This document shows positions 1 through 64,000 of a stretch of 64,000 nucleotides of DNA, piece after piece. The DNA is from Candidatus Hodarchaeaceae archaeon (GTDB taxonomy: Archaea; Hadarchaeota; Hadarchaeia; Hadarchaeales; Hadarchaeaceae). The notes below the pieces were generated by a model that worked only from the letters and a program-made list of their open reading frames with translations, ran no database searches and had not been told where the DNA came from. The stretch covers positions 4,883 through 68,882 of the forward strand of contig JASEJC010000001.1 in NCBI GenBank assembly GCA_030016755.1, written 5' to 3'. Within the stretch, counting starts at the first letter, position 1; every line of letters starts with the position of its first letter. Made by a program: the position numbers and the translations under genes.

Positions 1-611
1 TGGCAGAGGGAAAGGACCCGAAGACCGTTGCCGAAGCGGCGGCGGCCTTGGCCCGGGCCAGCGGCTACGCGCTGGTGACCCGAGCGAGCGAGGCCCACCT
101 GAAAGCAGTCAAGGCAAAGCTTCGGGGCAACTTCAAGCTCGAACACAACCCGCTGGCCAAGACCCTGCTGGTGAAGAAGAAGGGCCACGTTTTTCCGAAG
201 GGCGGGAAAATTGGGGTGCTCGCCGCGGGGACGGCTGACGTTCCAGTGGCGGAGGAGGCTGCGGTGGCGGCCGAGGTGATGGGCTGCGAGGTGCTGAAGG
301 CGTACGACGTGGGGGTCGCGGGAATCCACAGGCTTTTCGGGCCGCTCGAGCGAATGCTTAAGGATGGGGTATCGGCCTTGGTTGTCGTGGCAGGCATGGA
401 GGGAACGCTTCCATCCTTAGTCTCAAGCCTGACAGATGTCCCGGTGGTGGGGGTGCCGACATCGGTGGGGTACGGGGTCGGGGTAAAGGGCATTGGAGCG
501 CTGATAACCATGCTCCAGTCGTGCTCACCAAAAATTGCGGTATGCAACATAGATAACGGGTACGGTGCGGGGGTCTTCGCGGCGCTTGTAGCTAGACAAA
601 AGACGCGCTAA
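1..611 (+). CDS. larB: LarB-like PurE/AIR-carboxylase-family protein (nickel-pincer cofactor biosynthesis); the 5' end lies outside the window
   Basis: Frame 3 is open from base 3 (track ORF 48-611). Motifs GVLAAGTADVPVAEEA, YDVGVAGIHRL and VVVVAGMEGTLPS are typical of LarB/PurE-class proteins. Confidence 0.75.
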   Translation, partial: AEGKDPKTVAEAAAALARASGYALVTRASEAHLKAVKAKLRGNFKLEHNPLAKTLLVKKKGHVFPKGGKIGVLAAGTADVPVAEEAAVAAEVMGCEVLKAYDVGVAGIHRLFGPLERMLKDGVSALVVVAGMEGTLPSLVSSLTDVPVVGVPTSVGYGVGVKGIGALITMLQSCSPKIAVCNIDNGYGAGVFAALVARQKTR

Positions 612-1264
612 GTTCGCAGGGCTTTTCTTATATCCTCGCCTGTAATTGGCCCTTCCCTCAGAATTTTCAGGTGTTTCGTGCTCAGGTCCACGACTGTCGA
701 GGGCGTGCGGAGCTCGCATCTTCCCGCGTCTAGGGCGAGGTCAACTTTATCCCCTAGTTGCTCCAAGGCCTCCTTTACCGTCGTGGGGGGAGGGCCGCCG
801 GAGACGTTGGCGGAGGTAGTCGTGATGGGCCCTCCGGCGAACTCTATGAGCCTGAGCGCGGCGGGATGATCTGGGACCCGGATGCCTACCTTCCCCGTGC
901 CGGAGGTCAAAAGTTTCGAAACGGTTGGCTTGGCCTTGACCACGACGGTGAGGGGGCCAGGCGCAAATTTTTTGAGAAGGGTTTCGGCGACCGGCGTGAG
1001 CTCAGCAACTTGGCGGGCCATCTCGATTGAACTCACGGCAACTGAGATCGGGCTCTCCAGAGGTCTGACCTTCGCCGCGAAAACTTTGGCAACGGCTTCA
1101 TCTGAGCAGGCGTCGGCGCCCAGTCCGTAGACCGTCTCGGTGGGATAGACTACCAAACCGCCCGCCTTTACCACGGCAGCGGCTTTTGTAATCGCTCTGG
1201 AGGCAGGTGCCTTTTTGCCGACTTTCAAAATTTTAACCGCCACAGCATCCCGATTCTTTTCCAC
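608..1264 (-). CDS. tsaC: L-threonylcarbamoyladenylate synthase, YrdC/TsaC/Sua5 family (t6A biosynthesis)
   Basis: 218 aa. Contains GGLVVYPTETVYGLGADA and a later TTSANVSG motif, both characteristic of the YrdC domain. Confidence 0.8.
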   Translation of the reverse strand: MEKNRDAVAVKILKVGKKAPASRAITKAAAVVKAGGLVVYPTETVYGLGADACSDEAVAKVFAAKVRPLESPISVAVSSIEMARQVAELTPVAETLLKKFAPGPLTVVVKAKPTVSKLLTSGTGKVGIRVPDHPAALRLIEFAGGPITTTSANVSGGPPPTTVKEALEQLGDKVDLALDAGRCELRTPSTVVDLSTKHLKILREGPITGEDIRKALRT

Positions 1265-1288
1265 TTCCGCTGTTATTTACCTAATCGA

Positions 1289-1396
1289 TGGTGCGGGGGA
1301 GGGGATTCGAACCCCCGAACCCCTACGGGACCAGACCCTGAATCTGGCGCCTTGAGTCGGCCTTCAGGACCTTTGACCTGGCTAGGCTACCCCCGC
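1289..1396 (-). tRNA. tRNA-Leu(CAG), class II, with an encoded CCA and a ~20-nt non-canonical intron in the D-arm region (about 1350-1369)
   Basis: Hand-folded. Acceptor GCGGGGG/CCCCCGC, D stem GCC/GGC after removing the insert, anticodon stem CCAGA/TCTGG with loop TTCAGGG. 14-nt variable arm, T arm GGGGG-TTCGAAT-CCCCT, then ACCA. Confidence 0.85.
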
Positions 1397-1482
1397 ACCT
1401 GAAAATCATTGGGTGTGTAGCTTTAACTTTTCTTCTGGGGCAACCTATATGAAAACAGGGGACAATCAGGATTTGGGATAAC

Positions 1483-2658
1483 ATGCCAGAAATCGACGTA
1501 GCTGTGTTGCTAACTGCCATCATCATAATGAGCTTCATCTACATGCTACTCTCTCCCTACATGCTAGGGGTCCAGGCGCGCATTGGGGTCGGGCAGCTGC
1601 GCAAGTCCGTTGCCGAGCTCCAGGCGCGTGCGAAGGAGAGCAGGAAAATAGCGCTGGGCGCGATAGCCAAACACGGGAAGCCGAAGCGCGACGTGGAGAA
1701 GGAGTTCGACAACTTTCTAGAGTTCTTCGCCATCGAGCCCGTGAGCGATGACCCCAGCGGAGTCCTGCGAAGGCTCGAACATATCCTTGATGTGCGGAAG
1801 CGACGGTTCGAGGGGGTGGTGGCTCGCTTGGCCCCAAATGCCGACCCAGAGTCAGCTGCAAACCTTGAGATGGTCATAGAGGGGGCTATGGCGAACTACG
1901 CCCTCTACCGCTTCATGCGCCACTTCACGCTGCTCGCCGAGAAGACGAAAAACATGCAGCTCGTCATGCTCATCCAGCTGAACGTCCCGTTCCTCAAGGA
2001 ATACTCCAAGGCCTTCGTGGAGGCAACAAGAGCCTTCGCCGCGGGAAAACCGATCGGCGACGGCGTGGGGGCGCTGACCGCAGCGAAACTCATAGACAAG
2101 GCCAAGTGGCAGGAGCCCGTCGAGGATACCGTCTACGCCGAGACCAAGTTCGACGGGCGAAAGCTCATCGTCGTCAAAGCAAAGGGGCCCGGCGGCAGGG
2201 TCGGCAAGCCGGGCGAGCTGGTCAAGCGGTTAATCCAAAAGCGAAAGGTCTCCCGCATCATCATGATCGACGCGGCCGGGAAGCTCGAGGGTGAAACGAG
2301 CGGGCAGGTGATTGAGGGAGTCGGGGCGGCAATCGGAGGCCCCCCAACCGAGAAGCACAAGATAGAGGAGATCGCGACCAGGCACAAAATACCGGTCGAC
2401 GCCATCGTGATCAAGGAGTCATTCACCGAGGCGATAAAACCCCTCAACAAGCACCTCGCCAAGGGAGTAGACGTTGCGATTGATACGGTTAAAAAAGCCG
2501 TAAGGGAGCGCACGAAGCCCGGCGATGTCGTCATCGTCGCTGGGATCGGGAACACCATAGGCATAGGGCAGGGCCTAAGGGAGACACCAAAGGAATTCCC
2601 AGCGCCACCTGAGAAGGAGAAGGGCGAGATCGAATCGAGCTTTCTGCCCCTGCGGTGA
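1483..2658 (+). CDS. Conserved archaeal protein with an N-terminal TM helix (DUF1512-like, from memory of the family)
   Basis: 391-aa ORF with a hydrophobic N-terminus (VLLTAIIIMSFIYMLL). No overlapping better ORF. The family assignment is from recollection only. Confidence 0.55.
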   Translation: MPEIDVAVLLTAIIIMSFIYMLLSPYMLGVQARIGVGQLRKSVAELQARAKESRKIALGAIAKHGKPKRDVEKEFDNFLEFFAIEPVSDDPSGVLRRLEHILDVRKRRFEGVVARLAPNADPESAANLEMVIEGAMANYALYRFMRHFTLLAEKTKNMQLVMLIQLNVPFLKEYSKAFVEATRAFAAGKPIGDGVGALTAAKLIDKAKWQEPVEDTVYAETKFDGRKLIVVKAKGPGGRVGKPGELVKRLIQKRKVSRIIMIDAAGKLEGETSGQVIEGVGAAIGGPPTEKHKIEEIATRHKIPVDAIVIKESFTEAIKPLNKHLAKGVDVAIDTVKKAVRERTKPGDVVIVAGIGNTIGIGQGLRETPKEFPAPPEKEKGEIESSFLPLR

Positions 2659-2706
2659 CCCTATTTTTAAGCCGCGGGGCGGATATTTTCTTAAGGAGTG
2701 GTATAC

Positions 2707-4896
2707 ATGCGACGCTACAAGCACCTAGCTGATGTCGAGAAAATTATGTGGATCCCAACACAAATTCGCAACATAGGCATCGTCGCGCACGTTGACCATG
2801 GGAAAACCACCTTAACGGATTCGCTGGTAGCCGCCTCGGGCATAATCAGCTACGACCTCGCGGGAGAGCAGCTCTTCACAGACTACCTCGAGATCGAGCA
2901 GCAGCGCGGCATTACCGTGCAGACGGCTGCTGTCAGCCTAGCGCACACCCTTGAGGGCAAGGAATACCTCATCAATCTACTCGACACCCCTGGCCACGTA
3001 GACTTCAGCGGTGACGTCACCCGGGCCCTGCGGGCGATTGACGGGGTGGTTGTTGTGGTTGACGCCGTCGAGGGAGTCATGCCCCAGACTGAGACGGTGC
3101 TACGTCAAGCTCTCCACGAACGAGCGCGCCCCGTGCTATTCATCAACAAGGTCGACCGCTTAATCGACGAACTCAAGCTGACGCCCGAGGGGATGCAGGC
3201 GCGCTTCATCAGGTTGATAACCAAGTTCAACCAGCTAATCAAGAGATACGCCCGCCCGGAAGATGCTGATAAATGGCAGGTGAAAGTTGAGGAAGGCTCG
3301 GTAGCGTTTGGGTCCGCAAAGGAGAAGTGGGCCCTTTCGGTTCCCCAGATGAAGAAGAAAAACATTAGCTTCAAAGACATCATCACCGCTTACCAGAGCG
3401 GCACCCAGGCCGAGCTGGCAAAGAAGAGCCCGCTTTTTGAGGTCGTCCTTGATATGGTCATTAGACACCTCCCCAACCCAAAACAGGCACAAGCAAGCCG
3501 GATGCCTGTGATATGGAAAGGCGACCTAGAGAGTGAACTCGGAAAAAGCATGGTTGCTGCCGACCCCAAAGGTAAGGTATGCATGGTGATCACAGACATC
3601 ATCGTTGACGAACAGGCTGGCGTGATCTCCACTGGGCGGATCTTCTCTGGTGTCCTAGAGAAGGGAAAAACTGTCAGGTTAGTTAGCGCCAATCAGGAGG
3701 CTCGCGTCCAGCAGGTTAGTGTCTACATGGGGCCCGACCGCGTTCCGGTTGAGAAAATCCCTGCTGGAAACATCGCCGCTATCATAGGGATGAAGGAGGC
3801 CTACGTGGGAGAGACCCTCATTGAGGCTGGCGTGGAAGGCAGGGGATTCGAAGAGCTCCGCTACATAAGCGAGCCCGTCGTCACGGTGGCCGTGGAGCCG
3901 AAGAACTTTCAAGAGTTACCCAAGCTCGTGAACGCGCTGAAGCGGATCTCTCGGGAGGACCCGAACATCAAGATCAAAATCAACGAAGAAACCGGGGAGT
4001 ATTTGGTATCCGGAATGGGGGAAGTCCATCTTGAAATCGTCGAATACAAGCTGAAGGAGGCGGGACTCGAGGTAAAAACTTCTGAACCCATCGTCGTCTA
4101 CCGTGAAGCCCTAACTGGAAAGGCCGGGCCGATCGAGGGCAAATCGCCGAACAAACACAACCGCTTCATGGTCGCGGTTGAACCATTGGAACCGGATGTC
4201 ATCAAGGCCATTGAGGAGGGCAAGGTCACTGACAAGCAGGAGCGGAAGGAGCGCGCGAATGTGCTCAGGGAACTCGGGTGGGAGACCCACGCAGCCCGCA
4301 ACATCGTCTCGATAATCGGCCCGAACATCATGACCGACGTGAGCAAGGGAGTGCAGTACATGCGGGAGGTGCAGGACTACGTCATCGAAGCATTCAAGGA
4401 GGTCGTCGAGGAGGGTCCCACCATGCGTGAGCCCATGCGCGGGTTGAAGGTGCTTATAGTTGACGCCACGCTGCACGAGGACTCGGTTCACCGGGGACCA
4501 GCACAGATTATACCTGCTGTCAGGCGCCCGATCCAGGCGGGGATCCTTCTCGCCAACCCAACCGTGCTCGAGCCCCTACTCAAACTTGAGGTGCGCGTGC
4601 CGCAGGAGTTCATGGGCGGCGCGACCAAGGTCATACAAGGCCGCCGGGGACGAATTCTAAGCATGGAGTCAGAGGAAGACATCGCGATAATAAAGGCCTC
4701 GCTCCCCGTGGCGAACTCTTTCGGGTTGGCTGCAGAGCTGCGTTCGGAAACCGAGGGACGGGCGATCTGGGGGACGGAGTTCGAGAAATTCGAGCAGCTG
4801 CCGCGGGAGCTTCAGGAACAGGTCATCCGGAACACGCGGAAGCGCAAGGGGCTGAAGCTGGAGCCGCCCAAGCCTGACGAGTTTATGGAGAAGTGA
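2707..4896 (+). CDS. fusA: Translation elongation factor 2 (aEF-2)
   Basis: GTPase motifs AHVDHGKTT, DTPGH and NKVDR, with the full five-domain length. AAGGAG lies about 10 nt upstream of ATG 2707 (the track ORF starts at GTG 2698). Confidence 0.97.
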   Translation: MRRYKHLADVEKIMWIPTQIRNIGIVAHVDHGKTTLTDSLVAASGIISYDLAGEQLFTDYLEIEQQRGITVQTAAVSLAHTLEGKEYLINLLDTPGHVDFSGDVTRALRAIDGVVVVVDAVEGVMPQTETVLRQALHERARPVLFINKVDRLIDELKLTPEGMQARFIRLITKFNQLIKRYARPEDADKWQVKVEEGSVAFGSAKEKWALSVPQMKKKNISFKDIITAYQSGTQAELAKKSPLFEVVLDMVIRHLPNPKQAQASRMPVIWKGDLESELGKSMVAADPKGKVCMVITDIIVDEQAGVISTGRIFSGVLEKGKTVRLVSANQEARVQQVSVYMGPDRVPVEKIPAGNIAAIIGMKEAYVGETLIEAGVEGRGFEELRYISEPVVTVAVEPKNFQELPKLVNALKRISREDPNIKIKINEETGEYLVSGMGEVHLEIVEYKLKEAGLEVKTSEPIVVYREALTGKAGPIEGKSPNKHNRFMVAVEPLEPDVIKAIEEGKVTDKQERKERANVLRELGWETHAARNIVSIIGPNIMTDVSKGVQYMREVQDYVIEAFKEVVEEGPTMREPMRGLKVLIVDATLHEDSVHRGPAQIIPAVRRPIQAGILLANPTVLEPLLKLEVRVPQEFMGGATKVIQGRRGRILSMESEEDIAIIKASLPVANSFGLAAELRSETEGRAIWGTEFEKFEQLPRELQEQVIRNTRKRKGLKLEPPKPDEFMEK

Positions 4897-5719
4897 GCAG
4901 GTTAGCTATCTCCCCAAATTTCTCCGGCACGAGGTCCATGACGCGGGCTTCAGCAAGCTCTTTAGGGAGCCTTTGATCTATTGTTGCTCGCCTATCCTCC
5001 TTCGATATTTTCACGCCAGGAAACACCTCCCCGAACGAGCGGTAAAGCGCATTTCGCACCCGCTGGCGCCGATGCTGGAAGAGCGCTCGAATAACCCTGA
5101 AAAAAACTTGCTCGTCTTTTACCTTGAATGGTGGCTCTCGCGGCCTGAGCCTGACCATCGCTGAGGTGACTTTTGGTTGGGGGAAAAATGCTGTTGACGG
5201 CACCTCATTGAGCAACTCGACGCTCGCCCGATAGTGCGTGCTCAGTGTCAGGCGGCCATACTCATCGGACCCTGGCTTCGCTGCGAGCCGCTCGGCGAAC
5301 TCCCGCTGGTACATCAATACGGCCAGCTCGAAACCGTGCTCTAGTAACCTGAACGTGATGTCTGAGGAGATGCCGTAGGGGAGGTTCGCGACGACTTTGT
5401 TAAACTTGGGAAGCTCTATGCGCAGCGCGTCCCCGCACAGTAGCTCGACGTTCGAGTGGCTTCTTAACCGTTCCTCTAGAACTTTTACGAGTCTCCTATC
5501 TCGCTCCACCGCGATGACCCTCCCGGCACGCGAGGCAAGCAAAAGCGTTAGATTGCCTATCCCTGCGCCAATCTCGAGCACCACGTCGCCACGCGAGAGC
5601 TCGGCGTAATCGACCATCCGCTCCAAAACAATGGGGTCGATGACTTGGTGCTGCCCTGCCCGCCTGCTGAGCCTTATTCCCTGCTTGCGCAAGAACCGCA
5701 ATGTTTCCTCAAACATCAA
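4883..5719 (-). CDS. rsmA: 16S rRNA (adenine1518/1519-N6)-dimethyltransferase (KsgA/Dim1)
   Basis: GQHQVIDP, SAM-binding motif VLEIGAGIGNLT, and NLPYGISS. Confidence 0.9.
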   Translation of the reverse strand: MMFEETLRFLRKQGIRLSRRAGQHQVIDPIVLERMVDYAELSRGDVVLEIGAGIGNLTLLLASRAGRVIAVERDRRLVKVLEERLRSHSNVELLCGDALRIELPKFNKVVANLPYGISSDITFRLLEHGFELAVLMYQREFAERLAAKPGSDEYGRLTLSTHYRASVELLNEVPSTAFFPQPKVTSAMVRLRPREPPFKVKDEQVFFRVIRALFQHRRQRVRNALYRSFGEVFPGVKISKEDRRATIDQRLPKELAEARVMDLVPEKFGEIANLLTSP

Positions 5720-5748
5720 TTCTAATACTCTTGGATGGACTATTTAGG

Positions 5749-6108
5749 ATGGGGACGGCAATGGTCTCGGAAACTTTCAAACGAGGGAAGGAGGCCCTGT
5801 TCAACCGGCTGCACAAGGGAGTGGTTCTGACGCCTGAGATAGAGCGAGAGATAATGGATGTCTATGGTGGACGGGGCAAGCGGGCTCTCGCGGCGATCAA
5901 AGGGCGCCGCGTGATAAAGCGCGGGCAGCGGTGGTTCGTGCGCGGCATGACGGATGAATATGAAGTTGTCAAAAATTTTTGCACCTGCAGGGACTATGTT
6001 CTCAATATCACCACAGGAAAAGTTGATGTCGACTGCTGTTACCATGCGCTCGCTAAAACCATCTGCGAGGCGCTCAACTCGTACTACGTGCTCCAGCCCG
6101 AGGGCTAA
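5749..6108 (+). CDS. SWIM zinc-finger domain protein
   Basis: CxC-x(n)-CxH signature: FCTCRDYVLNITTGKVDVDCCYHALAK. The start was moved to ATG 5749 to avoid overlapping the divergent rsmA start. Confidence 0.65.
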   Translation: MGTAMVSETFKRGKEALFNRLHKGVVLTPEIEREIMDVYGGRGKRALAAIKGRRVIKRGQRWFVRGMTDEYEVVKNFCTCRDYVLNITTGKVDVDCCYHALAKTICEALNSYYVLQPEG

Positions 6109-6757
6109 ATTTTGTGCGTTTTAGATGGCGAACTCCAATCGGGCATAGGTCGTTAATTGGGCATTCTTGGTGAAGAGGGTTCCGGGCGCGACAGTAGCGC
6201 CGACCAAGCTCGACCAAAAGCATGTGGGCATCGCGCCTTCTGCCCGCGGATGTGACGCTCTCCAGCTTTGCCTTAACCTGCTCATGATTGTCTTTGTGTG
6301 AAGCAAGCCCCAAGCGCTTTGAGATTCGGAATACGTGGGTGTCTACCGCTATCACATCCTTCCCCGCCCCAAACGCCATCACCACATCGGCGGTCTTGAA
6401 GCCAACCCCCGGAAGCGAGAGCAGTTCTCGACGCGCCTCTTCTACCGGTTTCTGTAGGACAGAGTTAAGGTTCCCACCATATTTTTCCAACACTGCACGC
6501 GAGATTTCCCTCAGCCGCTTGGACTTTTCCCTGTGCAAGCCAGCAGGGCGAATAAGCTCTCGGATCTCTCGCACATCAGCGTTGGCGAGCTGTGCGGGCG
6601 TTCGAAACCTAGAGGTGAGGCGGTTGTAGGCTGCACGGGTGTTGCGCCAGTTGGTGTTCTGGGAGAGTACAGTGCCGACGAGCAGCAAGAATGGGTCATC
6701 GGTGTAGCGACGCCAAGGCTCGAACTCAGCACCCAACCGGTTTAAAATCATGTCCAT
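6074..6757 (-). CDS. nth: Endonuclease III / HhH-GPD DNA glycosylase with a 4Fe-4S cluster loop
   Basis: LVGTVLSQNT, HhH element LPGVGFKTADVV, catalytic D in VDTHV, and C-terminal Cys cluster CRARNPLHQECPINDLC. The start was set at MDMILN (6757). Confidence 0.85.
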   Translation of the reverse strand: MDMILNRLGAEFEPWRRYTDDPFLLLVGTVLSQNTNWRNTRAAYNRLTSRFRTPAQLANADVREIRELIRPAGLHREKSKRLREISRAVLEKYGGNLNSVLQKPVEEARRELLSLPGVGFKTADVVMAFGAGKDVIAVDTHVFRISKRLGLASHKDNHEQVKAKLESVTSAGRRRDAHMLLVELGRRYCRARNPLHQECPINDLCPIGVRHLKRTKFSPRAGARSTS

Positions 6758-6809
6758 GCGGCGGGGGCCCGCTTGCCTATCCTTTAAATCTCCCGCCGCC
6801 CCAGCCTGA

Positions 6810-7214
6810 ATGGTGACCGATTTGAGCGCCATCGATGTCCTCTACCTAGTTCTCCTCATCGGCTCTTTGGCTTTTGGGCTCGAGGCGATGCTTCTCGGTT
6901 TGGGGGGCAAGCTCATGGTGCTCTATCGCCGGCGGAAAGCCAAGACGCTTGCGATTGCCCTCGCGGTGGGGCTTTCGATTGTGGGGCCAGCGGTGGTGAC
7001 TTCGGTGGTCTTCGCACTGGAGCCGCTCTATTTCTGTGTGCTGTTGCTCGCGTACATGTTCATCGCGGGCAAACTCATCAGCGTGTTTGGACCCGGGCGC
7101 GTTCGAACGCCCCCACCACCTTTGCCACCACGACCCTCCGAGAAAGAAATCGAGGCGATGGTCAGGAAGCGCGGGCTCGGCAAACTTGTGAGTAAAAAGA
7201 GGAAGCGCTATTGA
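6810..7214 (+). CDS. Small membrane protein with a Pro-rich and basic C-terminal tail; function unknown
   Basis: 134 aa with about three hydrophobic helices, followed by PPPPLPPRP and KKRKRY. Confidence 0.5.
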   Translation: MVTDLSAIDVLYLVLLIGSLAFGLEAMLLGLGGKLMVLYRRRKAKTLAIALAVGLSIVGPAVVTSVVFALEPLYFCVLLLAYMFIAGKLISVFGPGRVRTPPPPLPPRPSEKEIEAMVRKRGLGKLVSKKRKRY

Positions 7215-7515
7215 ACCGGGTAATAAGCATATTTCCAAATGTAGCATATGTTACCACGGAACTGAAGAGGTTAACCAAATATTACATTCAAGTTGCCAAG
7301 TCCATAAATCCCGACGCGAGCCCCGTGAAGAAACAGCTGAAGATAACACTCAACTATGAGATTATTCTACGATGACCCCAACTTTGTTTCGAGATTCAAG
7401 CTGGCCCTTCGTAGCAGCCCACTTTCCGCTTTGAATCCTCAATAATCCACTTGACCTGTTTTACGACTTCACCGGCGATAATTTCGTTTGACTGAAGCGC
7501 TTTAAAATTGACGCG

Positions 7516-8079
7516 TCAGGCTGAATATCGTTTGTCTAACTCTCCAACTAGTTCTCTCACAGGTTTGAACTCTTTCATATACCGAGCCAAATCCTTCTTC
7601 ACCGCACGCCATAGTTCGTCCAACTCGCGTGAACGGTTGCCTCGCTCGCGATATTTGACCGCCTGTACAAGCATCGAGAGATAGTCGGCTGCGTGGACGA
7701 GGTTGGCCTCGGGGGTGCGCTTCTCGCTGTACTCCTGCCAAAGCGCCAGATATTTTTCTCTTTTCGGCAGCTTACCAAAGAGATCCTCAAGTGCTCTTTT
7801 TTCGACGCGCTTCTTCGTGCCTGCGGGCCCCAAGTATTTCAAAGCCGTGTAGGGGAAGTCACCGACCGATGCCTCAGCCCAATCGTGCACGACCGCCATG
7901 CTGAGTGCTCGCCCCTGATCAATTTTCTTGCCCTGGCGCTCGAGTTCATCGGCAAGGAGTAAAGTTATTGCCGTAACATCGAATGTGTGTTGCGCCACAT
8001 CCTCGACCTCGCTGGACGAAACGTTGCAAAGCAGCCAACCCGTGCGGGGGATGCGCTTGAGGTTGTTGAGCCGCTCCAA
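7516..8079 (-). CDS. HD-domain phosphohydrolase (YfbR-like 5'-deoxynucleotidase family)
   Basis: RIPRTGW near the N-terminus, H...HD pattern (AQHTFDV, VVHDWAE), 187 aa. Confidence 0.8.
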   Translation of the reverse strand: MERLNNLKRIPRTGWLLCNVSSSEVEDVAQHTFDVTAITLLLADELERQGKKIDQGRALSMAVVHDWAEASVGDFPYTALKYLGPAGTKKRVEKRALEDLFGKLPKREKYLALWQEYSEKRTPEANLVHAADYLSMLVQAVKYRERGNRSRELDELWRAVKKDLARYMKEFKPVRELVGELDKRYSA

Positions 8080-8093
8080 AAATTCATTTAATT

Positions 8094-8498
8094 TCAGACG
8101 ACCACCAGCTTGGCCTGCTTGACCCCACGGAGGGCGCCCAACCGATCGACGAGCTTGCGGATCTTCTCAGCTGGACCCTTGACGATTAACGTCTCTAAGC
8201 AGTTTTTGGTGTCCACGTGTAAATGCTGGACTGCGCCTATGATACTCAAACTCGCGTGTTGGATATCCATGAGCGCATCAGTCAGTCCTCGAACATCGTG
8301 CTCATACATCACGAGGATGGCGCCAAGTTGTTCTCCCTTTAACTCGCTGCGCCACTTGTAACTCGCCAAGAAATCCCGAAGCGCGTCCCTCACCGCTTCT
8401 GAGCGGCTCGCGTAGCCCTGAGCTTTGAGCATGCGATCGAGCTCATCTAGCAAATCTTGGGGCAACGTCAAGCTCACCCGCGTTATCCTTTGCGACAT
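8094..8498 (-). CDS. nikR: Nickel-responsive regulator NikR (ribbon-helix-helix plus C-terminal metal-binding domain)
   Basis: RVSLTLPQDLLDELD...GYASRSEAVRDALR forms the RHH. The C-terminal domain contains HVHLD-like VQHLHVD. The start was set at MSQRITRVS (8498). Confidence 0.85.
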   Translation of the reverse strand: MSQRITRVSLTLPQDLLDELDRMLKAQGYASRSEAVRDALRDFLASYKWRSELKGEQLGAILVMYEHDVRGLTDALMDIQHASLSIIGAVQHLHVDTKNCLETLIVKGPAEKIRKLVDRLGALRGVKQAKLVVV

Positions 8499-8545
8499 GC
8501 TTCCCCATCCAAACTTACACACATTTCAGTATTTCAAGTTTCGTA

Positions 8546-8573
8546 GTAATATTTATAACTAGAAAAGTATTAC
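8546..8573. promoter_or_regulatory. Dyad GTAATA-N16-TATTAC in the nikR / 8591 divergent promoter (candidate NikR operator)
   Basis: Perfect 6-bp inverted repeat with exactly 16 nt between the half-sites. The spacer contains TTTATAA (TATA-like). The E. coli NikR site has the same geometry (GTATGA-N16-TCATAC). Confidence 0.55.
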
Positions 8574-8590
8574 CACTTACCAAGAAAAAA

Positions 8591-8914
8591 ATGTTAGGAG
8601 GCACAAAAGTGGTTTGCTATACGATACCCTTGGCGGCGGCGATAATTTCGACCATCCTGTGGAGCTCCCAACGAAGAGGTCCTGCAGGGTGGTGGCTCAA
8701 CCTGCTGCTCTACGGAGGTGCAATGTTCGGAGTGGTGGATCACCTTTGGAACGGCGAGCTGTTCCTCATCGGGGAAGCGCCGCTCATGGACTTGCTCCTT
8801 GGATTTACAATTACGGCCGTCATCTTCGGTGGGTGGGGAATTACTTTCGCCGTTGCCAGAGCGTACCCCAATCTTGGCTACCGCATGGGTTTTTTGGAGC
8901 AGAAAAGACGCTGA
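8591..8914 (+). CDS. Small integral membrane protein divergent from nikR; function unknown
   Basis: 107 aa with three hydrophobic segments. It shares the promoter region that carries the dyad. Confidence 0.5.
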   Translation: MLGGTKVVCYTIPLAAAIISTILWSSQRRGPAGWWLNLLLYGGAMFGVVDHLWNGELFLIGEAPLMDLLLGFTITAVIFGGWGITFAVARAYPNLGYRMGFLEQKRR

Positions 8915-8991
8915 GCCTGCGAGTTCAACCCAAGTCGCGAGCAAAAAAAAAGCATTTAATTAGGGGACTCCATCTTAACTCGGTGAGGTGA

Positions 8992-9261
8992 ATGGAGGAA
9001 GTTGCACCTGAAGAGAAGAAGCTCGTGGGAAAGGTGACCCACTACTTCACTAAGATAGGGGTGGGAGTCATCGAGCTTTCCGACGAGCTGAAGGTTGGCG
9101 ACCGGATCTCGATCGAGGGCGCGACGACAAACATCCAGCAAACCGTGGAGTCGATGGAGATTGAGCACAAAGCCGTGCAGAGCGCGAGCGCAGGGCAGTC
9201 GATTGGGCTCAAGGTCGTCCAGCGTGTGCGCGAGGGCGATCTCGTCTACAAGCTGGGCTGA
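8992..9261 (+). CDS. Small translation-elongation-factor-like protein (EF-Tu domain 2-like beta-barrel)
   Basis: 89 aa. GKVTHYFTKIGVGVIELSDELKVGDRISIEG...GQSIGLKV matches the small stand-alone EF-domain-2 family as I recall it. Confidence 0.7.
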   Translation: MEEVAPEEKKLVGKVTHYFTKIGVGVIELSDELKVGDRISIEGATTNIQQTVESMEIEHKAVQSASAGQSIGLKVVQRVREGDLVYKLG

Positions 9262-10091
9262 CGCCTTTTACCCTCTTTGAAAAGCTTTTCGAAGGTCCGA
9301 TCGGCGAGTTCCCTGAATGCCCTTGCCGCCCGAGATTTAGGGGAGTAGCGCACGACTGGGATGCCCGCCGTCAGACTTTCTCTAACTTTATCGTCGTCGG
9401 GTACCGTGGCGATAATCGGCCACCCAAGAGTCTTCCTGATCTCTGACAGGGGAACCTCGTAACGCTTGCCCATGATTTTGTTGACAACGACGCCTGTGAT
9501 CGGGATGCGGTACCGCTGGGCCGCACGGAAGGTCCGAAGGGTGCTAGCGATAGTCGGGATTTCAGGATTCGTCACAACCAGCATCTCGTCGCAAGCCTTT
9601 ATCGCAGCTACCGCCTCTGCACCAAGACCGGGCGCGGAGTCGATTATGATCAGCTTGTACTTTGACCTTGTCGGCTCTATAGCTCCTTTCAGATCAACTA
9701 GTGGGATACCCCCCTCATAAGCTACTGAACCAGGAACGGCGTGTAACTTGCCACCGACAACATTTGTAGCTCTTTCTATAGGTACTGCGCCCGCTAGGAC
9801 ATCGTGAATCGTCACCTTGGGGTCTATGATGCCGAGGTGTAGGCCGAGATTTGGTGCTGAGAGGTTTGCCTCAATTACTATTACCCCATTTCCAAGTCGC
9901 TCAGCCAAAAGCATGCCCAAGTTCGCTGCCGTTGTAGTCTTCCCCACGCCACCTTTACATGAAAATACGCCAACCACGCGCGCGCGCCGTGGTTTTATCT
10001 CGATCCTGCGCCCGCCACGCTTAAATCCGCGAAGCAGTTCTTTCATGCTAGAAAAGCGTTTTTTACGGGCGCTCGACAATCTACCAACCAT
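9246..10091 (-). CDS. MinD/ParA/Mrp-family P-loop ATPase
   Basis: Deviant Walker A motif SCKGGVGKTTTAANLG. 281 aa with a basic N-terminal extension. Confidence 0.85.
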   Translation of the reverse strand: MVGRLSSARKKRFSSMKELLRGFKRGGRRIEIKPRRARVVGVFSCKGGVGKTTTAANLGMLLAERLGNGVIVIEANLSAPNLGLHLGIIDPKVTIHDVLAGAVPIERATNVVGGKLHAVPGSVAYEGGIPLVDLKGAIEPTRSKYKLIIIDSAPGLGAEAVAAIKACDEMLVVTNPEIPTIASTLRTFRAAQRYRIPITGVVVNKIMGKRYEVPLSEIRKTLGWPIIATVPDDDKVRESLTAGIPVVRYSPKSRAARAFRELADRTFEKLFKEGKRRQPSL

Positions 10092-10109
10092 ACCAGTTGT
10101 GGCTGACCA

Positions 10110-10436
10110 TCATAAAAGTGTTGTAAACTCACCTGTCCTCGCTTGCTTAGCAGCTTCCTTACCCTTGTCCGTCAAAGTGTAAGCGGTCAACAACCCGCGC
10201 CTTGTCTCCCCGATCAAGCCTCGTTTCTTGAGAGATCCTAACAACACATCCATCCTGCTTGGGTTCACCGAGACCCCTTGACGAGCGAAAATCTCTTGGA
10301 TGATTTCGTGCTTGCTCATCGACGTGTGCCCATATAGAAAGCCTAAGACCAGAGTTTCTAGATTATCTGCCACAAATTTTGTGCTCTTCGCGACGTCTAT
10401 CTTGCGCACATTTTCAGTCGGGAATGGGGCCTTCAT
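10110..10436 (-). CDS. PadR-like winged-helix DNA-binding protein
   Basis: 108 aa. LVLGFLYGH..MSKHEIIQEI...LLGSLKKRGLI...YTLTDKGKE follows the wHTH pattern. Its ATG overlaps the stop of the upstream gene (ATGA). Confidence 0.6.
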   Translation of the reverse strand: MKAPFPTENVRKIDVAKSTKFVADNLETLVLGFLYGHTSMSKHEIIQEIFARQGVSVNPSRMDVLLGSLKKRGLIGETRRGLLTAYTLTDKGKEAAKQARTGEFTTLL

Positions 10437-11320
10437 TTTTCCCGCCCCATCTTGCGCTTTAGCCGCTTCAACAGCCTTACATCTTCCTTTGCGCCTTTTT
10501 GCACCTTTGGCTTGCTCGGCCGCTCAAGCGTCTCAATCGCGGGTTCTTCCGCGGGCCTGAGTTTTGTCGCATGTTTCAAACGTCTGATGGTTGGGGCCAT
10601 CTCGGGTCCCCTAACCTCCGCGCCTCTGGGTTTTCTCCCCATTACCCTGCGCTTGAGCCAAGCCAGCGAGACAAATGGTTTCATCGGGCGGGTTGAGAAC
10701 CAGTAAAATGCTGAAACCCCACCTGCAACAGCGACGATCGACAGCACCGCATACAGGCCCAGCGGCGCGGGAACCCCAGCCGACTGCCCCGCCACTGCAA
10801 ATACTGAAAACCCGGGACTAGTGGCCTCGTAGTAGAGGTAGAAATCGCTAGTTTGGATCAAAGTTGTTGGTAGCTCCTGCCACGCACCGTTCAACCTCAG
10901 CAGCGTGATAGAATTTTCGTCAATGCGATTTTGCTCGGCCCAGTCTCTTAGCACCCTGAACTGAATTACCGCGTTCTCGATGTCTTCGCTCGCTTCGAGA
11001 GAGAAGTAGGTCTGCACAAGTAAGGAAGGCTCTGCGACTCCTGCTGGTTTCTCAAGCTGCTCAACTACGATATCCACTTTCTTGACGTTTTCCCCAAGCC
11101 AAAGCGTTATCCGGGTGATTGTTGGATGCCCGACCAGCACGATGCTGTGCGTGTTGGCTAGGTTGTCTTCCGCAGCGCCTTGGATTGTCATAAGATTTCC
11201 TAGTGAAGCGAGAGAGATGGGGGCAAAAGCAATCGCCGCCAGAAGGCCCACAATAAGACACCCTAAAACTTGCCCCGCCCAGTAACCTCTACCCCGTGCC
11301 TTTGCCAGGGGTCCGCTCAA
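10433..11320 (-). CDS. Membrane protein with a PGF-pre-PGF-like extracellular domain and a Lys/Arg-rich cytoplasmic tail
   Basis: N-terminal TM, then a domain ending ...YYEATSPGFSVFAVAG, a second TM, and a tail rich in K/R. The domain name is from recollection of TIGR04213-type proteins. Confidence 0.6.
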   Translation of the reverse strand: MSGPLAKARGRGYWAGQVLGCLIVGLLAAIAFAPISLASLGNLMTIQGAAEDNLANTHSIVLVGHPTITRITLWLGENVKKVDIVVEQLEKPAGVAEPSLLVQTYFSLEASEDIENAVIQFRVLRDWAEQNRIDENSITLLRLNGAWQELPTTLIQTSDFYLYYEATSPGFSVFAVAGQSAGVPAPLGLYAVLSIVAVAGGVSAFYWFSTRPMKPFVSLAWLKRRVMGRKPRGAEVRGPEMAPTIRRLKHATKLRPAEEPAIETLERPSKPKVQKGAKEDVRLLKRLKRKMGREK

Positions 11321-11433
11321 GCACTTCCCTCGTTTAACCCTTTTTTGGCCGGGCTTTTATCGGCTTTTAAAAGGTGAAAATCTTTCAAATTTTTTCGAAA
11401 CATTTATTAATCCTCGAATGGGCCCCAATATTG

Positions 11434-12072
11434 ATGAAGAAAGGCGAACGGGTTCTGCGCGAGATCCTATACCGCTTTCACGAGCGCAATGAGCGGTTCA
11501 TGAGCCAAAAGGCGCTGGCGGAGGCTTGCGGACTTTCCCTTGGCACGGTCAACCCAATCGTGCGCAGGCTAGAACAGCTTGGCGCCATCGAGAAGAAACC
11601 CCTAGGATTTAGGGTCAGCGATGTGACGCGCATCCTGCTGTACTGGGCCAGCAAGAGGAACTTGGCTAAGGATATAGTCTATAGCACCAGCACTTCCCTC
11701 TCAGCAGCAAATATTGAGAAGGACCTGCCCCAAGGCTCGGTTATGACTGCCTATTCTGGTTTCAATGCTAGATTTGGTGAAGTGCCGATAGACTATCAAG
11801 AAGTTTATGTGTATGCAGACCCGGCTGAGCTGAAGCGAAGGTTCCCCCGCGCGCGAGGCCGTTTGAATAACCTCATCGTGCTGAAGCCAGATGAACACCT
11901 CATTCGACTCAGCGAGGGAGGTATTGCCCCCCTAGCCCAGATTTACGTTGACCTGTGGCAACTTGGTGATCCGGCAAAAAAACTCGTCGATGAACTCGGC
12001 GCGCGGATGCGGGCAGGGGAGATAGGTGCGCTTCAGGGGATTATTAAAAGGACCCGGGAGCGGCCCGGATAA
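11434..12072 (+). CDS. Winged-helix transcriptional regulator with an uncharacterised C-terminal domain
   Basis: MSQKALAEACGLSLGTVNPIVRRLEQLGAIEKK forms the wHTH. The start was set at ATG 11434 (MKKGERV). Confidence 0.6.
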   Translation: MKKGERVLREILYRFHERNERFMSQKALAEACGLSLGTVNPIVRRLEQLGAIEKKPLGFRVSDVTRILLYWASKRNLAKDIVYSTSTSLSAANIEKDLPQGSVMTAYSGFNARFGEVPIDYQEVYVYADPAELKRRFPRARGRLNNLIVLKPDEHLIRLSEGGIAPLAQIYVDLWQLGDPAKKLVDELGARMRAGEIGALQGIIKRTRERPG

Positions 12073-12940
12073 TCGACTTCTCAAGCTTTAGGAGCAGAGC
12101 CTTTGCGCCCTCCAAGTTTGCCGTTTTACCCCTACACCGCGAACACGCTGCTGCTGCACGCTCGATATCTTTGCGGAAGCTCTCGTATGGTTTTGCCGCC
12201 TCAATTATCCTGTTCACAAGTGCCCGGATTTGCTTTGCCGGCACTTCAAATGTGCCACAGAAGGGGCACCCTGCCAACTCCTCAACGGCGCTGACCCTCA
12301 TTAAGGCCCGGTCTGGTCCCGATGGGTGCCGCTTCTTGACCAGGCGAACCGCATCCTCTGGGCAAACCTCCTCACAGCTGGCGCAACTGATGCACTTATC
12401 GTACATGAATTTCACCGTTCGCTTGTTGCCCTCGTCCGCCAGCTCTATCGCGGATGTTGGGCATGCCTTTTCACATGCGCCGCAGCCCGTACACTTCTCT
12501 GAATCAAGCTCGGGCTGCCCCCTGAAACCCTTGGGGGCCAGCCAGCGTCTGTACTTGACACCCATGGTCCGAGCTACCCCCTCCCCTATCGCCTGGGGAC
12601 TGGGTGGGCAACCAAGGACATACAAATTAACCGGGATGAACTTGTCCGTTGGTTCAAGAGCACTGTACGATTTCTGGAAAATCCCGCTTGATAGAGCACA
12701 CGTACCAACTGCAATCACGGTTTTGGGTTCCCTGAGCTTGTTGTAAACTTCCTTGAGGGGTCCCGCCATTTTTGCGCTGACGACTCCAACAACGAGGAGC
12801 ATATTCGCTTTCTCGGGCTCGTCCACTATTCTCGCTTTGAGATTTCCAATACCGAACCTCTCAGCCAGTGCACACACTACCTCGATGTCGCAGCCATTGC
12901 AGGAGCCAACGTTCAGGCGGTAAACTCCTATCTCGCTCAC
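12044..12940 (-). CDS. [NiFe]-hydrogenase small subunit (NuoB/MbhJ/EchC-like) fused to a 2x[4Fe-4S] ferredoxin domain and a CxxC-x37-CxxC tail
   Basis: GSCNGCDIEV, GTCALSSG and GCPPSP are the NuoB-type cluster ligands. CTGCGACEKACP and CISCASCEEVCP follow, then CPFC...CSRC. GTG start at 12940. Confidence 0.85.
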   Translation of the reverse strand: MSEIGVYRLNVGSCNGCDIEVVCALAERFGIGNLKARIVDEPEKANMLLVVGVVSAKMAGPLKEVYNKLREPKTVIAVGTCALSSGIFQKSYSALEPTDKFIPVNLYVLGCPPSPQAIGEGVARTMGVKYRRWLAPKGFRGQPELDSEKCTGCGACEKACPTSAIELADEGNKRTVKFMYDKCISCASCEEVCPEDAVRLVKKRHPSGPDRALMRVSAVEELAGCPFCGTFEVPAKQIRALVNRIIEAAKPYESFRKDIERAAAACSRCRGKTANLEGAKALLLKLEKSIIRAAPGSF

Positions 12941-12951
12941 CTCAACCCGTC

Positions 12952-14277
12952 CTAAATTCCCGTACTAAACTGTACAGGCAATTTTTCTGGCTCCATCCCC
13001 AGCTTCGCTTGGGCTACAAGCCCATCCACTGGGGACTGCATCTGCCAGCAGTCGGCGGGGACGTGCCTCGCCCCATCCTTAGCTATGTTCCAGCTCGCCA
13101 CCAAGTGACGGCTGGCCTCGAACCCGCAAGCTTTGCACCTGTAGGTGTGCCCATTCGGCCTGTTGTACCGGCCACATATCGGGCAGTCCTTCGACTTGTG
13201 GTAGTTGCTGACCTCCACCGTTGGCAGTCCTTGTCGCGCCACCTTGTACTCGGCATAGAACTGGAACTTTCGGAAAGGCCACTGGTTGAGCCTCCTGCGC
13301 ATGTCCTTCCGCAGGGCCCTGCCGTTCTTCGACTTGCGCTTCGAGCGCATGAAACCACGAATTCCCTTGATACCCCCGAAGGTGACCGCGACTCGCTCTC
13401 GCTCGGCAATCTTGGCGATCTGTTTGCTGACAACGTGTAGGATCTGGTTAGTGCGGTTGCGCTCCCTTCGCCAGTACTTCGCCTTGAGCCTGCGCTTCTG
13501 CACCGGTCGCTGCGGTGGCGTATCCAGCTTTCGCTGAATCGATTTGCGCTTGAGCTGTGACGAGTGCCTTATCGCGGGGAGCTTTGAGACATCGAGACTG
13601 ATGTGTTTTGGCTGTTCGTTTGGCTTCAGGATGGTCAAATCAACGCTCTGCTCGTTGATGTCTATGCCGCAGATGCCCTCCGTTGGCCTCGGTTCCACCT
13701 CGCACTTGAACGGCACAAAAACATTGGCTCGATCTTTGAATAGCGAGATCGTGATTTCCCCGACTTTCTTTTTACCTTCCCGCCAGTCGCGGAGGTATCG
13801 GAGTACGTGGTGCTCGGTCACCACGAGCGGAAGCCAAAGGTACTCCCCGCGACGGATTCTGATTTGAATCACATTTCCGCAGAACCTGCAAACGCCAGTT
13901 TGGTTTCTATCGCCCCAGAGTTCTAGGCGCATTGTCCGCGCTTTGTAGGCGGGTGGCTTCTCCGGGTTCGCCTGTCCTTGGCGACAGAGCTTCCGCCACG
14001 AGCGGAGCGTCTGCGTAGCCATCTGCCCGGCCGAGTGGAACCAGTGCGTCGCTAGATCAAAGCGCGACTTCCACTCCTCGTAGGCGACGTGATGTAGCGA
14101 GGCGCGGGAAGTAACCTTATGTTCGAGGCACTTCTGGATGTAGAAGTTAACCGACTCCGCGAACTTGCCGAGGAGATCGCCCAGCAGCTCGCGCTTTCGC
14201 CCAGTCAGCGGAGGTGTAATGAATCTAGCGGAGCTGACGGACTGCACATCTTCTACCTCCGATGCGTTTTCTACCAT
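12952..14277 (-). CDS. TnpB-like (IS200/IS605 OrfB family) protein with apparently degenerate RuvC motifs II and III
   Basis: GICGIDINE (RuvC-I), zinc ribbon CPICG...CKACG and C-terminal WNIA are present. The expected IVxEDL reads VAVTFGGI, and the expected RDxNAAxNI reads RHLVASWNI. The track ORF extends to GTG 14412. ATG 14277 (MVENAS) lies about 45 nt downstream of a TATA-like box. Confidence 0.85.
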   Translation of the reverse strand: MVENASEVEDVQSVSSARFITPPLTGRKRELLGDLLGKFAESVNFYIQKCLEHKVTSRASLHHVAYEEWKSRFDLATHWFHSAGQMATQTLRSWRKLCRQGQANPEKPPAYKARTMRLELWGDRNQTGVCRFCGNVIQIRIRRGEYLWLPLVVTEHHVLRYLRDWREGKKKVGEITISLFKDRANVFVPFKCEVEPRPTEGICGIDINEQSVDLTILKPNEQPKHISLDVSKLPAIRHSSQLKRKSIQRKLDTPPQRPVQKRRLKAKYWRRERNRTNQILHVVSKQIAKIAERERVAVTFGGIKGIRGFMRSKRKSKNGRALRKDMRRRLNQWPFRKFQFYAEYKVARQGLPTVEVSNYHKSKDCPICGRYNRPNGHTYRCKACGFEASRHLVASWNIAKDGARHVPADCWQMQSPVDGLVAQAKLGMEPEKLPVQFSTGI

Positions 14278-14320
14278 TTTCTGCCCAAGCCACTTTGGGG
14301 GAGGGGGGTCTCCGAAAGTA

Positions 14321-14338
14321 ATATATAAACTATTTAAA
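14321..14338 (-). promoter_or_regulatory. TATA-like box (minus strand CCTTTAAATAGTTTATATAT) upstream of the TnpB-like ORF
   Basis: AT-rich box in an otherwise GC-rich spacer, about 45 nt upstream of ATG 14277. Confidence 0.4.
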
Positions 14339-14449
14339 GGGCTCCCAGGCACGACCTGATTGTCTTCTAGAGCCCATTTTTGGTGCCTTTTTTCGCCATT
14401 TTTCAGGGGCACCGAAAGTATTCCCCGAATGATACGGTCTGGTACGGTT

Positions 14450-15595
14450 TTATGTAGCAGCTACAACACCCCTCAGCTCATCTAAAGTGACCCGCCTGCT
14501 CCTTCCCGTCCGCTCGTCCACGACAGTGACGCGATTCGTACAGGAGATGCAACGGTCCAGGCTCTCCAAAATCACTGGGAAGTCGGCTAGTTTTTGTTCG
14601 CGGAGCATCTCCACGACGGCTCGATCGTTCATGTAAGTAGGTGGCCTGAGCTTAACCCGTTCTGGATAATTTGTTCCGTTCGACCTCACATAATAAATAA
14701 GCTCGCCTCGCGGTGCCTCCACTCTGCTGAAGTCCTCCCCAACCAGCGGCTCCCTAATATCCACGCTAATTTCACCTTTAGGCATGCGCTCGATTAGCTG
14801 TCGGATAATTTTCACGCTTTCCAAAGTCTCCCTCGCCCGAACCAAAGCCCTTGAAAAAACATCGCCCTCCTCTTCCGTGGGGATTTCGAAATCCACTTCC
14901 CCATAGGCGGCATACGGGTCGTCTTTCCGTATATCGCTTTCAACACCTGATGCTCTGAGCACGGGGCCCACTACACCGTATGCCCTTGCTTTACCCCTAG
15001 GTAGGGGACCGAGCCCCGAAAGCGTGGGCGCTGCATTCCTAAGCTCTCTTGAAATGTCATCAGTGAGGGTTTCGAGGTCACCCATCAGAGACTTCACTGC
15101 TGCCAACATCCTCTTGGTCACGTCGCGCCTGACCCCACCTATCGAATTTATCGAAAAGTGCACCCGGTTGCCGCAGATGGACTCGATTAAATCCATCAAG
15201 CTCTCACGAGCGTTGATGATTTTAATGAACTGACCTTCGTTGTGTAGTGTATGAAAAAACAACCCAAACCACATGTAATGACTGTGCAAACGATCCATCT
15301 CAAAAACTAGTGACCTGATATTTCTCGCCCGCGCCGGAACTTCCGCGCCGAAAATCTTTTCCACCGCTTGGCAATATGCCGTGGAGTGGGCTTGGGAGCA
15401 CAACCCGCATACGCGCTCAGCCAGGAAAACATTTTGAACAAATGACTTCGATTCCATCAGGCGCTCAATCCCACGATGCGTATAGCCTTGCCTAATTTCC
15501 ACATCAGTAATTTTGCCATCGCGCACAGTAATCTCGTATAACTCTGGCTCCAGCAACAAGGGGTGATATGGCCCTACCTTTACCACATCGAACAT
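14450..15595 (-). CDS. [NiFe]-hydrogenase large subunit, group-4-like (EchE/MbhL/NuoD fold)
   Basis: N-terminal Ni-binding pair RVCGLCSQAH and C-terminal pair DRCISCTNR are both present. VGPYHPLLLEP and GYTHRGIE are family motifs. Confidence 0.9.
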   Translation of the reverse strand: MFDVVKVGPYHPLLLEPELYEITVRDGKITDVEIRQGYTHRGIERLMESKSFVQNVFLAERVCGLCSQAHSTAYCQAVEKIFGAEVPARARNIRSLVFEMDRLHSHYMWFGLFFHTLHNEGQFIKIINARESLMDLIESICGNRVHFSINSIGGVRRDVTKRMLAAVKSLMGDLETLTDDISRELRNAAPTLSGLGPLPRGKARAYGVVGPVLRASGVESDIRKDDPYAAYGEVDFEIPTEEEGDVFSRALVRARETLESVKIIRQLIERMPKGEISVDIREPLVGEDFSRVEAPRGELIYYVRSNGTNYPERVKLRPPTYMNDRAVVEMLREQKLADFPVILESLDRCISCTNRVTVVDERTGRSRRVTLDELRGVVAAT

Positions 15596-16462
15596 TTACC
15601 CAATCCTCGCAGCCAGTTGGGAGACTGGGCTTCGATGAAACTCTAACGACAGCTCCTTTGCAGGTACACTAAAGGCGAGGGCTAGAAGCTCAGCTAAGTG
15701 TAGACATGGGACCGAAAACTTTTCGCCGTATCTTCTGAGGTCAAGCTGCCCTGATTCAAACTGAACGTTGCATGCGGGACACACCACCGTGACGCCATCG
15801 ACCCCCACGTGTTGATAGCACTTCAGCTTAGGGAGGAGGTTGTGCTTCAGCGAAAACTCTTTATCTACTTGGGATGTCGGAAAACCGCAACACATCTGAT
15901 CTAAATCACAGCGGATGACCTCAGCCCCCGTCGCGCGCACTAGCTCCTCGAACTGCCTTGGCTTCCTCCAGATGTCTCCACCGTCTTCCTCCCTGAAGAG
16001 GTGACAACCGTAGTGTACCGCTAGCTTCAGGTTAAGCGGTTTCTTGACCCGCTCCTTTATCGCTTCGACTCCGACATCCTCATGGAGAACCTCTACAATG
16101 TGCCTGACCTTTATTGTCCCCCCGTACTTCCTCCCCACCTTGGTCAAGAGCTCATTGATCTCGCCGGCAGTTTCCTCCTGTTTCATGGCTTCGTTGGCCT
16201 CCCACAGTGTCTCAAAACAGCCGTTGCACAGCACCACAACATCGAGGCCCTGTTTCTCCGCTATGCTCAAGTTCCTAGCCGATAGGGAGAGCGCGACCTT
16301 CCTATCCATCAGGCGTGCCAAGATTGGGTCCGGGCAACATGTGTAGCCCGACATGTCCGCGATCTCGAGCCCAAGCGAACTGAAAACTTTGCGTGTGGCC
16401 AGTTCAGCGCTGGGGAGCCGCTGGGGTATCAAACAACCCAAGAAAAGAGCATATTTTTTCAC
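15596..16462 (-). CDS. HdrB-like protein with two CCG domains (heterodisulfide-reductase subunit B family)
   Basis: YALFLGC...YTCCPDP and ...QMCCGFP...CPAC are the CCG-type Cys motifs. The probable GTG start at 16462 overlaps the NuoC-like stop (GTGA). Confidence 0.8.
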   Translation of the reverse strand: MKKYALFLGCLIPQRLPSAELATRKVFSSLGLEIADMSGYTCCPDPILARLMDRKVALSLSARNLSIAEKQGLDVVVLCNGCFETLWEANEAMKQEETAGEINELLTKVGRKYGGTIKVRHIVEVLHEDVGVEAIKERVKKPLNLKLAVHYGCHLFREEDGGDIWRKPRQFEELVRATGAEVIRCDLDQMCCGFPTSQVDKEFSLKHNLLPKLKCYQHVGVDGVTVVCPACNVQFESGQLDLRRYGEKFSVPCLHLAELLALAFSVPAKELSLEFHRSPVSQLAARIG

Positions 16463-17130
16463 TTTTTCGTCCCCCTCAATTTCTTCCGCTCCCAATCGTA
16501 GCCGACCCGCTCGCTGAAACTCGTCTGCTTGATTAGCTCGTGAACCTCTTTCAGCTGGGGCTCGCTCGAGTAACTTGCGGGGGGTTGGGGAGGTAGCCCC
16601 GCCTCCACGCGCCTGCGCTCAACCAAGGGAGTTATGGGCGCAGTGGCACCGACGGTTGTAATAGCCTCAGCTACGGGGGTGATTTCATCTGGCACTGGGG
16701 GCTTGAAGGGCTTGCCCAGCGGGAAACTGCCCTCCGGCCACTCGTCTTGTAACACCAAATGCCTCGGCTCGGGATGGTCCCTGAATTTCGCCCCGCAAAG
16801 CTCGGCTGCCTCCTTCTCCGCCCATTCCGCCGCCGGAGTCAGGCCGACTATGCTATCGATTTCAGGGTTCTCCTTCGCCAACCTTGTTTTCAGCACCACG
16901 ACCCTACCCGTTAAATCGAAGTGGTAAAGCAACTCGATATCCAACCCCACATCGATGGCTGCGATGATTATGAACCGTGCCCCCCCACCAAGCAGGCTCT
17001 CGGTGGCCTTTCTTATCGCCCCAGGTGTTATCTCCGCCCAAACCTTGCGTTCTCGAGGCGTGGACGCGTTCAGAAGTTCGTCCCCGAGGTTTTCCTTCAG
17101 GAGTTTAACTATTGCGTTTTCCTCCACCAT
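16459..17130 (-). CDS. NuoC/MbhK/EchD-like 30-kDa hydrogenase subunit
   Basis: LLYHFDL...PAAEWAEKEAAELCGAKFRDHPEPRHL. The start was set at MVEENAIV (17130), after AAAGGAGGTG, overlapping the upstream stop (TAATG). Confidence 0.85.
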   Translation of the reverse strand: MVEENAIVKLLKENLGDELLNASTPRERKVWAEITPGAIRKATESLLGGGARFIIIAAIDVGLDIELLYHFDLTGRVVVLKTRLAKENPEIDSIVGLTPAAEWAEKEAAELCGAKFRDHPEPRHLVLQDEWPEGSFPLGKPFKPPVPDEITPVAEAITTVGATAPITPLVERRRVEAGLPPQPPASYSSEPQLKEVHELIKQTSFSERVGYDWERKKLRGTKK

Positions 17131-17705
17131 TACACCTCCTTTAGATATCGACTTCGCATGAACTCTGACGCTTCGGCGCGGGTGCCAACCCTGATCGCTT
17201 GAGGGGAGCAGTACTTGGCGCACTGAGGGTCGCCGTCGCAGAAGTTACACTTGGTTGCGACGCGGTGCTCCTCGTCGAACCATGCTGCGGCAAGGGGGCA
17301 GGCGTAGATGCAGGAGCGGCAACCGGTGCACTTCATCGGGTTTATTGCCACCCATCCCGTGCGCTCGTCCCTAGTAATTGCGTCCTCCGGGCAGGCGGCA
17401 ACGCACACCGGGTTCTCGCAGTGTAAACAGTTGTTCGCTTCACGCACAAACTTCTGATCGTCGATGAAAACATGAATATGGGATTTCTCCGGGTTGAGGG
17501 TGCCGAAGTTTCTGTGGGCGCACGCGATCTCACAATACCGGCAACCCGTGCACCGTTCCGCATCGTAGATAAGCACGAGCTGCTCCTCCTTAGACTTCTC
17601 CAAGAGGGTCGCCTCTTTTGCCGAAAGGGGGCTGATGCGCTTAAGGCTTTCGTTTCTTGCCACCCAAGCTGCGTTCGAAAATTTCCTCGCCCGGTTTCCA
17701 CCCAA
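17130..17705 (-). CDS. Poly-ferredoxin of the HycB/DmsB type (four Cys clusters)
   Basis: CTGCRYCEIAC, CLHCENPVCVAACP, CTGCRSCIYACP and CNFCDGDPQCAKYC. The start is uncertain because the ORF overlaps the 3' end of the upstream gene by about 65 nt. Confidence 0.8.
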   Translation of the reverse strand: MGGNRARKFSNAAWVARNESLKRISPLSAKEATLLEKSKEEQLVLIYDAERCTGCRYCEIACAHRNFGTLNPEKSHIHVFIDDQKFVREANNCLHCENPVCVAACPEDAITRDERTGWVAINPMKCTGCRSCIYACPLAAAWFDEEHRVATKCNFCDGDPQCAKYCSPQAIRVGTRAEASEFMRSRYLKEV

Positions 17706-18612
17706 AACGCTCCTGAATCACGGTGTAGGCGGCAGATGGGGGGATGATGCCCTGTTCGGTTATTATAAGGTCTATGTACTCGGCGGGGGTGACATCAAAT
17801 GCGGGGTTTCTAATCTTCAGCCCCGGGAACCGCTTTGGGTTCACCACCTCGCTTGGGTCGCGCTCCTCTATCTCCACCAGCTGTCCTACTAGGGTCCCTG
17901 GGTGAAATTTGTATGTCTCCGCCGCCACGAAGAATGGCACCCTAGCCTCGTGCGCGGTCATGGCTATCTGGGCGGTCCCTATCTTGTTCACGACCGCCCC
18001 ATTTGCCGCGATGCTGTCTGCCCCGACCACCACTTTGCTGACATCGCGGATGAAATAGCGCACCGCAGAGTCGATTATGAGCGTGGTGGGTATGCCGGCT
18101 TTGAGGAGTTCTTTAACGCTAATCAGGCCTTGCCAAGCTGGGCGCGACTCGGTGACAAATACCTTGATATCTTTTCCCTGCTTGAAGGCCGTTTCGATGA
18201 CGGACAGGGCACATTGGCTGTTGCAGTGGGTCAGCAAAGTGTCGCCATCTGAAATCCTGTTCGCCCCTATCTCACCGATGCGTCTAACTGCCTCATTTGA
18301 GCTCTTAATGAATTCGTCGGCGCGAGAGATCACAACTTTTCGAAGCATGGCAAGGTCAGTACCGCGTGCCTGCTCAAGGCTCAAGTTAACGTAACGGATT
18401 GCATTTGGTAGGGAAACCGCGGTCGGTCGTGTGCTGAGCAAGAGCCTCGATACGCGGTTTATCTCCCTAGTGAACTCAGCTGCCGTTTTAGCCCTAGTAT
18501 CTTTCGCTGTGATTTTCAAGGCTCGCGCGGCCGCCCTCGCTATATTGCCCGCACCCCTGATACGCATCGACTTGATATCACGAGCTATTCGCTTTACCTC
18601 GGCTACTGCCAT
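17641..18612 (-). CDS. eIF-2B alpha/beta/delta-family protein (ribose-1,5-bisphosphate isomerase-like)
   Basis: IRGAGNIARAAA, GADSIAANGAVVNKIGT and FFVAAETYKF. About 323 aa counting from MAVAEVKR. Confidence 0.8.
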   Translation of the reverse strand: MAVAEVKRIARDIKSMRIRGAGNIARAAARALKITAKDTRAKTAAEFTREINRVSRLLLSTRPTAVSLPNAIRYVNLSLEQARGTDLAMLRKVVISRADEFIKSSNEAVRRIGEIGANRISDGDTLLTHCNSQCALSVIETAFKQGKDIKVFVTESRPAWQGLISVKELLKAGIPTTLIIDSAVRYFIRDVSKVVVGADSIAANGAVVNKIGTAQIAMTAHEARVPFFVAAETYKFHPGTLVGQLVEIEERDPSEVVNPKRFPGLKIRNPAFDVTPAEYIDLIITEQGIIPPSAAYTVIQERFGWKPGEEIFERSLGGKKRKP

Positions 18613-18663
18613 AAATTCCACCAATCTTTATACTCGTCCTCCAGATTAAAACAATTGGAACGT

Positions 18664-18894
18664 TCACTTTCGAATGCGGCGGCGGAGCTCGTTGAGGAAT
18701 ATCTGCGCATCTGTTTTCCTTGTCACATCCGCCCGCCCGGAGATTGTTCGCCTCACATTCTCGATGAATACGTCAACACTTTCACTGTTCTTGAGTTCAC
18801 TCTCGATCAATTCCTTTAGTTCCTGCGGGTAAACGATGTAGGGCGAAACCGACGAAAGCGAGTCCCTTATAAGCCTCGCATCATCTTCGCGCAT
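18664..18894 (-). CDS. Small hypothetical protein
   Basis: 76-aa ORF in operon-like position after the Lrp gene. No recognisable motif. Confidence 0.4.
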   Translation of the reverse strand: MREDDARLIRDSLSSVSPYIVYPQELKELIESELKNSESVDVFIENVRRTISGRADVTRKTDAQIFLNELRRRIRK

Positions 18895-18902
18895 CTCGGC
18901 AC

Positions 18903-19343
18903 CTAGAGATTGACGATGGTTTCTTTGAGCGTTTCCATCGCCAGAGTAGTCCTAACGCTCTTTACCGAGTCAAAGGACTGGATGTGATCATCGACAAACT
19001 TGTTCAGGCTGTCCATGTCCCGAGCACGGATCTTCATCATCAAGCTGTGGCCCCCCGTGGTACGGTGGAGCTCGCAGACCTCATGGCGGCGGGCGAGGGA
19101 GCGAGTCAGCTCCCGCATGGCCTGAGAGTCCACATCCACGCTGACAAATGCCACCACCCCGTACCCATACTTCTTGGGGTCTATGACCGCAGAATAACCC
19201 TTGATCAGGCCAGACCGCTCAAGCTGCTTGATCCGCCGCCTTACCCCGGAGGTGCTCAGACCGACCTCACGTCCCATCCTGCGCAGCGGAACATGTGCAT
19301 CGTCGCTCAGCATCTTCAAAAGTTTCAGGTCAACGCTGTCCAA
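18903..19343 (-). CDS. Lrp/AsnC-family transcriptional regulator
   Basis: DLKLLKMLSDDAHVPLRRMGREVGLSTSGVRRRIKQLERSGLIKGY plus a C-terminal RAM-like domain. Confidence 0.85.
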   Translation of the reverse strand: MDSVDLKLLKMLSDDAHVPLRRMGREVGLSTSGVRRRIKQLERSGLIKGYSAVIDPKKYGYGVVAFVSVDVDSQAMRELTRSLARRHEVCELHRTTGGHSLMMKIRARDMDSLNKFVDDHIQSFDSVKSVRTTLAMETLKETIVNL

Positions 19344-19427
19344 GCTTCATCCCCCGGCCCAACTCGGATTAGTAGTGTGGAGGTTTCACTTATTTATTTT
19401 TTGTGTGGCGAATTTTGTACATTAGAG

Positions 19428-20921
19428 TTAGATTATTTTCAATTTTTTCACAACCGAGGCACACGCGTTTACCAATGAGTTGCCCCACCGCGGCTTATCG
19501 TTAAACAACAAGACCTGCTCATAGCGTTCGCCGTGCTGCTTCAGAAAGCTGGAAAGGGACTCGGCAACTGCCCTAATCTGCTCAGGGTCCAGTTCTCTCG
19601 GCACCTGCAGCTGTCCAAGGGGGTAGACTTCCTCCAGCTCTTCCGGGACAACCCCAAAGGGGGGCACCAGCTTCACTAGGTGGGTCTTCTCAGGCTCCGG
19701 CAGCTCGGGGCGTTCCCCCTCAAACGCAGGCATGATTGCCAAGATAGGCAGTGGCGGTGGTTCATACCGCTCCTCAAGCCTACGCATATGGCGCAGGACC
19801 TCCGGGCGGCCGGCCGACTCCTCACCTGAGTAGAAAAAGGCGGATGTTTTTGTCACCGGATCGAAGCGCTCGATGAAGTCCCTGTAGCTCATGAGCCTCC
19901 TAAAGCCATCCAGCAGCCGAGGATGGGCCCGGCACCTGAGCTGGACATGTTGCCACAACCTCCCCTCAACAATCGCCTGCCGGATACGCCGAAGTTCCCC
20001 AAAGGTCACGTGAAGGTTATGCCTGGCCAAGAGCTTGACCTGCTCGTCCTCTGGTGCATCATACAACTTTTCCGGAGAACCCCCAGCGCAAACCGGACAC
20101 TCGCAGGGCAGGTACGAGAGTTCCTCAAGCTTAAGTGTTCCCTCCGAGGTGAGGTATCTCCCGTCCCGCGCGTATAGCACGTAAGCAGCGGAGTCGAAGA
20201 GATCGCACCCCATCGCCACCGCCAGCGCGAACATCATTGGGTGTCCAGCGCCGAAGAGGTGGGCGGGGCGCTGGGGTGGCAGGTTCTGCTTAGCCGCCAT
20301 CACCAGATCAACCAGCTCGGCGAACCGGTAGCCCTCCAACAACTCGACGGGACTGCCTATGGCATGCAGCTGGTAGTCGAGCTTTCCAACCTCGCGCGCG
20401 GACTCCGCCACCAAATCGCTGAAAAGCCCCCCTTGGACGGGGCCGCACCACATGACCTTTGGGTTGGAGCGGAGTTTGACTGCCTGCCGGGCACGCTCGA
20501 GCGTCACTTGAACGGTCTCCGCTGCCCGCTCCCTAGTGGTTTGGACGCCGGTCGGGATATCAAGTATCGTGGCGATGTCGGGGGCGATGGCGTCTTGATA
20601 TCGCACGATCTCCTCGGGCGAAACCTCCACGCCGCCGTAGCGGAGGATCTGGTACCCGCCAGAATCCGTGAAAATAGGTCCGTTGTAATCCAGTATCCCG
20701 TGAATTTTTCGCTTCTCAGCCTCCTCGCCGAAGCTGCGCAGGGTCAGATAGGCGTTCGTCATCATCAGCTCGGCACCGAACTCCCGCCTCATCTGCCTTG
20801 GTGATAGCAGAATGTCCGATGGGGCTATCACAGGCATGAGCGTCGGCGTGGTCACATCGCCGTGTGCGGTGGTAAGCTTGCCCACTCGACCCAAGCCGTC
20901 TCGGTGTAGAACCTCGAAGAT
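19428..20921 (-). CDS. tgtA: tRNA-guanine(15) transglycosylase (archaeosine TGT); short form without an evident PUA domain
   Basis: FEVLHRDGLGRVGKL...TPTLMPV, FTDSGGYQ and zinc motif CECPVC. The track ORF starts at TTG 20894. The conserved N-terminus extends in frame to ATC 20921 (see findings). Confidence 0.85.
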   Translation of the reverse strand: MFEVLHRDGLGRVGKLTTAHGDVTTPTLMPVIAPSDILLSPRQMRREFGAELMMTNAYLTLRSFGEEAEKRKIHGILDYNGPIFTDSGGYQILRYGGVEVSPEEIVRYQDAIAPDIATILDIPTGVQTTRERAAETVQVTLERARQAVKLRSNPKVMWCGPVQGGLFSDLVAESAREVGKLDYQLHAIGSPVELLEGYRFAELVDLVMAAKQNLPPQRPAHLFGAGHPMMFALAVAMGCDLFDSAAYVLYARDGRYLTSEGTLKLEELSYLPCECPVCAGGSPEKLYDAPEDEQVKLLARHNLHVTFGELRRIRQAIVEGRLWQHVQLRCRAHPRLLDGFRRLMSYRDFIERFDPVTKTSAFFYSGEESAGRPEVLRHMRRLEERYEPPPLPILAIMPAFEGERPELPEPEKTHLVKLVPPFGVVPEELEEVYPLGQLQVPRELDPEQIRAVAESLSSFLKQHGERYEQVLLFNDKPRWGNSLVNACASVVKKLKII

Positions 20922-20982
20922 GGAATCACCATATCAGACTGCATGAGAAACAACAAAAAGTTTTATTGCCAATGGAGGGGGG

Positions 20983-22194
20983 CTAGCAGACCGGGAACTT
21001 GCCTTCCGCAAGCTCCTTACAGAACTCATCGATGTGCTCGAGTTCGGAATCCATTGTTTTTCCTATTTGCCATCGAATGCTCCCTATATCTACTCCTGGT
21101 TTTGTGATGACTCGGGCGGTGGCTATTGCTGGTTCATCGATTGGTTTGCCTATTTGGCTCACGAGCCAGACGTAGACCTCGCTCAGGCCCGGAACTTGGG
21201 TATAAATTTCGTTCGCGATCTTGTGGGCCAGGATATTGTATATCTTGCCGACATGGCTCACTGGGTTCTTTCCAGCCGCAGCCTCCGACCCCGTATGGCG
21301 ATTGAGCGGGATGACCCCGTTTGGCCTGTTGCCCCTGCCGACCTGCCCGGAGTCCGCACCGTCCGCACTCGTCCCGAGCACCGTGAGGTAAACCCCACCA
21401 ACCCCGCGCCCCCTTGCGTCAAGCGTGTTTAATTTTAGGTCGACCTTTTTGAAATCGGAGTTTTTGACCACAAACGCGCGCAGTTGGTCGAGGATCTCCT
21501 CCTTTTTCCTAAAGTAATCGTCCTCGCTCTCTACGTGCCTGTCTACAAAAGCCATCCCCACCGTTAGGGAAAGCTCGTTGTTGACCCTGAACCCCATTAC
21601 CTTCACATCCTCACCCGTCGCGGGGAACTCCTTTTTGAACTTGCTCGAGTTGAGGAACTGCTCGGTCTTCAACACGAGCCGCTCGGTCGGAGTCATTGGG
21701 GCATAGCCGACCGCAGCTGAGGTGTCGTTCGCGCTGAGGACCTTGCCCTTGCGCCTGAAGATGTCCGTCAGAGCCGCTGAGCCTGGCTTGAGTTCGACCT
21801 GATATCGCATATGTTTCTCAGGGTCAACAAACCTCAGGTTTTTCCTGATCCAGTCCTTCGCCGCGCGTATCGCTATCTCCTTAACTGGAATCCTTACCCC
21901 TTCTACCTCCTCAGTGGCCCGGTCGCCGAATATCAGTAGCATTGGTTGCTTGACCTCTCCCCCGCCAAATCGTGTTTCCACCTCTCCTGCCACAAGTAAC
22001 GACTTGTCAGCGTTGTGATGCATGATGGTGCCAAATTTTTTTATGTACTCTTTACTCAACTCAACCGAAACCCGATCTAGAATCGCATCGCATATCGAAT
22101 CGGGATGACCCAAACCCTTCCGCTCTACCACCTCAAGCTTCTGCTCTTCCAATGGGGTCTGCTTGAACTCCTCAACCATGATGTTTCGCACCAA
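20983..22194 (-). CDS. mat: Archaeal-type S-adenosylmethionine synthetase
   Basis: 403 aa. VERKGLGHPDSICDAI and overall similarity to the archaeal MAT family rather than bacterial MetK. Confidence 0.92.
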   Translation of the reverse strand: MVRNIMVEEFKQTPLEEQKLEVVERKGLGHPDSICDAILDRVSVELSKEYIKKFGTIMHHNADKSLLVAGEVETRFGGGEVKQPMLLIFGDRATEEVEGVRIPVKEIAIRAAKDWIRKNLRFVDPEKHMRYQVELKPGSAALTDIFRRKGKVLSANDTSAAVGYAPMTPTERLVLKTEQFLNSSKFKKEFPATGEDVKVMGFRVNNELSLTVGMAFVDRHVESEDDYFRKKEEILDQLRAFVVKNSDFKKVDLKLNTLDARGRGVGGVYLTVLGTSADGADSGQVGRGNRPNGVIPLNRHTGSEAAAGKNPVSHVGKIYNILAHKIANEIYTQVPGLSEVYVWLVSQIGKPIDEPAIATARVITKPGVDIGSIRWQIGKTMDSELEHIDEFCKELAEGKFPVC

Positions 22195-22277
22195 GTTAAC
22201 GCCTCGTGGATTTTGGTCGGCGAATGAGATATTTATAGGTTTGGATGGAAATATAACTCACAGGAATTGGTGGTTTC

Positions 22278-22853
22278 TTGGTGATTTTCAAACCATCTGA
22301 GGTTAAAGTGATGCGAGTGCGGCTGGGGCTCACTCAAGCCAAGCTGGCCGAGCTAGCCGGGGTGACCCAAGCATACATTGCAAAGATTGAAGCGGGCGAA
22401 GCTGATCCACGAGTCTCTACCCTCGAGAAAATCTCCAAGGCGCTCGAGCAGGTTGGCGCCGGAGAACAACACATATCAGTTGGCCAAATAATGTCTTCCC
22501 CAATCATCTCTGTAAGACCAACTGACAGGATAGAGCGGGCCGTTCGGCTGATGAAGTCCCACGATATCTCACAGCTCCCCGTGTTAGACGGTGATGTCCC
22601 AGTGGGATCTGTATCTGAAACAACAGTTGTCCGCAAAATCGCCTCCGGTGAGAACATGAGCAAGCTACTGAAGCGCAGCGTCAGTGAGATAATGGACGGC
22701 CCTCTTCCAACCGTGAGCAAGGATTCCGATGTCGATGTCGCTTACCACCTGCTCGAATACGAACCGGCCGTGGTCGTGCTGGAGCGTGGAAAAGCGGTCG
22801 GCATCGTGGCCAAGGCGGACGTGTTCAAGCTCACCGGCAAGCCCAAGACCTAA
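22278..22853 (+). CDS. XRE-type HTH regulator fused to a CBS-domain pair
   Basis: LGLTQAKLAELAGVTQAYIAKIEAGE, followed by two CBS repeats (ISQLPVLD..., VVVLERGKAVGIV). Confidence 0.75.
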   Translation: MVIFKPSEVKVMRVRLGLTQAKLAELAGVTQAYIAKIEAGEADPRVSTLEKISKALEQVGAGEQHISVGQIMSSPIISVRPTDRIERAVRLMKSHDISQLPVLDGDVPVGSVSETTVVRKIASGENMSKLLKRSVSEIMDGPLPTVSKDSDVDVAYHLLEYEPAVVVLERGKAVGIVAKADVFKLTGKPKT

Positions 22854-22899
22854 CTTCAATGTTTTTTATTACAGGACCCAGAATGATAATGCTGGTGTT

Positions 22900-23613
22900 A
22901 TGGCAGAGGTACGGGAAAGGATCGCCAAGTGGATCGCAGGCGACATTGCCCTGTCCGACGACCCTGGGGCGGCCTTCAGGCGCTGGCGGGAAAGGTTCGG
23001 GCTCAATCAGACCGCCTTGGCCAAGGTTATGCGCGTCTCTCCTTCGGTCATCAGTGACTACGAGTCCGGCAGGAGGAAATCCCCTGGGGCCGCCACAATC
23101 AAGCGCGTGGTGGAGGCGTTTCTCAGCGCGGACGAGAAGGGGGGAGGAGCTGTTTCTAGGACTTTCTCGCAGGTGTTCGGCAGCCAGCTGCCGCCTGACG
23201 TGGTGCTTGAAATCAGAGAATTCGGCGAGCCGGTGGATGGAAAGACCATCTGCAAAGCTGTTGGGGGAACGGTCGTGGCGAACAAGGAGCTGCTCGATCA
23301 GAAACTCTTCGGGTACACCGTCATAGACAGCTACAAGGCTGTTCTCGGGCTTTCGAGCGACGATTTCCGGCGTCTGTATGGGTTGACCACCGAACGGGCG
23401 CTTGTTTTCACCGGCGTCACCACCGGGCGCTCCCCCATGGTGGCTGTGAAGGTCATCGGGATAACCCCTGGTATGGTAGTTTTACATGGGGAGCTCGGGG
23501 AAGCCGACGCGTTGGGCGTGAAAATAGCCGAGCTTCTCAAGGTGCCGCTTGTCGTCTCGAAGCTACCTTCTGTGGCTGGGTTGCTTGAGGGCCTCCGAAA
23601 GTGCGCTCGTTGA
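22900..23613 (+). CDS. XRE-type HTH regulator with a conserved archaeal C-terminal domain (COG1395-like, from memory)
   Basis: FGLNQTALAKVMRVSPSVISDYESGRR. The start was set at ATG 22900 (MAEVRERI); the upstream part of the track ORF overlaps the previous gene. Confidence 0.7.
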   Translation: MAEVRERIAKWIAGDIALSDDPGAAFRRWRERFGLNQTALAKVMRVSPSVISDYESGRRKSPGAATIKRVVEAFLSADEKGGGAVSRTFSQVFGSQLPPDVVLEIREFGEPVDGKTICKAVGGTVVANKELLDQKLFGYTVIDSYKAVLGLSSDDFRRLYGLTTERALVFTGVTTGRSPMVAVKVIGITPGMVVLHGELGEADALGVKIAELLKVPLVVSKLPSVAGLLEGLRKCAR

Positions 23614-23649
23614 CAAAAGATTTCTGACCCTGTTTTTAGTCTTACGTCA

Positions 23650-23673
23650 ATTGTCGATATATTTCCCGACAAT
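23650..23673. promoter_or_regulatory. Perfect palindrome ATTGTCG-N10-CGACAAT overlapping a TATA-like element upstream of the mevalonate operon
   Basis: 7-bp arms with spacer ATATATTTCC, about 75 nt upstream of the HMG-CoA synthase ATG and directly downstream of an HTH regulator gene. Confidence 0.4.
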
Positions 23674-23747
23674 CAAAAGGTTTTTATCGCCCTCTCTCAG
23701 CATAAACATAAAAATTGGTTGGGCTAAGACAAAAGGTGACTAAACCA

Positions 23748-24794
23748 ATGGATGTAGGTATAGTCGGTTACGGTGTTTACATCCCGCGGTACCGCATCCG
23801 AGTCGAAGAGATCGCCAAAGTCTGGGGGGATGACCCAGAACGCATTAAACATGGGCTGCTGGTTGAAGAGAAATCAGTCCCCGGCCCAGATGAAGACACT
23901 GCAACAATAGCTGTCGAAGCCGCGCGGAACGCTGTAAAACGGGCGGGGATCAACCCCCAGGAGATCGGTGCGATTTACGTTGGCTCGGAGTCCCATCCGT
24001 ATGCGGTCAAACCTACCGCCACCATAGTAGCGGAAGCCATCGATGCCACTCCTCATCTTACTGCTGCAGACTACGAGTTCGCTTGCAAGGCGGGGACCGC
24101 TGGAATCCAGACTTGTATGGGGGCGGTCGAGGCTGGGATGATAAAGTATGGGATGGCCATAGGCGCCGATACTGCCCAAGGGGCCCCCGGCGACCCGCTC
24201 GAATACACGGCTGCTGCAGGTGGCGGTGCTTTCATCATTGGCAAAAACGGAGGCAAGACCATAGCAACAATCGAGGGGACCTACTCTTACACGACCGACA
24301 CCCCTGACTTCTGGCGCCGCGATATGAGACCTTACCCTAAGCACGGGGGAAGGTTCACTGGTAAACCTGCCTACTTCAAACATGTGCTGTCCGCCGCCCA
24401 CGGCCTTCTCCGCGAACTCGAGCTCACCCCCCAAGACTTCGCATACGCTGTCTTCCACCAACCAAACGGGAAGTTCCCGCTCCAAGTTGCTGAGGAACTT
24501 GGCTTCTCGAATGAACAAGTGATGCCTGGCCTGCTTACACCTAAAGTGGGAAACACCTACTCTGGGTCATCCATGATTGGTCTCGCCGCCGCCCTTGATC
24601 AAGCCAAGCCGGGAGATCGCATCTTGGTCGTTTCCTATGGTTCGGGCGCGGGAAGCGATGCCTTCAGCATTGTGGCGCGTGATGCTATAGAAGCGAAACG
24701 CGATGCCGCCAAAACTGTAGCCGAATACATAAATAATAAGGCATACATCGACTACTCAACTTACGCCAAGTTCAAGAGGATGTTGGTGAGATAG
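23748..24794 (+). CDS. Hydroxymethylglutaryl-CoA synthase (archaeal type)
   Basis: [17 protein letters not shown] and catalytic Cys context YEFACKAGT. It sits first in the conserved HMGCS-thiolase-DUF35 order. Confidence 0.9.
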
Positions 24795-25958
24795 ATGCGT
24801 GACGTAGCCGTTATTGGGGTCGGGATCACCAAGTTCGGCGAGCTCTGGGATGTCTCCTTCAGGGAGATGATTATAGAGGCCGGAGCCCGAGCGATTGAGG
24901 ACGCAAAAATCGATGGCAAACAGCTTGACGCGATGTATGTTGGAAACATGTCCTCAGGGCAGTTTATCCGTCAAGAGCACACTGGTGCCCTCATAGCCGA
25001 CCATGCTGGGCTTGTGCCCATCCCTTCAACACGTGTCGAGGGTGCGTGCGCATCCGGTGGCCTCGCACTCCGCCAAGCAGTGATTACCGTCGCCTCAGGG
25101 ATCCACGATTTCGTCGTCGCGGCTGGTATAGAGAAAATGACCGATGTGTTGTCTGGGGTAGCAATGGGGGCCCTTGCAACCGCTGCCGATCAAGAATGGG
25201 AGGTGTACGTGGGGGCGACTTTTCCCGGGCTCTACGCGCTGATGGCACGTCGGCATATGTACGAGTTCGGGACGACTGAAGAACAGATGGCGATGGTCGC
25301 TGTAAAAAATCACCAAAATGCCTGTTTCAACCCGTGCGCCCAGTACCACATGAAGGTCACAGTCGACGCCGTGCTCAACTCGCCGCCGGTCACCCTGCCC
25401 CTAAAGCTTCTCGACTGCTCGCCGATCACCGACGGCGCGGCCTGTGTGATTCTCGCCCCTGCGGAAAAAGCGCGGAAATTTAATGATACCCCCATTTTGA
25501 TCACCGGCACCGGACAGGCAAGCGATAGCATTTCCCTGCACAGCCGCCCGTCACTCACCAGCCTGAGGGCAACAACAGAAGCGGCAAAGGCTGCGTACAA
25601 GATGGCTGGCGTGGGGCCGGATGATATAGACTTGGCCGAGGTCCATGACTGCTTCACCATAGCTGAGCTCATGGCGATCGAGGACTTGGGGTTCTGTAAA
25701 AAAGGTGAGGGGGGGAAAGTGACGCAGGAAGGCGAGACTGCAATCGGTGGCAGAATTCCAATCAACACCAGCGGTGGACTGAAAGGGAAAGGACATCCCG
25801 TGGGTGCCACCGGTATCGCTCAAGCGGTGGAGATCGTGCAGCAGCTCCGCGGCGAGGCTGGAAAGAGGCAGGTCGACGGTGCGGAAATTGGGTTGGCGCA
25901 CAACGTTGGTGGCTCAGGGGGCACCGCTGTCGTGCATGTATTCAAGAGAGGTGATTAA
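24795..25958 (+). CDS. Acetyl-CoA acetyltransferase (archaeal thiolase)
   Basis: VEGACASGG (active-site Cys), C-terminal GHPVGATG and NVGGSGG. The start abuts the HMGCS stop. Confidence 0.9.
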
Positions 25959-26357
25959 GTGGCCGTCCCACGTTTCTGGCGCGAAATCCCCAGTAGGTAC
26001 AACCTAATTGGCAGCCGTTGCGGAAACTGCAACAAGGTCATGTTTCCTCCCCGGCATATATGCCCTCACTGCAGGCGAATAGGGAAGCTGGAGCCTTATA
26101 AGCTGAAGCCGCGTGGCAAGGTAGTCTCCTACGCCATCACTCATGTGGCTGCGAATGGGTTTGAGGACCAAGTGCCATACGTGCTCGCCATAGTGGAGCT
26201 CGAGGATGGGCCACGCCTTACGACCCAGATCACAGACTGCGACCCGGCAGAGGTCAAAATAGGTGACGAGGTCGAAATCGTTTTCAGGCGAATGGGTGAG
26301 GAAGGCGAGGACGGAGTTCTATACTATGGCTACAAAGGGAAATTGGTTAAACCTTGA
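25959..26357 (+). CDS. DUF35 Zn-ribbon/OB-fold protein (scaffold of the thiolase/HMGCS complex)
   Basis: CGNCNKVMFPPRHICPHC zinc ribbon followed by an OB fold. GTG start abuts the thiolase stop. Confidence 0.85.
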   Translation: MAVPRFWREIPSRYNLIGSRCGNCNKVMFPPRHICPHCRRIGKLEPYKLKPRGKVVSYAITHVAANGFEDQVPYVLAIVELEDGPRLTTQITDCDPAEVKIGDEVEIVFRRMGEEGEDGVLYYGYKGKLVKP

Positions 26358-26378
26358 TCTCAAAATCAGCTTTAAAAC

Positions 26379-27134
26379 CTACGTCCGCCGTGCAAACGTC
26401 AGATAGCCAGTATGTGCGATCATCCGTGTACTTGGCCGTGTGCAGCTAGCTTTTACCTCAAACTCGCGGACTAGGCACTCAATTGTTTTAAAATTCGTGA
26501 ACTTGAAATTTGGGAATTCGCTGTAAAGGCGCTGGATATGCTCGACACACGGCGTGAAGACCGCGAGGTATCCCCCTGGTTTCAGCGCTCGCTCAGCATG
26601 CGCCAGCGCTCGCTCGGGCTGAGGCAGGTCCAACGTGACTAGGTCGACATCGGACTCGTCTATTCCTTCGTAAATGTCCTTGAGCTTCACCGTCACAATC
26701 TCGGCTAGCCCCGCCAAGCGGATATTTTCCTCTGCTAGGCGCGCGAAGTCCTCCCTGATTTCATATGTCACCACGCGCCCATCGGGTCTGACGAGGTTGC
26801 CCAAAAAAATCGCGAGCGAACCTGACCCAACGCCTGCATCGACCACGAGGCTGCCGGGCCCAACCCCCGTATACGCGACAATCTGCGCCGCATCCTTGGG
26901 GAGCATGATCTGGGGGGCGCGCCTGAGTTTTTGTAGATAGTCGATGATGGACGGGCGGAGTAAGACAAATTCATTCCCCAGATGCGACTTCAGCTTAGCC
27001 CCGGGTTCCTTTCCGACCGCCTCGCCCAGATCGACCACGCCCAGGTTGGTCTGGAGCTGCCTCCTTTCTGCCCTCGTGAGGTACTTCCTGCCTCGCTCGT
27101 CGATGAGTATTATTCTCTCCCCTTCCTCGATCAT
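26379..27134 (-). CDS. trmI: tRNA (adenine57/58-N1)-methyltransferase TrmI (Gcd14 family)
   Basis: VVDAGVGSGSLAIFL is the SAM motif, with DLPQPE later. The start was set at MIEEGERI (27134), because the track start would collide with the secF start. Confidence 0.85.
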   Translation of the reverse strand: MIEEGERIILIDERGRKYLTRAERRQLQTNLGVVDLGEAVGKEPGAKLKSHLGNEFVLLRPSIIDYLQKLRRAPQIMLPKDAAQIVAYTGVGPGSLVVDAGVGSGSLAIFLGNLVRPDGRVVTYEIREDFARLAEENIRLAGLAEIVTVKLKDIYEGIDESDVDLVTLDLPQPERALAHAERALKPGGYLAVFTPCVEHIQRLYSEFPNFKFTNFKTIECLVREFEVKASCTRPSTRMIAHTGYLTFARRT

Positions 27135-27189
27135 GGAGCTCCCGTCAAAGTGTGTTATATACCTAGTATCTAAAAAATAAGGGGAGGCC

Positions 27190-28059
27190 ATGAAGCTCGC
27201 CTTGCAATACTGGCAATTGAGGGGCCGTCAGCGTGTCGCGATCCCGCTTGCTATATCCGTCCTCCTCCTAGTTCCCTTTCTGGTCTTAGGGGTGCCTCTC
27301 AGCAGGGACTTCAAGGGCGGCTCGCTGGTGATGGTCCGAGGACTGGAAAACGTCCCCAGCGCCAGCAGTGTAGAATCCGCGGTGGAGGGCTTGCTCGGCA
27401 CGGACGCTGAGGTTGTGCTACTCGAGAACGGCCTTCACATTGAGACAGACGCGCTGGATGGAGCCAGTGAAAACAACGTCAAGGGGATGCTCTCCAGTCA
27501 ATTTGGGATTCCTACCGACCGGGTCACCATAGGGACGATGGGGCCGACGATCAGGGGCCATCAGAGCAGGCAGGCGCTGTTCTCTATAATCGGCGCGTTC
27601 GTCGGGATTGGGGTGCTCTCCATTCTCATCTTCAGGCGTCGCATCGTCCCTGTAACCATCCTGTTGGTGCTGGGGCTTGACATCCTCGGTGTTTTAGGGT
27701 ACATGGCGCTGCTCCGGGTGTCCTTGGACCTAGCATCGATCATAGGAATCACGATGCTCATCGGCTACGTCGTCAACACCAACATGCTGCTCGCTTGGCG
27801 CATCCTCAAACGAGCTGGCGGTGAACCCAAGGAACAAGTGTCCAGGTCCATGGATACAGGGTTAACGATGAACGTGCTGATGATCGTGCTGCTCCTCAGC
27901 TTGAACATCCTCACGAGCGCCCACGAGCTCAACGTGCTAACCGCTGTGCTCGTCTTTGGCATTGCGATCAACATTATCAACACCTGGTTCTTGGGCGCTG
28001 GGATCCTGCTCAGGCATGTTGAACGACTGAAGGTGAGGGAGTACCATGTCGCTATTTAA
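27190..28059 (+). CDS. secF: Protein-export membrane protein SecF
   Basis: DFKGGS motif after the first TM, six predicted TM helices, GGGGAGG SD before the ATG. Confidence 0.85.
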   Translation: MKLALQYWQLRGRQRVAIPLAISVLLLVPFLVLGVPLSRDFKGGSLVMVRGLENVPSASSVESAVEGLLGTDAEVVLLENGLHIETDALDGASENNVKGMLSSQFGIPTDRVTIGTMGPTIRGHQSRQALFSIIGAFVGIGVLSILIFRRRIVPVTILLVLGLDILGVLGYMALLRVSLDLASIIGITMLIGYVVNTNMLLAWRILKRAGGEPKEQVSRSMDTGLTMNVLMIVLLLSLNILTSAHELNVLTAVLVFGIAINIINTWFLGAGILLRHVERLKVREYHVAI

Positions 28060-29782
28060 AGAACGACGCGTAAAGTTGCTGGCCCTTGTGGTTCTGATAT
28101 CGGTGATGCTGGTCTGGAGGCCATGGGGAGGACTCGAACCGCGGGCGCGAGGACTGAATTTTGGAGTCGACATCGCAGGTGGATACAGGGCTGTTCTCTG
28201 GCTGGATGTTTCTCACGTCACCATACGCACATCCACAGACAACTTGGACTCCGCTTGGAACTCCATACGCTCCGCGCTTGAGGATAGCTTGAACACCACG
28301 GTAAACTTGGTCGCACGATACCCGGCTGAAAACAGGATAGTGGTGGAGGTAGGGAAGTCTGTAACAAGCGCCTTCGTCCAGGAGATAATCGGCGGGTCAG
28401 GCACCGTCGTTGATGTCCAAAATTCCGCAACCCCGAGCACGCTGGATGACGTCATCTCAAAACTTCATGCACGCATTGATCCCTACGGCCTACTCGAGAC
28501 GCGCTTCTGGACGCTCGGGGAGAACTACATACTGTTTGAGACAGCCCAGTTGGATTACTACACCAAGGAACTGGTGACCAAACAGGGGCGGCTCGAGCTC
28601 TTCATCGAAAATGAGCTGGTGCTCACTGATAAAGACATTGAGATTTTTGGAACTCCAGTACCTGCTGGCCGGGTATATTCCAGCATTCCCATCCAGTATA
28701 CGGAGGAGGGTGAACAAAAGCTCAAAACTGCGTCCGAGGGGAAAACTGGTCTTGCCGGTGCAGTTTATCTTGATCGCCCCTCTGACGCCATCTTGATTTT
28801 TGACGAGAGGGTGCTGAACGAACTCTCCAAACTGACCTACGACAACGCTACTCGGATGTTCACTTACACGACCACGGAATACACGGGTGAGGAGCTTCAG
28901 TATACCTTGCGCGTCCCTGCCATTGGAACCTCCGTGGAGAACCTCTCGCCAGAAGCGCTTGAGTATCTTGAGAGTCCTGATGGGGTCAAACTACGTGCTC
29001 TCCTTTTAGGCAGCACGGATGATTTCGCGCGCATCATCGAAAACGTCCCCGCGCGCTATCGGGTCGAAAGCATTCCCCAGCTCAGCGGTGAAAGCAAGGA
29101 TAAATGGATCAAACGAGCCTGCGGCGTCATCTCTGATCTCCCGGTCTATCTGGGGGTGGGATCGGGCCGGATCGTTGTTGAAGCCAGCCTGCAGGAAGTA
29201 AGGAATCTCCGCACGATCCTGTCCAACAAATCGCCGACGGAACTATCGCTCACAAGTGAAGCCGAGATAGGATCCCGTCTAGGTGCCGGGTTTATGAGGG
29301 AGGCTCTAATTGCTGGCGCCGTCGCCGTCGCTGGGGTGTTTTTACTGATTTATTATCGGTATCGGCGCTGGAAAATCTGTCTGGTGTTCATCGGGTTCAC
29401 GCTGTGCGAACTGTTGATAACCTTTGGTGGCGCGTCCGTGTTGGGTCTGACCCTTGGGCTACCTGAGATAGGCGGGTTGTTGGTGGTCATCGGCACTGGC
29501 ATTGACCACCAGTTGACCACGACCGACGAAGTGCTGCGGGGAGTCCACCCCGAGAAGGCGGGTGCGGGCTGGAGGGCCTCGCGGACGCTTCCGATGATCT
29601 ACGCCTCGATTTTTATGACGCTCGCGGCCGTGGTACCGATTGCCGTGCTCGGGTTCGGTGCGCTCCGCGGTTTTGCTACAATCGCGATAACGGGGACGGT
29701 CCTTGCCTTTCTTTTTACCCGACCAACCTATCCCAAAGCAATCGACGCAATCTTGACATCTAGCCGTGCCTCAGCCACGTAA
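28046..29782 (+). CDS. secD: Protein-export membrane protein SecD (long extracytoplasmic domain)
   Basis: N-terminal TM, GVDIAGGY motif, large loop, C-terminal six-TM block. It overlaps the secF stop. Confidence 0.8.
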   Translation: MSLFKERRVKLLALVVLISVMLVWRPWGGLEPRARGLNFGVDIAGGYRAVLWLDVSHVTIRTSTDNLDSAWNSIRSALEDSLNTTVNLVARYPAENRIVVEVGKSVTSAFVQEIIGGSGTVVDVQNSATPSTLDDVISKLHARIDPYGLLETRFWTLGENYILFETAQLDYYTKELVTKQGRLELFIENELVLTDKDIEIFGTPVPAGRVYSSIPIQYTEEGEQKLKTASEGKTGLAGAVYLDRPSDAILIFDERVLNELSKLTYDNATRMFTYTTTEYTGEELQYTLRVPAIGTSVENLSPEALEYLESPDGVKLRALLLGSTDDFARIIENVPARYRVESIPQLSGESKDKWIKRACGVISDLPVYLGVGSGRIVVEASLQEVRNLRTILSNKSPTELSLTSEAEIGSRLGAGFMREALIAGAVAVAGVFLLIYYRYRRWKICLVFIGFTLCELLITFGGASVLGLTLGLPEIGGLLVVIGTGIDHQLTTTDEVLRGVHPEKAGAGWRASRTLPMIYASIFMTLAAVVPIAVLGFGALRGFATIAITGTVLAFLFTRPTYPKAIDAILTSSRASAT

Positions 29783-30055
29783 CACCAAAACTACCGCGGA
29801 TAGGGCGGCCAGCAAACCGATCGTTAGCGTGAAACCCAGGAAGAGCCTGTGAACGCCGAGGGCCCTTAGCGCGTCCTTGGATATCGCGTAGATCGAGGCC
29901 GCGCAGGCGAAGTAAAACCACAGGACAACTGTCGCGATTAGGAGCAGGTCCAGATTCAACAATATCATCACGAATGCCAAGAACCCTGCAGCCACAGTCG
30001 CGATCGTGAACGGGAAGAAGAGGGCTGTGAGGATCATCCACTTCCGGGAATTCAT
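29771..30055 (-). CDS. Small three-TM membrane protein downstream of the giant surface-protein gene
   Basis: 94 aa, almost entirely hydrophobic helices, on the same strand as the 30101-36499 gene. Confidence 0.45.
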   Translation of the reverse strand: MNSRKWMILTALFFPFTIATVAAGFLAFVMILLNLDLLLIATVVLWFYFACAASIYAISKDALRALGVHRLFLGFTLTIGLLAALSAVVLVLRG

Positions 30056-30100
30056 TCAATCACTTCTAAATGGATGAATAAGGGGGGAGAGCATTTCAGG

Positions 30101-33100
30101 TTATTTATTCTTGCCCTTGGCGTTGCCTCGCCCCTGATTACCGCCACCTTGGTCTAGGTTTCCACCACGTTGCCCTGGCCCTGCCCGCCACCCTGATTCT
30201 CCTTGACCTTGGCCCGGAGATTGACCGCCCTGCTCGGGAGGCGTTTGGGGTGGGCCTTGTCCCTGCCCTTGGTTTCCACCCTGCCCCGGCGTCCCGCCCG
30301 ATTGGCCTGGCGGAACTTCTGGCCTGTTCCCGTGACCTTGGCCCTGTCCCTCACTAGGTTTGATAACCCGGATGGTGTCGCTTCCTCTGAACGGTGCGGA
30401 GCCCCACTTGCCGATTACCGTCAGCTCAACATTGTCACCAACGCTCACCAGCCCTTGCACGGCCGAGCGATCGAACTTAACCATCAGGTCTGGCACGCCG
30501 TCGCCGTCGTGGTCACCGATCTCGGTTGGCCAAGGCTCAGCGGATAGGATTCCCTCGAGGAAGATGTCGCCCTCGAGAGCCACGGTGCTCACGTCGATTT
30601 TCGCCACATCAAGGCCGCCCGGCAGCTCGATGTAGCAGGTTATCCAGCGGCCTTGGCTACGGAGGTTTAGAGTTTCAGGGTCGATGTCGATCATAGCGGG
30701 TATCAAGGTGGCACACCTGGCGTCGGCTTCCGGTGGCGGCCCCTCGACGTTTCCCGCCACATCGCAGGCTATAGAGTAGAACTCGTAGAAGCCGTGGCCT
30801 GCTGGTATGTCGAACGACCACTCGTAGGGCTCCTCGTTGTCGGCCCCGAACGATGTCCAATCGCCCCAAGTTGAATTGTCGAGCGAATGGCGGTAGTAAA
30901 GCTCGACGCTCGCGACGCCGCTCAGTCCATCCGATGCTGTGGCGGTAATTGCAAAAGGCGTCAAGGTCTGCCAGTAGGGCTCGATCGGATCGACCGAGGA
31001 GACCGGTGGAGTAGTGTCAACCCCGATCCTCTCATCGGGCTCCTCGGGTGCCTTCTCGACATTTCCGGCAACGTCTGCGGCGATCGAGTAGAGTTCGTAG
31101 TAACCATTGCCTTGGGACGGGTCGAACTGCCAAGCGTACGGGGACTGGTCATCAGCGGCGTAAAGCGTCCAGCCCGACCAGTTGAGGTTATCGGGCGAGT
31201 AACGGTAGTATAATCTGACATCCCTCATTCCGCTTGGTACGGCACCGTTCGGCGGGACTGGATCGTTTGCCGCGGCAGTCACTTCAATTGGAAGCATCGA
31301 AGCGTTGTGCCAGTGGGGTTCGATTGAGTTAAGGCTGGAAATGGGGGGCAGCGTGTCGACGCCCGCCTGTGCATCGGCACTCTCCGGGGCCGCCTCACGG
31401 TTTCCGGCTCGGTCCGCCGCAACCGAGTAGAACTCATAGAAGCCATCGCCAGCGGGGGCATCGAATGTCCAAGAGTAAGGTTCGGAATTGTCTATGTCGT
31501 AAAGCGCCCAGTCGCTCCATGTTGAGTTATCAGCGGAGTATCGGTACCACAGTTCAATGTTTTCGGCTCCACTCAGCGCGTCGGAAACCGTGGCGGTTAC
31601 CTGGAACGGGACCGTCCCCGCGTTCTGCCACAATGGGCTGACTGGGTCAACGGAAGATAATGGTGGCATAGTGTCAACGCCGCACATCGCGCCCGTAACC
31701 ACGGCCTTCACGGTTGGAGTGTACTTCCAGCCGCCATCCGTGTAGATGCTCTCGCCGTTCCACACCGCGTCCCATATGGTTCCAATCCCAGAGGCAACGG
31801 ACATCAATCCTCCTGAGGGTAACTCATACCTCCAGATCTTGCCATCTTGCCACACAAGGTACAGATATCCATCACCGGGTATCATTATCGAAACTATCGC
31901 CACGGGATACGGGTATCCGGGCGCTTGCACGGGTGTGACGCCGGAGATCGTCTTCAATCTGACCCAGCTATCGGAAGAAATCGTATACCTCCACAGTTCC
32001 AATGAATAATATGTCCCCTCAAGGAGCGCATAAATGTGATCCCGTCCATCCCACGTCAAGTCCGCTGCCAGCATGCTAGACGGGAACGATAGGGTATCCC
32101 ACCTGTTGCCCGAGATGGAGTACCGCAAGAAGATCCCACCGTTGTCCAAGGTGTAAATGTAATCGTCGCCAGTCCATACCAGTGCCCCCCTGTGAATCCC
32201 GATGGGAGTTGATGCCATGCTCTCCCAGCGGTTTGCTGAGATGGAATATCGCCAGAAGTCATGCTTGGGGTCGAAGTAGTAGCCTCTAAGGGCGTAGAGA
32301 TGCCCATCTGCCCAAATCAAGCTGTTGAAGCTCGCCCCTTCAGCCGGCATAGCGGTCAGGTGCGTCCACGTATTGTTGGAGATAGAGTAACTCCAGAGTT
32401 CGCTCCATGTGCGCATGTATACCTTGTCGCCCCCATCCCAAGCCAGCCCCCTCCAGCCCTCGGTGGATGCCGGAGCCGAGATGGAAGAGAACGTTCCATC
32501 AACATGAACTACTGAGACAGCCCCCCTCATCCCCTCCGCGTTGCCAGCGCGATCTGTTGCGACGCTTGTGAACTCGTAGTACCCGTCCCCCGCAGGAGAA
32601 TCGAACTTCCAAGTCCAAGGCTCGTTGTCATCGATGCCGAGCGACCGCCACTCGGACCAGCTTGAGTTATCTGGCGAGTAGCGGTAGAAAAGCTCAACGT
32701 TACCGACCCCTGAGAGGATATCCGACGCTTTTGCGGTCACCTCAAGCGGGAGGGTCTCATCATTTTGCCAATAAGGCGTTATTTGGTCGAGGTAAGATTC
32801 TGGAGGCGTGGTGTCCACACCAGCTCTAGCAGTCGCCTTCGGCCATGTTATGTGTGTGTCCACATTCACATCGCCGAATAGGTCAAACCATACTGTGTAA
32901 ATGTAGTCGGATGTATCAGATCCAGCAAACTCGCTTCTGATGTTCCCATCCACAGAGATGACCTCAATGTTACCAATTCGAACAGGTTCGGGTAACCATA
33001 TCCGACCTCTGAAACCTTCTAGCTCCTCCACCCATTCATCAACAGGCTCAGGAATCCAGTGCCGGCCCCATATTTCTTTTATTTCCATCCTTACCCTGAT

Positions 33101-36100
33101 ATCGACGTCCATCATGGTTACATCTATCCACGTGGGCCACCAACCATTCTCCCAATATCCGTAAAAGTTCTCGCCTTCGATCTCGATCCAAATCCCATAA
33201 GTTCCATTCGGGTTCCCGGGATTTCCTCCGTACTCATACTCTGGGGCCTCGACCTCATATGGTCCGCGCTCAAAAGAGGCCCCTGCCTCACCCCTAAGGC
33301 TTCCTATGAGCGTTCTCGATTCGACCACGGGCTGCTCGAGGTTCCCCGCCCTGTCAACGGCGAGGGTGCCGAACTCGTAGTAACCGTCCTCCTCGGGGGC
33401 GTCGAATGAGCACTCCCATGGCCACTCGTTATCAACACCGTAAAGCCTCCAGTCGTTCCAGCCCATGTTGTCATTTGAGTACCTGTAGAACAGCATGACC
33501 TCTTTAACGCCGCTCCGGTCGTCCGTCGCGGTTGCCGTGATAGTGAAAGGCAGCTCACTTTGCCAGTAGGGTGAGATCGTATCTACAGATGAGGTGGGCG
33601 GGACGGTATCGATGTAGACGTATGTGGCCCCCGACCAATCGCTCCAAGCCCCCGCCCCGTTCTGTGCGCGGACCTTGATGTAATAAATGCCATCAGCTAA
33701 AGTTGGATGATAGCTAGTATCCGTTGTGTAAAACGTGTCTTCCGACCAAGAGCGGTATACCTCATATTGATTCACCCCAGTATCAGGATCGCTTGCTACC
33801 CAGTACCAATGCGGTGAATTGTGGTTCGACCATTCTCTGCCGCAGTGATCCTCACCGACTATCGGGGTAGTTGGAGGCGTTGTATCCACGACTAAGGTGT
33901 AAGTGCCGTCACCGCTAATTTTACGAACCTCGATATAGTAATAACCCGACATCTCCGCAGTATAGATTATCTCCTCGCTCATGTGGCCTAGATGTGTGGA
34001 ACTCGCGATTAAGTTCTGTTCAGGATCGTATAGATGAAGGTCGAAATCACATTCGTGGTTTTCTTTTATGCCAATCGTTTTGCCCTTTTCTGCCCCAATT
34101 TGATAAAAGTCCTTTATATCCACCCCTCTTAAGCTGCCTGTGTATCTCCCCGAAAGTATCCTCCTTGGGCAATCAAGATTATCGCCTGCATCGCCTGCGA
34201 ATCCCGCATCAAATTGTTGTTCGATCCTAATCATCTCCGTGTCTAAATAACTTACCCCGGCGTATTTCGCTCTTGCTCTCAGGAGATAAGTGCCGCTTGG
34301 AGCATTTGCCGGCGCAAATATTGACTCCCTATAATACGCAGAACTGCCTGATCCGAGGGTAGTCCTATCAATAAGTCCGCCACTGATGGTCTGGCCATTA
34401 CTGTCCATGAACTCCAAGTATACATCAACTCGCTCTAAAGTGCGTGGTAAGTTATTACGCACATCGAAGAGAACGTAAAACTCATCGCCTGCCATAACTT
34501 CTGAAGGGGCCTCTAATAAATTAACGGTCAGCTCATTAATGACCCTCATCGGCATTTGTGGATCACCTAGCAAAACTGTTGTCAGTATCAGACCCCGATT
34601 ATTTGGATCACCGACCCCTTTCTCTTGTAAGTACTGCCGCTTTGCGGCATCTAAACACACCGCCGGTTGGTACCGATGTTCTGTAAAAAATTTCTGCCAA
34701 AAAAGAACATCAAGTTTTCCGCTTAAATCCTCATTAAGACCAGGTTCAAAAAGAACTCCGTGCACGTATGGTGCCTCTCTAGAGTTACCTACATAAGCGA
34801 TTGCAGTTTTTCCTTCGACAAAGGGACTGTATAGAGAATATTCACCTATCGTTGGTTTATCGTAATCGAAACTCGCAGAATAACATGCTACTACATACAT
34901 CAAAAAACCTTCTGAATTTGTAAGTTGAGCTACCGTGCATTCTCGGTAAAATGGAAAAAAGTCCTTTTTTCCTTTCTTTCCTTTTGCCGATAACTCAATT
35001 TCGTTTCCATGTGAAAACGAGTTAATGATTCCGGGTTCAAGTTGATTTATGGCATTCACTACGTTTATCTCTGTTAAATTCGCATCTTCGTCATAAAGTG
35101 TATGAGTGTCAACCTGCCCCCTTGCGAAATTAGCTATGGGGGCTTTAACTTCTGAACCATAATGGTCCCTAGTCCAACTTTGGTATATCCAGCCGCCGAG
35201 TAAAAGGAAATCCTCAACCGCCGGGCGATTAGCACCATACTCTGTGATCTTTTTAATAGATGGGGTTGGTACCCTGCTGACGTGGACCTCTGGTATCCAA
35301 TCTACTTCATCAAAAATTATCGATCCTAAAAAGGAAGCAAATTCACCGAAATTGCTATTGGTATTGTAATCGTCCCAAGTTCCATCCAAACAAGCATAAT
35401 AAGAATCTGCTGGCGCAAACGCTCGCCAAACCTCTCCGCGTTTCTTTGCTTGTTCTTCGAATATCCCATACAAGCGTACGTATCTTGTAGGAAGTTCCCA
35501 GTAATTGTCAAGCGCTGGTGGCTGCGGTGTCGCATCATAGGACGTTGGCCTATCGGCTGGATCCACGTCACCATTCAACAACACCCACTTGACATTTTTA
35601 TTAAGATAATACCATTTAATGCAATTTCTTATTTTTTCCGGTATATCTCTACCTTGGTAAGTATTTGTGATGCCGAGTGTGACATGGTCAAAAATCACGT
35701 TCCCGTCTTCGCTTTGATCTACCGTGACAACGTATGTTTCTAACCCCCAATCCTCTTTTTGCCGTACAAAGGCGTTCAAGTCCGCATCAACTAACTTTGG
35801 TCGCGTCACGATGAGGTAACCATCATCATTTGAGTTCTCTTGGGAGGCTAAATCATCATGTTTGATTTCAGACTCTAGACTATTATATGGAGGGTCTACT
35901 TCTACATACACCTTAATTTGTTCATAAAATACCATCTCCCCTACTGAAGGACGATATTGAATCGGGTAAACCCAGATGCCAATTACTAGCGACCCTCCTT
36001 CCCCACCCACCACCATAGCTTCCCCCAAACGTCCGGGATAGAATAAACCTGAATTATAAACGTTCCCATCCAGAAATAAAACCGTTGATTGTGATGTTTG

Positions 36101-36499
36101 TGCTGGTATAATGTAACTACCTTCAGTAAGTTGAAGTGTAATAGGGTCACTTGTTTCAAAACTAACGCTTACTATCTGTGGCAGCTCTTCTAACAAACAA
36201 CCGTCAGCCCAAGGAACTTTCAACAAATGCCCTTTGTAAGGCAACATCGGCTTGCCTTGAGCATTTAAGTAGGTACAATTTTCAATTCTCACAATGCTAT
36301 AATTTTCGTTTTCTTCGATTCGAGGAAAATCAAACGTAAATGTGTATTCAACTATTACGTTTTGGTTGTCTGATATAGTCTCGGCTGCCATGCTCACTTG
36401 AGAAGTGCCATTTTCTACGAGCGTGAAACCAGAAGTTAAAGGAATAAAACAAAGCAATAAAAAACCAAATATTGGTAGAATCCTAATAATCCATTTGAT
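30101..36499 (-). CDS. Giant secreted/surface protein: C25-type cysteine peptidase + CARDB-like + PPC domain + repeated Ig-like modules + Kelch-like propeller + Gly/Gln/Pro tail
   Basis: Uninterrupted 2118-aa track ORF (TTG 36457). The in-frame upstream codons encode a signal-peptide-like KWIIRILPIFGFLL beginning at ATC 36499. The domain evidence is listed under the separate features. Confidence 0.9.
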   Translation of the reverse strand: MKWIIRILPIFGFLLLCFIPLTSGFTLVENGTSQVSMAAETISDNQNVIVEYTFTFDFPRIEENENYSIVRIENCTYLNAQGKPMLPYKGHLLKVPWADGCLLEELPQIVSVSFETSDPITLQLTEGSYIIPAQTSQSTVLFLDGNVYNSGLFYPGRLGEAMVVGGEGGSLVIGIWVYPIQYRPSVGEMVFYEQIKVYVEVDPPYNSLESEIKHDDLASQENSNDDGYLIVTRPKLVDADLNAFVRQKEDWGLETYVVTVDQSEDGNVIFDHVTLGITNTYQGRDIPEKIRNCIKWYYLNKNVKWVLLNGDVDPADRPTSYDATPQPPALDNYWELPTRYVRLYGIFEEQAKKRGEVWRAFAPADSYYACLDGTWDDYNTNSNFGEFASFLGSIIFDEVDWIPEVHVSRVPTPSIKKITEYGANRPAVEDFLLLGGWIYQSWTRDHYGSEVKAPIANFARGQVDTHTLYDEDANLTEINVVNAINQLEPGIINSFSHGNEIELSAKGKKGKKDFFPFYRECTVAQLTNSEGFLMYVVACYSASFDYDKPTIGEYSLYSPFVEGKTAIAYVGNSREAPYVHGVLFEPGLNEDLSGKLDVLFWQKFFTEHRYQPAVCLDAAKRQYLQEKGVGDPNNRGLILTTVLLGDPQMPMRVINELTVNLLEAPSEVMAGDEFYVLFDVRNNLPRTLERVDVYLEFMDSNGQTISGGLIDRTTLGSGSSAYYRESIFAPANAPSGTYLLRARAKYAGVSYLDTEMIRIEQQFDAGFAGDAGDNLDCPRRILSGRYTGSLRGVDIKDFYQIGAEKGKTIGIKENHECDFDLHLYDPEQNLIASSTHLGHMSEEIIYTAEMSGYYYIEVRKISGDGTYTLVVDTTPPTTPIVGEDHCGREWSNHNSPHWYWVASDPDTGVNQYEVYRSWSEDTFYTTDTSYHPTLADGIYYIKVRAQNGAGAWSDWSGATYVYIDTVPPTSSVDTISPYWQSELPFTITATATDDRSGVKEVMLFYRYSNDNMGWNDWRLYGVDNEWPWECSFDAPEEDGYYEFGTLAVDRAGNLEQPVVESRTLIGSLRGEAGASFERGPYEVEAPEYEYGGNPGNPNGTYGIWIEIEGENFYGYWENGWWPTWIDVTMMDVDIRVRMEIKEIWGRHWIPEPVDEWVEELEGFRGRIWLPEPVRIGNIEVISVDGNIRSEFAGSDTSDYIYTVWFDLFGDVNVDTHITWPKATARAGVDTTPPESYLDQITPYWQNDETLPLEVTAKASDILSGVGNVELFYRYSPDNSSWSEWRSLGIDDNEPWTWKFDSPAGDGYYEFTSVATDRAGNAEGMRGAVSVVHVDGTFSSISAPASTEGWRGLAWDGGDKVYMRTWSELWSYSISNNTWTHLTAMPAEGASFNSLIWADGHLYALRGYYFDPKHDFWRYSISANRWESMASTPIGIHRGALVWTGDDYIYTLDNGGIFLRYSISGNRWDTLSFPSSMLAADLTWDGRDHIYALLEGTYYSLELWRYTISSDSWVRLKTISGVTPVQAPGYPYPVAIVSIMIPGDGYLYLVWQDGKIWRYELPSGGLMSVASGIGTIWDAVWNGESIYTDGGWKYTPTVKAVVTGAMCGVDTMPPLSSVDPVSPLWQNAGTVPFQVTATVSDALSGAENIELWYRYSADNSTWSDWALYDIDNSEPYSWTFDAPAGDGFYEFYSVAADRAGNREAAPESADAQAGVDTLPPISSLNSIEPHWHNASMLPIEVTAAANDPVPPNGAVPSGMRDVRLYYRYSPDNLNWSGWTLYAADDQSPYAWQFDPSQGNGYYELYSIAADVAGNVEKAPEEPDERIGVDTTPPVSSVDPIEPYWQTLTPFAITATASDGLSGVASVELYYRHSLDNSTWGDWTSFGADNEEPYEWSFDIPAGHGFYEFYSIACDVAGNVEGPPPEADARCATLIPAMIDIDPETLNLRSQGRWITCYIELPGGLDVAKIDVSTVALEGDIFLEGILSAEPWPTEIGDHDGDGVPDLMVKFDRSAVQGLVSVGDNVELTVIGKWGSAPFRGSDTIRVIKPSEGQGQGHGNRPEVPPGQSGGTPGQGGNQGQGQGPPQTPPEQGGQSPGQGQGESGWRAGPGQRGGNLDQGGGNQGRGNAKGKNK
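30104..30358 (-). repeat. C-terminal low-complexity Gly/Gln/Pro-rich tail ending GNAKGKNK
   Basis: aa ~2034-2118: GQGQGHGN...GQGGNQGQGQGPPQTPPEQGGQSPGQGQG. No C-terminal TM or PGF-type sorting signal. Confidence 0.8.
30713..31678 (-). repeat. Three tandem ~106-113-aa repeat modules (VDTxPPxSSV...SGV...YRYSxDNxxWxxW...PYxWxFDxPxGxGxYEFYSxAxDxAGNxE)
   Basis: aa 1594-1915 of the track ORF. Two further diverged copies lie at nt 33302-33613 and 32498-32821. Confidence 0.85.
31688..32461 (-). repeat. Kelch-like beta-propeller (about six blades) inserted between repeat modules of the giant protein
   Basis: Recurrent blade pattern: ...LWSYSISNNTW..., FWRYSISANRW, FLRYSISGNRW, LWRYTISSDSW, IWRYELPSGG. 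Each is preceded by a G-x-hydrophobic-Y strand. Confidence 0.7.
33887..34204 (-). other. Pre-peptidase C-terminal (PPC)-like domain of the giant protein
   Basis: GDAGDN...DIKDFYQIGAEKGKTIGI...DFDLHLYDPEQNLIASS...GYYYIEVRKISGDGTYTLVV follows the PPC pattern. Confidence 0.65.
34538..35830 (-). other. Peptidase C25 (gingipain/caspase-fold) catalytic region of the giant protein
   Basis: Domain opening YLIVTRPKLVDADLNAFVRQKEDWGLETYVV. Candidate catalytic His in NSFSHGNE (aa 483) and Cys in YVVACYSASF (aa 525). Confidence 0.7.
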
Positions 36500-36544
36500 A
36501 AAACCAACCCCTCGTTACTTTGAGTTATCTATCAACTGTAGTAT

Positions 36545-37276
36545 TTAGAACCTCCTCCTGCGCTGCCAAATTAGTAGCTGAACCCCGATGCTCATGAGCA
36601 CCACAAGTAAAATACACCAAAACCATGGAAAATAAGAAACCTCTCTAATTGGAGTGTCTGGCACCCTCCCGCGATTGTAAATCCATAGAGGTGTACCAGT
36701 TTCGCGGTTTAGGAGAATCAGTTCTTCGTTACGATCTTTTATTCCTCTGGCTACCACATAATCTCCGCCTGCTGAAATCGCAACTGGGGGTTCAAAGACA
36801 AGAAATATAGACCAGAGCGGAGTGTTATTTTCTTTAGAAAATGTGAGCACGTTAAAAAAGGTACTGGCAACGATGTATGTACCGTCCGAGGAGATACCCA
36901 CGTATGCTATATACTCGCTATAGGACCATAGGGGTTGATTGTCTTGGTTCGAAAAGAGGTAAAGGGCGTTGGAAGCGCCAGCTGCTATGTAATCCCCATT
37001 ATCTGAAATTGACATACAGCCCATAAGAGTTTCGTAACTCCACAGTGGTTGGTTATCCTCACGAGAGAACAAACAAAAGCCCTGAGAAACAGTAAAAGAT
37101 GCCACAATAAATCTGGCGTCTGATGATATCTCGAGGTGAGAATCATAGTGAACCCACGCGCTAGCATGTCCGCTCACCAATAACATAATAACAGCGGCAA
37201 TTGCTGTGATCAAAATTAAGGTGCTACGTAAAGGTGGCAGAGAAGTGTACTTTTCTTTATACATCTGAATCTCCAT
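36545..37276 (-). CDS. Membrane-anchored beta-propeller-repeat protein (PQQ/WD-like repeats) directly upstream of the giant gene
   Basis: N-terminal TM. Four repeats end in (E/Q)(D/E)NQPLWSY / NNTPLWSI / TGTPLWIY. C-terminal TM followed by RRRRF. Confidence 0.65.
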   Translation of the reverse strand: MEIQMYKEKYTSLPPLRSTLILITAIAAVIMLLVSGHASAWVHYDSHLEISSDARFIVASFTVSQGFCLFSREDNQPLWSYETLMGCMSISDNGDYIAAGASNALYLFSNQDNQPLWSYSEYIAYVGISSDGTYIVASTFFNVLTFSKENNTPLWSIFLVFEPPVAISAGGDYVVARGIKDRNEELILLNRETGTPLWIYNRGRVPDTPIREVSYFPWFWCILLVVLMSIGVQLLIWQRRRRF

Positions 37277-37528
37277 TTCTAACTTACCCTGGTGGCTTAA
37301 ACGCTTTAGATATCAATCTTGATTTTTTGGACTAACCCAGCGCTCATGCTGATTCTGGTCTCCGCCCAGTAGCGGGCCTGACGGGATTCCGACCCAGCGT
37401 GGGGAATTGGGTCTGCTTAATCTCGATACTCACCATAAGTGATAATCTAGCCTTGTATTTGTACTTCCTATGGGCGAAGGAGGTGCTGACGGTCATCTTC
37501 AGGTGCCCCTCTCATCTCCCGACGACTA

Positions 37529-37912
37529 TCACATAAACAAGTATTGGGTCGTCGTGGGCAGCTCCCTCCGCAGAGCCGCAACCTCGGGCCGATAAATCAG
37601 CAGCTCCCCAGCAGCTCGTTTGTTCAAGATTTTGCCCGCCACCCTCGCCTCCGGCTCCCCGCTGATCCTCGCCGCCCCTCTGCCGAGTTTTGGATCAAGC
37701 GCGATCAGGATCGGCAACTGGAGTTTATCCCAATCCGTTTCGGGCAGGAGCTTAGAAAGGGACTCGAGCTCTTCGCGCTTGAAGAAGTGGGTGCTACCAT
37801 CGCGCGTCCGAACTGAGGGTTTTGGGGACGAGAGTGCCTCCCGCAAAGATATGCGCCTCTCGGGCAGGTGGACGTTGAGCCGCCCAAGCTCGAGTTTGAT
37901 GATGCGCTCCAC
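37529..37912 (-). CDS. UPF0216/DUF61-family archaeal protein
   Basis: LELGRLNVHLPERRISLREAL...VRTRDGSTHFFKREELESL...LQLPILI matches my recollection of the DUF61 pattern. Confidence 0.65.
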   Translation of the reverse strand: MERIIKLELGRLNVHLPERRISLREALSSPKPSVRTRDGSTHFFKREELESLSKLLPETDWDKLQLPILIALDPKLGRGAARISGEPEARVAGKILNKRAAGELLIYRPEVAALRRELPTTTQYLFM

Positions 37913-37914
37913 GC

Positions 37915-38553
37915 TTACCCGCGCTCCTCGAGTATCGCCTTTATCCGCTTCAGGCGGGTGAAGTTCTCGCGCTCCATCTCGTCGAGCCTCATCATGATGA
38001 ACTTGAGGGCCCCCCTCAGCCTAGGGATCAGGATGTACTCTAGCGCGTTCACCCTTCGCTTCGTCTTCTCGAGCTCCTTAGCGATCGCGAACGCCGATGC
38101 CTCGAGTTCGGCAAGTTCGACCAAGAGCTTAAGCGCTCGCTCGAATTCCCGCGATGCCTCGTCCAGCTCCGATGAAGTCATGTGTAGGCTATATCCCCTT
38201 GCCACAGCATTGCGCTCCACTTCTCCAACCTCCACCGCGGGCACCGTGATGCCCATGATGAAGCGTGTCGAAATTTCCAGCTGAAGTTCTCGCTTGGTCT
38301 CCCTCGCCGCCTGCATGGTCTCGAGCGTCCCCATGACGGCAAAACAATTAGACAGCGCGCGGTGAGCCTTCGAAAGCTGCTCTAGCGCCTTCGCCCTTGA
38401 GTCCTGAATCCTCCTCAATACCTCGAAGAACTCCATTACTAGCGCGTCCATCTTCTCCTTCAGCAGGTCGTGGCCCCTCTGCGCTAGCCCCACGCGCTTC
38501 CTGAGCTTCATGAGCTCCATCCGGGTCGGGGAAACTGCTAACGCCGCCGCCAT
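37915..38553 (-). CDS. atpD: A-type ATP synthase subunit D
   Basis: SPTRMELMKLRKRVGLAQRGHDLLKEKMDAL and ...RVNALEYILIPRL. Confidence 0.92.
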   Translation of the reverse strand: MAAALAVSPTRMELMKLRKRVGLAQRGHDLLKEKMDALVMEFFEVLRRIQDSRAKALEQLSKAHRALSNCFAVMGTLETMQAARETKRELQLEISTRFIMGITVPAVEVGEVERNAVARGYSLHMTSSELDEASREFERALKLLVELAELEASAFAIAKELEKTKRRVNALEYILIPRLRGALKFIMMRLDEMERENFTRLKRIKAILEERG

Positions 38554-38892
38554 CTACTCGCCCTCCTTTTTCACCATTATTTCGGCCCCGACCGTTCGCC
38601 TGATCACCTCGCGCAGCTCATCGACCTTCGGTGTGTACCCAGTTTTGTCGGGAATTCGGAGCACGAGGGGGAGCAGCCGCTTCGCCCGCATCGCCTGGCG
38701 GAACTCGAACCCGAGCTCCTCCGCGACGCGATGGGTCAATAGGATGAGCCCGATCTCATCGCTTGCTAAAAATTCTTTCAGCTTGGCGAGCGTCTCGTCC
38801 TTCGTCGCGTGAACGTGTGCGTAGGTGGCGCCAGCCAAGGCCATGCCCGTGGTGGTGTCCAGATCCCCGATGACGGCAACTCTATAACTCAA
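38554..38892 (-). CDS. atpF: A-type ATP synthase subunit F
   Basis: 112 aa. VAVIGDLDTTTGMALAG pattern, position between C and D. Confidence 0.85.
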   Translation of the reverse strand: MSYRVAVIGDLDTTTGMALAGATYAHVHATKDETLAKLKEFLASDEIGLILLTHRVAEELGFEFRQAMRAKRLLPLVLRIPDKTGYTPKVDELREVIRRTVGAEIMVKKEGE

Positions 38893-40015
38893 TCTTTGCC
38901 ACCCTCGTGATTTTTTCCTTTATTTTCTGCGGCTCCGCGCCGTCCGCCTTGAGCCTGATTATCGCGCGCAGGTTTCGCATCTCGTTCTCCTTCAGGTTGA
39001 TGTACGAAACCACGGGCGCTATGCTGAAGAACTGGGTGAACTCAAGCCACCTACATAATTTAAGGTGCACTTCATCGAGAGCCCGCTCGGCCGCGGAGAT
39101 CCCTTGCTCCTCTATCTGCGGCATGGCTTCTGCCAAAATTTTGCCTGGGGTGGTGATGTGGATCATGTGTATTGCCGAGCGGACGTCCTCGGCCGTGACC
39201 ATCGCCTTCAACATCACATCCGTCAGCTCGTGCGAAGGCTTCACAAGATACTTGTCGATTTCATCTGGTGGGGTGCCCTCATGTTTGAGCCGCAAAATCA
39301 GCTTGATGTTCACCGAGTCGATCTCGTAGCCGATAATCGCCTTTAGTATTGACCGCTGTGCCCTCTTTGCCAGCACGTCCTCCCACAGGGCCTTGTAATA
39401 GTGCTTGTCGAGAGCCAAAAGCAATGCAATCAAGCCGCGCTTCTCGTAATCCTCCAGTGCCGCCGATATCACGTCGAAGTACTCACTTCCCTTCAGGAAT
39501 TCCAGCAATCCTTTCAAATCCTCTGCTGACGTGAGCATCTCGAGCCTCTCGCGGGGCATCGTCGGTGAAGACAACAGCACTTGTAATCTTTGCTCCTTTG
39601 GAATCTTGTTGTGAATCATTGTGATGAGGGCCTTGAGGTTCCAGAGGTCCACCCGCTGGAGTATCCTCAAAACGGTTCCCTTGCGTTGCTCCGGCACCAT
39701 GGCGATGAGCTCGCGGTAGCGTGCGTTCAAATTCTCCCTCAGCGCTCGCTCCACCGCCACCATGTCGACTTCCTCGCCTTTCGCGACCTCGGCGAGCTGC
39801 GGTCGGTATTCAGTGTCTTCCAGAGCGGAGAATATGTTCACGATCCTCGGGGCGTCCGCAAGCTCCATCAGACGGGCCTCCGATAGCAGCCTCGCCTCCC
39901 ACGCGCTTATGGTCGCGTTGCAGAAGACGTACGGCATCGAGCGGCGGGCGCTGATGATCACTAGGGCAAACATGGCACCTATCAGGGCTAGGACAAAAAT
40001 TAGGACCTCTATCAT
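38882..40015 (-). CDS. atpC: A-type ATP synthase subunit C (d-like); possible 26-aa hydrophobic N-terminal extension
   Basis: YVFCNATISAWEARLLS is the usual subunit-C N-terminus and begins at aa 28. ATG 40015 overlaps the atpE stop (ATGA). The alternative start is ATG 39937. Confidence 0.85.
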   Translation of the reverse strand: MIEVLIFVLALIGAMFALVIISARRSMPYVFCNATISAWEARLLSEARLMELADAPRIVNIFSALEDTEYRPQLAEVAKGEEVDMVAVERALRENLNARYRELIAMVPEQRKGTVLRILQRVDLWNLKALITMIHNKIPKEQRLQVLLSSPTMPRERLEMLTSAEDLKGLLEFLKGSEYFDVISAALEDYEKRGLIALLLALDKHYYKALWEDVLAKRAQRSILKAIIGYEIDSVNIKLILRLKHEGTPPDEIDKYLVKPSHELTDVMLKAMVTAEDVRSAIHMIHITTPGKILAEAMPQIEEQGISAAERALDEVHLKLCRWLEFTQFFSIAPVVSYINLKENEMRNLRAIIRLKADGAEPQKIKEKITRVAKIEL

Positions 40016-40641
40016 TTGAACCCTTCGAAGAGGACCTTTGCTATTTTTACTCGCAGGGTTTCAAATTCCCTCCGCATCCTGCCCTCGAACGTCTCGTCGA
40101 TTTCAACCTTCCCATCAGGCGTTCCGACCCTTACCCCGCCGATCACCTGAATGGGCTCCCCGAAAGAAATCGTCACGCTTTTCTTATCCCCGCCCAGCTC
40201 GCGCTCTATCTGGTCCTTGGTCCCTGCTAGCAGCTTCAGATCACGGCGATTGGCCCGGATGACGACGCTGTCCGAACCGAGCTTCTTGCCCGCAGCCACA
40301 GCGATGCCGACCAAGTCCTTCTCATATTTTTTTGACGATGCGTGGGCCCGTAGTTTATCCTCCACCTCCTTGAGGACCTCGTTTATCAACGCCTCCCGCT
40401 TCTGGAGCATCTCCCTTTTGGCCTTCATTCGGCCTTCGGCGAGCACTTGTCCGTAAATCTGCTTTCCTTGGATGCGCGCCTCTTTGACAACTCGTTCTTC
40501 CTCCTCCTTGGCACCAAAGCTGGCTGCATCGAGCAGCGTCTTTGCCTCCCGCTTCGCCGCCCTGATTATCTCCGTGGATTTCTCCTTAGCCTCCTTGAGG
40601 ATATCCTCCGCTATCAGCTGGGCGCCTTTCTCTGCTGGCAA
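40012..40641 (-). CDS. atpE: A-type ATP synthase subunit E
   Basis: 209 aa. N-terminal charged coiled coil (IAEDILKEAKEKSTEIIRAAKREAK) and a globular C-terminus. Confidence 0.85.
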   Translation of the reverse strand: MPAEKGAQLIAEDILKEAKEKSTEIIRAAKREAKTLLDAASFGAKEEEERVVKEARIQGKQIYGQVLAEGRMKAKREMLQKREALINEVLKEVEDKLRAHASSKKYEKDLVGIAVAAGKKLGSDSVVIRANRRDLKLLAGTKDQIERELGGDKKSVTISFGEPIQVIGGVRVGTPDGKVEIDETFEGRMRREFETLRVKIAKVLFEGFK

Positions 40642-40654
40642 GACATGCCCCCCC

Positions 40655-41140
40655 TTAACCCATCGCGCCGATACTTGATAAAATCAAAATTGTTGCCAAA
40701 AGCCCCAAGATAGCGTAAAGCTCGACCATCACCGTGTAAAGCATGCTTTGCCCAAACACCTCTGGCCTCTTTGCGACAGCGCTGACGCCCGCTGTGGCGA
40801 CCTTTCCCTGAGAATATGCTGTAGCCCCTTGGAGAATAGCTGGAACGGCCGCTACTAGCACAACCATGCCCATCCAGGGGGCAATAGCAATCTTAGCAAC
40901 AACCGCTGGGTAAGCCACAAATATTATCAAGAAACCCGCCACGAAACCATAAATCCCCTGTGTGCCCGGAAGCACCTCTAGCACAAAAAGTTTTGAGAAC
41001 TTCTTTGGATCCTCCGCTGATACCGCCGCCGCTGCAACTCCGGTCATCCCGACGCCAACAGCTGAGAAAATCCCCGGAATGACCACTGCCAGCCCCGCCG
41101 CCAACGCTACCCAGACCTCTTCACCTGCCAGGCCACTCAC
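40655..41140 (-). CDS. atpK: A-type ATP synthase proteolipid subunit K; duplicated four-TM form
   Basis: 161 aa with two hairpins. Each has a Glu in the second helix (VLEVLPGTQGIYGF and VMVELYAILGL). Confidence 0.85.
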   Translation of the reverse strand: MSGLAGEEVWVALAAGLAVVIPGIFSAVGVGMTGVAAAAVSAEDPKKFSKLFVLEVLPGTQGIYGFVAGFLIIFVAYPAVVAKIAIAPWMGMVVLVAAVPAILQGATAYSQGKVATAGVSAVAKRPEVFGQSMLYTVMVELYAILGLLATILILSSIGAMG

Positions 41141-43166
41141 CCCCTTCTACTTTGGTAAACCTCCTTTTAGCTTTGAATGGTGCGAACTTTTCCCCACCCG
41201 ACTCGTAGAATTTTCCGAAGAACTCGGCGAAGTGAAGACGCATTGTGTGGATGAAACCCCCTAGGCTATTAATGAATATGTTGAAGGTGTGAGCAGCTAC
41301 GAAAACAAACGCGATTCCAATCATCGCCAAAATGGCTATTATTATGGCTGGCGAAAGCGAAAGATTAGGCGCCACCATCCCGCCCCAAGCGATCCCGAGG
41401 ATGAAATTTATCGAAAATGCGATCACCCCAGTCGCGATCCCGAGGGCTAAAAGCCTTGAATAAGAGGTCACGTCAGCGATCAACCCAGTTATACCATAAA
41501 CGACGTTAATCGGTCCTCCAACTTTTTCCCTAGCGCTTTTACCGATCATGACTGCGCCGACTATGCCTATCGCCAAACCGAGGTAGAAGAGGATCCTGAA
41601 TGCCACGATGGTGGCTGCTGCTGGGACAAGGGGGTTGAACGCAGCAAAAAGATCTATTTTAGGAAATGCAAAATTCAGCCCAAATTCGTACATGCCGATA
41701 CCTAAAATGCAGAAGCATAGCCCGAAGAATCCGATTAAAATCAGCACGCGTGATATGCGGCTGAATAAAATACTTTTCCAGTCCCTCCTGAAGATATCCT
41801 TCAACACCCCCGCCAGCCCGAACGCCACGATGAGGTGGATGATGCCTATGAATATAACCACCTTAAGCAGTGGGATTGGTCGCTGAATCGGATTTACCCA
41901 GAAGCCCTGCCCAAATCCGAAGCACCCCCCTATCAGGAGACCAACGATAACTGTGAATATCGCACACACGACCATCATCCGCCTGAGCTTTCGCGGGAAT
42001 ATTTTCGCCAACCAAACGCCGGAGGCCATGAAAATCCCGAGCGCGATGCCGTAGCCCACATCGGACAGAGCTATGGCGAAAAACAGCGCGAAGGTAAGGC
42101 TCACGAAGGGCGTTGGGTCCACTTCATCGTACTTCGGTAGCCCATACATTCCTGTCACATACTCGAAGTCCTCCACCACTTGCGGGTTCTTCAGCTCGAC
42201 GGGGACAGCCTCTACTTCAGCCCGCTGAGGGTCGTAAGTGCGCAGGACGTGGCGTCCATTCGTTGCGGTGCTCAACACCTCTTCAAGTTCAGCCACCTGC
42301 TTCGCCCGCACCCATCCCTCAATCACAGTTGTGGCGTCGGTGTAGCCGAAAAGGCCGGCACACTCCAGCTGCTCCCTTTGAATCTCCAAGAGCTCCCTCA
42401 CCTGGGAAACTCCCTTAGCCCTCGTGCGAGCCAATCTTCGCACCGCTCGCTCGAGACCCCGCTGTTGCCCCTCGGTCTTTGCTAGCCGCTTCTTCAACTC
42501 CTTGATTGCTGCCGCGGGAGAACCTGAAAAAGGGGGGAGCTCCAAGAGTTCTACCTCGTACCTGTAAAACACCGGCGATAGTTTTTGCTGGTCCTGTGCG
42601 CGACATGCCACGACCACCATCCTCCGCTTCCCCGCCCCAATCGTCGACGTGAACACCCGCCGCGCTAGGGCCTCTTTAACCGCCGCGAAGAATTCCTTGA
42701 CCCGCTCCTCGGCGATGTACCCGACCGCGACTCTGATCTCATCGGTTGAGCGAAGGTACCGCAGCGGGAACCTGATCTCCCTGAATTTCTCCAGCACCCC
42801 AATCTGAGCAAGCAGGTCTTGGCGCTCCTTTTCTAGTCCATCGCTTTTCTCCTTCAGCTGCGTCACCTTGGGCCCCAGTTTGCCAATGCTTTTTTTCGCC
42901 AGCTTCAGGGTTTGCTCAAACGTCAGCTGCTTGACGGTGGTTGGTTTTCCAGATGCTGGTCCAAGGAACTCCTCCATCTCCTTGAACTTTGTGAGGAGAG
43001 ATGAAAGCTCATAAACTTCTTCCCCGACCGCCTTCCGCGTCACCTCGAGCTCTGTGATCTCCTTTAGCTGTATCACACCTGCTTCGTGCAGCCTCGCGAC
43101 GACATCGTCATGTGCCCTGCGGTGGAAAATCACGCGAAACTTTTTCATCCTCACTGTTTTGAACAT
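41121..43166 (-). CDS. atpI: A-type ATP synthase subunit I (a-like stator/proton channel)
   Basis: MFKTVRMKKFRVIF...LHEAGVIQL N-terminal domain and a C-terminal polytopic membrane domain with RLHFAEFF-type helix. The start was set at ATG 43166. Confidence 0.9.
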   Translation of the reverse strand: MFKTVRMKKFRVIFHRRAHDDVVARLHEAGVIQLKEITELEVTRKAVGEEVYELSSLLTKFKEMEEFLGPASGKPTTVKQLTFEQTLKLAKKSIGKLGPKVTQLKEKSDGLEKERQDLLAQIGVLEKFREIRFPLRYLRSTDEIRVAVGYIAEERVKEFFAAVKEALARRVFTSTIGAGKRRMVVVACRAQDQQKLSPVFYRYEVELLELPPFSGSPAAAIKELKKRLAKTEGQQRGLERAVRRLARTRAKGVSQVRELLEIQREQLECAGLFGYTDATTVIEGWVRAKQVAELEEVLSTATNGRHVLRTYDPQRAEVEAVPVELKNPQVVEDFEYVTGMYGLPKYDEVDPTPFVSLTFALFFAIALSDVGYGIALGIFMASGVWLAKIFPRKLRRMMVVCAIFTVIVGLLIGGCFGFGQGFWVNPIQRPIPLLKVVIFIGIIHLIVAFGLAGVLKDIFRRDWKSILFSRISRVLILIGFFGLCFCILGIGMYEFGLNFAFPKIDLFAAFNPLVPAAATIVAFRILFYLGLAIGIVGAVMIGKSAREKVGGPINVVYGITGLIADVTSYSRLLALGIATGVIAFSINFILGIAWGGMVAPNLSLSPAIIIAILAMIGIAFVFVAAHTFNIFINSLGGFIHTMRLHFAEFFGKFYESGGEKFAPFKAKRRFTKVEGGEWPGR

Positions 43167-43170
43167 CGGG

Positions 43171-43494
43171 TCACCCGGCAACGGCATCCAGAACGAGTTT
43201 GACGGCCCCCGCCTGTCGCTCCCTGGCCCTCCGCTCCATCGCTTGAATATGTCTCCGCGTCTTTTTCACAAGCTCCTGAACGTCGGCCTCTGCCTTTTTC
43301 TTCGCGTCATCAAGCACCTTCTGGGCCTTCGCCTTTGCCTCGAGCTTGGCGCTTTCCTTTAGCTTTTCCACTTCTTTCCGGGCTGACTCCAAGATGGCCG
43401 ATGCTTCGCGCTGGGCCGCCTCCACCTGCTCTTTCGCCCTTTTCTCGGCCTCGAAAATCACGCGAAGGCTTTCCTCGACCACCTGTTTCACCAC
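43171..43494 (-). CDS. atpH: A-type ATP synthase subunit H
   Basis: 107-aa Lys/Glu/Ala-rich coiled coil at the first position of the operon. Confidence 0.7.
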
Positions 43495-43520
43495 CAGCGC
43501 CTATGGTAATTTGTTGTGGT

Positions 43521-43559
43521 ATTCATAAAAGTTCTGATTGCAGAGATATTCATAAAAGT
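43521..43559. promoter_or_regulatory. Two exact 12-nt direct repeats ATTCATAAAAGT (43521-43532 and 43548-43559) in the atpH/atpA divergent promoter
   Basis: Read directly from the sequence, period 27 nt. Each copy contains a TATA-like core (CATAAAAG / CTTTTATG). Confidence 0.45.
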
Positions 43560-43595
43560 GGAGGCGTTAATCATAGCTGGAGCTGGGGTGTTGAA

Positions 43596-45383
43596 TTGGG
43601 GAAGATAGTTCGAATCACCGGGCCCGTAGTCATCGCTGACAAGATGAAGGGCTCGGAGATGTACGAGCTCGTCAGGGTGGGGGAGGAGGGCCTGATGGGG
43701 GAGATAATCGGCCTTACCGAGGACCGCGCGACCATCCAGGTTTACGAGGAAACCTCTGGCGTAAAACCGGGCGAGAAGGTCGAGGGTACCGGAAAACCTC
43801 TTTCGGTCGAGCTCGGCCCTGGGCTGATAGGCGCAATTTACGACGGTACACAGCGGCCGCTCACGGTCATCCGGGCGAAAATTGGTGACATGATAAAGCG
43901 TGGGGTCTCCGCTCACGCCCTACCGCGCGATAAGAAATGGGAGTTCGTCCCCAAGGTCAAGAAAGGCGCGGATGTGGTCGAGGGCGATATTTTAGGGACG
44001 GTCAAGGAAAGCAAGCTCGTCGAACATCGAATTTTGGTACCTCCGGGCATCAACGGGAAAGTTCTAGAAGTTGCGGATGGGGCACACAAAGTCGAAGATG
44101 CCATCGCCACGATCGAAACGGCTGATGGCAAGCGGGATATCCCGATGATGCAAATTTGGCCCGTGCGACGAGCGCGACCGTTTAAGGAAAAGTTTGATCC
44201 AAATGAGCCGCTTTTGACTGGACAGCGGGTTGCCGACACTTTCTTTCCGATCGCGAAGGGGGGAACTGTTGCAATTCCTGGAGGGTTCGGATCTGGAAAG
44301 ACGGTTTTCCTCCAGCAGGTCGCGAAGTGGGCTGACGCCGACATCGTCACCTATGTCGGTGCTGGCGAACGCGGCAATGAGATGTGTGATGTGCTCGTGC
44401 ACTTCCCGCAGCTGAAGGATCCGCGAACAGGCGAGTCGCTGATGGAACGGACCACGCTCATCGCCAACACCTCCAACATGCCCGTCGCTGCCCGAGAAGC
44501 GGGAGTCTACACTGGAATCACCATCGCCGAGTACTTCCGCGACATGGGCTACGATGTGGCGCTCATGGCCGACTCGACCTCGCGGTGGGCCGAGGCTATG
44601 CGCGAGATATCCGGGCGGCTGGAGGAGATGCCAGGAGAAGAGGGCTTCCCAGCATACCTCGCCTCGCGGCTGGCCGAGTTCTACGAGCGGGCTGGTCGGG
44701 TGCGAACCCTGGGCAGCGATGAGCGCTTCGGCTCCGTGACCGTGCTAGGTGCTGTCTCGCCTCCTGGCGGCGACCTCTCAGAGCCTGTCTGCCAAAATAC
44801 GCTCCGCATAGTCAAGGTCTTCTGGGCGCTTGACACGGGTTTGGCAGACCGCCGCCACTTCCCGGCCATCCACTGGCTGACCAGCTACTCGCTGTACGTC
44901 GACAACGTGCGGGAGTGGTGGAAACAAAAACTTGGGGAGGATTGGAAATCTCTACGTGACGAGGCTATCGCCATGCTCCAGAAAGAGGCGGAACTCGAGG
45001 AAATCGTGAAGCTTGTGGGCCCTGATGCCCTCCCCGAACCCGAGCGAGCCGTGCTAGAGGCAGCCCGGATGCTGCGCGAGGACTTCCTCCAGCAGTTCGC
45101 CTTCCACGAGGTCGATACCTATTGCCCTGTGGAAAAACAACTCGGGATGCTCAGGCTCGTGCTGGATTTCTACCGCAATTCTGTTGAAGCCGCAAAGCGG
45201 GGCATCCCTGTGGCGGAAATCAAAAAACTGCCCATCAAGGATACCATCGCCAGCATGAAGCGGCTACCATCTGAAAAATTCGCAAAGGAGCAAGGAAAGA
45301 TGGAAAAGCAACTCATGGAGCAATTTGAGGCGTTGTTGAAGACGAGAAAAGCGCCGGTGGAGGAGGGTAAGCGTGAAGGGTGA
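43596..45383 (+). CDS. atpA: A-type ATP synthase catalytic subunit A
   Basis: [11 protein letters not shown], Walker A GGFGSGKT, and SRWAEALREISGR-like [25 protein letters not shown] 43596 was chosen; the upstream part of the track ORF is antisense to atpH and Pro-rich. Confidence 0.95.
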
Positions 45384-46764
45384 AGCTGTGAAGAGCCGCG
45401 AGTACCTGACCGTCGCAGAGGTTTCGGGGCCGCTCATGATCGTCGAGGGCGTCAGCGGCGTGGCCTACGGGGAGGTGGTGGAGGTCATCACGCCGGACGG
45501 GGAGGTCAAGCACGGGCAGGTGCTGGATGCCTACGAGGACCGCGCAGTGGTACAGGTCTACGAGGGCACGAGGGGAATTGACACCTTCAAGACTCGGGTC
45601 AGGTTCACTGGGGAGACGATCAAGTTCGGCGTCGGGCTTGAGCTGCTCGGGAGGATATTCAGCGGGCGGGGGGCGCCTATAGATGGCGGCCCAAAGCCGA
45701 TTTTCGAGGACGAGTGGGATGTACATGGGGCCCCGATAAACCCGGCCGCGCGCGAGTACCCGAGCGAGTTCATCCAGACAGGCATTTCGGTCATCGACGG
45801 CATGAACACCCTCGTGCGGGGCCAAAAGTTACCCATCTTCTCGGGCGCGGGGCTGCCGCACAACGAGCTCGCCGCCCAAATCGCCAGACAAGCCAAGGTT
45901 TTAGGCGAGGAGGAAAAGTTCGCCGTAGTGTTTTGCGGGATGGGGATAACGCATGAAGAGGCGGCGTTTTTCATTAAGGATTTCGAGCAAACCGGTGCAC
46001 TCGAGCGCGCGGCGGTTTTTCTAAACTTGGCTAACGACCCTGCCATCGAGCGCATCCTGACCCCGAGGCTAGCCCTGACCGCTGCCGAGTACTTCGCGTT
46101 CACTCAGGGGATGCATGTGCTGGTGATCCTCACGGACTTGACCAACTACTGCGAGGCCCTCCGGGAGATTTCGGCGGCGCGCAGCGAGGTCCCTGGCAGG
46201 CGTGGGTACCCCGGCTATCTTTACACAGATCTTGCGACTATGTATGAACGCGCTGGTAGGATAAAGGGCAAAAAGGGCTCGGTTACTCAGATGCCAATCC
46301 TGACCATGCCCGGCGACGATATCACTCACCCGATTCCTGATCTAACAGGCTATATCACGGAAGGACAGCTTTGTATGGACCGTGAGCTCCACCGGAAGGG
46401 GGTCTACCCTCCGATCAACCCTCTGCCATCGCTCTCTAGGCTGATGAAGGATGGGATAGGCCCAGGCCGCACGCGGGAGGATCACATGGACAACTCGAAC
46501 CAGCTCTACGCGGCCTACGCTGAGGGGAAGGACCTCCGGGCGCTCGTGGCAGTCGTTGGGGGAGAGGCGCTCACCGAGAGGGACCGGCGCTACCTCGACT
46601 TCGCTGACCGCTTCGAGCAGGAGTTCATAAACCAGGGGCGGGACGAGGACCGGTCAATCGAGACCACCCTTGACCTAGGGTGGGAACTCCTGCGCACGCT
46701 TCCGGAGGCCGAGCTCAAGCGCATCGATCCAAAATTCATAGAGAAGTACCTGCGCCCGAAGTAG
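45373..46764 (+). CDS. atpB: A-type ATP synthase subunit B
   Basis: [19 protein letters not shown], degenerate P-loop SGAGLPHNE and [18 protein letters not shown] start overlaps the atpA stop. Confidence 0.95.
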
Positions 46765-46793
46765 CTGGAGTTGGAGGTGGTGGTCTGGAGGAG

Positions 46794-46979
46794 GTGCTGA
46801 TAAGCGAGCGCAAAAAGGTGGTGGTGCAGAAGAGCAGGTTCAGAGGCGTTGACACGCTGGATATCAGGACGTGGATAGAGACGCCGGAGTACAAGGGATT
46901 CACGAGGAAAGGCGTCAACATCCCGATCGAGAAGGGGGAGGAGCTGGCCAAGAAAATCCTGAAAGTGGTCAAAGAATGA
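46794..46979 (+). CDS. PC4/p15-like single-stranded-DNA-binding protein
   Basis: ISERKKVVVQKSRFRGVDTLDIRTWIETPEYKGFTRKGVNIPIEKGEEL parallels the PC4 core (..VSVRDFKGKVLIDIREYW....GRKGISL). The start codon is uncertain (GTG 46794 assumed). Confidence 0.6.
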   Translation: MLISERKKVVVQKSRFRGVDTLDIRTWIETPEYKGFTRKGVNIPIEKGEELAKKILKVVKE

Positions 46980-47166
46980 GATCGGTTGCGCTCGGAACTC
47001 AAAATCTTCATCACAAATCAGATTAGCCAGGCTCCTCATCGCGCGTGATAAATTTTCAACTAGGAGGCTTAAAGTTGCGGGTCGATGAAAGGATTACCCC
47101 GCGTTAATGTTAATACGCCCCGCGCATCAGTTCAATGCTGAAACGAGCGAGGATTGGGATGATAGG

Positions 47167-48282
47167 ATGCCAAGGTTTGTCGTCACTCCTTGGGAGGTTA
47201 AGGGAAAAGTCGACTATGACAAACTCGTCAAGCAGTTTGGAACCAAGCTGATAGACCACGCGCTCCTCAAAAGACTGGAGAAGCATGCTGGAAAACTTCA
47301 CATGTTTTTAGAGCGCGGGATTTTCTTCTCCCACCGCGATTTCGACTGGATTTTAAACAAGTATGAGGAAGGGGAAAAATTCTTTCTCTACACCGGGCGG
47401 GGACCTTCGGGCCACACCCACGTTGGACACCTCATCCCGTGGATATTTACTAAGTACCTGCAAGACGCGTTCGACGCCGAGCTCTACTTCCAAATGACCG
47501 ATGACGAGAAATTCCTTTTCAGGCGGGATCTCGACTTGGACGACGCGATTGGGTTTACCTACGAAAACGCTTTAGATGTGATTGCATGTGGCTTCGATCC
47601 CAAGAAAACGTTCATTTTTTCTGATGTGGAATACGCAAAAACACTGTACAAGACCGCGATTCAAGTTGCCAAACACACCACTTTCTCGACCGTGAAAGCG
47701 GTTTTCGGATTCAAAGGAAGTAGCAACATCGGCATCATATTCTTCCCGGCCATGCAGGCGGCGCCATGCTTCTTCCCGTCTGTGTTGAAGGGCAAAAACA
47801 TCCCCTGTTTGATTCCAGCGGCCATAGACCAGGACCCCTACTGGCGACCGAGCAGAGACGTCGCGCCAAAACTTGGGTTCTACAAGCCGGCGCAACTGCA
47901 CTGTAAATTCATCCCTGGTTTGGGCAAAGGCGGGAAGATGAGCGCGAGCCAGCCAGAAACATGCATATTCACAACCGACGCACCAGAGGCGGCTGCGAAG
48001 AAAATTATGAACGCGTTCACAGGGGGGAGGGGGACGGTCAAGGAGCAGCGGGAGAAGGGCGGCAATCCAGATATTTGCTCCGTCTACCAATACTTCTACT
48101 TCCTTTTCGAAGAGAGCGACAAAAAATTGGGGGAAATCTACCGCACGTGCAAAAATGGTGAACTGATCTGCGGCGACTGCAAGAAAATGCTGGCCGAAAA
48201 GGTCAAGAAATTTTTAGTCGATCATCAGCGCAAGAGAGAAAAGGCGAAGAACGTCATCCAGGAATTCATGCTCAAAGATTAA
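47167..48282 (+). CDS. trpS: Tryptophan--tRNA ligase (archaeal/eukaryotic type)
   Basis: VTPWEVKGKVDYDKLVKQFG, HIGH-type GHTHVGHLIPW, KMSAS. The start was set at MPRFVV (47167). Confidence 0.9.
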   Translation: MPRFVVTPWEVKGKVDYDKLVKQFGTKLIDHALLKRLEKHAGKLHMFLERGIFFSHRDFDWILNKYEEGEKFFLYTGRGPSGHTHVGHLIPWIFTKYLQDAFDAELYFQMTDDEKFLFRRDLDLDDAIGFTYENALDVIACGFDPKKTFIFSDVEYAKTLYKTAIQVAKHTTFSTVKAVFGFKGSSNIGIIFFPAMQAAPCFFPSVLKGKNIPCLIPAAIDQDPYWRPSRDVAPKLGFYKPAQLHCKFIPGLGKGGKMSASQPETCIFTTDAPEAAAKKIMNAFTGGRGTVKEQREKGGNPDICSVYQYFYFLFEESDKKLGEIYRTCKNGELICGDCKKMLAEKVKKFLVDHQRKREKAKNVIQEFMLKD

Positions 48283-48283
48283 T

Positions 48284-48826
48284 TTATGGTCTCTCGCGAG
48301 TCAGCGCGTAGTAGGTAACGTCTCCCTCGTCATCCACGATTGCCCACAAAATTTTCTTCCTCACGCTGTGGGCGAGCCGCACAGCCCGCGCGAGTTCGGT
48401 GGGCGTGAGCTTCACCCCCTCTGGCACCGCCTGAACCAAAAACTTGGAATGCGCTTCCCCTGGTTTGTCCCCGCGCTCGTACACCCGGAAGTGAGCCCCG
48501 AACTTCAGACCCGTCTTGATTATGTACCCTCGCGAGCGGAGGTCGGCGTAAACCGCGTACTTGAGCATGGCCTCGGGGTCTGCCTCGGTGAACTTCTCCA
48601 AGAGGTCTTTGAACTTCAGCTTCTTTCCTTCCTCGTCGACCACGCGGAGCTTCCCGCCCTCAAGCAGGTAGAAGGCCTCGGCGGGCGCAAGCTGGAGCTT
48701 CCCCCCCGCCAGCGGCTTTCCGTAAGAGCCCCGCTGGTAGAGCTGGTTCGCCTGCGCCTCGTCCCAGACTATTATTTTGCCTTTGTACAACTGGGCCTCT
48801 ACAACTGGGATTTCGGCTTCTTCCAT
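48284..48826 (-). CDS. endA: tRNA-splicing endonuclease EndA (short, ~180-aa subunit)
   Basis: YADLRSRGYIIKTGLKFGAHFRVYERG...HSKFLV contains the catalytic Tyr/His/Lys context. Confidence 0.85.
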   Translation of the reverse strand: MEEAEIPVVEAQLYKGKIIVWDEAQANQLYQRGSYGKPLAGGKLQLAPAEAFYLLEGGKLRVVDEEGKKLKFKDLLEKFTEADPEAMLKYAVYADLRSRGYIIKTGLKFGAHFRVYERGDKPGEAHSKFLVQAVPEGVKLTPTELARAVRLAHSVRKKILWAIVDDEGDVTYYALTRERP

Positions 48827-48982
48827 GCCGTCCCCCTTACACCTATTCAAGCGCGGTTAAGAAGGTTGCTTTTCCGTGGTTGGATAAACGGGGGTGTTGG
48901 TTGAAGAACTGTATATCTCTATAAATAAGGGTGTTTACAAGCCCAAGTGACCTTCGGAGCGTATCTAACCATCGATCTTAAA

Positions 48983-50506
48983 TTATGCTGCCGCCTTCAG
49001 TTCGACGGGGACTCGGGGTTGCTCGCCCCTGACTTTCATCTTGAGCTCCCGCCAGTACCGCACGTTGTGGATGCATCCAGGGTCGGGAGCCTGCACGTCC
49101 CCGTAGTAGGCGTACGCGCGGGCCCTGCACCCGCCGCAGATGTAGCGGTGCTCGCACGCGCCGCAACCCTCTAATGCGTCCCGGTCCCTGAGCTTCCAGA
49201 GGACCTCGGAGGAATGCCAGACATCGCGCAAGCGGTCCCTCCTGATGTTGCCGAGCTTGATAGGCATGAACACGCAGGGGGTGATGTCGCCGTTGGGCTC
49301 AAGACCGCAGTAGAGCCTCCCCGCCCCACACCCTCCCAAGAAATCCGCAAGGCTTTTCGTTCGGCCCTGTAAGGCCCGCATCGCCCCCTCAGAGGTGAAG
49401 TGGGTCGAGACTATCCCACTGGCGCTGTAAGTCCCGTACGCGAACTCCCAGGAGACCATCGAGTACTGGGGCGCGGTGGAGTAGCAGATCAGCTTGCAAT
49501 TGCTGTCTATCATTCGTGTGTAGAGGTACTTGAGCAGCTCGTGTCGCTCCTGCGGGCTCGGGTCTTGGTCAATAATGTCCTTGCCCCGCCCCACGGGAAC
49601 GTAATTAAACATTATGACGCGTTTGACCCCAAGCTCCTGTTCTGCGAAGTCGACAAGCTTGGGGATTTCGTGGAGGTTGTAACGGGTTGCAGTTAGTGCC
49701 ACGCAAGTATCGATGCCCTCGGCGACGCTATTTTTGATGCCCTCGCAGGTGCGCTTCCACGCCCCCGGGACGCCCCTGAATTTATCGTGCGCCTCCTCGA
49801 ACCCATCGAGGGAGATCTCCGCGTAGCCGAAAACATCTTTCATCTTCCTCGCGACCTCCCGCGTGATCACGGTACCGTTCGTGGCAACGGAGGTGAAAAA
49901 TCCCTTGTTTCTAGCATAACCAGCAACTTCGAAGATGTCCTTCCTCAGCAGCGGTTCACCGCCTGAAAATGCTATCGCCACGACACCGGCATCCTCGAAC
50001 TCATCAATGACCCGCTTCGCCTCCTCCGTCGTCAGCTCGTCCTTCATCGCCTCAGGCCCCGCACCCTCGTAGCAGTGCTCGCACCGTAGGTTGCAAAGCT
50101 TGGTGTAGTTCCACACGACCAAAAAAGGGGCCACCGAGGTGAAGGGCCTGCGGGCGCCGTAGCGGGCGATGCCCTCGAGCACGTTAACCATGCCGCGCCG
50201 GATGACGGGGTCCTTCAGGTGCTCCTTCAGATTTTCGCCCGAGTAGCCGAAGACGTTGCTCCCGTGACCCATAACGAGCTTAACCACGAAGGACGCCAGC
50301 CTATCCTGGAAGTCAACGGGGATGTCTTCGCCGATATATCTACGAATGGCAATGTCCAGTCGGTTGCCACCGCGTTTGCTCCGCCCGCAGACAAATCTGA
50401 GCAAGATTTTGGAGATGGGGTTTCCGAGCCACCGCTGCACAGACTTAACTACTACCTCCTCCTTTCCGGGGGCGGCTTTTTCTTTGGATATTGATGCCAC
50501 GGGCAT
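48983..50506 (-). CDS. Radical SAM enzyme with a C-terminal SPASM-like Cys-rich domain and a ~130-aa N-terminal extension
   Basis: CNLRCEHCY is the CxxxCxxC motif, with GGEPLL. The C-terminal part has GGCGAG...C...CGACEHRYICGGCRARA. Confidence 0.85.
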   Translation of the reverse strand: MPVASISKEKAAPGKEEVVVKSVQRWLGNPISKILLRFVCGRSKRGGNRLDIAIRRYIGEDIPVDFQDRLASFVVKLVMGHGSNVFGYSGENLKEHLKDPVIRRGMVNVLEGIARYGARRPFTSVAPFLVVWNYTKLCNLRCEHCYEGAGPEAMKDELTTEEAKRVIDEFEDAGVVAIAFSGGEPLLRKDIFEVAGYARNKGFFTSVATNGTVITREVARKMKDVFGYAEISLDGFEEAHDKFRGVPGAWKRTCEGIKNSVAEGIDTCVALTATRYNLHEIPKLVDFAEQELGVKRVIMFNYVPVGRGKDIIDQDPSPQERHELLKYLYTRMIDSNCKLICYSTAPQYSMVSWEFAYGTYSASGIVSTHFTSEGAMRALQGRTKSLADFLGGCGAGRLYCGLEPNGDITPCVFMPIKLGNIRRDRLRDVWHSSEVLWKLRDRDALEGCGACEHRYICGGCRARAYAYYGDVQAPDPGCIHNVRYWRELKMKVRGEQPRVPVELKAAA

Positions 50507-50809
50507 CGCCCACGAAAATTCTCTTTCTACCGTATGGCCTGCCTTTCTTATAAAGGCACCCGCGTGGTCAAAAACCGCCTAAAACGCTACCTATAAATAA
50601 GCACGCCGATATATTAACTGTCGAAGCCGGTATCGGCAATCGCGCTAATACCGGGCGGCGCAGCTGAGACGATGACGAGAGTTTGATGCTGAGGGGATGT
50701 GGCTTTTTCCCGATACCGCTTGGAGCTGTGGCGGGTAGAATGGTCACCTCCACCTTAGTCGGTGCGGCTGGCCGCCTGGTATTAAGGATTTATTGATTTT
50801 TGAATTTGG

Positions 50810-50902
50810 TGGTGGGGTCGCCGAGATTCGAACTCGGGTCACTGGCTTTTTCGCCCGAGGGCCCCGAAGCCAATAGGATAGACCAGGCTACCCCACGACC
50901 CC
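50810..50902 (-). tRNA. tRNA-Pro(CGG) with a 15-nt canonical (37/38) intron and an encoded CCA
   Basis: Hand-folded. Acceptor GGGGTCG/CGACCCC, anticodon stem TTGGC/GCCAG, loop TTCGGG-[GCCCTCGGGCGAAAA]-A. T arm CCGAG-TTCGAAT-CTCGG, then ACCA. Confidence 0.85.
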
Positions 50903-50953
50903 GACAAGATTATGCCAACTTGAGTAAAAAAAAGCTTTGAACGGTTGCAGCTT

Positions 50954-52144
50954 TTATTTACCTCTCTCAAGGAGTTTCTCAACTTCTCGTTCAATCCACT
51001 CCGCTGGGGCCTCCTGGATGCTGACCTTGAGGCTATGCCCACGGTGCCCGGGCCCCGATGGCTGGAGGTCCACCAAGCCGAGTCCATCCAACCGTTTTAG
51101 GTGATCCCAGAACTGAGTGTGCGCGAAGGGCTCCTCCCCGTACTCCTCGCAGACCACGCGGTAGCTCTTCTCGATATCCCCAGTCATCGCGTACGCGCGC
51201 TTGGAAACCCTCAGCCTGCGCGCCGCGGCAAGGAGCACAAGCTTCTCATGGAGCTGCAAGTCACGCAGGACTTCCCGCTTGACCTCCGGGTAGACCTCCG
51301 CCTTGGCCTGACGTGCGTGCTCAGGCATCACCACATCCTTTCCCTCACCATCCGCAATCGTCCCCGCCCTCCAGAGCAGCTCTAGGGCGAGACGTGCATC
51401 CCCCCACCGCGAGGCGATATCCGCGATCAACTCGACCGTCTCCTCCTCGACCGCCCCTGTCTTGAAGGCCTCCCCAACCCGTTGCCTCAGGATGTCCGCG
51501 AGCTGCGGCGCGGTGTAGCAATCGAGGGGTAACACATTGTGCATGAAAGTGCTCTGGGTCGCAGCGTCCAGGGCCCGCAGAAAACTTTTGTCCCGCGCGA
51601 TCGCGACAATACTTATCCGGTTCGGGCCGCCTGTTTCCTCGGCCGCACGCGTTAGCGAGTACACTAGGTCGGGGCCGTTCAGCTGGACAAAGTAATCGAG
51701 TTCGTCCAAGGTGAGCACGAGATACGCATCGTGGGCCCCAAGGTAGGTGACGGCTGTATCGAGGAGCTTCTCGGGGCCAAGCCCGTGGTAGGGCCAGCGC
51801 GGGTTGAGGTACTGATAGATTTTCGCTAGGACGGAGTACGGCGTCTTGTCCTTGCGACAGTTAACATGGAGGTACCTTATGTCGAGTTTCCTCCCCTTTG
51901 CCGTCGCCTCAAGCACCGCCCCGAACCTCCTGGCCAAAACAGTTTTCCCAACCCCCGTGCTGCCGGTGATCAGCACGCGCTGGCTCGCTTGGCTTTCGAT
52001 AACAGGTTTGAAGATTTGGGTCAACTTGCGGAACTCCTCATCGCGGTGTACCAGCACCTCGGGGACATAATCAGGAGAAAGCTTGCTAGCGTCGCGAAAA
52101 ACCGATTCGCGCTCGAGCTCTTCCTCAAAAATCCTCTCCGACAT
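50954..52144 (-). CDS. cdc6: Orc1/Cdc6 replication initiator
   Basis: LSPDYVPEVLVHRDEEF, Walker A GSTGVGKT, Walker B LVLTLDELD, and a C-terminal winged helix. The start was set at MSERIF (52144). Confidence 0.92.
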   Translation of the reverse strand: MSERIFEEELERESVFRDASKLSPDYVPEVLVHRDEEFRKLTQIFKPVIESQASQRVLITGSTGVGKTVLARRFGAVLEATAKGRKLDIRYLHVNCRKDKTPYSVLAKIYQYLNPRWPYHGLGPEKLLDTAVTYLGAHDAYLVLTLDELDYFVQLNGPDLVYSLTRAAEETGGPNRISIVAIARDKSFLRALDAATQSTFMHNVLPLDCYTAPQLADILRQRVGEAFKTGAVEEETVELIADIASRWGDARLALELLWRAGTIADGEGKDVVMPEHARQAKAEVYPEVKREVLRDLQLHEKLVLLAAARRLRVSKRAYAMTGDIEKSYRVVCEEYGEEPFAHTQFWDHLKRLDGLGLVDLQPSGPGHRGHSLKVSIQEAPAEWIEREVEKLLERGK

Positions 52145-52185
52145 GGGTGTCCCTGCTGAAGTTATCTCGCTCAAACATAATAATT

Positions 52186-53655
52186 CTACGCCAGCACCAA
52201 AAGATATATCACGACCAACATCGCCGCGGTTACGATTGAAAATACCCAAACCGCCTGAGACCAACTCCACCCTTTTCGGTAGTGTAAAAAGGAGCCCGCC
52301 GCAATCGAAAGTACTACCACCCCGGTGCCTAGGGTTGCAAATGCTGCCAACAGGAGCGGGTACTCGTAAGCTAGGCGCAGCGCTTCCAGATCCTGCCCAG
52401 CCAGCCAGCGGACGAGCTGGACCCCGAAGGATGCTGTCTGCTCCAGCCTCACATTATCTACCGCGTCAAGGTTGTCGCCCAACGTGTGGATTGGCCAGAT
52501 GACCTTGCCGCTCTTCGGATTCGCCCAGAAGATCCAAGTTGCTGGCACCCCAGCTCTCGTGAAACTCACGTGATCGCTGTAGCCCCCTATTGCGCTCAAA
52601 TGCTCGGATTTCACGTAGAAGCCGAGGTTTCGCGCCAAATCTTGAATGAAAAAGTCGAGCCATTCGGTCGTCGCGTAGCTACCAGAGTCCAATAGTCCAA
52701 CCCGCAGCCCATTTTCCGGCCCCGCCGCAATCGAGCCGAATATTATTGCGGCGACTATTTTGTTCTCGGCATGCTCGCGCATGAACGCCGCGCTCCCCAG
52801 CAGGCCGAGTTCCTCGCTGCCAAAAGTCGCAAACAGTATCGTGCGAGGGAGATTCTCCGTCGACAGCGCCCGCGCAATCTCGAGCACGACTGCCACCCCG
52901 GACGCACCATCGACCGCACCCGGGGTCATGACAGAGTCGTGATGAGCACCCACTACTATTATTTCGTCGCTTCGGCCGCGCAAAAGCGCCAAAACATTCT
53001 GAGATATCAAATTTTCAGCTCTTGCCTTGAACTGTAGTTCGACCTCAACGTTTTCTTGCTTTAAAAGTTCTATTAGGCGCTCGGCATCCCAGCTGGATAT
53101 CCAGAGCAGGGGTACCTTCAGTTGGATTGTCCAAGGTGGCTCAAAGTATGCCGGCCATTTGTCGTAATATGTCAGGATAGCTAGAGGTAGTTCCTCCCCC
53201 ATCCCTCCGACGAACGGCTCCAGCTTCCCCCTATCGATCAGGACGAAGTGTTTCTGCAACTGTTCGTAATTCTCTGGCAACTCGACTGCGCGCGCGAGCT
53301 TCCCGGCCACATTCTCCGCGGAAGGGGAGTAAAGGATCGGCACGAATTTTAATTCAAACTGCTCAGGAGATATAACACGGAGTCGATTTTCTTCGATTAA
53401 ATAAGAGTTCTGGACAGCGAAATTTTCACTCCACGCTTCTAGCCCATACCTCCGGAACTCGTTCTCGATGTAGCTCGCGGCTATGGCCTCGGCCTCGGTG
53501 CCGGCGAAGCGTGGGGCGATGCTCACCAGATACTCCACGTGTGTGTACGCTCTGTTCTCGGTGTTCCCAAGCTGCTGTCCTCCAACCAATCCCGCTGAAA
53601 ACAATGACGCTGCAAATGCCAATCCAGCTACTAGGGATAGTAGTCTTGTCCGCAA
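52186..53655 (-). CDS. M28-family zinc aminopeptidase with a signal peptide, a PA-like insert and C-terminal TM helices
   Basis: VVGAHHDS, DGASGVAVVLEIA and FGSEELGLLGS are the metal-ligand motifs. Confidence 0.8.
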   Translation of the reverse strand: MRTRLLSLVAGLAFAASLFSAGLVGGQQLGNTENRAYTHVEYLVSIAPRFAGTEAEAIAASYIENEFRRYGLEAWSENFAVQNSYLIEENRLRVISPEQFELKFVPILYSPSAENVAGKLARAVELPENYEQLQKHFVLIDRGKLEPFVGGMGEELPLAILTYYDKWPAYFEPPWTIQLKVPLLWISSWDAERLIELLKQENVEVELQFKARAENLISQNVLALLRGRSDEIIVVGAHHDSVMTPGAVDGASGVAVVLEIARALSTENLPRTILFATFGSEELGLLGSAAFMREHAENKIVAAIIFGSIAAGPENGLRVGLLDSGSYATTEWLDFFIQDLARNLGFYVKSEHLSAIGGYSDHVSFTRAGVPATWIFWANPKSGKVIWPIHTLGDNLDAVDNVRLEQTASFGVQLVRWLAGQDLEALRLAYEYPLLLAAFATLGTGVVVLSIAAGSFLHYRKGWSWSQAVWVFSIVTAAMLVVIYLLVLA

Positions 53656-53666
53656 GATATTCCCCG

Positions 53667-54893
53667 TTACTTCTTTTCGGGTGGCGCCCCTTTGAAAGCG
53701 AGCTTGACGAGCGCAGGGGTGATTAGCGATGTCACGAGCACGACCATGACCGCCATCGACAACAGCTCTGCCCCAATGACTCCTGTACTGGCACCCATCG
53801 CCGCTATGACAAGCGCTATCTCGGCGCGGGGCATCATCCCAACTCCCACGCGAAGTGAATCCTTAACACCGAACCCGCTCGCCAACGCCCCTATCCCGCA
53901 GCCCGCCACCTTGTCGAACATTGCAATGATGGCTAGAGCAACGGCTAAGGAACATGCGCCCGTGAGGGCCCCGAGGTCTGTGCGTGCGCCCATCACAACG
54001 AAGAAAATCGGGATGAAGAGCCCATACCCTACCGTCGAGACCTTTGCCCTCAGGGATTCGGCCACGGGGGACCTGCTCATAACCAACCCGGCCACGAAAG
54101 CCCCCGTCAGCGCGGCAATCCTTATCCTCTCAGCGAGCGCCCCGATCAGGAAGACCACCGCCAGCGCTATTGACAAGGTTACCTCCTCCACCCGCAACCT
54201 GCCCACGAATGTCAGTAGGCGAGGCATAGTCTTGAAGCCTATGAAGAGCACCACTATGAAGAAGAGGGCAATCAGTGCAATGTTTTCTGCGAGCCCGAGG
54301 GAGGTGAGCCCCCCAAACGCCAGCCCCCCCAGCACGCCGAGGATAACGATAGCTATCACGTCATCGATGACCGCCGCTCCGAGAATCGTCATCCCAACGC
54401 GCGTATGGAGGCTGTGCACATCCATAAGCGTTCGGACGGTGATTCCCACGCTGGTCGCGGCCAAGATCGCCCCCACAAAGGCTGCCTCTAGCGGGGCCCA
54501 GTTTAACAGGGAAGCGACGCCGAACCCTAGCAGGAATGCGGTTATAACTCCTGTCACGGCAACTATTGCTGCGGGTTTTCCAGACTTCTTGAACTCTTCC
54601 ACATCTATCGAAAGCCCAGCCAGAAATAATAGGAGGATTATCCCGATCTGCGCGAGCACGTCCATAAATACCCCGGCTTCCGAGGAGAGGTTGATGAAGA
54701 GCGCGGTTCCGAACAGCCTCTGCGACAACCATCCCGCTACAGACGGGCCGATCATGATTCCGGCAACTAGCTCCCCGAGCACCCCCGGCTGTCTGATCTT
54801 CGCCGCAAGCACCCCACCCAATTTTGCGGCTATGAGGATGATGCCCAGGTATAGAAGTACCGATGGGAGCACTTGCGAAATCTCGACTGCCAT
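53667..54893 (-). CDS. Cation:proton antiporter (CPA2, Kef/NapA-like)
   Basis: 408 aa, about 12-13 TM helices, GELVAGIMIGPS near the N-terminus. Confidence 0.85.
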   Translation of the reverse strand: MAVEISQVLPSVLLYLGIILIAAKLGGVLAAKIRQPGVLGELVAGIMIGPSVAGWLSQRLFGTALFINLSSEAGVFMDVLAQIGIILLLFLAGLSIDVEEFKKSGKPAAIVAVTGVITAFLLGFGVASLLNWAPLEAAFVGAILAATSVGITVRTLMDVHSLHTRVGMTILGAAVIDDVIAIVILGVLGGLAFGGLTSLGLAENIALIALFFIVVLFIGFKTMPRLLTFVGRLRVEEVTLSIALAVVFLIGALAERIRIAALTGAFVAGLVMSRSPVAESLRAKVSTVGYGLFIPIFFVVMGARTDLGALTGACSLAVALAIIAMFDKVAGCGIGALASGFGVKDSLRVGVGMMPRAEIALVIAAMGASTGVIGAELLSMAVMVVLVTSLITPALVKLAFKGAPPEKK

Positions 54894-54902
54894 GTCCCGC
54901 GC

Positions 54903-55391
54903 CTACCTCAGAACCCGATAAAGTTCGATGATGTCCCTTAGGGAGACGAGCCCGACAAGCTTCTCGCCCTCGACGACAGGGAGGCGGCGGAGCTTGTGCG
55001 CGACCATCAGGTTCAGGGCCTCGGCGACCGTCATCTCGGGCGTCACCGCGACTGGGCGCTTCGTCATAATCTCGCCGACGGTGCTCGCAGCGCTTTTCAT
55101 GGCCTGCCTAAACACAGAGCCGACCGTCGCTTGCGGGATCGGGGGGTGAAGCACCTGAAGCACATCGCTCTCGGTGACTATGCCGAGAAGCTTCTGATCC
55201 TTGTTGACCACCGGGAAGCAGGCCTCAATCTGCCCCATCATGCGCTCCAGCAGGCCGTCGATCGAAGTTTCTGGGCGGACGGTCCTAGGCCTGCGGTTCA
55301 TTATTTCCTTCACCCTCTTCTCGCTCAACCTGCGGGTAGGGATGGGCCCTGATGGCGTAGGTTCCTTTTTCTCTCCGTTCACGCTCGACAC
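54903..55391 (-). CDS. CBS-domain pair protein
   Basis: Two CBS repeats (FPVVNKDQKLLGIVTESD and LPVVEGEKLVGLVSLRD). Confidence 0.8.
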   Translation of the reverse strand: MSSVNGEKKEPTPSGPIPTRRLSEKRVKEIMNRRPRTVRPETSIDGLLERMMGQIEACFPVVNKDQKLLGIVTESDVLQVLHPPIPQATVGSVFRQAMKSAASTVGEIMTKRPVAVTPEMTVAEALNLMVAHKLRRLPVVEGEKLVGLVSLRDIIELYRVLR

Positions 55392-55461
55392 CGTATCAAG
55401 CTGGTGTGCGGACTTAAAACGTTTAGCAGTCCCCTAACACCTCTGATAACACGATTGATAC

Positions 55462-57336
55462 TTATCGTAATTCTATCCTGTTTATCTGTCCCAAATTGGC
55501 CAAATCGTTCATCTTTACCAATTCGCCCGAGATAGTATATAGCACATCGTCTATGTAGAGGGATCTTTTGACGGAATAATCGCGGGAGGGACAGTTGCTC
55601 CATGAAGAGACAGGGTAAGTGCTCTGTGTTCTATCGTCGTAGTGGATTATCCTCGCTCTGAACACCAAACCGTCCTCCAAAGAAACCCTGAACACATAGG
55701 CTCCTTGCCAGCCGGGTTGTCCCCACCCCCATGAGCTTTCTCCGTCTTCGACTACGGAAACTGGTACTACGAGGAGGTTCTTTGACCTGCTGAACAAAAA
55801 CGCCCTGTGGTCGTATAGAGCGTAAGAATCAGTCCCCCGCTCGCCAATCACATACTTGGATACCTCCCTCGGATTCTCTGGATCGCTCACATCGAAGAGG
55901 GCTATTTTCACGCCTTGGAACCACGCGAAGCTCCCAGCATCCTCCGTGTCCTTGCCCACGCCTATGAGGTGGGTTTCATCGTAGGGGTGTAGGTAGTCAG
56001 AGTATCCCGGGATCTTCAATTCCCCAAGAACCTTTGGGTTTCGAGGATCGCTCAGGTCTATCACAAACAGTGGGTCAACCTTTTTGAACGTCACGAGGTA
56101 TGCTTTAGTGCCCATAAATCTTGCAGAATAGATTCTTTCCCCTTTAGCAAGACCCTCCAGCCTTCCAATAATGTTAAGATCTTCACCGAGCACATAAACA
56201 TGATTCTTGGCTGTGCCGCTTCCAGTCCTCCAAACCTCCCCTGTTGTGGTCGCGATTCTGAAATACCCTTGGTATTCATCCATGGAGAATTGATTCAGAA
56301 CGCGCCCTGGAACCTCCCCCTGAGTTTTGTACTCGATTTCTCTGCCAGCCATGGCGATTTTATGAACGATCGTCTTTTCCGCTTCGGTGTGGTAAGTTAT
56401 GTAAATGTTGTTTGAGGAGACAAAGATGTTCTGGGCCGCGCCTATAAGGTACGTTTCACTTGTTATTTCCTCATCGTCATTTTGTGTGTTTATTACCATT
56501 ATGGTCGTGAAATTGTAAGAATCATCTCTGACATCAAAATAGTATATCTCGCTTGCCTGAATTGTTCTAGTTTCATCATCAATTGTGATTTCAGGTAAAG
56601 TGATCTCGAGATTTGCCCTGCGAACTTCATAGCCTATGCCTGGCCAAAGAATTAGGGGCCCCTCCCAAGTGTATGTACAGTCAATTTGACCTGAGTTTAC
56701 AATCAAGTACACAAAGTCCCCGATCATCCTCGATTTGAAATATCGTCCATTGAACGAAAGGCTCCTAGCTAAAACTGGGTTTTCCCTATTTGAAACGTTA
56801 TAAATCCTGACAAATGACCGTCCCAAAACGATAAGTTTATCATCATTTATGAACAGCTCGGTCGGATAACTGTTCTCTTCTATCCTAGAGAGGATTTTAG
56901 CATATTGGGCGGGATACGCATCGATGATAAACACCTTGTTTCCTGAGACGACGTAGATGTATTCCCCATCGCTCTTCACGATGTCCGCCTCATCAACTCC
57001 CTCAACCTGAATATTTGTTGTTGAGAAATCTGTCGAGGTGGTTGTTGCGTCGTCTACTGTATTATAACTAAACTCGCCGTCAATTGTATACTCGAAACCC
57101 GCTCCCCCATCTCCCCTATAGCTTGGAGCAGACGCGCTAGGTACATACAGGCCCCCGACCCGACTGTAGTAACGGTTGCTCAAGCCAATATTCGTTCTCA
57201 GAAAACTTTCCAGTTCTTGGTAAGATGAAAATCTCTTTAATTGTCCCCGTGAGACCTGGGTGCCAATAATTGCTCCCACCACCAGACTGGCAAACAAAAT
57301 AGTTGCGAGAATTGATAAAATAACCCAGGGCCTCAT
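55462..57336 (-). CDS. Secreted beta-propeller-domain protein (COG4880/Beta_propel-like)
   Basis: N-terminal TM/signal, TTNIQVEGVDEADIVKSDGEYIYVV hallmark, 624 aa. Confidence 0.75.
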   Translation of the reverse strand: MRPWVILSILATILFASLVVGAIIGTQVSRGQLKRFSSYQELESFLRTNIGLSNRYYSRVGGLYVPSASAPSYRGDGGAGFEYTIDGEFSYNTVDDATTTSTDFSTTNIQVEGVDEADIVKSDGEYIYVVSGNKVFIIDAYPAQYAKILSRIEENSYPTELFINDDKLIVLGRSFVRIYNVSNRENPVLARSLSFNGRYFKSRMIGDFVYLIVNSGQIDCTYTWEGPLILWPGIGYEVRRANLEITLPEITIDDETRTIQASEIYYFDVRDDSYNFTTIMVINTQNDDEEITSETYLIGAAQNIFVSSNNIYITYHTEAEKTIVHKIAMAGREIEYKTQGEVPGRVLNQFSMDEYQGYFRIATTTGEVWRTGSGTAKNHVYVLGEDLNIIGRLEGLAKGERIYSARFMGTKAYLVTFKKVDPLFVIDLSDPRNPKVLGELKIPGYSDYLHPYDETHLIGVGKDTEDAGSFAWFQGVKIALFDVSDPENPREVSKYVIGERGTDSYALYDHRAFLFSRSKNLLVVPVSVVEDGESSWGWGQPGWQGAYVFRVSLEDGLVFRARIIHYDDRTQSTYPVSSWSNCPSRDYSVKRSLYIDDVLYTISGELVKMNDLANLGQINRIELR

Positions 57337-57638
57337 TCCAGGTTCACCTCCGCGCGTGCGTTGTGGTTACTTTTCATGGTTCTCATCACGTCGCCAATCA
57401 GCCTTTTGAACCCGTACATGACCACGGCAATGCCGATGCTTAAAATAAGGAATCCTGAGGCGATAACCGACGTCGGAACCGATACCGAATAATAGCTTCG
57501 AAAGCTCATTTGAAATATAGATGCCAGATAATCCGCCCCGATGATGCACACGAGGAGCCCAGACACCAAGATGAAGGCCGCGAATACTGCGTCGAGGTAA
57601 TAGAGGGGAGTTGGTTGCCGGCTTGACGCATCTTCCAT
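57333..57638 (-). CDS. Small two-TM membrane protein
   Basis: The start was set at MEDASSRQ (57638) after GGAGG. The upstream part of the track ORF overlaps the Zn-ribbon ORF. Confidence 0.45.
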   Translation of the reverse strand: MEDASSRQPTPLYYLDAVFAAFILVSGLLVCIIGADYLASIFQMSFRSYYSVSVPTSVIASGFLILSIGIAVVMYGFKRLIGDVMRTMKSNHNARAEVNLE

Positions 57639-57670
57639 CTTTCTGCCTCCCTGTTGCCCACTTAGGCCCC

Positions 57671-57814
57671 CTAAGCCGCTACCCACCACGGCGGCACCCT
57701 CATGAGCGACGGGCCGCACTTTCCGCACTGCACCTCGATTATGTCGTCGATCCCGTCCGCGTACAGGGTCCGGATGAGCCGGGCTTCACGGCCACAGTTC
57801 GGGCATTCTACCAT
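57671..57814 (-). CDS. 47-aa zinc-ribbon protein (below the size cut-off of the ORF track)
   Basis: Hand translation: MVECPNCGREARLIRTLYADGIDDIIEVQCGKCGPSLMRVPPWWVAA. It has two CxxC knuckles. The ATG lies directly at the edge of the AT-rich promoter region. Confidence 0.5.
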   Translation of the reverse strand: MVECPNCGREARLIRTLYADGIDDIIEVQCGKCGPSLMRVPPWWVAA

Positions 57815-58123
57815 TTTTCTTCTCCTCTTTTTTGTCTTTTCGGTCTTTATTATGCTCCTTTTTTTATTTAAAGCTATTTAATCGTTCTTTTTTACCTAAA
57901 CGTTCATTATTTTTCTTTAAAATCCATAAAGGTTCCTGAAAGTTCTAAATAGTTCACAAAAGGCTGATTTAACTTTATTTTCCGAAAAACTGAAATTTCC
58001 CGCACTAAATCAACCAAAGAAAAAAATAATAACAAAAACAAGTGTATCCGGCCTGTTTCGCCCTAGATATAGTTAAACCAGTGAAATTTGGGATTAGTGA
58101 GCTTTTATGAGTATCTAGGTTTG

Positions 58124-59095
58124 ATGGAGGCCCTGCGTAAGGCTTATCTAATTCCGCACGGAAGAGGGCTTAGGGGTGATGCCCTGCGAAAGCTCTGTCT
58201 GCTAGCGACCTCCATTGGAATCCTTATTGCGCTCTGTCTACTCGCTCCCTCCTCCGCCCAGGTCCTGGGACGGAAAACCGAAATCGAGGTCCGTGCGGAT
58301 GGTTCGGCTATCTGGGTAATTGAAAATAAATTTCCCCTTACCACCCTCGATAATGAAATCCAACTCACAATCTCTTGGTTCGAGAATTCCTTGAAAAACA
58401 GGGTCGACAGCGCGGAAGTTATAGCAGGCAGGAGTATGCAAATTAAAGACTTTACAGCGAGTGGACCCGTCCAGTATCCAGATCACAAGAAGGTGAGATA
58501 TCGATTTGAGTGGACCAACTTTGCGGAGGTTGAGGAGACCCGGCTTAGGATAGGGGATGTCTTCGAGCCTGGATTCTTGGACCTCCCGACTACCGCCGAT
58601 TCCTTAACCATCCGATACCCTGCGGGCTACAGGATTTCGGAGGTGATACCAACCCCGAGCGAAACTACCGAGCGTGAGCTCACCTGGAATGGCCCGCGAA
58701 GTTTCGGCTTCGGCAAACCAAGCATAACACTGAAGCCTATCCCGTCCCCCTGGCCAATCCTAGCCCTTGCCGCCATAATCATCTGTGGTCTAGTCGCCGG
58801 ATGGTTCCTCTGGTTCAAAAAGCTGTTTAGGCCTATGGCCAAGGCGGCGAAGAAGCCGGAAGTTCCCCCGGCTGAGAAAATCCTAAAAAGCGATGTCGAG
58901 AGGGCGGTCGAGATACTGAAAGAGGCCGGCGGGAAGATGTACCAGACCGAGCTCGTCCGGCGCTTGGACTTCTCGAAATCGAAGGGGAGCGCGCTGCTGA
59001 GCTCCATGGAGCGGGCCGGGACCATTCAAAGAACCAGGATGGGGAGGAAGAACCTCATCACGCTGAAGCCAAAGGAAGCTCCACCTGAAGAGTGA
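58124..59095 (+). CDS. Single-pass membrane protein with an extracytoplasmic domain and a cytoplasmic winged-helix DNA-binding domain
   Basis: Signal/TM (LCLLATSIGILIALCLLAPSSA), a second TM (WPILALAAIIICGLVAGWFLWF), then MYQTELVRRLDFSKSKGSALLSSMERAGTIQR. The track start is TTG 58088. Confidence 0.6.
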   Translation: MEALRKAYLIPHGRGLRGDALRKLCLLATSIGILIALCLLAPSSAQVLGRKTEIEVRADGSAIWVIENKFPLTTLDNEIQLTISWFENSLKNRVDSAEVIAGRSMQIKDFTASGPVQYPDHKKVRYRFEWTNFAEVEETRLRIGDVFEPGFLDLPTTADSLTIRYPAGYRISEVIPTPSETTERELTWNGPRSFGFGKPSITLKPIPSPWPILALAAIIICGLVAGWFLWFKKLFRPMAKAAKKPEVPPAEKILKSDVERAVEILKEAGGKMYQTELVRRLDFSKSKGSALLSSMERAGTIQRTRMGRKNLITLKPKEAPPEE

Positions 59096-59676
59096 ACCCT
59101 TGGTGTTGTAATTTGATCATCGAAATCGTCACCCTGGGCAAGATCCCGCGCGAGGTATTGGTTGAGCTGTCACGCAGGCTTGAAAAAACCTATGCACCCC
59201 ACATCAAAAGCTGTGCGATCGGCGCCTCGCTCGAGATTCCGCCCGCGGCCTACAACCCATCACGGAAGCAGTACGATGCAGACCTCATCCTCGAGCGGGT
59301 GCTCCACCGGATAACCGGCGAACACAGGGTACTGGTACTGCTCGACGTTGACCTCTACACGTCCTCTCGCGACCTCAACTTCATCTTCGGCCAGGCCCAA
59401 AGTCCGGGCAGGGTCGCGCTCGTCTCGCTCCACCGACTCAACCCACCCTTCTATGGGAAACCACCGGACCCAGAGCTTTTCCTCGCGCGTGCGACAAAGG
59501 AAGCCGTCCACGAACTCGGGCACACGTTTGGGCTCAAGCACTGTACTGACCCAAGCTGCGTCATGTGTTTTTCAAACTCCATCCTAGACGTGGACAAGAA
59601 GAAGTCAACCTTTTGTAAAACATGCCGACGAAAACTACACCGTCAGACAACTTTCACCATTCGCGTCTGGCGGTAG
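59092..59676 (+). CDS. amzA: Archaemetzincin (zinc metalloprotease)
   Basis: HELGHTFGLKHCTDPSCVMCFSNS followed by CKTC, which is the HExxHxxGxxxCxxxxCxM...CxxC signature. Confidence 0.88.
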   Translation: MNPWCCNLIIEIVTLGKIPREVLVELSRRLEKTYAPHIKSCAIGASLEIPPAAYNPSRKQYDADLILERVLHRITGEHRVLVLLDVDLYTSSRDLNFIFGQAQSPGRVALVSLHRLNPPFYGKPPDPELFLARATKEAVHELGHTFGLKHCTDPSCVMCFSNSILDVDKKKSTFCKTCRRKLHRQTTFTIRVWR

Positions 59677-60749
59677 CCCGTGATCACGCGGATATAACCA
59701 CGAAACTCACGGTCGAGCTCTGAGTCGCCAGTGTCGACCTTCAGCGTGGGGGTGAGCGAGAGCTTGTGGGGGGTCGCCAGCACCCACACATTTTCTTTCC
59801 CGACGCACCTCACCACCTCTGGGCTGAGCTGTTGGTTCCCCCGTCCGAGGATGAAGCCCTGCTTGCCTATGGGGCTCACCACTATCGTCGTCGGTTTGCC
59901 CCTGATGGCCTTGAGGATCTGCCGCTCGTTCACGTCACGCGCGAGCAACTTGTAGTCTTTGACCAAGTCGACCCCGAGCAGCGTCGAATCGTAAATACCC
60001 AGCTCCTCTGCCACTGCCCTAGTCGTAGTGCCTGGGCCAAGTACGTAAATACGTCTTTTTTCCATAAGCTCAACCACCCCGCGAGCAATCGCCTTCTGAT
60101 CAGCGAGCTCGAAGCCGGAGCTGCCCTCCTTCGTCGCCTGCATCATGACTGGCTCGTAAGGCACGTTAGCGTAACCCAAGAGTTTCGCGACGAGGCGGTT
60201 CTCGCGGTAGGCTTCCTCATCTATATCCATCACCTCTGCCTGCTGAAGCGGTAGCCCCTCACGTAGGAAACGGGCCGCGATTTCGCCCGCCGCTTGGGGG
60301 GTATTCGCAAACACCGCCGAGTGCATTTTGACGCCCGTGGGAATTCCCAGAATTGGTACGAGCGCATCTACGGCTTTTATCGTGTCGGCTGCCGTACCGT
60401 CTCCTCCGGCGAAAAGGATAAGATCAACCTTTTCCAGAAGCATCTCCTTCGCCGCGCGCTTCGTGTCCTCGGCGGTCGTCTTCCCAGAGGTTATCTTGCC
60501 AATCACCCTGACCTCCAGCCCCGCCGCCTCAGCCTCGTCCGCTCCCATCTCCGCGGGATATGTCAGAAGCTCGAACTTCGCCATGTGGTGCTTGAGCACG
60601 CGCAATGCCTCGACTGCCCGCGCGGGTGCTACTGGTTCGGCTCCAAGCTCCCGTGCCTTTGCTAAGATTTCTGGGCTATCTGTGCCCTTCAGGCCAACCC
60701 TGCCGCCCATGCCTGCAATCGGGTTGACAATGAGACCTAGCTTTTTCAT
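59643..60749 (-). CDS. ATP-NAD kinase-family protein (COG3199-like)
   Basis: [21 protein letters not shown] and FAGGDGTA. The ATG overlaps the gcvPB stop (ATGA). Confidence 0.75.
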
Positions 60750-62251
60750 TTCTTCGCCAATTTACGATACATCCGCCAGCTCAAAATAGGTTCGCGGGAG
60801 GCCTTGACCTCGTCCAGCCTAGCGATCGCAGTAGCAGTGGGGGCCGCCTGCAGCTTCTCCGGGTCCGAGCGCGCCTCTTCAGCTATCTGCTTCAACGCTT
60901 CTATAAACTGATCAAGTTCCTCCTTGGTTTCCGTCTCGGTCGGCTCGATCATCAGCGCCTCGGGGACTATCGGCGGGAAATAGTAGGTGGGCGCATGCAT
61001 CCCGAAATCAAGCAGCCTTTTAGCCACGAAGTGTGCCCTGACCCCATATTTTTTCTTCAACGGCTCAGCGCTGAAGACGACCTCGTGCTTGCAGGGGCCG
61101 CTTGTGTCGAACTTCAACTCATAGCCCTCGACTTTCAGCAATTTTCGCATGATGTAGTTTGCGTTGAGCACCGCGGCCTCGCTCACCTCCTCCAGCCCCT
61201 CGGCGCCCATCAGCAAGATGTAAGCGTAAGCCTTCACTAGCACCCCGAAGTTACCATAAAAGGATTTGATCTTTCCAATTGAGTTTGGCCTGTTGTAGTC
61301 CAGGTAGTAGCGCTTTCGCCTGCGGTCGTACTCGATCACCGGGACTGGTAGGAACTTCTCAAGCTTTCGAACGACCCCTATGGGACCTGCCCCCGGGCCC
61401 CCGCCGCCGTGAGGTGTGGAAAATGTCTTGTGGAGGTTGAAGTGGACGATGTCGAAGCCCATGTCCCCCGGGCGAGCCTTTCCCAAAATTCCGTTCAGGT
61501 TCGCACCATCGTAGTAAAGCAGGCCCCCGACCTTGTGGATCGCCTCCGCAATCTCCAGTATCTCGTCCTCGAACAGCCCCAGCGTGTTTGGGTTCGTCAG
61601 CATGAGGGCCGCTGTCCTATTTGAGACAGCCTCACGCAATGCCCCTAAATCAACTCGGCCACGGTTGTTTGAGGGCACGACTACGACATTGAATCCTGCC
61701 ATCGCTGCGCTGGCGAAGTTCGTGCCGTGGGCAGAGTCCGGAACGATCACCTCCGTGCGCTTCGACCCCGTCGACTTGTGGTATGCACGCACGAGCAGCA
61801 TGCCCAAGAGTTCGCCGTGGGCCCCTGCCGATGGGTGCAGACATACCCGCGAAACTCCCGCTATCTCTGCAAGGTGGCGCTCGAGCCTATACATCAGCTC
61901 CAAAGCACCTTGGACCGTTTCTTCAGCTTGGTATGGATGGATATGCGCCGCCCCGTCCAAGTTAACCAGCTCGTCGCATACCTTCGGGTTGTATTTCATA
62001 GTGCAGGAGCCCAGTGGGTAAAACCCAGAGTCGACGCCATAGTTCATCTGCGAGAGCCGCGTATAGTGCCTAACCACCTGCGGTTCCGACAGCTCTGGTA
62101 GTTCAAGTGAGGTGCGAGTGAGCTTCTCAGGAATTTTCACGCGGGCGGGTGCCCTTGGCAGCGAGGCCCCCATCCGGCCAGCCTTGCTGAGCTCAAATAC
62201 CAGCGGTTCCAAGCACCCTTCTCTGGCCCAGCGCGCCTGACGGTACGTCAT
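60746..62251 (-). CDS. gcvPB: Glycine dehydrogenase (aminomethyl-transferring) subunit 2
   Basis: [31 protein letters not shown] and the PLP-lysine context [16 protein letters not shown]. Confidence 0.93.
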
Positions 62252-62402
62252 CTAAAACACCCCCCTGCTTTAGCTGTGAGAAGCCTGAGTCTCTGTTTCC
62301 CGAGAGGGGCGGCCCAGTCAACGGCCGCGTCTTGTCCGGTGATTGGAGTCGGCGACACTTGTATCACCATGAGGGACAAGCCCTGCCCTTCAGAGCGGGG
62401 TA

Positions 62403-62457
62403 GTTGACCTGTGAAAGTCTTGTATAGTGCCCTGACAACCTGTGGTTCCGACAGCTC
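62403..62457 (-). pseudogene. Degenerate 55-nt duplicate of the gcvPB 5' coding region (copy of 62042-62095) inside the gcvPA-gcvPB spacer
   Basis: Hand alignment gives about 44 of 55 positions identical with one 1-nt indel. The copy encodes ELSEPQVVR then, after the indel, HYTRLSQVNY, versus [19 protein letters not shown] in gcvPB. Confidence 0.6.
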
Positions 62458-62475
62458 AATGAGGCGTACATAAGT

Positions 62476-63864
62476 TCACCCCTTGCCCCCAACTGCCCGG
62501 GCTGCGGCCTCCGCGAGCCTGTCGATATCCCCCTTCGTGTGCAGCTCGGTGGTGCAGAGAAGAGCCGTTTCACCCAGCTTCGGGAACTCGCCGCGAACCG
62601 GTTTGCCGCCTTGGATCCCTTGCTCGAGGAGCTTGGCATTGAACTTCTCGATCGTCAGTTTTGGTTTCGTGCACCTAAGCGTGAACTCGTTGAAGTGGGG
62701 CGCCTTGAAAATCGGCGCTTTCAGTCCTCCGATGGTGTTCAGCCGCTTCATCGCGTAGCTGGCGTTCGCCGCGCAGGTCTCCGCCAGCTCACGGAGCCCC
62801 TTCGGCCCGAGCGAGGTCAAGTAGATCGCCGCCGTGACCGCGCACAGCGCCTCGTTCGAGCATATGTTCGACGTCGCCCGCTCCCGCCTGATGTGCTGCT
62901 CGCGCGTCTGCAGGACCATCGCGAACCCGCGCGTCTTCCCGTCAAGCGTGGTCGTCATCCCCACGAGGCGGCCTGGGAGCTGCCTGATCAGCTTCTGGTC
63001 GTCGCGGCAGGCGAAAATGCCGAGCGTCGGGCCACCAAAACTCACGGGATTGCCCAGCGGCTGCCCCTCCCCTACCACGATGTCAGCACCATAATCGCCT
63101 GGGGCCTTGAGCAAGCCGAGCGAGATCGGGTTGACGCCGACCACGAAGAGCGCCCCCTTCTTGCGAGCGGCTTCAGATATCTCATCCACTCGCGTCTCCA
63201 AGAACCCCAAATAACTGGGATTTTCGACGTACACCCCCGCAACATCCTCGCCGAGTTCCTTGCGGAGCTCCCCCATATCCAACTGTCCCGTGGAACGGTC
63301 ATACCCCACCTTGACCACTTCTAGACCCGGACCCGCCGCGTAGTTTTGAAGGACCGAAAGACGCTCCAGGGAGATCAGCTCTGGCACGATGAACTTTCGC
63401 CTCCCTGTCACGCGGGCACACATCAGCGCGGCCTCCCCCAGCGCGGTCGACCAGTCGTACATCGAGGCGTTCGCGACCTCGAGACCCGTGAGCTCACAGA
63501 TAAGGCTCTGGTACTCGAACAACGCCTGGAGCATCCCCTGGCTGACTTCTGCCTGGTAGGGGGTGTATGATGTTAAGAATTCGGCACGTTGAGCCAGCGA
63601 GCGGACGTGAGCTGGGACATTATGGGGCCAGACCCCGCCGCCGATGAAAGATGGCATTTGGGTGAATGGCCTGTTTTTGGAGAGCATTGCCTGAACATGG
63701 CGCTTGACCTCGAGTTCCGACATCGCGGGGGGGAGCTTCAGCTTACGCTTGGGGCGAACCTTGGATGGGATGTCTGCGAAAAGTTCGTCGATGCTCACGA
63801 CTCCAATCTCACGCAGCATCTCCTCCCGAATCTCCCGCGTGTTCGGGATGTATGGGTGACCCAT
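62476..63864 (-). CDS. gcvPA: Glycine dehydrogenase (aminomethyl-transferring) subunit 1
   Basis: HPYIPNT...FLTSYTPYQAEVSQGMLQALFEYQ, 462 aa. Confidence 0.93.
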   Translation of the reverse strand: MGHPYIPNTREIREEMLREIGVVSIDELFADIPSKVRPKRKLKLPPAMSELEVKRHVQAMLSKNRPFTQMPSFIGGGVWPHNVPAHVRSLAQRAEFLTSYTPYQAEVSQGMLQALFEYQSLICELTGLEVANASMYDWSTALGEAALMCARVTGRRKFIVPELISLERLSVLQNYAAGPGLEVVKVGYDRSTGQLDMGELRKELGEDVAGVYVENPSYLGFLETRVDEISEAARKKGALFVVGVNPISLGLLKAPGDYGADIVVGEGQPLGNPVSFGGPTLGIFACRDDQKLIRQLPGRLVGMTTTLDGKTRGFAMVLQTREQHIRRERATSNICSNEALCAVTAAIYLTSLGPKGLRELAETCAANASYAMKRLNTIGGLKAPIFKAPHFNEFTLRCTKPKLTIEKFNAKLLEQGIQGGKPVRGEFPKLGETALLCTTELHTKGDIDRLAEAAARAVGGKG

Positions 63865-63873
63865 GCGTACCAG

Positions 63874-64000
63874 CTACTCAAGTTTCTTCACATATTCTGC
63901 GTAGGCCTTGGCGTCCATCAGTTGCTTGAGTTCGGCCTCGGGGGCGCTGGGCTCGAGCACGCAGATCCAGCCCTCCGCGTAGGGGCTCGTGTTTATCAGC
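63874..64000 (-). CDS. gcvH: Glycine cleavage system H protein; C-terminal part only (continues beyond the window)
   Basis: Hand translation of the minus strand: LINTSPYAEGWICVLEPSAPEAELKQLMDAKAYAEYVKKLE-stop. Confidence 0.85.
   Translation of the reverse strand, partial: LINTSPYAEGWICVLEPSAPEAELKQLMDAKAYAEYVKKLE

What the first reader, a model, noticed from the sequence alone, without database searches (positions are those of the whole stretch)
20892..20936. The conserved N-terminus of tgtA lacks a canonical start codon (ATC start, or a 1-nt frameshift from an upstream ATG)
Archaeosine TGTs begin about M-x-FE(I/V)xxRD-G-xGR(I/V)G. Here the frame after a TGA (20934-20936) reads Y G D S I(ATC, 20919-20921) F E V L H R D G L G R V G K.... 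The first canonical start in frame is TTG 20894, which would delete the conserved FEVLHRDG strand. GGTGAT, complementary to the 3' end of archaeal 16S rRNA, ends 3 nt before the ATC. Alternatively, ATG 20932 (ATG GTG ATT CCA TCT TCG...) is in the +1 frame and would need a single-base shift to join. With the giant-gene case, this makes two ATC-start candidates in one window.
Basis: partly seen in the sequence, partly recalled or inferred. Interest (0 to 1): 0.55.

Follow-up and report, generated by a model that had tools for sequence, protein, structure and literature searches.

The report
Conserved AUH start codon of tgtA
The tRNA-modifying enzyme gene tgtA in this uncultured Hadarchaeota archaeon most likely starts translation at an ATC codon placed behind a ribosome-binding site; the same arrangement is kept in about forty related genomes, so it is real biology rather than an assembly error, and gene callers handle it inconsistently.

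Summary
On the minus strand the tgtA frame reads TGA(20936-34) Y G D S I(ATC 20921-19) F E V L H R D G L(TTG 20894-92). GGTGAT (20930-25) ends 3 nt before the ATC, and ATG 20932-30 is out of frame.

I compared 43 Hadarchaeota tgtA loci from independent assemblies.
- This codon is ATT in 23, ATC in 15, ATA in 4 and GTC in 1. It is never ATG in this group.
- GGTG(A/G)T is nearly invariant at -9..-4, and the 3-nt spacer is unconserved.
- A stop codon lies directly before the ATH in three genomes.
- 28 of 43 have no in-frame ATG/GTG/TTG upstream.
- Codons 2-9 carry the same three-base conservation pattern as the rest of the gene.
- Sister lineages have ATG at exactly this codon (M-F-E-I).
- The SD-to-start distance equals the commonest distance at canonical ORF starts in these genomes.

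Best explanation: Shine-Dalgarno-guided initiation at a near-cognate AUH codon, inherited from an ATG-to-ATH change. An assembly indel, a frameshift from the upstream ATG, and a truncated protein from TTG 20894 are each poorly supported.

This is a new member of a known kind. NCBI records already start two related genes at ATT or ATC. Initiation itself is not shown. Interest is moderate.

The parts
19428..20921 (-). tgtA coding sequence read from the proposed ATC start to the TAA stop (497 codons plus stop). It encodes tRNA-guanine(15) transglycosylase, the archaeosine TGT, in a short form without a PUA domain.
   Evidence: TIGR00432 scores 566 bits against a cutoff of 350, with profile positions 1-440 on residues 6-445 of the Y-started translation. 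Pfam finds TGT plus a weak DUF5591. 1IQ8 aligns with E = 3e-112.
20919..20921 (-). ATC, the proposed near-cognate initiation codon
   Evidence: The same codon position is ATT/ATC/ATA in 42 of 43 Hadarchaeota loci. It is ATG in the sister lineages L094, L016, L021 and L033. The residue before Phe is free to vary where a canonical upstream start exists.
20922..20924 (-). 3-nt spacer (TCC) between the SD and ATC; non-coding
   Evidence: Information content is 0.18-0.24 bits per position in a 26-sequence subset. There are 22 different triplets in 43 loci, including TGA twice and TAA once.
20925..20930 (-). GGTGAT Shine-Dalgarno sequence, complementary to the AUCACC near the 3' end of archaeal 16S rRNA
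   Evidence: In a 26-sequence subset, positions -9, -8, -7, -6 and -4 carry 1.5-2.0 bits while the flanks carry about 0.2 bits. The 5-nt gap from GGTG to the start is the modal gap at canonical ORF starts in the same genomes. P. abyssi aEF1A mRNA has GGAGGUGAU + 4 nt + AUG (PMC6237735).
20930..20932 (-). Out-of-frame ATG that overlaps the first G of the SD; probably not the tgtA start
   Evidence: Its frame gives a 26-codon ORF. An NTG at this position occurs in 25 of 43 loci, and the alternative-frame ORF is 1-31 codons long and unconserved.
20934..20936 (-). In-frame TGA stop five codons upstream of ATC; it closes the tgtA frame upstream
   Evidence: upstream stop at -5 codons, with no canonical start in between.
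20892..20894 (-). First canonical in-frame start (TTG, Leu10). It is the default gene-caller start and would delete the conserved FEVLHRDG strand.
   Evidence: Codons 2-9 upstream of it show coding-type periodicity.
20954..20964 (-). AAAACTTTTTG, a promoter-like (BRE/TATA-like) A/T element at -43..-33 from ATC. It implies a transcript start near -10 and a 5' UTR of about 9-11 nt that is essentially just the SD. This is an inference.
   Evidence: In the loci whose coordinates I indexed by hand (window, L001, L019, with a related CTTTGT element in L012), a T-run sits at about -38..-32 inside otherwise unconserved sequence. Similar TTTTAA/TTTTTA boxes lie about 25 nt upstream of other gene starts in the window. 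No transcript data are available.
20983..22194 (-). Upstream gene metK (archaeal methionine adenosyltransferase). Synteny with tgtA is conserved, and in one subclade tgtA follows its stop by about 25 nt.
   Evidence: NF003363 scores 653 bits. The metK C-terminus is visible upstream of tgtA in L024, L028, L031 and L089-L101.

Best explanation
tgtA is translated from the ATC at 20921-20919. The small ribosomal subunit pairs the 3' end of its 16S rRNA with GGUGAU (20930-20925). That places the codon 3 nt downstream in the P site, where initiator tRNA accepts the near-cognate AUC. The protein then begins (M)-F-E-V-L-H-R-D-G, like its relatives that start M-F-E-I.

The state is inherited. An ancestral ATG at this exact codon became ATH in a large Hadarchaeota group and has stayed ATH since then, drifting among ATC, ATT and ATA. 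A weak start probably keeps TgtA output low. The transcript probably begins about 10 nt upstream, so the leader is little more than the SD.

Shown here: the conserved anatomy, and the coding status of codons 2-9. Inferred: that initiation happens at AUC, the identity of the first residue, the transcript start, and any selective reason for a weak start.
For: 1. ATH is conserved. Among 43 Hadarchaeota loci from independent assemblies the codon is ATT in 23, ATC in 15, ATA in 4 and GTC in 1.
2. No other start is available. 28 of 43 loci have no in-frame ATG/GTG/TTG between the upstream stop and ATH. In L001 (TGA), L022 (TAA) and L113 (TGA) a stop codon lies directly before ATH.
3. The downstream codons are coding. 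In a 26-sequence subset, codons 2-9 have position-wise information of 1.26/1.69/0.70 bits, against 1.33/1.62/0.62 for codons 10-20. Upstream sequence has about 0.2 bits and no periodicity. The peptide matches the N-terminal segment of TgtA in TIGR00432 and in 1IQ8.
4. The SD is conserved as nucleotides, not as codons. GGTG(A/G)T is nearly invariant at -9..-4, and the spacer is unconserved.
5. The geometry is right. The GGTG-to-start gap of 5 nt is the mode for canonical ORF starts in these genomes, with 10 of the 31 hits that fall at gaps of 4-8 nt. Window genes at 25959 (GAGGTGAT-TAA-GTG) and 22278 (TTGGTGGT-TTC-TTG) use the same 3-nt spacer.
6. The codon is homologous to a real start. Sister lineages carry ATG at the same codon, and L094 (AGTGGT-TCC-ATG) and L016 (GTGAT-TGCC-ATG) keep the SD-spacer layout.
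7. ATH is not kept for an isoleucine. Where a canonical upstream start exists, the residue before Phe is A, F, T, D, S, C, V, R or N.
8. In the subclade where tgtA follows metK by about 25 nt (L089-L101), the layout is still GGTGGT-AAA-ATT with no upstream NTG.
9. NCBI-sourced proteins already start at ATT (P0073 on L027) and ATC (P0001 on L081).
10. The start region has no special RNA structure (z = +1.09).
Against: - There is no direct evidence of initiation: no proteomics, ribosome profiling or transcript 5' ends.
- AUH codons are poor starts in the systems that have been tested, and aIF1 is reported to discriminate against non-canonical start codons (PMC6237735).
- The third position of the codon evolves exactly like that of a conserved Ile codon. 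Codon 4, also ATH, behaves the same way. So 'never G' does not by itself show start-codon selection.
- One genome (L002) has GTC at this position, while its close relatives L083 and L084 have ATC.
- 25 of 43 loci have an out-of-frame ATG/GTG/TTG at -11, and T at -10 is moderately conserved (1.0 bit in the 26-sequence subset). This is not explained by SD pairing.
- The Hadarchaeota 16S 3' end was not inspected. The anti-SD is assumed from general archaeal knowledge.
Confidence: 0.8

Rival explanations
1. Assembly or sequencing indel. The true sequence is ATGGGTGAT... (M-G-D-S-I-F-E-V), and one G of a short G run was lost in this assembly, which put the real ATG out of frame.
For: L082 (P0003) has exactly ATG GGT GAT GCG ATC TTC, with the ATG in frame through one extra G. 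P0020 (MGDAIF) looks the same at the protein level.
Against: The out-of-frame or ATG-less layout recurs in dozens of independent assemblies from different projects and assemblers. Three loci have a stop codon directly before ATH. 18 of 43 have no NTG at -11 at all. A two-base G run is not a typical error hotspot.
Confidence: 0.03
2. Programmed -1 ribosomal frameshift. Translation starts at the out-of-frame ATG 20932 (or the GTG inside GGTGAT), perhaps on a leaderless mRNA, and slips into the tgtA frame within the first four codons. The SD-like GGUGAU acts as a stimulator, as in dnaX or prfB.
For: 25 of 43 loci have ATG, GTG or TTG at -11, and a GTG inside the SD is almost always in that same frame. 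The promoter-like element predicts a transcript start close to this NTG. SD-like stimulators of frameshifting are established in bacteria (prfB, dnaX; established knowledge).
Against: There is no conserved slippery sequence: the only place the shift could occur is the spacer, which has 22 different triplets in 43 loci. In L001, L022 and L113 the shift would have to happen on the single codon that overlaps a zero-frame stop. The metK-coupled subclade lacks the NTG (AGG, ACG or AAG at -11). The alternative-frame ORF is 1-31 codons long and unconserved. Indels that change the frame relation (L082, L004, L014) occur between close relatives.
Confidence: 0.04
3. The protein really starts at the first canonical codon, TTG 20894 (Met/Leu of DG-M/L-GRVGK). 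The upstream IFEVLHRDG codons are an untranslated relic.
For: This codon is ATG or TTG in 42 of 43 loci (codon 10). 31 of 95 database proteins are called from it.
Against: Codons 2-9 keep coding-type three-base periodicity and amino-acid conservation equal to the downstream codons, across sequences down to about 60% identity. A relic would decay and collect stops and indels. The segment is the first conserved strand of the catalytic domain in TIGR00432 and in 1IQ8. No SD precedes the TTG, whereas a conserved SD precedes ATH. Minor additional initiation at this codon is not excluded.
Confidence: 0.07
4. Initiation at the AUC happens without the SD. Possible routes are reinitiation or 70S-type scanning after translation of an upstream or overlapping ORF (metK or a short ORF), or a 5'-end-dependent route. 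The GGTGAT would then be conserved for another reason, such as a transcription start element.
For: In L089-L101 tgtA lies about 25 nt after the metK stop. In L081 a 21-codon upstream ORF ends in a TGA that overlaps codons 2-3 of tgtA. T at -10 is conserved without any SD-pairing role.
Against: GGTG(A/G)T is kept at the same register both in loci with the promoter-like element and in metK-coupled loci, and it matches the genome's own canonical SD spacing. The window has 62 nt and a promoter-like element between metK and tgtA.
Confidence: 0.06

Closest known systems
E. coli infC (IF3) and pcnB AUU start codons (established knowledge)
   Same: An SD-led gene whose start is a conserved AUH near-cognate codon. 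The weak start limits output, and in the infC case it is evolutionarily conserved.
   Different: Those genes are bacterial. The infC start is the sensor of an IF3 autoregulatory loop, and no such loop is known or tested for TgtA. Here the codon drifts freely among AUC, AUU and AUA. The initiation machinery is archaeal (aIF1, aIF1A, aIF2).
Non-canonical initiation codons found by N-terminal proteomics in Deinococcus deserti (PMC2830850; title and abstract seen)
   Same: Genes whose conserved N-terminus lacks an ATG/GTG/TTG start, so standard gene callers mis-place the start.
   Different: That work rests on experimental N-termini in a bacterium. The present case is comparative evidence only, in an uncultured archaeon, and shows clade-wide conservation for one gene.
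Archaeal SD-dependent initiation as studied on P. abyssi aEF1A mRNA, and near-cognate sites in Haloferax ribosome profiling (PMC6237735; PMC7261190)
   Same: The SD is of the GGAGGUGAU type with a 3-4 nt spacer to the start. About 30% of putative alternative initiation sites in H. volcanii were at near-cognate codons, so archaeal ribosomes can engage such codons.
   Different: The model mRNA uses AUG. The Haloferax near-cognate sites were set aside as possible false positives and are not primary starts of conserved enzymes.
prfB (+1) and dnaX (-1) programmed frameshifts with SD-like stimulators (established knowledge)
   Same: An SD-like element lies a few nucleotides upstream of the point where the productive frame begins, and a start codon is present in another frame.
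   Different: There is no conserved slippery site, the upstream start is absent in 18 of 43 loci, and the required shift (-1) would have to occur on an unconserved triplet.

Membership tests
TgtA / archaeosine tRNA-guanine(15) transglycosylase | Full-length match to the equivalog model above its curated cutoff | tested here: met
   TIGR00432 scores 566.2 bits against a cutoff of 350, covering profile positions 1-440 of 441.
TgtA / archaeosine tRNA-guanine(15) transglycosylase | TGT catalytic domain, including the N-terminal FE(I/V)xxRDGxGR strand and the CxCxxC...H zinc motif | tested here: met
   Pfam TGT covers residues 15-338. 1IQ8 residues 10-388 align starting at FEV/FEI. C273, C275, C278 and H301 are invariant in the 30-sequence alignment.
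TgtA / archaeosine tRNA-guanine(15) transglycosylase | C-terminal PUA domain, as in P. horikoshii ArcTGT (582 aa) | tested here: not met
   Pfam finds only TGT and a weak DUF5591. The protein has 497 aa, and the 1IQ8 alignment ends at residue 388 of that chain. The short form is shared by all Hadarchaeota homologues. The PUA domain lies outside the TIGR00432 model.
SD-led near-cognate (AUH) start codon | Conserved coding sequence extends upstream of every in-frame canonical start, and the frame is closed by a stop upstream | tested here: met
   In the window TGA lies 5 codons upstream with no ATG/GTG/TTG in between. The same holds in 28 of 43 loci, and a stop is adjacent to ATH in three. Codons 2-9 show coding periodicity.
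SD-led near-cognate (AUH) start codon | SD complementary to the 16S 3' end at the spacing used by canonical genes of the same genome | tested here: met
   GGTG(A/G)T is nearly invariant at -9..-4. The 5-nt gap equals the mode for canonical ORF starts. The 16S 3' end of this lineage was itself not inspected.
SD-led near-cognate (AUH) start codon | The near-cognate codon is conserved in orthologues and is homologous to a canonical start in relatives | tested here: met
   42 of 43 loci have ATH. ATG sits at the same codon in L094, L016, L021 and L033.
SD-led near-cognate (AUH) start codon | Direct demonstration of initiation (N-terminal peptide, toeprint, or initiation-site ribosome profiling) | not testable with these tools
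   The lineage is uncultured and no such data were accessible.
infC-type autoregulated AUU start | Expression responds to an initiation factor, or to the gene's own product, through the weak start codon | not testable with these tools
   The only hint is that there are no ATH-to-ATG changes among at least 10 third-position changes. A conserved Ile codon (codon 4) behaves in the same way.
Programmed ribosomal frameshift site | Conserved slippery sequence and a conserved upstream ORF start in the other frame | tested here: not met
   The spacer has 22 different triplets. An NTG at -11 occurs in 25 of 43 loci only. The alternative-frame ORF is 1-31 codons long.
Assembly artefact (indel) | The feature is confined to this assembly, and relatives have an intact canonical start | tested here: not met
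   The same layout occurs in 42 other loci from genome and metagenome collections.

The most novel reading that the evidence does not exclude
The weak AUH start of tgtA is actively maintained by selection as a translational control point. This could be a feedback loop in which the archaeosine (G15) status of initiator tRNA, or aIF1 activity, sets how well the near-cognate codon is accepted, which would make it an archaeal analogue of the infC AUU / IF3 loop. More broadly, Hadarchaeota may use strong-SD plus 3-nt-spacer near-cognate starts in several genes: the window also has an HD-hydrolase CTG start and a possible ATC start on the giant gene.
Probability: 0.15. Interest if true: 0.65.

Novelty: new member of a known kind. 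Interest (0 to 1): 0.4.

Why it matters
**Annotation.** Of the 95 closest TgtA cluster representatives in the public protein collection, 54 are called too short, 33 are extended upstream by 1-29 residues, and only 8 start at the right codon. Some extensions (for example P0005, P0042 and P0084) run across the SD and the promoter-like element. Family models, structure predictions and orthologue alignments for this phylum inherit those errors.

**Biology.** This is a clean, clade-wide example of a near-cognate start on a housekeeping tRNA-modification gene in Archaea, where non-AUG/GUG/UUG initiation is barely documented. The fixed SD-3 nt-AUH geometry gives a ready natural substrate for archaeal in vitro initiation systems. 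Those systems could test how the SD and aIF1 set start-codon stringency.

**Evolution.** The case shows an ATG-to-ATH change that was retained over deep divergence (down to about 60% protein identity). Some lineages later regained a canonical start through 1-nt indels or spacer mutations (L082, L004, L013, L014).

Tried and rejected
- **Bacterial promoter and terminator scan of 20700-21200:** nothing found. The scan does not cover archaeal promoters.
- **Rfam and tRNA scans of the window:** only one intron-containing tRNA, and nothing near tgtA.
- **RNA folding of the start region:** no structure beyond shuffled controls, z = +1.09.
- **Homologue search with the giant-gene N-terminal 405 aa, to test its ATC candidate:** no hit at E <= 0.001, so it could not be tested.
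- **NCBIfam scan of 20 stop-to-stop ORFs in the window, looking for N-termini that extend beyond the first canonical start:** only the HD-hydrolase gene was flagged. The ATP synthase A start proved to be a canonical TTG.
- **Strict in-window screen for an SD of at least 5 nt followed by an in-frame ATH/CTG upstream of the first canonical start:** only tgtA.
- **Screen of about 300 kb of Hadarchaeota loci for GGTG(A/G)T + 3-4 nt + near-cognate codon at ORF 5' ends:** apart from tgtA there were two hits (window 8097 CTG and L019 6145 ATC). That is about what chance gives, so lineage-wide use is not supported by this small sample.
- **Literature:** full-text searches found nothing on Hadesarchaea start codons or on a tgtA non-canonical start.
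- **The idea that the conserved NTG at -11 marks a functional upstream start:** set aside. Only T at -10 carries information (1.0 bit), -11 is nearly free (0.2 bit), and the motif disappears in the metK-coupled subclade.
Full report
**1. The observation**

On the minus strand the sequence reads TGA(20936-34) TAT GGT GAT TCC ATC(20921-19) TTC GAG GTT CTA CAC CGA GAC GGC TTG(20894-92) GGT CGA GTG GGC AAG.
- GGTGAT occupies 20930-20925 and ends 3 nt before the ATC.
- ATG 20932-30 is in another frame and opens a 26-codon ORF.
- The ORF lister starts the gene at TTG 20894, giving 488 aa.

Every coordinate in the finding is correct.

The product is TgtA.
- NCBIfam TIGR00432 scores 566 bits against a cutoff of 350, and profile position 1 falls on the Phe that follows the ATC.
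- Pfam finds TGT plus a weak DUF5591 and no PUA domain.
- The solved P. horikoshii ArcTGT (1IQ8) aligns from its Phe10, FEIKARDGAGRIGKL against FEVLHRDGLGRVGKL.

A start at TTG 20894 would therefore remove the first conserved strand of the catalytic domain.

**2. Whose genome, and what relatives look like**

The closest proteins are from Hadesarchaea/Hadarchaeales MAGs; the best is 98% identical. Their annotated N-termini are very inconsistent. Of the 95 closest cluster representatives:
- 54 start downstream of the ATC position, including 31 at the Met/Leu of DG(M/L)GRVGK and 11 at MPVI;
- 33 are extended upstream by 1-29 residues;
- 8 start exactly there.

More distant Hadarchaeota proteins begin M-F-E-I, which puts Met exactly where the window has Ile.

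**3. DNA of the orthologous loci**

I fetched Hadarchaeota tgtA loci from species-representative genomes, from metagenome contigs and through two protein look-ups. I anchored them all on the codon aligned to the window's ATC. The set comprises 43 loci, the window included.
- The anchored codon is ATT in 23, ATC in 15, ATA in 4 and GTC in 1.
- GGTG(A/G)T sits at -9..-4. In a 26-sequence subset its information is 2.0, 1.6, 1.5, 2.0, 0.6 and 1.8 bits, against about 0.2 bits for the flanks.
- The three spacer bases carry 0.18-0.24 bits and take 22 different values. These include TGA (L001 and L113; in L113 the spacer is 4 nt) and TAA (L022), so a stop codon sits directly before ATH in three genomes.
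- 28 of 43 loci have no in-frame ATG/GTG/TTG between the nearest upstream stop and the ATH.

Codons 2-9 (F-x-I-L-x-R-D-G) have information of 1.26/1.69/0.70 bits at codon positions 1/2/3. That is the same pattern as codons 10-20 (1.33/1.62/0.62). Positions -30..-13 are flat at about 0.2 bits. So the stretch is translated, and nothing upstream of the ATH is.

**4. Is ATH there as a start or as an isoleucine?**

Where a canonical start lies upstream in frame, the residue before Phe is A, F, T, D, S, C, V, R, N or I (L024, L028 and L030). The protein therefore does not need Ile there.

On a neighbour-joining tree the lineages next to the large ATH group carry ATG at the same codon: L094, L016 and L021, with L033 deeper. 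L094 (AGTGGT-TCC-ATG) and L016 (GTGAT-TGCC-ATG) even keep the SD-spacer layout. ATH is thus the homologue of a real start codon.

A second small ATH group (L113, L026, L025) is separated from the main group on this tree. There was either one old origin with reversions or two separate origins; the tree is too crude to decide.

Within the ATH group the third base changed at least 10 times among C, T and A and never to G. With equal chances that would happen about 2% of the time. I do not lean on this, because a conserved Ile codon (codon 4) behaves identically.

**5. Geometry**

In 423 longest-ORF starts from the window and the Hadarchaeota loci, GGTG is enriched 4-8 nt upstream of the start, with the mode at 5 nt (10 of the 31 hits in that range). 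That is exactly the tgtA gap.

Two canonical genes in the window use the same layout: GAGGTGAT-TAA-GTG at 25959 and TTGGTGGT-TTC-TTG at 22278. The P. abyssi aEF1A model mRNA, described as having a strong SD, reads GGAGGUGAU-UUAA-AUG (PMC6237735).

The start region has no notable RNA structure (z = +1.09).

**6. The rivals**

*Assembly indel.* L082 does read ATG GGT GAT GCG ATC, with the ATG in frame through one more G. A lost G could therefore explain this window in isolation. But the ATG-less or out-of-frame layout recurs in dozens of independent assemblies, and three of them have a stop next to ATH.

*Frameshift from the upstream ATG.*
- An ATG/GTG/TTG at -11 is present in 25 of 43 loci.
- The whole metK-coupled subclade (L089-L101) has AGG, ACG or AAG there instead.
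- The alternative-frame ORF is 1-31 codons long.
- The only place a shift could occur is the unconserved spacer.

*Truncated protein from TTG 20894.* This is contradicted by the coding signature of codons 2-9 and by the position of the conserved SD. Some extra initiation there cannot be excluded.

*SD-independent reinitiation.* This is possible in the metK-coupled loci. It does not explain why the same SD register is kept in loci that carry the promoter-like element.

**7. Transcript context (inference)**

An A/T element, AAAACTTTTTG (20964-20954), lies at -43..-33. In the loci whose coordinates I indexed by hand (window, L001 and L019, with a related CTTTGT element in L012), a T-run sits at about -38..-32 within otherwise unconserved sequence. 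It resembles the TTTTAA/TTTTTA boxes that lie about 25 nt upstream of other starts in the window.

If it is the TATA box, transcription starts near -10 and the leader is essentially just the SD. This would also explain the moderately conserved T at -10 as part of the start-site context, and its loss in the metK-coupled loci. No transcript data were available to test this.

**8. Natural experiments**

- In L081, the closest relative by protein (98%), the first 12 codons and the upstream region are quite different, and the intervening stretch contains a short ORF whose TGA overlaps codons 2-3 of tgtA. The gene still reads GGGGGTG-CGACG-ATT TTT GAA at the same codon.
- L082 (an extra G), L004 (a C inserted in the SD), L013 (spacer = ATG) and L014 (a 1-nt insertion that puts the SD's GTG in frame) have each acquired a canonical in-frame start by a small change. 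This shows turnover between start modes.
- L002 has GTC while its close relatives L083 and L084 have ATC. This may be an error, or a gene with a crippled start.

**9. What is known**

AUH starts are established in bacteria (infC and pcnB AUU; established knowledge). N-terminal proteomics found non-canonical starts in Deinococcus deserti (PMC2830850, seen).

In Archaea, aIF1 is reported to discriminate against non-canonical starts (PMC6237735). Haloferax ribosome profiling saw about 30% of putative alternative initiation sites at near-cognate codons, but set them aside (PMC7261190).

NCBI-sourced proteins P0073 and P0001 equal the translations of L027 from ATT and of L081 from ATC, with Met as first residue. 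Annotation pipelines have therefore already accepted such starts here. I found no paper describing this.

**10. Verdict**

The indel and frameshift readings are not supported. This is a new, unusually well-conserved member of a known kind, the SD-led near-cognate start. Initiation itself remains to be shown experimentally.

**11. Also in the window**

An HD-domain hydrolase gene has the same layout with CTG: GGTGGT-CGT-CTG at 8097. Its closest homologues' Met aligns to that CTG. The giant-gene ATC candidate could not be tested. A small screen found no general excess of such starts.

Noticed in passing
window 7516-8097 (-), CTG at 8097-8095: An HD-domain (5'-deoxynucleotidase-like) gene appears to start at CTG with the same layout as tgtA: CTGGTGGT-CGT-CTG AAA TTA AAT GAA TTT TTG. 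The closest homologues (P0121, 71% identity, MKLQELF...; P0122, MNLHELLERINNLKRIPRTGW) align their Met1 to this CTG. The first canonical TTG (8079) lies 6 codons downstream and has no SD.
   Followed up: yes
window 30101-36496 (-), ATC at 36496-36494: The giant ORF (more than 2100 aa) reads TAA ... GAGGGGTTGGTTTT ATC AAA TGG ATT ATT AGG ATT CTA CCA ATA TTT GGT TTT TTA TTG, that is IKWIIRILPIFGFLLL, which looks like a signal peptide. The first canonical TTG (36457) would cut into it. The N-terminal 405 aa found no homologue at E <= 0.001, so it could not be tested comparatively.
   Followed up: partly
L081 380-500 (GCA_030018345.1, JASEFD010000050.1): The nearest relative (TgtA 98% identical) has a completely different upstream region and first 12 codons. 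DNA identity with the window starts only at CGAGTGGGCAAG. The stretch upstream of tgtA holds a 21-codon ORF whose TGA overlaps tgtA codons 2-3. This suggests a recombination or rearrangement breakpoint inside the 5' end of tgtA.
   Followed up: partly
L002 pos 3001 (CAZKGC010000062.1): This is the only locus with GTC instead of ATH at the start position; its close relatives L083 and L084 have ATC. It is either a consensus error in a co-assembly MAG or a gene with a crippled start.
   Followed up: no
window 50810-50902 (-): A tRNA gene of about 90 nt. Rfam tRNA scores 45.7 bits, but ARAGORN cannot name the anticodon, which is consistent with an intron-containing archaeal tRNA.
   Followed up: no
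window 12952-14412 (-): An ORF with a TnpB-family RNA-guided endonuclease match (NF040570, 102 bits), hence a likely IS200/IS605-type mobile element remnant.
   Followed up: no
window 20954-20964 (-) and the same offset in related loci: AAAA(C/T)TTTTTG is nearly self-complementary. In the loci indexed by hand (window, L001, L019) it sits at a fixed distance, about 23 nt, upstream of the SD. I read it as a BRE/TATA-like promoter element, but a regulator binding site or the metK terminator T-run is not excluded.
   Followed up: partly
L004/L005/L008/L010-L012/L022, about -38..-16 from ATH: In one subclade the upstream region contains the inverted repeat CTTTG-TAAGAATTATT-CAAAG just before the SD, in place of the T5 run. 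Its function is unknown.
   Followed up: no
window 38882-46764: A V/A-type ATP synthase gene cluster (subunits I, E and C on the minus strand; A and B on the plus strand). The long upstream open frame of subunit A is spurious: its start is a canonical TTG at 43596 behind GGGGTG.
   Followed up: partly

What the first reader, a model, noticed from the sequence alone, without database searches (positions are those of the whole stretch)
36455..36517. The giant gene's signal peptide is recovered only with an ATC start codon
In frame, upstream of the track start (TTG 36457), the codons after the TAA at 36515-36517 read R G V G F I(ATC, 36497-36499) K W I I R I L P I F G F L L.... Starting at ATC gives (M)KWIIRILPIFGFLLLCFIPLTSG, a textbook n-region/h-region/c-region signal peptide. 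The TTG start removes the basic n-region and half of the h-region. GAGGGG lies 7-8 nt upstream of the ATC. No ATG, GTG or TTG exists in frame between the stop and 36457. The same situation occurs at tgtA, which is reported separately.
Basis: partly seen in the sequence, partly recalled or inferred. Interest (0 to 1): 0.55.

Follow-up and report, generated by a model that had tools for sequence, protein, structure and literature searches.

The report
ATC start codon for giant protease
A 2,132-residue secreted gingipain-like protease gene in an uncultured Hadesarchaeon most likely starts at an ATC codon behind a strong ribosome-binding site; this corrects the annotation and suggests these archaea tolerate near-cognate start codons more than usual.

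Summary
After TAA 36517-15 (minus strand), the first in-frame ATG/GTG/TTG is TTG 36457. That TTG lies in the middle of a hydrophobic stretch. ATC 36499 gives (M)KWIIRILPIFGFLLLCFIPLTSG, and GAGGGG lies 8 nt upstream.

The gene encodes a C25 (gingipain-family) peptidase. 84% of its distant relatives begin with a comparable hydrophobic leader.

The sequence AGGGGTTGGTT+tt+ATC matches the assumed archaeal anti-Shine-Dalgarno tail. It sits in the same register as three other near-cognate start candidates in this window:
- tgtA, ATC 20921. NCBI already annotates this start, and the aligned codon is ATC/ATT/ATA in 22 of 26 Hadesarchaea.
- An HD-domain gene, CTG 8097. The aligned codon is ATG/GTG/TTG in most relatives.
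- A DUF7345 gene, CTG 58184.

Only 0.3% of internal ATH/CTG codons have so strong a Shine-Dalgarno sequence at that spacing.

No orthologue test is possible. The giant gene lies in a strain-specific island (30109-37362) that two related genomes lack, and its first ~700 codons have foreign-like composition.

Verdict: ATC initiation is the best-supported reading (about 0.65) but is not proven. The word "only" is overstated, because the ATT codons at 36490 and 36487 would also restore a leader. This is a new member of a known kind and is moderately interesting.

The parts
36515..36517 (-). In-frame TAA that closes the reading frame upstream of the giant ORF.
36502..36513 (-). Shine-Dalgarno element. 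The core is GAGGGG (36513-36508). The extended match AGGGGTTGGTT (36512-36502) pairs with the assumed archaeal 16S tail GAUCACCUCCU. It is followed by 2 nt (tt) and then the ATC.
   Evidence: Duplex energy is -9.5 kcal/mol, the best in the first 150 codons of the ORF. The register score is 13.1 at spacer 2. That puts it in the top tier of the window's start sites, in the same register as tgtA, the HD gene and the DUF7345 gene. Internal ATH/CTG codons reach such a score 0.3% of the time.
36497..36499 (-). ATC, the proposed near-cognate start codon. It would be decoded as Met by initiator tRNA; that step is inferred.
   Evidence: ATC starts have been shown experimentally in bacteria (PMC2830850; bioRxiv 10.1101/063800).
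36428..36499 (-). Predicted Sec-type signal peptide of 24 codons, (M)KWIIRILPIFGFLLLCFIPLTSG. The likely cleavage site is after TSG.
   Evidence: The hydrophobicity is at the family median. Distant C25 homologues P0004, P0006 and P0008 start with MKELKLIISSLLFLLCASLSVCG, MKLRLLLVFFGLMIFSLTNG and similar leaders.
36455..36457 (-). TTG, the first canonical in-frame start and the start used by the annotation track. It lies inside the h-region and has no SD upstream.
   Evidence: The register score is only 6.4.
30101..36499 (-). The giant ORF, 2132 codons plus the stop. Its modules are a signal peptide, a C25 propeptide-like region, the Peptidase_C25 domain, PPC, repeated Ig-like (Big_7/Big_13) modules, a Kelch propeller and a G/Q/P-rich tail.
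   Evidence: Pfam gives Peptidase_C25 at E = 5e-31. His497 and Cys539 (ATC numbering) are invariant in 8 homologues. The 6.4-kb frame is uninterrupted.
30109..37362 (.). Strain-specific island carrying the giant gene and the upstream PQQ-like gene. It lies between DUF61/atpD and a small ORF next to SecD.
   Evidence: The sister MAG GCA_030018345.1 (L116) is 98-99% identical on both sides. It has 1.5 kb with a 389-aa PQQ-like gene in place of the island. L118 has nothing at that site.
33800..37400 (.). Low-GC part of the island (39-47% GC, against 55-60% in the flanks). It covers the first ~700 codons of the giant gene and the PQQ-like gene.
   Evidence: GC3 is 0.33-0.39 for codons 1-600, against 0.61-0.72 for codons 1000-2000 and 0.63-0.72 for host genes.
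36545..37276 (-). Upstream PQQ/beta-propeller-like gene. It has its own ATG and leader, and it ends in a C-terminal hydrophobic stretch followed by RRRRF. Its stop lies 45 nt before the ATC, so the giant ORF is not a continuation of it.
20919..20930 (-). tgtA start region, GGTGAT tcc ATC. This is the precedent for an ATC start in the same genome.
   Evidence: NCBI protein MDI6642464.1 (497 aa, MFEVLHRDG...) starts at this ATC.
8095..8106 (-). HD-domain gene start region, GGTGGT cgt CTG. This is the precedent for a CTG start in the same genome.
   Evidence: In 24 relatives the start is TTG, GTG, ATG or CTG. The 3-nt spacer is an in-frame stop in 5 of them.
58173..58186 (+). DUF7345/DUF7343 gene start region, GGGGTGAT gcc CTG. 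This is a third near-cognate candidate. It yields (M)RKLCLLATSIGILIALCLLAPSSAQ.

Best explanation
The giant gene (30101-36499, minus strand) encodes a secreted or cell-surface C25 (gingipain-family) cysteine peptidase. Its translation most likely begins at ATC 36499, not at the annotated TTG 36457.

Proposed mechanism:
1. The 3' tail of 16S rRNA pairs with AGGGGTTGGTT (36512-36502).
2. That pairing places the ATC, 2 nt further on, in the P site.
3. Initiator Met-tRNA reads the ATC with a third-position mismatch.
4. The product starts MKWIIRILPIFGFLLLCFIPLTSG, a Sec-type signal peptide. It targets the 2132-residue precursor for export and is probably cut after TSG.

Initiation at a near-cognate codon is expected to be inefficient, so it would also keep output of this very large protease low.

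Shown: the sequence facts, the family assignment, the SD strength and register, and the use of ATH/CTG at start positions of other genes in this genome and lineage.
Inferred: that ribosomes actually start at this ATC, that Met is inserted, that the leader is cleaved, and the expression-level consequence.
For: 1. No canonical start lies between TAA 36517 and TTG 36457. The TTG lies inside a continuous 15-residue hydrophobic run.
2. The protein is a Peptidase_C25 enzyme (E = 5e-31) with PPC, Big_7, Big_13 and Kelch modules, which is an extracellular architecture. An invariant His and Cys are present.
3. Of 139 complete relatives of the N-terminal 230 residues, 84% have an N-terminal hydrophobic segment with KD12 >= 2.2 (median 2.83). 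The giant protein scores 2.76 from ATC and 1.68 from TTG, which is the bottom 7%. The closer examples all start with classic leaders.
4. SD evidence. The best anti-SD duplex in the first 150 codons precedes the ATC, at -9.5 kcal/mol against -8.5 to -15 at many of the assigned canonical starts. The register score is 13.1 at spacer 2. ATT 36490, ATT 36487 and TTG 36457 score 5.7-6.4. Only 0.3% of internal ATH/CTG codons reach 13.
5. Chance of an open, equally hydrophobic extension is 1.4-4%.
6. Precedent in the same genome, tgtA. The conserved IFEVLHRDG lies upstream of the first canonical start. The aligned codon is ATC, ATT or ATA in 22 of 26 Hadesarchaea, ATG or GTG in 3, and GTC in 1. It follows a nucleotide-conserved GGTGAT/GGTGGT and a variable 3-nt spacer, which is an in-frame stop in L002 and L019. 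NCBI annotates the window's tgtA from this ATC.
7. Precedent in the same genome, the HD gene. CTG 8097 aligns with TTG, GTG or ATG in 15 of 24 relatives and with CTG in 4. The other 5 start one codon downstream at GTG or ATG.
8. All four near-cognate candidates share the identical SD register.
9. Random assembly error is unlikely, because the 6.4-kb frame and the neighbouring genes are intact.
10. ATC initiation with N-terminal Met has been shown experimentally in bacteria (PMC2830850; 10.1101/063800).
Against: - No orthologue exists, so the start cannot be aligned. Two related genomes lack the gene altogether.
- There are no expression, proteomic or read-level data.
- In E. coli, near-cognate codons initiate at only 1-2% of the AUG level. 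Reviews of archaeal translation list only AUG, GUG and UUG as start codons.
- In-frame ATT 36490, ATT 36487, ATT 36481 and ATA 36472 would also give a full or partial leader.
- An out-of-frame ATG (36494-92) would give MIIRILP... if one base were removed, so a single indel or a base-call error (ATG read as ATC) cannot be excluded at this one site.
- The start region lies in foreign-composition DNA. The gene could be a recent acquisition with a damaged start.
- The 16S tail used for SD scoring is the generic archaeal one. It was not read from this genome.
- The giant protein was not found in the protein collection, although neighbouring proteins of the same NCBI contig are there. How, or whether, the public record annotates it is unknown.
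Confidence: 0.65

Rival explanations
1. Translation starts at another in-frame near-cognate codon just downstream: ATT 36490, ATT 36487, ATT 36481 or ATA 36472. This still yields a working leader, for example MIRILPIFGFLLLCFIPLTSG.
For: These codons exist in frame, and most of the h-region would be kept. ATT and ATA serve at the tgtA start position in other Hadesarchaea.
Against: They lie 17-35 nt from the only SD. Canonical starts with a good SD cluster at register spacers 1-5 (mode 3), and all supported near-cognate starts sit at spacer 2. Their own upstream scores are 5.7 for ATT 36490 and ATT 36487.
Confidence: 0.1
2. The sequence at the start is wrong or recently mutated. Either the true codon is ATG (a C/G base-call error), or a 1-nt indel has put ATG 36494-92 out of frame, the ancestral start then being ATG ATT ATT AGG = MIIR...
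For: An out-of-frame ATG lies 5 nt after the ATC. In the DUF7345 gene of this window, a real or apparent 1-nt deletion relative to orthologues has put the ancestral ATG out of frame.
Against: - ATG 36494 would lie 13 nt from the SD core, outside the range seen in this genome.
- Random indel errors would break long ORFs, yet a 6.4-kb frame is intact.
- The near-cognate starts of tgtA and the HD gene recur in many independent assemblies, so no error needs to be invoked.
Confidence: 0.1
3. The annotated TTG 36457, or ATG 36391, is the real start. The protein then has no functional Sec leader and is either intracellular or exported by some other route.
For: TTG is a common start in this genome: atpA, atpE and the M28 peptidase use it. 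Gene callers choose it here.
Against: - No SD precedes either codon.
- TTG cuts a continuous hydrophobic stretch.
- The resulting N-terminus falls in the bottom 7% of the family for hydrophobicity.
- A C25 peptidase with Ig-like, PPC and Kelch modules is an extracellular architecture. That last link rests on my own knowledge.
Confidence: 0.08
4. The gene is a recently acquired and poorly expressed or decaying accessory gene. Its original start was lost, and the leader-like sequence is a relic that is no longer translated.
For: The gene lies in a strain-specific island that relatives lack. The 5' 2 kb has a foreign-like GC3 of 0.33-0.39. The protein was not found in the public protein collection.
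Against: - A 2137-codon frame without a stop would not persist by chance.
- The catalytic His and Cys are kept.
- A strong host-type SD sits at exactly the working register before the ATC.
Confidence: 0.07

Closest known systems
ATC-initiated dnaA of Deinococcus (N-terminal proteomics, PMC2830850)
   Same: A conserved or functional N-terminus is recovered only if an ATC is the start. Met is the first residue. Standard gene callers missed it.
   Different: That case is bacterial and was proven by TMPP-labelled N-terminal peptides. It is conserved among orthologues. Here the organism is an archaeon, the gene has no orthologues, and the evidence is the SD, the signal-peptide logic and precedents in the same genome.
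AUU-initiated infC and pcnB of E. coli (as summarised in bioRxiv 10.1101/063800)
   Same: A near-cognate AUH start behind an SD, giving low initiation efficiency.
   Different: The infC start is part of an IF3 autoregulatory loop (my own knowledge). No such feedback is suggested here. Archaea use aIF1/aIF2 rather than IF3 for start-codon scrutiny.
tgtA of the same genome (NCBI MDI6642464.1) and of other Hadesarchaea
   Same: An ATC (or ATT/ATA) start 2 nt beyond the full SD register, with no usable canonical start. It is the same organism, so the same ribosomes would have to accept it.
   Different: The tgtA start is supported by 25 related loci and is already in the public annotation. The giant gene's start has no comparative support and is not annotated that way.
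Gingipain-type C25 peptidases with a signal peptide and N-terminal propeptide (Pfam PF01364/PF08126)
   Same: The order signal peptide, propeptide-like region, C25 catalytic domain and Ig-like domains is shared. An invariant His and Cys are present.
   Different: - Identity to any relative is at most 41%.
- No solved structure is detectable by sequence.
- No Por/T9SS C-terminal tail was found, unlike P0006.
- The protein is about 2.1 thousand residues long, with a Kelch propeller and many Ig-like repeats.
- The host is an archaeon.

Membership tests
Genes initiated at a near-cognate (non-ATG/GTG/TTG) codon | No in-frame canonical start preserves the required N-terminus. | tested here: met
   There are 19 codons without ATG, GTG or TTG between TAA 36517 and TTG 36457. 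The TTG lies inside the h-region.
Genes initiated at a near-cognate (non-ATG/GTG/TTG) codon | A ribosome-binding site at working distance from the proposed codon. | tested here: met
   AGGGGTTGGTT + 2 nt + ATC. Duplex energy -9.5 kcal/mol and register score 13.1 at spacer 2. The background rate at internal ATH/CTG codons is 0.3%. The 16S tail was assumed, not read from this genome.
Genes initiated at a near-cognate (non-ATG/GTG/TTG) codon | The aligned codon is the start codon in orthologues. | not testable with these tools
   No orthologue was found among 5.8e9 and 1.84e9 proteins or in 185,579 genomes. The sister genomes lack the gene. The feature is met for tgtA and the HD gene in the same genome.
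Genes initiated at a near-cognate (non-ATG/GTG/TTG) codon | Experimentally observed N-terminus or initiation site. | not testable with these tools
   The organism is an uncultured MAG, and no proteomic or ribosome-profiling data are available here.
Sec-type (class 1) signal peptide | A basic n-region, an h-region of 10-15 or more hydrophobic residues, and a c-region with small residues at -3 and -1. | tested here: met
   The leader is M-KWIIR / ILPIFGFLLLCFIPL / TSG|F. KD12 is 2.76, close to the family median of 2.83. These are rule-based checks only; no SignalP-type predictor was available. There is no lipobox and no twin-arginine motif.
Sec-type (class 1) signal peptide | Cleavage and export of the protein. 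| not testable with these tools
   This needs experiment.
Peptidase family C25 (gingipain-like) | Significant match to the catalytic-domain profile. | tested here: met
   PF01364 at E = 5e-31 and 108.7 bits against a cut-off of 23. The match covers residues 228-650 and profile positions 1-373 of 374.
Peptidase family C25 (gingipain-like) | Catalytic His/Cys dyad. | tested here: met
   His497 (SFSHGNE) and Cys539 (VVACYSAS) are invariant in the 8-sequence alignment. Equating them with the catalytic dyad rests on my knowledge of the family, not on a structure.
Peptidase family C25 (gingipain-like) | N-terminal C25 propeptide domain. | tested here: inconclusive
   PF08126 scores 20.8 bits against a cut-off of 22. 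However, 244 proteins match residues ~10-220 at E <= 1e-3, and most of those inspected are N-terminal regions of large secreted proteins.
Start-proximal programmed frameshift from the out-of-frame ATG 36494 | An upstream out-of-frame start plus a shift-prone site leading into the main frame. | tested here: not met
   The ATG 36494 frame reads ATG GAT TAT TAG, with no known slippery motif, and the ATG lies 13 nt from the SD. The idea was considered because tgtA and the DUF7345 gene also have nearby out-of-frame ATGs.

The most novel reading that the evidence does not exclude
Hadesarchaea may select start codons less strictly than other archaea and bacteria studied so far. When a strong SD sits at one fixed register, ATC, ATT, ATA and CTG would serve as start codons in a few percent of genes.

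This 64-kb window has four candidates among roughly 55 genes: tgtA, the HD-domain gene, the DUF7345 gene and the giant protease. The tgtA start has been kept as ATH across the lineage.

Losing a canonical start by point mutation or indel would then be nearly neutral. Such starts could also serve to throttle expression of particular genes, including this very large secreted protease.
Probability: 0.4. Interest if true: 0.65.

Novelty: new member of a known kind. Interest (0 to 1): 0.45.

Why it matters
Practical consequences:
- Gene callers limited to ATG/GTG/TTG cut the export signal off this protease. It would then be misclassified as intracellular.
- The same problem affects many database tgtA entries. 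Many Hadesarchaea orthologues are called from an internal MGRVGKL or MPVI.
- Secreted C25 peptidases are among the enzymes used to infer protein-degrading lifestyles of uncultured subsurface archaea (my own knowledge). Their localisation calls therefore matter.

Conceptual consequences:
- Reviews of archaeal initiation list only AUG, GUG and UUG as start codons.
- Switches from a canonical start to CUG or AUU occur at about 1e-5 to 4e-4 per start in prokaryotes generally.
- Two clear cases (tgtA and the HD gene) plus two candidates in a single 64-kb window, two of them recurring across relatives, suggest that start-codon stringency differs in this lineage. That can be tested by a genome-wide comparative survey and by in-vitro initiation assays.

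Tried and rejected
1. Orthologue comparison of the N-terminus. I tried three routes:
   - a word-indexed search of 5.8e9 proteins, where the best hit had 41% identity and lacked the propeptide;
   - a scan of GTDB species genomes, which found nothing;
   - exhaustive phmmer against 1.84e9 representatives, where the best hit had 35% identity.
   No orthologue exists. Comparing N-terminal lengths with distant relatives was uninformative. The median offset was +6.5 residues from ATC, which corresponds to -7.5 from TTG.

2. Resequencing through a second assembly. The sister MAG is 98-99% identical in the flanks but carries a different 1.5-kb segment in place of the island. A third genome has nothing at that site.

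3. Exact look-ups. The window's own atpD protein and P0279 were not on record in the contig index.

4. Homopolymer or indel assembly errors as a general explanation. I considered this because tgtA, the DUF7345 gene and the giant gene all have an ATG one base out of frame near the start. I rejected it as a general cause for three reasons:
   - long ORFs are intact;
   - the tgtA arrangement recurs in more than 15 independent assemblies;
   - at tgtA, the T before GGTGAT fits a transcription-initiator dinucleotide better than a start codon. This last point is my inference.
   It is retained only as a single-site rival.

5. A census of all GGTGAT/GGTGGT+3 sites in 257 kb of Hadesarchaea DNA. Outside the tgtA and HD orthologues there were too few sites for statistics.

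6. A comparison of start codons for 20 genes across up to 5 related contigs. It found no further near-cognate starts, so the phenomenon is gene-specific rather than pervasive.

7. The odd tRNA reported by ARAGORN. I checked whether it was an unusual initiator tRNA. It reads as an intron-containing tRNA-Pro(CGG).

8. A sequence search of solved structures returned no hit. I did not run a structure prediction, because it would not bear on the start codon.

9. The sigma-70 promoter scanner was not used, because the organism is an archaeon.
Full report
THE OBSERVATION

On the minus strand the frame opens after TAA 36517-36515. It reads R G V G F I(ATC 36499-97) K W I I R I L P I F G F L, then L(TTG 36457-55) L C F I P L T S G F T L V E N G .... 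None of the 19 codons before the TTG is ATG, GTG or TTG. GAGGGG lies at 36513-36508, 8 nt before the ATC. The upstream gene (36545-37276) ends with its own TAA 45 nt before the ATC and is a complete membrane-anchored protein, so the giant ORF does not continue from it. This includes the remark about tgtA, which reads TGA, Y G D S I(ATC 20921) F E V L H R D G L(TTG 20894).

WHAT THE GENE IS

The window comes from a Hadesarchaeon. It carries aEF-2, the A-type ATPase, archaeal SecD/F and tgtA, and the best tgtA relatives are Hadesarchaea/Hadarchaeales MAGs. It corresponds to a 69,622-nt NCBI MAG contig with locus tags QMD95_.

The ORF has 2132 codons from the ATC. It contains a Peptidase_C25 domain (E = 5e-31), a sub-threshold C25 propeptide match, PPC, Big_7/Big_13 repeats and Kelch repeats. 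A His and a Cys are invariant across eight homologues. This is the architecture of a secreted or surface protease.

Distant relatives begin with classic leaders. An exhaustive search with the first 230 residues gave 139 complete relatives. Of these, 84% have an N-terminal 12-residue hydrophobic window of KD >= 2.2, with a median of 2.83. The giant protein scores 2.76 if it starts at the ATC and 1.68 if it starts at the TTG, which is the bottom 7%.

IS IT MORE THAN CHANCE?

An open and equally hydrophobic 14-codon extension arises in 1.4% of off-frame windows of the same AT-rich island, and in 4% of shuffles.

The ribosome-binding site adds separate support. Against the generic archaeal 16S tail GAUCACCUCCU, the best duplex in the first 150 codons of the ORF lies directly before the ATC. 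Its energy is -9.5 kcal/mol, comparable with many of the assigned canonical starts in the window (about -8.5 to -15).

In an ungapped register analysis, AGGGGTTGGTT matches the full SD consensus AGGAGGTGATC with three wobble pairs and one mismatch. It scores 13.1 and leaves 2 nt before the ATC. ATT 36490, ATT 36487 and TTG 36457 score 5.7-6.4. Canonical starts with a good SD cluster at spacers 1-5, with a mode of 3. Only 4 of 1319 internal in-frame ATH/CTG codons (0.3%) have a score of 13 or more at spacer 2-3.

PRECEDENT IN THE SAME GENOME AND LINEAGE

This was the most informative line of evidence.

tgtA. I retrieved 25 Hadesarchaea tgtA loci and aligned them at the conserved I-F-x-I-L-x-R-D-G motif.
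- The codon aligned with the window's ATC is ATC in 12 sequences, ATT in 7 and ATA in 3.
- It is ATG in 2, GTG in 1 and GTC in 1.
- In most loci it is preceded by GGTGAT or GGTGGT, which is conserved at the nucleotide level including the would-be third codon positions.
- Between the two lies a 3-nt spacer that varies freely. In L002 (tga) and L019 (taa) the spacer is an in-frame stop.
- Of the 16 sequences with this architecture, 10 have no canonical in-frame start at all upstream.
- Many database orthologues were called from an internal MGRVGKL or MPVI, so gene callers had missed the start.
- NCBI's own annotation of the window's tgtA, MDI6642464.1, is 497 aa and begins MFEVLHRDG, so it already uses this ATC.

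HD-domain gene (7516-8097). The start region reads GGTGGT cgt CTG. In 24 metagenome relatives the aligned codon is TTG (6), GTG (7), ATG (2) or CTG (4). Five more start one codon downstream, with GTG or ATG. The spacer is an in-frame stop in 5 of them. The aligned position is therefore the start codon, and it is CTG in the window.

DUF7345 gene. The start region reads GGGGTGAT gcc CTG (58184) and gives (M)RKLCLLATSIGILIALCLLAPSSAQ. Orthologues have ATG CCG CTG CGA at this point. The window lacks one base, so the ATG is out of frame. The upstream ATG chosen by NCBI lies beyond a conserved promoter-like box.

All four near-cognate candidates share exactly the same SD register, and their SD scores of 11-13 are in the top tier of the window. 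A comparison of 20 other genes across up to five related contigs showed no further cases, so the usage is gene-specific.

WHY NO ORTHOLOGUE TEST IS POSSIBLE

A sister MAG, GCA_030018345.1, is 97.9-99.2% identical on both sides. It replaces window 30109-37362 with 1.5 kb encoding a 389-aa PQQ-like protein. A third genome has nothing at that site. The giant gene is therefore a strain-specific accessory gene in a variable surface-protein island.

Its composition is mosaic. GC3 is 0.33-0.39 over codons 1-600, covering the leader, the propeptide and the catalytic domain. It is 0.61-0.72 over codons 1000-2000, like host genes. The start region thus lies in DNA of foreign composition, yet it carries an SD in the host's working register.

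MECHANISM AND RIVALS

The best-supported reading (about 0.65) is SD-anchored initiation at ATC 36499 by initiator Met-tRNA. This gives a Sec-type leader that exports the protease. Output is probably low, because near-cognate codons initiate poorly: 1-2% of the AUG level in E. coli, with Met at the N-terminus. ATC initiation has been shown by N-terminal proteomics for Deinococcus dnaA.

The rivals are:
- a start at ATT 36490 or 36487 (0.10), which would be too far from the SD;
- a base-call error or single-base indel involving the out-of-frame ATG 36494 (0.10), which would be 13 nt from the SD core, in a genome whose long ORFs are intact;
- the annotated TTG, or ATG 36391, with no leader (0.08), neither of which has an SD, and the TTG cuts the h-region;
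- a decaying accessory gene (0.07), which is hard to square with a 2137-codon open frame, a retained catalytic dyad and a well-placed SD.

COMPARISON WITH WHAT IS KNOWN, AND NOVELTY

Near-cognate starts are a known kind. ATT, ATC, ATA and CTG are allowed initiators in translation table 11 (my own knowledge). Proven cases include infC, pcnB and Deinococcus dnaA. The tgtA ATC start of this very genome is already in the public annotation. The giant-gene start is therefore a new member of a known kind.

What is less expected is the density and lineage-wide recurrence. Reviews of archaeal initiation list only AUG, GUG and UUG. Ribosome profiling in Haloferax set its near-cognate sites aside. Switches from canonical starts to CUG or AUU are about 1e-5 to 4e-4 per start across prokaryotes. 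I found nothing in the literature on Hadesarchaea start codons.

The most novel reading not excluded is relaxed, SD-dependent start-codon selection in Hadesarchaea (probability about 0.4).

VERDICT

Interest is 0.45.

Noticed in passing
window 19428-20930 (-); loci L001-L024, L075: The tgtA start is ATC, ATT or ATA in 22 of 26 Hadesarchaea. It follows a nucleotide-conserved GGTGAT/GGTGGT and a free 3-nt spacer, which is an in-frame stop in L002 and L019. A conserved AAAACTTTTTG promoter-like box lies ~30-40 nt upstream. Many database orthologues are truncated to MGRVGKL or MPVI. NCBI annotates the window's copy from the ATC (MDI6642464.1).
   Followed up: yes
window 7516-8106 (-); loci L082-L106: The HD-domain (YfbR-like) gene most likely starts at CTG 8097 (GGTGGT cgt CTG). 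Relatives have TTG, GTG, ATG or CTG at the same codon. The public annotation starts at TTG 8079 and so loses the conserved KLNEFL.
   Followed up: yes
window 58124-59095 (+); loci L110, L112, L113, L115: In the DUF7345/DUF7343 membrane-regulator gene, orthologues start ATG CCG CTG CGA. The window lacks one base (ATG CC- CTG), which puts that ATG out of frame. GGGGTGAT gcc CTG 58184 would give a textbook leader. NCBI's start, ATG 58124, lies upstream of a conserved AAGGCTTATC promoter-like box.
   Followed up: partly
window 30109-37362; L116 11192-12698; L118 ~700-1000: There is a variable island between DUF61/atpD and SecD. The window carries the giant protease plus a 243-aa PQQ-like gene. The 98-99% identical sister MAG carries a single 389-aa PQQ-like gene. 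A third genome carries nothing.
   Followed up: yes
window 30101-36499 (-): The giant ORF has a mosaic composition. GC3 is 0.33-0.39 for codons 1-600 and 0.61-0.72 for codons 1000-2000. This suggests that a foreign protease module was joined to host-like Ig/Kelch repeats.
   Followed up: partly
window 40655-41140 (-) and 12044-12940 (-): Two further possible near-cognate starts have strong SDs. One is atpK, CTG 41131 (GGGGGTGA gtggc CTG), where the annotated GTG 41140 abuts the SD. The other is a NuoB-like gene, ATA 12931 (GAGGTGA gcgag ATA), where GTG 12940 lies inside the SD.
   Followed up: no
window 45373-46764 (+); L116 167-3181 (-): The sister genome's ATPase B subunit is 1004 aa. It contains an in-frame insert of about 541 aa with LAGLIDADG-like motifs, which looks like an intein, at the position equivalent to window ~46150. 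The window's atpB (463 aa) has no such insert.
   Followed up: partly
window 50813-50902 (-): ARAGORN left a tRNA unassigned ('anticodon cg'). By eye it reads as tRNA-Pro(CGG) with an intron after position 37. Rfam's tRNA model scores 45.7 bits.
   Followed up: partly
window 12952-14412 (-): A TnpB-family (IS200/IS605-type RNA-guided nuclease) ORF sits between the NuoD-like and NuoB-like hydrogenase/complex-I-type genes.
   Followed up: no
window 55462-57336 (-), 56000-58000: A second low-GC patch (~45% GC) coincides with a secreted beta-propeller protein (PF09826). It may be another acquired surface-protein gene.
   Followed up: no

Follow-up and report, generated by a model that had tools for sequence, protein, structure and literature searches.

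The 64,000-nucleotide stretch of archaeal DNA analyzed here (hereafter the window) carries a complete set of A1AO (archaeal A-type) ATP synthase genes, with subunits A, B, C, D, E, F, H, I, and K all matched by Pfam and NCBIfam models (H most weakly), that is distributed over two divergently oriented blocks: a minus-strand block reaching from a DUF61 gene to atpH (37529–43494) and the plus-strand pair atpA-atpB (43596–46764). We consider it very likely that the locus specifies one complete enzyme from two divergent transcription units, each with a promoter of its own, and that this split layout is ancestral and of single origin. Hadesarchaea (order Hadarchaeales) share it widely: about 40 contigs, assembled independently in different projects and with different assemblers, show the same layout. 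It is no peculiarity of this genome but is conserved across the order. According to the original prediction, the arrangement would be unremarkable if it were common and already described for the lineage; common it is, whereas no published description of the Hades atp gene order was found in the literature searched.

The minus-strand unit has atpH (43171–43494) as its first gene, encoding the peripheral stalk subunit H/G, which matches TIGR02926 (AhaH, E 2.3e-10) and PF16999 (E 1.8e-5), both below cut-off, but is conserved in position among Hades contigs with 43–75 % identity. An in-frame GTG at 43482, favored by homologue alignments and an upstream GGTGGTGA, may be its start rather than 43494. 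It is followed by atpI (41121–43187; membrane stator subunit I/a; PF01496, E 8.4e-28; NF004428, E 6.7e-111 over its full length), atpK (40655–41140; c-ring proteolipid, an NtpK-like protein of 161 aa with two hairpins; PF00137 in two stretches; NF005124, 137.6 bits, above the cut-off of 127), atpE (40012–40641; peripheral stalk subunit E; PF01991, E 4.8e-28), and atpC (38882–40015; rotor socket subunit C/d; PF01992, E 6.5e-65), which overlaps atpE by 4 nt and atpF by 11 nt. The central stalk subunits F (38554–38892; PF01990, E 1.4e-17) and D (37915–38553; PF01813, E 1.7e-57; NF001545, 255 bits, above the cut-off of 226) come next, and the atpD start (38553) lies directly against the atpF stop codon (38554–38556) with a gap of 0, just as had been predicted. 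Between neighboring cistrons, the spacing varies from −20 to +13 nt, and the overlapping or abutting arrangement of the minus-strand cistrons suggests that they are translationally coupled.

On the plus strand, the catalytic subunit A (atpA, 43596–45383; 595 aa, without intein) is recognized by TIGR01043 (E 5e-289) and by four Pfam domains, one of which (PF16886) is the A-specific insert, the "non-homologous region" of A/V-type subunits, and it contains the Walker A motif GGFGSGKT at residues 229–236. Its start is the TTG at 43596; the longest open reading frame begins at 43335, with homology setting in only at residue 88–89 of that frame. The non-catalytic subunit B (atpB, 45373–46764; TIGR01041, E 4.8e-247) overlaps atpA by 11 nt, and a search of B with the pattern G....GK[TS] found no P-loop. 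As claimed beforehand, the pair occupies the opposite strand about 100 nt from atpH: the divergent spacer (43495–43595) comprises 101 nt, or 113 nt if atpH begins at the GTG at 43482. The gene that had been called PC4-like is indeed present downstream of atpB (46794–46979, plus strand; 61 aa), where it scores 24.6 bits against a gathering cut-off of 25 for PF02229 (E 1.8e-5). It recurs beside atpB with 70–80 % identity in 10 Hades contigs, sharing the atpB strand in three and lying on the opposite one in seven, and judged by this recurrence it is a real conserved gene, which here is possibly co-transcribed with atpAB as a non-obligate member of that unit.

The departure from a colinear order is evident from comparison with loci of Thermococci, Methanocaldococcus, and Methanobacteria (L005–L008, L012, and L014), which read I-K-E-C-F-A-B-D and in this point bear out the original prediction. 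Among 76 non-Hades loci fetched by AtpA, every one with enough flank had A, B, and D in this order on one strand, including Thermococci, methanogens, Bathyarchaeia, and most bacterial V-type loci with one-strand F-A-B-D, whereas not a single Hades-like contig did so. The canonical single operon, in which all nine genes share a strand and A-B is flanked by F and D, is accordingly found neither here nor in the approximately 40 related contigs. The closest AtpA loci derive from Hadesarchaea MAGs (83–89 % identity), and the split layout is seen in L001–L003 and L081, in about 30 metagenome contigs with AtpI identities of 38–74 %, in the deep-clade genomes L150, L152, and L153, and on contigs bearing the DUF61 protein of Ca. 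Hadarchaeum yellowstonense; the lowest identities among split-layout contigs are 38 % for AtpI and 69 % for AtpA. The named nearest relatives of AtpD and DUF61 are assigned to Hadesarchaea, Hadarchaeaceae, Hadarchaeales, or Hadarchaeum. The exceptions are, for each protein, a single NCBI record called "Methanobacteriota archaeon", together with the record of the window itself, whose "Hodarchaeaceae" label is probably a mislabel exposed by the gene order.

A neighbor-joining tree of B, D, I, and C, that is, of the ATP synthase proteins themselves rather than of the species, recovered Hades monophyly and the deep clade in 200 of 200 replicates each. Since the deep clade and the crown group are both split, both sides of the root carry the layout, which therefore apparently represents the conserved, ancestral arrangement of the whole order, with the lineages just outside Hadarchaeales being sampled only as far as the locus retrieval method reached. 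Variation on this theme does occur. In one lineage (L116), placed as sister to the crown group in 196 of 200 replicates, AB is instead found downstream, past the far end of the cluster, and runs convergently on the opposite strand, and two sub-lineages carry an extra gene of 1.1–1.6 kb, either a GT2-HAD fusion or Sua5, between AB and H. These insertions and the placement in L116 indicate that the atpH and atpAB units are separable. Being normal and inherited across the order, the arrangement serves as a lineage marker instead of an oddity of one genome.

The spacer between atpH and atpA can be aligned across relatives and harbors two copies of the TATA-like 11-mer TTCATAAAAGT, one at 43522–43532, which on the atpH (minus) strand reads ACTTTTATGAA and would be the TATA box of the atpH unit, and one at 43549–43559 (plus strand), the putative TATA box of the atpAB unit, followed by a Shine-Dalgarno-like GGGGTG run at 43585–43590. 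The copies are 27 bp apart, with purine-rich, BRE-like stretches between them. In most relatives, the first copy lies 28–31 nt from the atpH start, and a pattern scan, which missed the CATAAAAGC form present in other spacers, placed the end of the second copy 36–37 nt ahead of the atpA start codon in 16 of 30 distinct spacers. Elsewhere in the window, GATAAAAGC, which resembles the second copy, is located about 36 nt upstream of another gene, and other promoters feature boxes of the CTTTTAT or ATAAAAG type at similar distances. As direct repeats, the two copies would be used in opposite orientations relative to transcription, which is allowed for TBP. In the relatives with an inserted gene, the first copy stays by atpH and the second by atpA, which points to two separable, putative back-to-back core promoters, one per unit, rather than one shared element; the bidirectional promoter that had been proposed to balance the output of both halves is thus too strong a claim. 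The geometry is not uniform across the order, since the spacer of the deep-clade genome L150 measures only 30 nt. A scan for sigma-70 promoters and intrinsic terminators gave counts at or below shuffle expectation, these being bacterial models that are inapplicable to an archaeon.

An alternative view of the spacer is that the repeat of 11–22 nt constitutes the site of a dedicated regulator acting on both units from a shared bidirectional control region. Within the window, the exact 11-mer has two occurrences, neither of them outside this spacer, and it belongs to a direct repeat of 22 nt (D8) with copies alike at 18 of 22 nt; direct repeats are moreover unusual for two divergent directional promoters. 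However, in more distant relatives all that the copies share is a generic TATA-like core, CAT(A/T)AA, the distance from each copy to the start codon of its own gene stays constant, and where the copies are 1.1–1.6 kb apart or, as in L116, no longer adjacent, each gene still has a TATA-like box, which renders a common regulator site unlikely, and two core promoters remain the preferred reading. As to how the junction itself came about, the most trivial explanation would be a spurious inversion by mis-assembly of this contig at 43495–43595, an artefact that the original prediction had reckoned with. This is ruled out for all practical purposes by about 40 independent assemblies that share the same junction with a homologous spacer, and atpAB has no long inverted repeats on its flanks. 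A genuine but recent inversion or rearrangement limited to this genome or genus would agree with a layout unlike that of every non-Hades comparator, but it is extremely improbable given that the layout is common to lineages with AtpI only 38–57 % identical and is found in both branches of the deepest bifurcation of the ATP synthase tree.

More elaborate is the scenario in which atpAB was acquired horizontally, displaced the original genes, and landed beside an operon devoid of AB, so that the two modules would differ in origin. AB does act as a movable cassette, as illustrated by L116 and by the two sub-lineages in which other genes have entered between AB and H. Nevertheless, the best outgroups of A, B, and D are identical (Thermococci and Methanobacteria/Methanococci, at 64–66 %, 71–74 %, and 47–49 % identity, respectively) and thus give no sign of different origins, although the choice of comparators by AtpA similarity makes this a weak test. 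In addition, sequence identity across Hades contigs declines in parallel for AB and the remaining subunits, and horizontal acquisition is altogether very unlikely.

The ancestral split would instead have arisen once, before the sampled Hadarchaeales diverged. In the process, atpAB would have left its slot between atpF and atpD for a position upstream of atpH in inverted orientation, leaving atpF joined to atpD-DUF61. Of the two routes originally suggested, excision and reinsertion fits the data, whereas a simple inversion in place would leave AB between F and D; the observed order −B −A +HIKECF +D consequently requires one inverted transposition or two nested inversions, either of which may have been the route. 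A search for inverted or direct repeats around atpAB as rearrangement scars returned only short, chance-level matches. The outcome would be one unit, atpH-I-K-E-C-F-D-DUF61 on the minus strand, for the peripheral stalks, the membrane stator, the c-ring, and the whole central rotor, and another, atpA-atpB on the plus strand and possibly the PC4-like ORF, for the A3B3 catalytic head. Each unit would be co-transcribed from a start site behind its own core promoter, with a short leader and a GGTG-type ribosome-binding site, and the split may permit a separate setting of the 3:3 head stoichiometry.

The DUF61/UPF0216 gene (37529–37912, minus strand), correctly expected after atpD, exceeds the cut-offs of both Pfam (PF01886, E 1.6e-39, 135 bits versus 27) and NCBIfam (NF003153, 129.8 versus 114) and begins 2 nt past the atpD stop, so that it is probably the final cistron of the atpH unit. 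It succeeds atpD in all Hades-like contigs reaching that far, directly in most of them, and with one SSO2105_N-domain gene in between in L150 and L151. An AF2 model of the protein (pLDDT 92) had a single structural match, the solved but uncharacterized DUF61 structure 5VFK (SSO0941; TM 0.78, E 4.9e-9), and the structure search thus offered no clue to its function. An ancient linkage of DUF61 and atpD was considered as well but is only weakly supported, as in Methanobacteriaceae a stretch of about 1.8 kb with ORFs on the opposite strand separates atpD from the DUF61 gene downstream.

With respect to ion specificity, a phmmer alignment of atpK with Enterococcus hirae NtpK (2BL2) places LPGTQ, SQGK, and MVELY opposite LPGTQ, AQGK, and MVETY, and all five Na+ ligands (L61 via its backbone, T64, Q65, Q110, and E139) are kept. 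Judged by these residues, the ATP synthase is probably Na+-coupled.

In terms of significance, the locus represents no new kind of machine, and its importance is modest because other archaea are already known to have split atp clusters. It nonetheless offers a natural case in which the catalytic head of a rotary ATPase would have been transcribed apart from the other subunits over long evolutionary time, with a bearing on the link between gene order in operons and the assembly and stoichiometry of complexes. The gene order (F-D-DUF61 joined, AB divergent from H) may further aid the binning and classification of fragmentary subsurface contigs as a marker for Hadarchaeales. Whether the separation of the head from the rest is adaptive and not a frozen accident is a different matter: an adaptive reading, with the A3B3 head expressed independently of the rotor-stator-membrane module and with DUF61, appended to atpD throughout the order, helping the ATP synthase as an accessory or assembly factor specific to the lineage, appears quite unlikely to us. 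If it were so, the ratio of head to base could be tunable, or the enzyme could be idled in the deep subsurface, where energy is extremely limited.

Compared with known systems, the canonical euryarchaeal operon (aha/atpHIKECFABD of Methanosarcina, Thermococcales, and Methanococcales) shares with the Hades locus the nine subunits, the H-I-K-E-C-F order, the adjacency of A and B, and the tight packing, but in the Hades locus AB is found upstream of H on the other strand, D directly follows F, DUF61 is appended, and there would be two promoters instead of one. The Na+ V-type ATPase of E. hirae (ntp operon) likewise has a proteolipid c subunit of four helices and about 16 kDa; the other Hades subunits, however, are of the archaeal A-type, and the bacterial V-type operons retrieved mostly have A-B-D on one strand, unlike the Hades locus. 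In haloarchaea, atpD is detached from atpHIKECFAB, which is another lineage-specific change at the F-A-B-D end, yet there D is displaced and AB stays, whereas in Hades AB is displaced and D stays with F. Splitting as such is not unprecedented, since the split atp clusters known from Crenarchaeota show that an archaeal A-type ATP synthase can function although its genes are not joined in one operon. While crenarchaeal atp genes are scattered singly and in small clusters, Hadarchaeales retain one locus with two modules, the head and everything else, that meet at a conserved divergent junction.

The ATP synthase locus is divided into two divergent units. Unit 1, on the minus strand, comprises atpH (43171-43494), atpI (41121-43187), atpK (40655-41140), atpE (40012-40641), atpC (38882-40015), atpF (38554-38892), atpD (37915-38553) and, 2 nt past atpD, a DUF61 gene (37529-37912), and unit 2, on the plus strand, consists of atpA (start TTG at 43596) and atpB (45373-46764). 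The gene calls of the original prediction were all confirmed by an ORF map and Pfam and NCBIfam scans, including the well-supported DUF61 gene after atpD. For the 'PC4-like' gene placed after atpB, a 61-aa ORF (46794-46979) with a protein conserved in relatives is present, its PC4 match scoring just under the Pfam cut-off. Neighboring cistrons on either strand overlap by as much as 20 nt or lie up to 13 nt apart, and atpF and atpD abut exactly. The longest atpA ORF begins at 43335, homology to subunit A starts only at its residue 88-89, and the in-frame TTG at 43596 yields the conserved N-terminus. This TTG is used in almost all crown-group contigs of the Hadesarchaea (homologous positions in L001-L122) and replaced by ATG in their deep clade, a conserved weak start codon for a subunit that is needed in three copies. 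On the other side of the 101-nt spacer (43495-43595), atpH homologues align only from residue 4-5 onward and the SD-like GGTGGTGA precedes an in-frame GTG at 43482, so that the true atpH start may lie there, giving a spacer of 113 nt.

This layout is a property of the lineage. In a scan taking one genome per species, three Hadesarchaea MAGs held by far the closest AtpA loci (83-89 % identity), followed by Bathyarchaeia, Thermococci, and methanogens at 61-66 %, and mapping of the window proteins onto the fetched loci revealed D<F<C<E<K<I<H< >A>B in all three. An assembly inversion artefact at the atpH/atpA junction, as considered initially, is excluded. With an AtpD of only 71 % identity, one contig still keeps the layout, DUF61 included, and a metagenome scan by AtpI alignment yielded about 40 Hades-like contigs (AtpI identity 38-74 %, AtpA 69-90 %), which show B<A< H>I>K>E>C>F>D>DUF61> wherever they reach the junctions. 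The split layout extends to contigs encoding the Ca. Hadarchaeum yellowstonense DUF61 protein, to the most divergent contig, L118, from a clade whose members are named 'Candidatus Hadarchaeales archaeon' by NCBI, and to three more deep-clade genomes (L150, L152, and L153). The sole exception is contig L116 (6661-15709), in which H-I-K-E-C-F-D-DUF61 is intact, with B and A placed downstream of that unit, on the other strand and convergent with it. In L152 and L153 (1877-5188 and 1-377), an RnfC-like gene adjoins atpB, and AtpA (1103 aa) is interrupted by an intein that contains a LAGLIDADG endonuclease; no intein is present in the AtpA of the window.

DUF61 follows atpD in all examined Hades-like contigs reaching that point, directly in most and separated by one other gene in L150 and L151. 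Its confident AF2 model (pLDDT 92) matched only the uncharacterised DUF61 structure 5VFK. In Methanobacteriaceae, about 1.8 kb containing opposite-strand ORFs separates DUF61 from atpD, which makes it doubtful that the linkage is older than the Hadesarchaea. Between SecD (28046-29782) and DUF61, the window has a stretch of about 7.7 kb (29783-37528) that is absent from other Hades loci, where DUF61, a small ORF, and SecDF lie side by side. It encodes a 2118-aa surface-type protein with C25-peptidase, Ig, and Kelch domains (30101-36457, minus) and a 243-aa PQQ-like ORF, has a GC content of 43-47 % as compared to about 55 % elsewhere, and was probably acquired as an island. In NCBI, the records identical to the AtpD and DUF61 of the window bear the label 'Candidatus Hodarchaeaceae archaeon', which denotes an Asgard family. 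Among the closest relatives of both proteins, those with a source name are called Hadesarchaea, Hadarchaeaceae, Hadarchaeales, or Hadarchaeum, the exception for each protein being a single NCBI record named 'Methanobacteriota archaeon'; since every close relative belongs to Hadarchaeales, as does the synteny, 'Hodarchaeaceae' is probably a naming slip for Hadarchaeaceae. Elsewhere, a tRNA-like 3' half with encoded CCA (GGGGGTTCGAATCCCCTCCCCCGCACCA; ~1265-1345, minus), upstream of an ORF at 608-1264, received no ARAGORN call, and the only call was an odd 'tRNA-???' at 50810-50902 (minus). These may be two archaeal tRNAs with introns; the window also encodes a tRNA-splicing endonuclease (48284-48850).

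The spacer between atpH and atpA contains a 22-nt direct repeat with the core TTCATAAAAGT, whose only two occurrences in the 64-kb window are at 43522 and 43549. Across relatives, copy 1, with the conserved flank CATAAA(A/C)(G/A)TTCTGATTT, in most cases begins 28-31 nt from the equivalent of the window's atpH start, and copy 2 ends 36-37 nt ahead of the atpA start codon, followed by a GGTG-type Shine-Dalgarno-like run. The deep-clade boxes read CTATAAAC in L152 and TTTAAA and TTTTAAAAA in L150, where the spacer measures only 30 nt, and similarly spaced boxes of the CTTTTAT or ATAAAAG type occur in other promoter regions of the window. The best reading of the spacer is not one shared bidirectional element but a pair of predicted back-to-back core promoters, whose BRE-like purine-rich stretches would both fall within the 16 nt between the boxes. 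The bidirectional promoter of the original prediction would have to account for two boxes that each stay with their own gene: in one sub-lineage (L096, L097 [5098-6498], L105, L106, L111, and L114) a gene for a 466-aa GT2-HAD fusion lies between the copies on the atpA strand, L118 (3268-4635) has acquired a Sua5 gene there on the atpH strand, and every copy remains beside its own gene in all cases. Even in L116, with AB elsewhere, a TATA-like CCTTTTTTACC is still found upstream of atpH. There is some room for a shared regulator acting on both copies, as the boxes are direct repeats and hence oppositely oriented relative to transcription. The GT2 glycosyltransferase-HAD phosphatase fusion resembles a compatible-solute synthase. 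A second compact back-to-back promoter region occurs in the 53-nt spacer (11321-11373, with CTTTTAAAAG and GATAAAAGC boxes) of another divergent pair (10433-11320, minus; 11374-12072, plus).

As to ancestry, a neighbor-joining tree from concatenated B+D+I+C (200 replicates) joins L116 with the crown group and sets the deep clade as their sister (Hades monophyly 200/200; deep clade 200/200; L116 + crown 196/200). As the split layout occurs on either side of the deepest divergence, it is most simply ancestral within the sampled Hadesarchaea, and L116 most simply reflects a secondary relocation, that is, a second move of AB. What the group shares as a derived character is the F-D(-DUF61) fusion, with AB behaving as a cassette. 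Of the two routes that had been proposed, a simple inversion of AB relative to the rest is ruled out because AB inverted in place would remain between F and D; the other, excision and reinsertion, fits. Going from the canonical +HIKECF +AB +D to the Hades order -AB +HIKECF +D would minimally require inverted transposition of AB across HIKECF to its other side or, alternatively, two nested inversions, of HIKECF+AB and then of HIKECF. A repeat search found no scars of the rearrangement; an old event would be expected to leave none. A, B, and D share their nearest outgroups (Thermococci and Methanobacteria/Methanococci), and this comparison, weak since AtpA similarity was the basis for picking the comparators, gave no sign of a foreign origin of AB.

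Nothing suggests that the locus encodes anything but a working rotary ATP synthase. Subunit A contains the Walker A motif (GGFGSGKT), which is absent from subunit B of the window. Unit 1 codes for the stalks, stator, c-ring, and entire central rotor, with F and D now neighbors, and unit 2 for the A3B3 head alone; separate promoters would plausibly let the head (three copies each) be set apart from the other subunits. The c subunit (atpK) is a two-hairpin proteolipid with E. hirae NtpK as its closest solved relative, and conservation of all five Na+ ligands of NtpK suggests a Na+-coupled ATP synthase with one site per four helices.

The original prediction deemed the arrangement unremarkable if common and already described for the lineage. 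It is common across Hadarchaeales, and literature searches, which did not cover every journal, yielded no published account, so that it represents a real, conserved, and apparently undescribed gene-cluster variant that can serve to mark the lineage and offers a natural experiment in operon modularity. A specialist is unlikely to be much surprised, and departures from a single atp operon are already known in archaea, the cluster of Ignicoccus hospitalis, for example, being disrupted (PMC2614490). The predicted departure from the common single-strand order holds: all non-Hades loci fetched by AtpA that had enough flank read ...A>B>D> on one strand, and the enzyme is a standard A1AO family member, whose genes in Thermococci, Methanocaldococcus, and Methanobacteriaceae, unlike in Hadesarchaea, run I-K-E-C-F-A-B-D on one strand.
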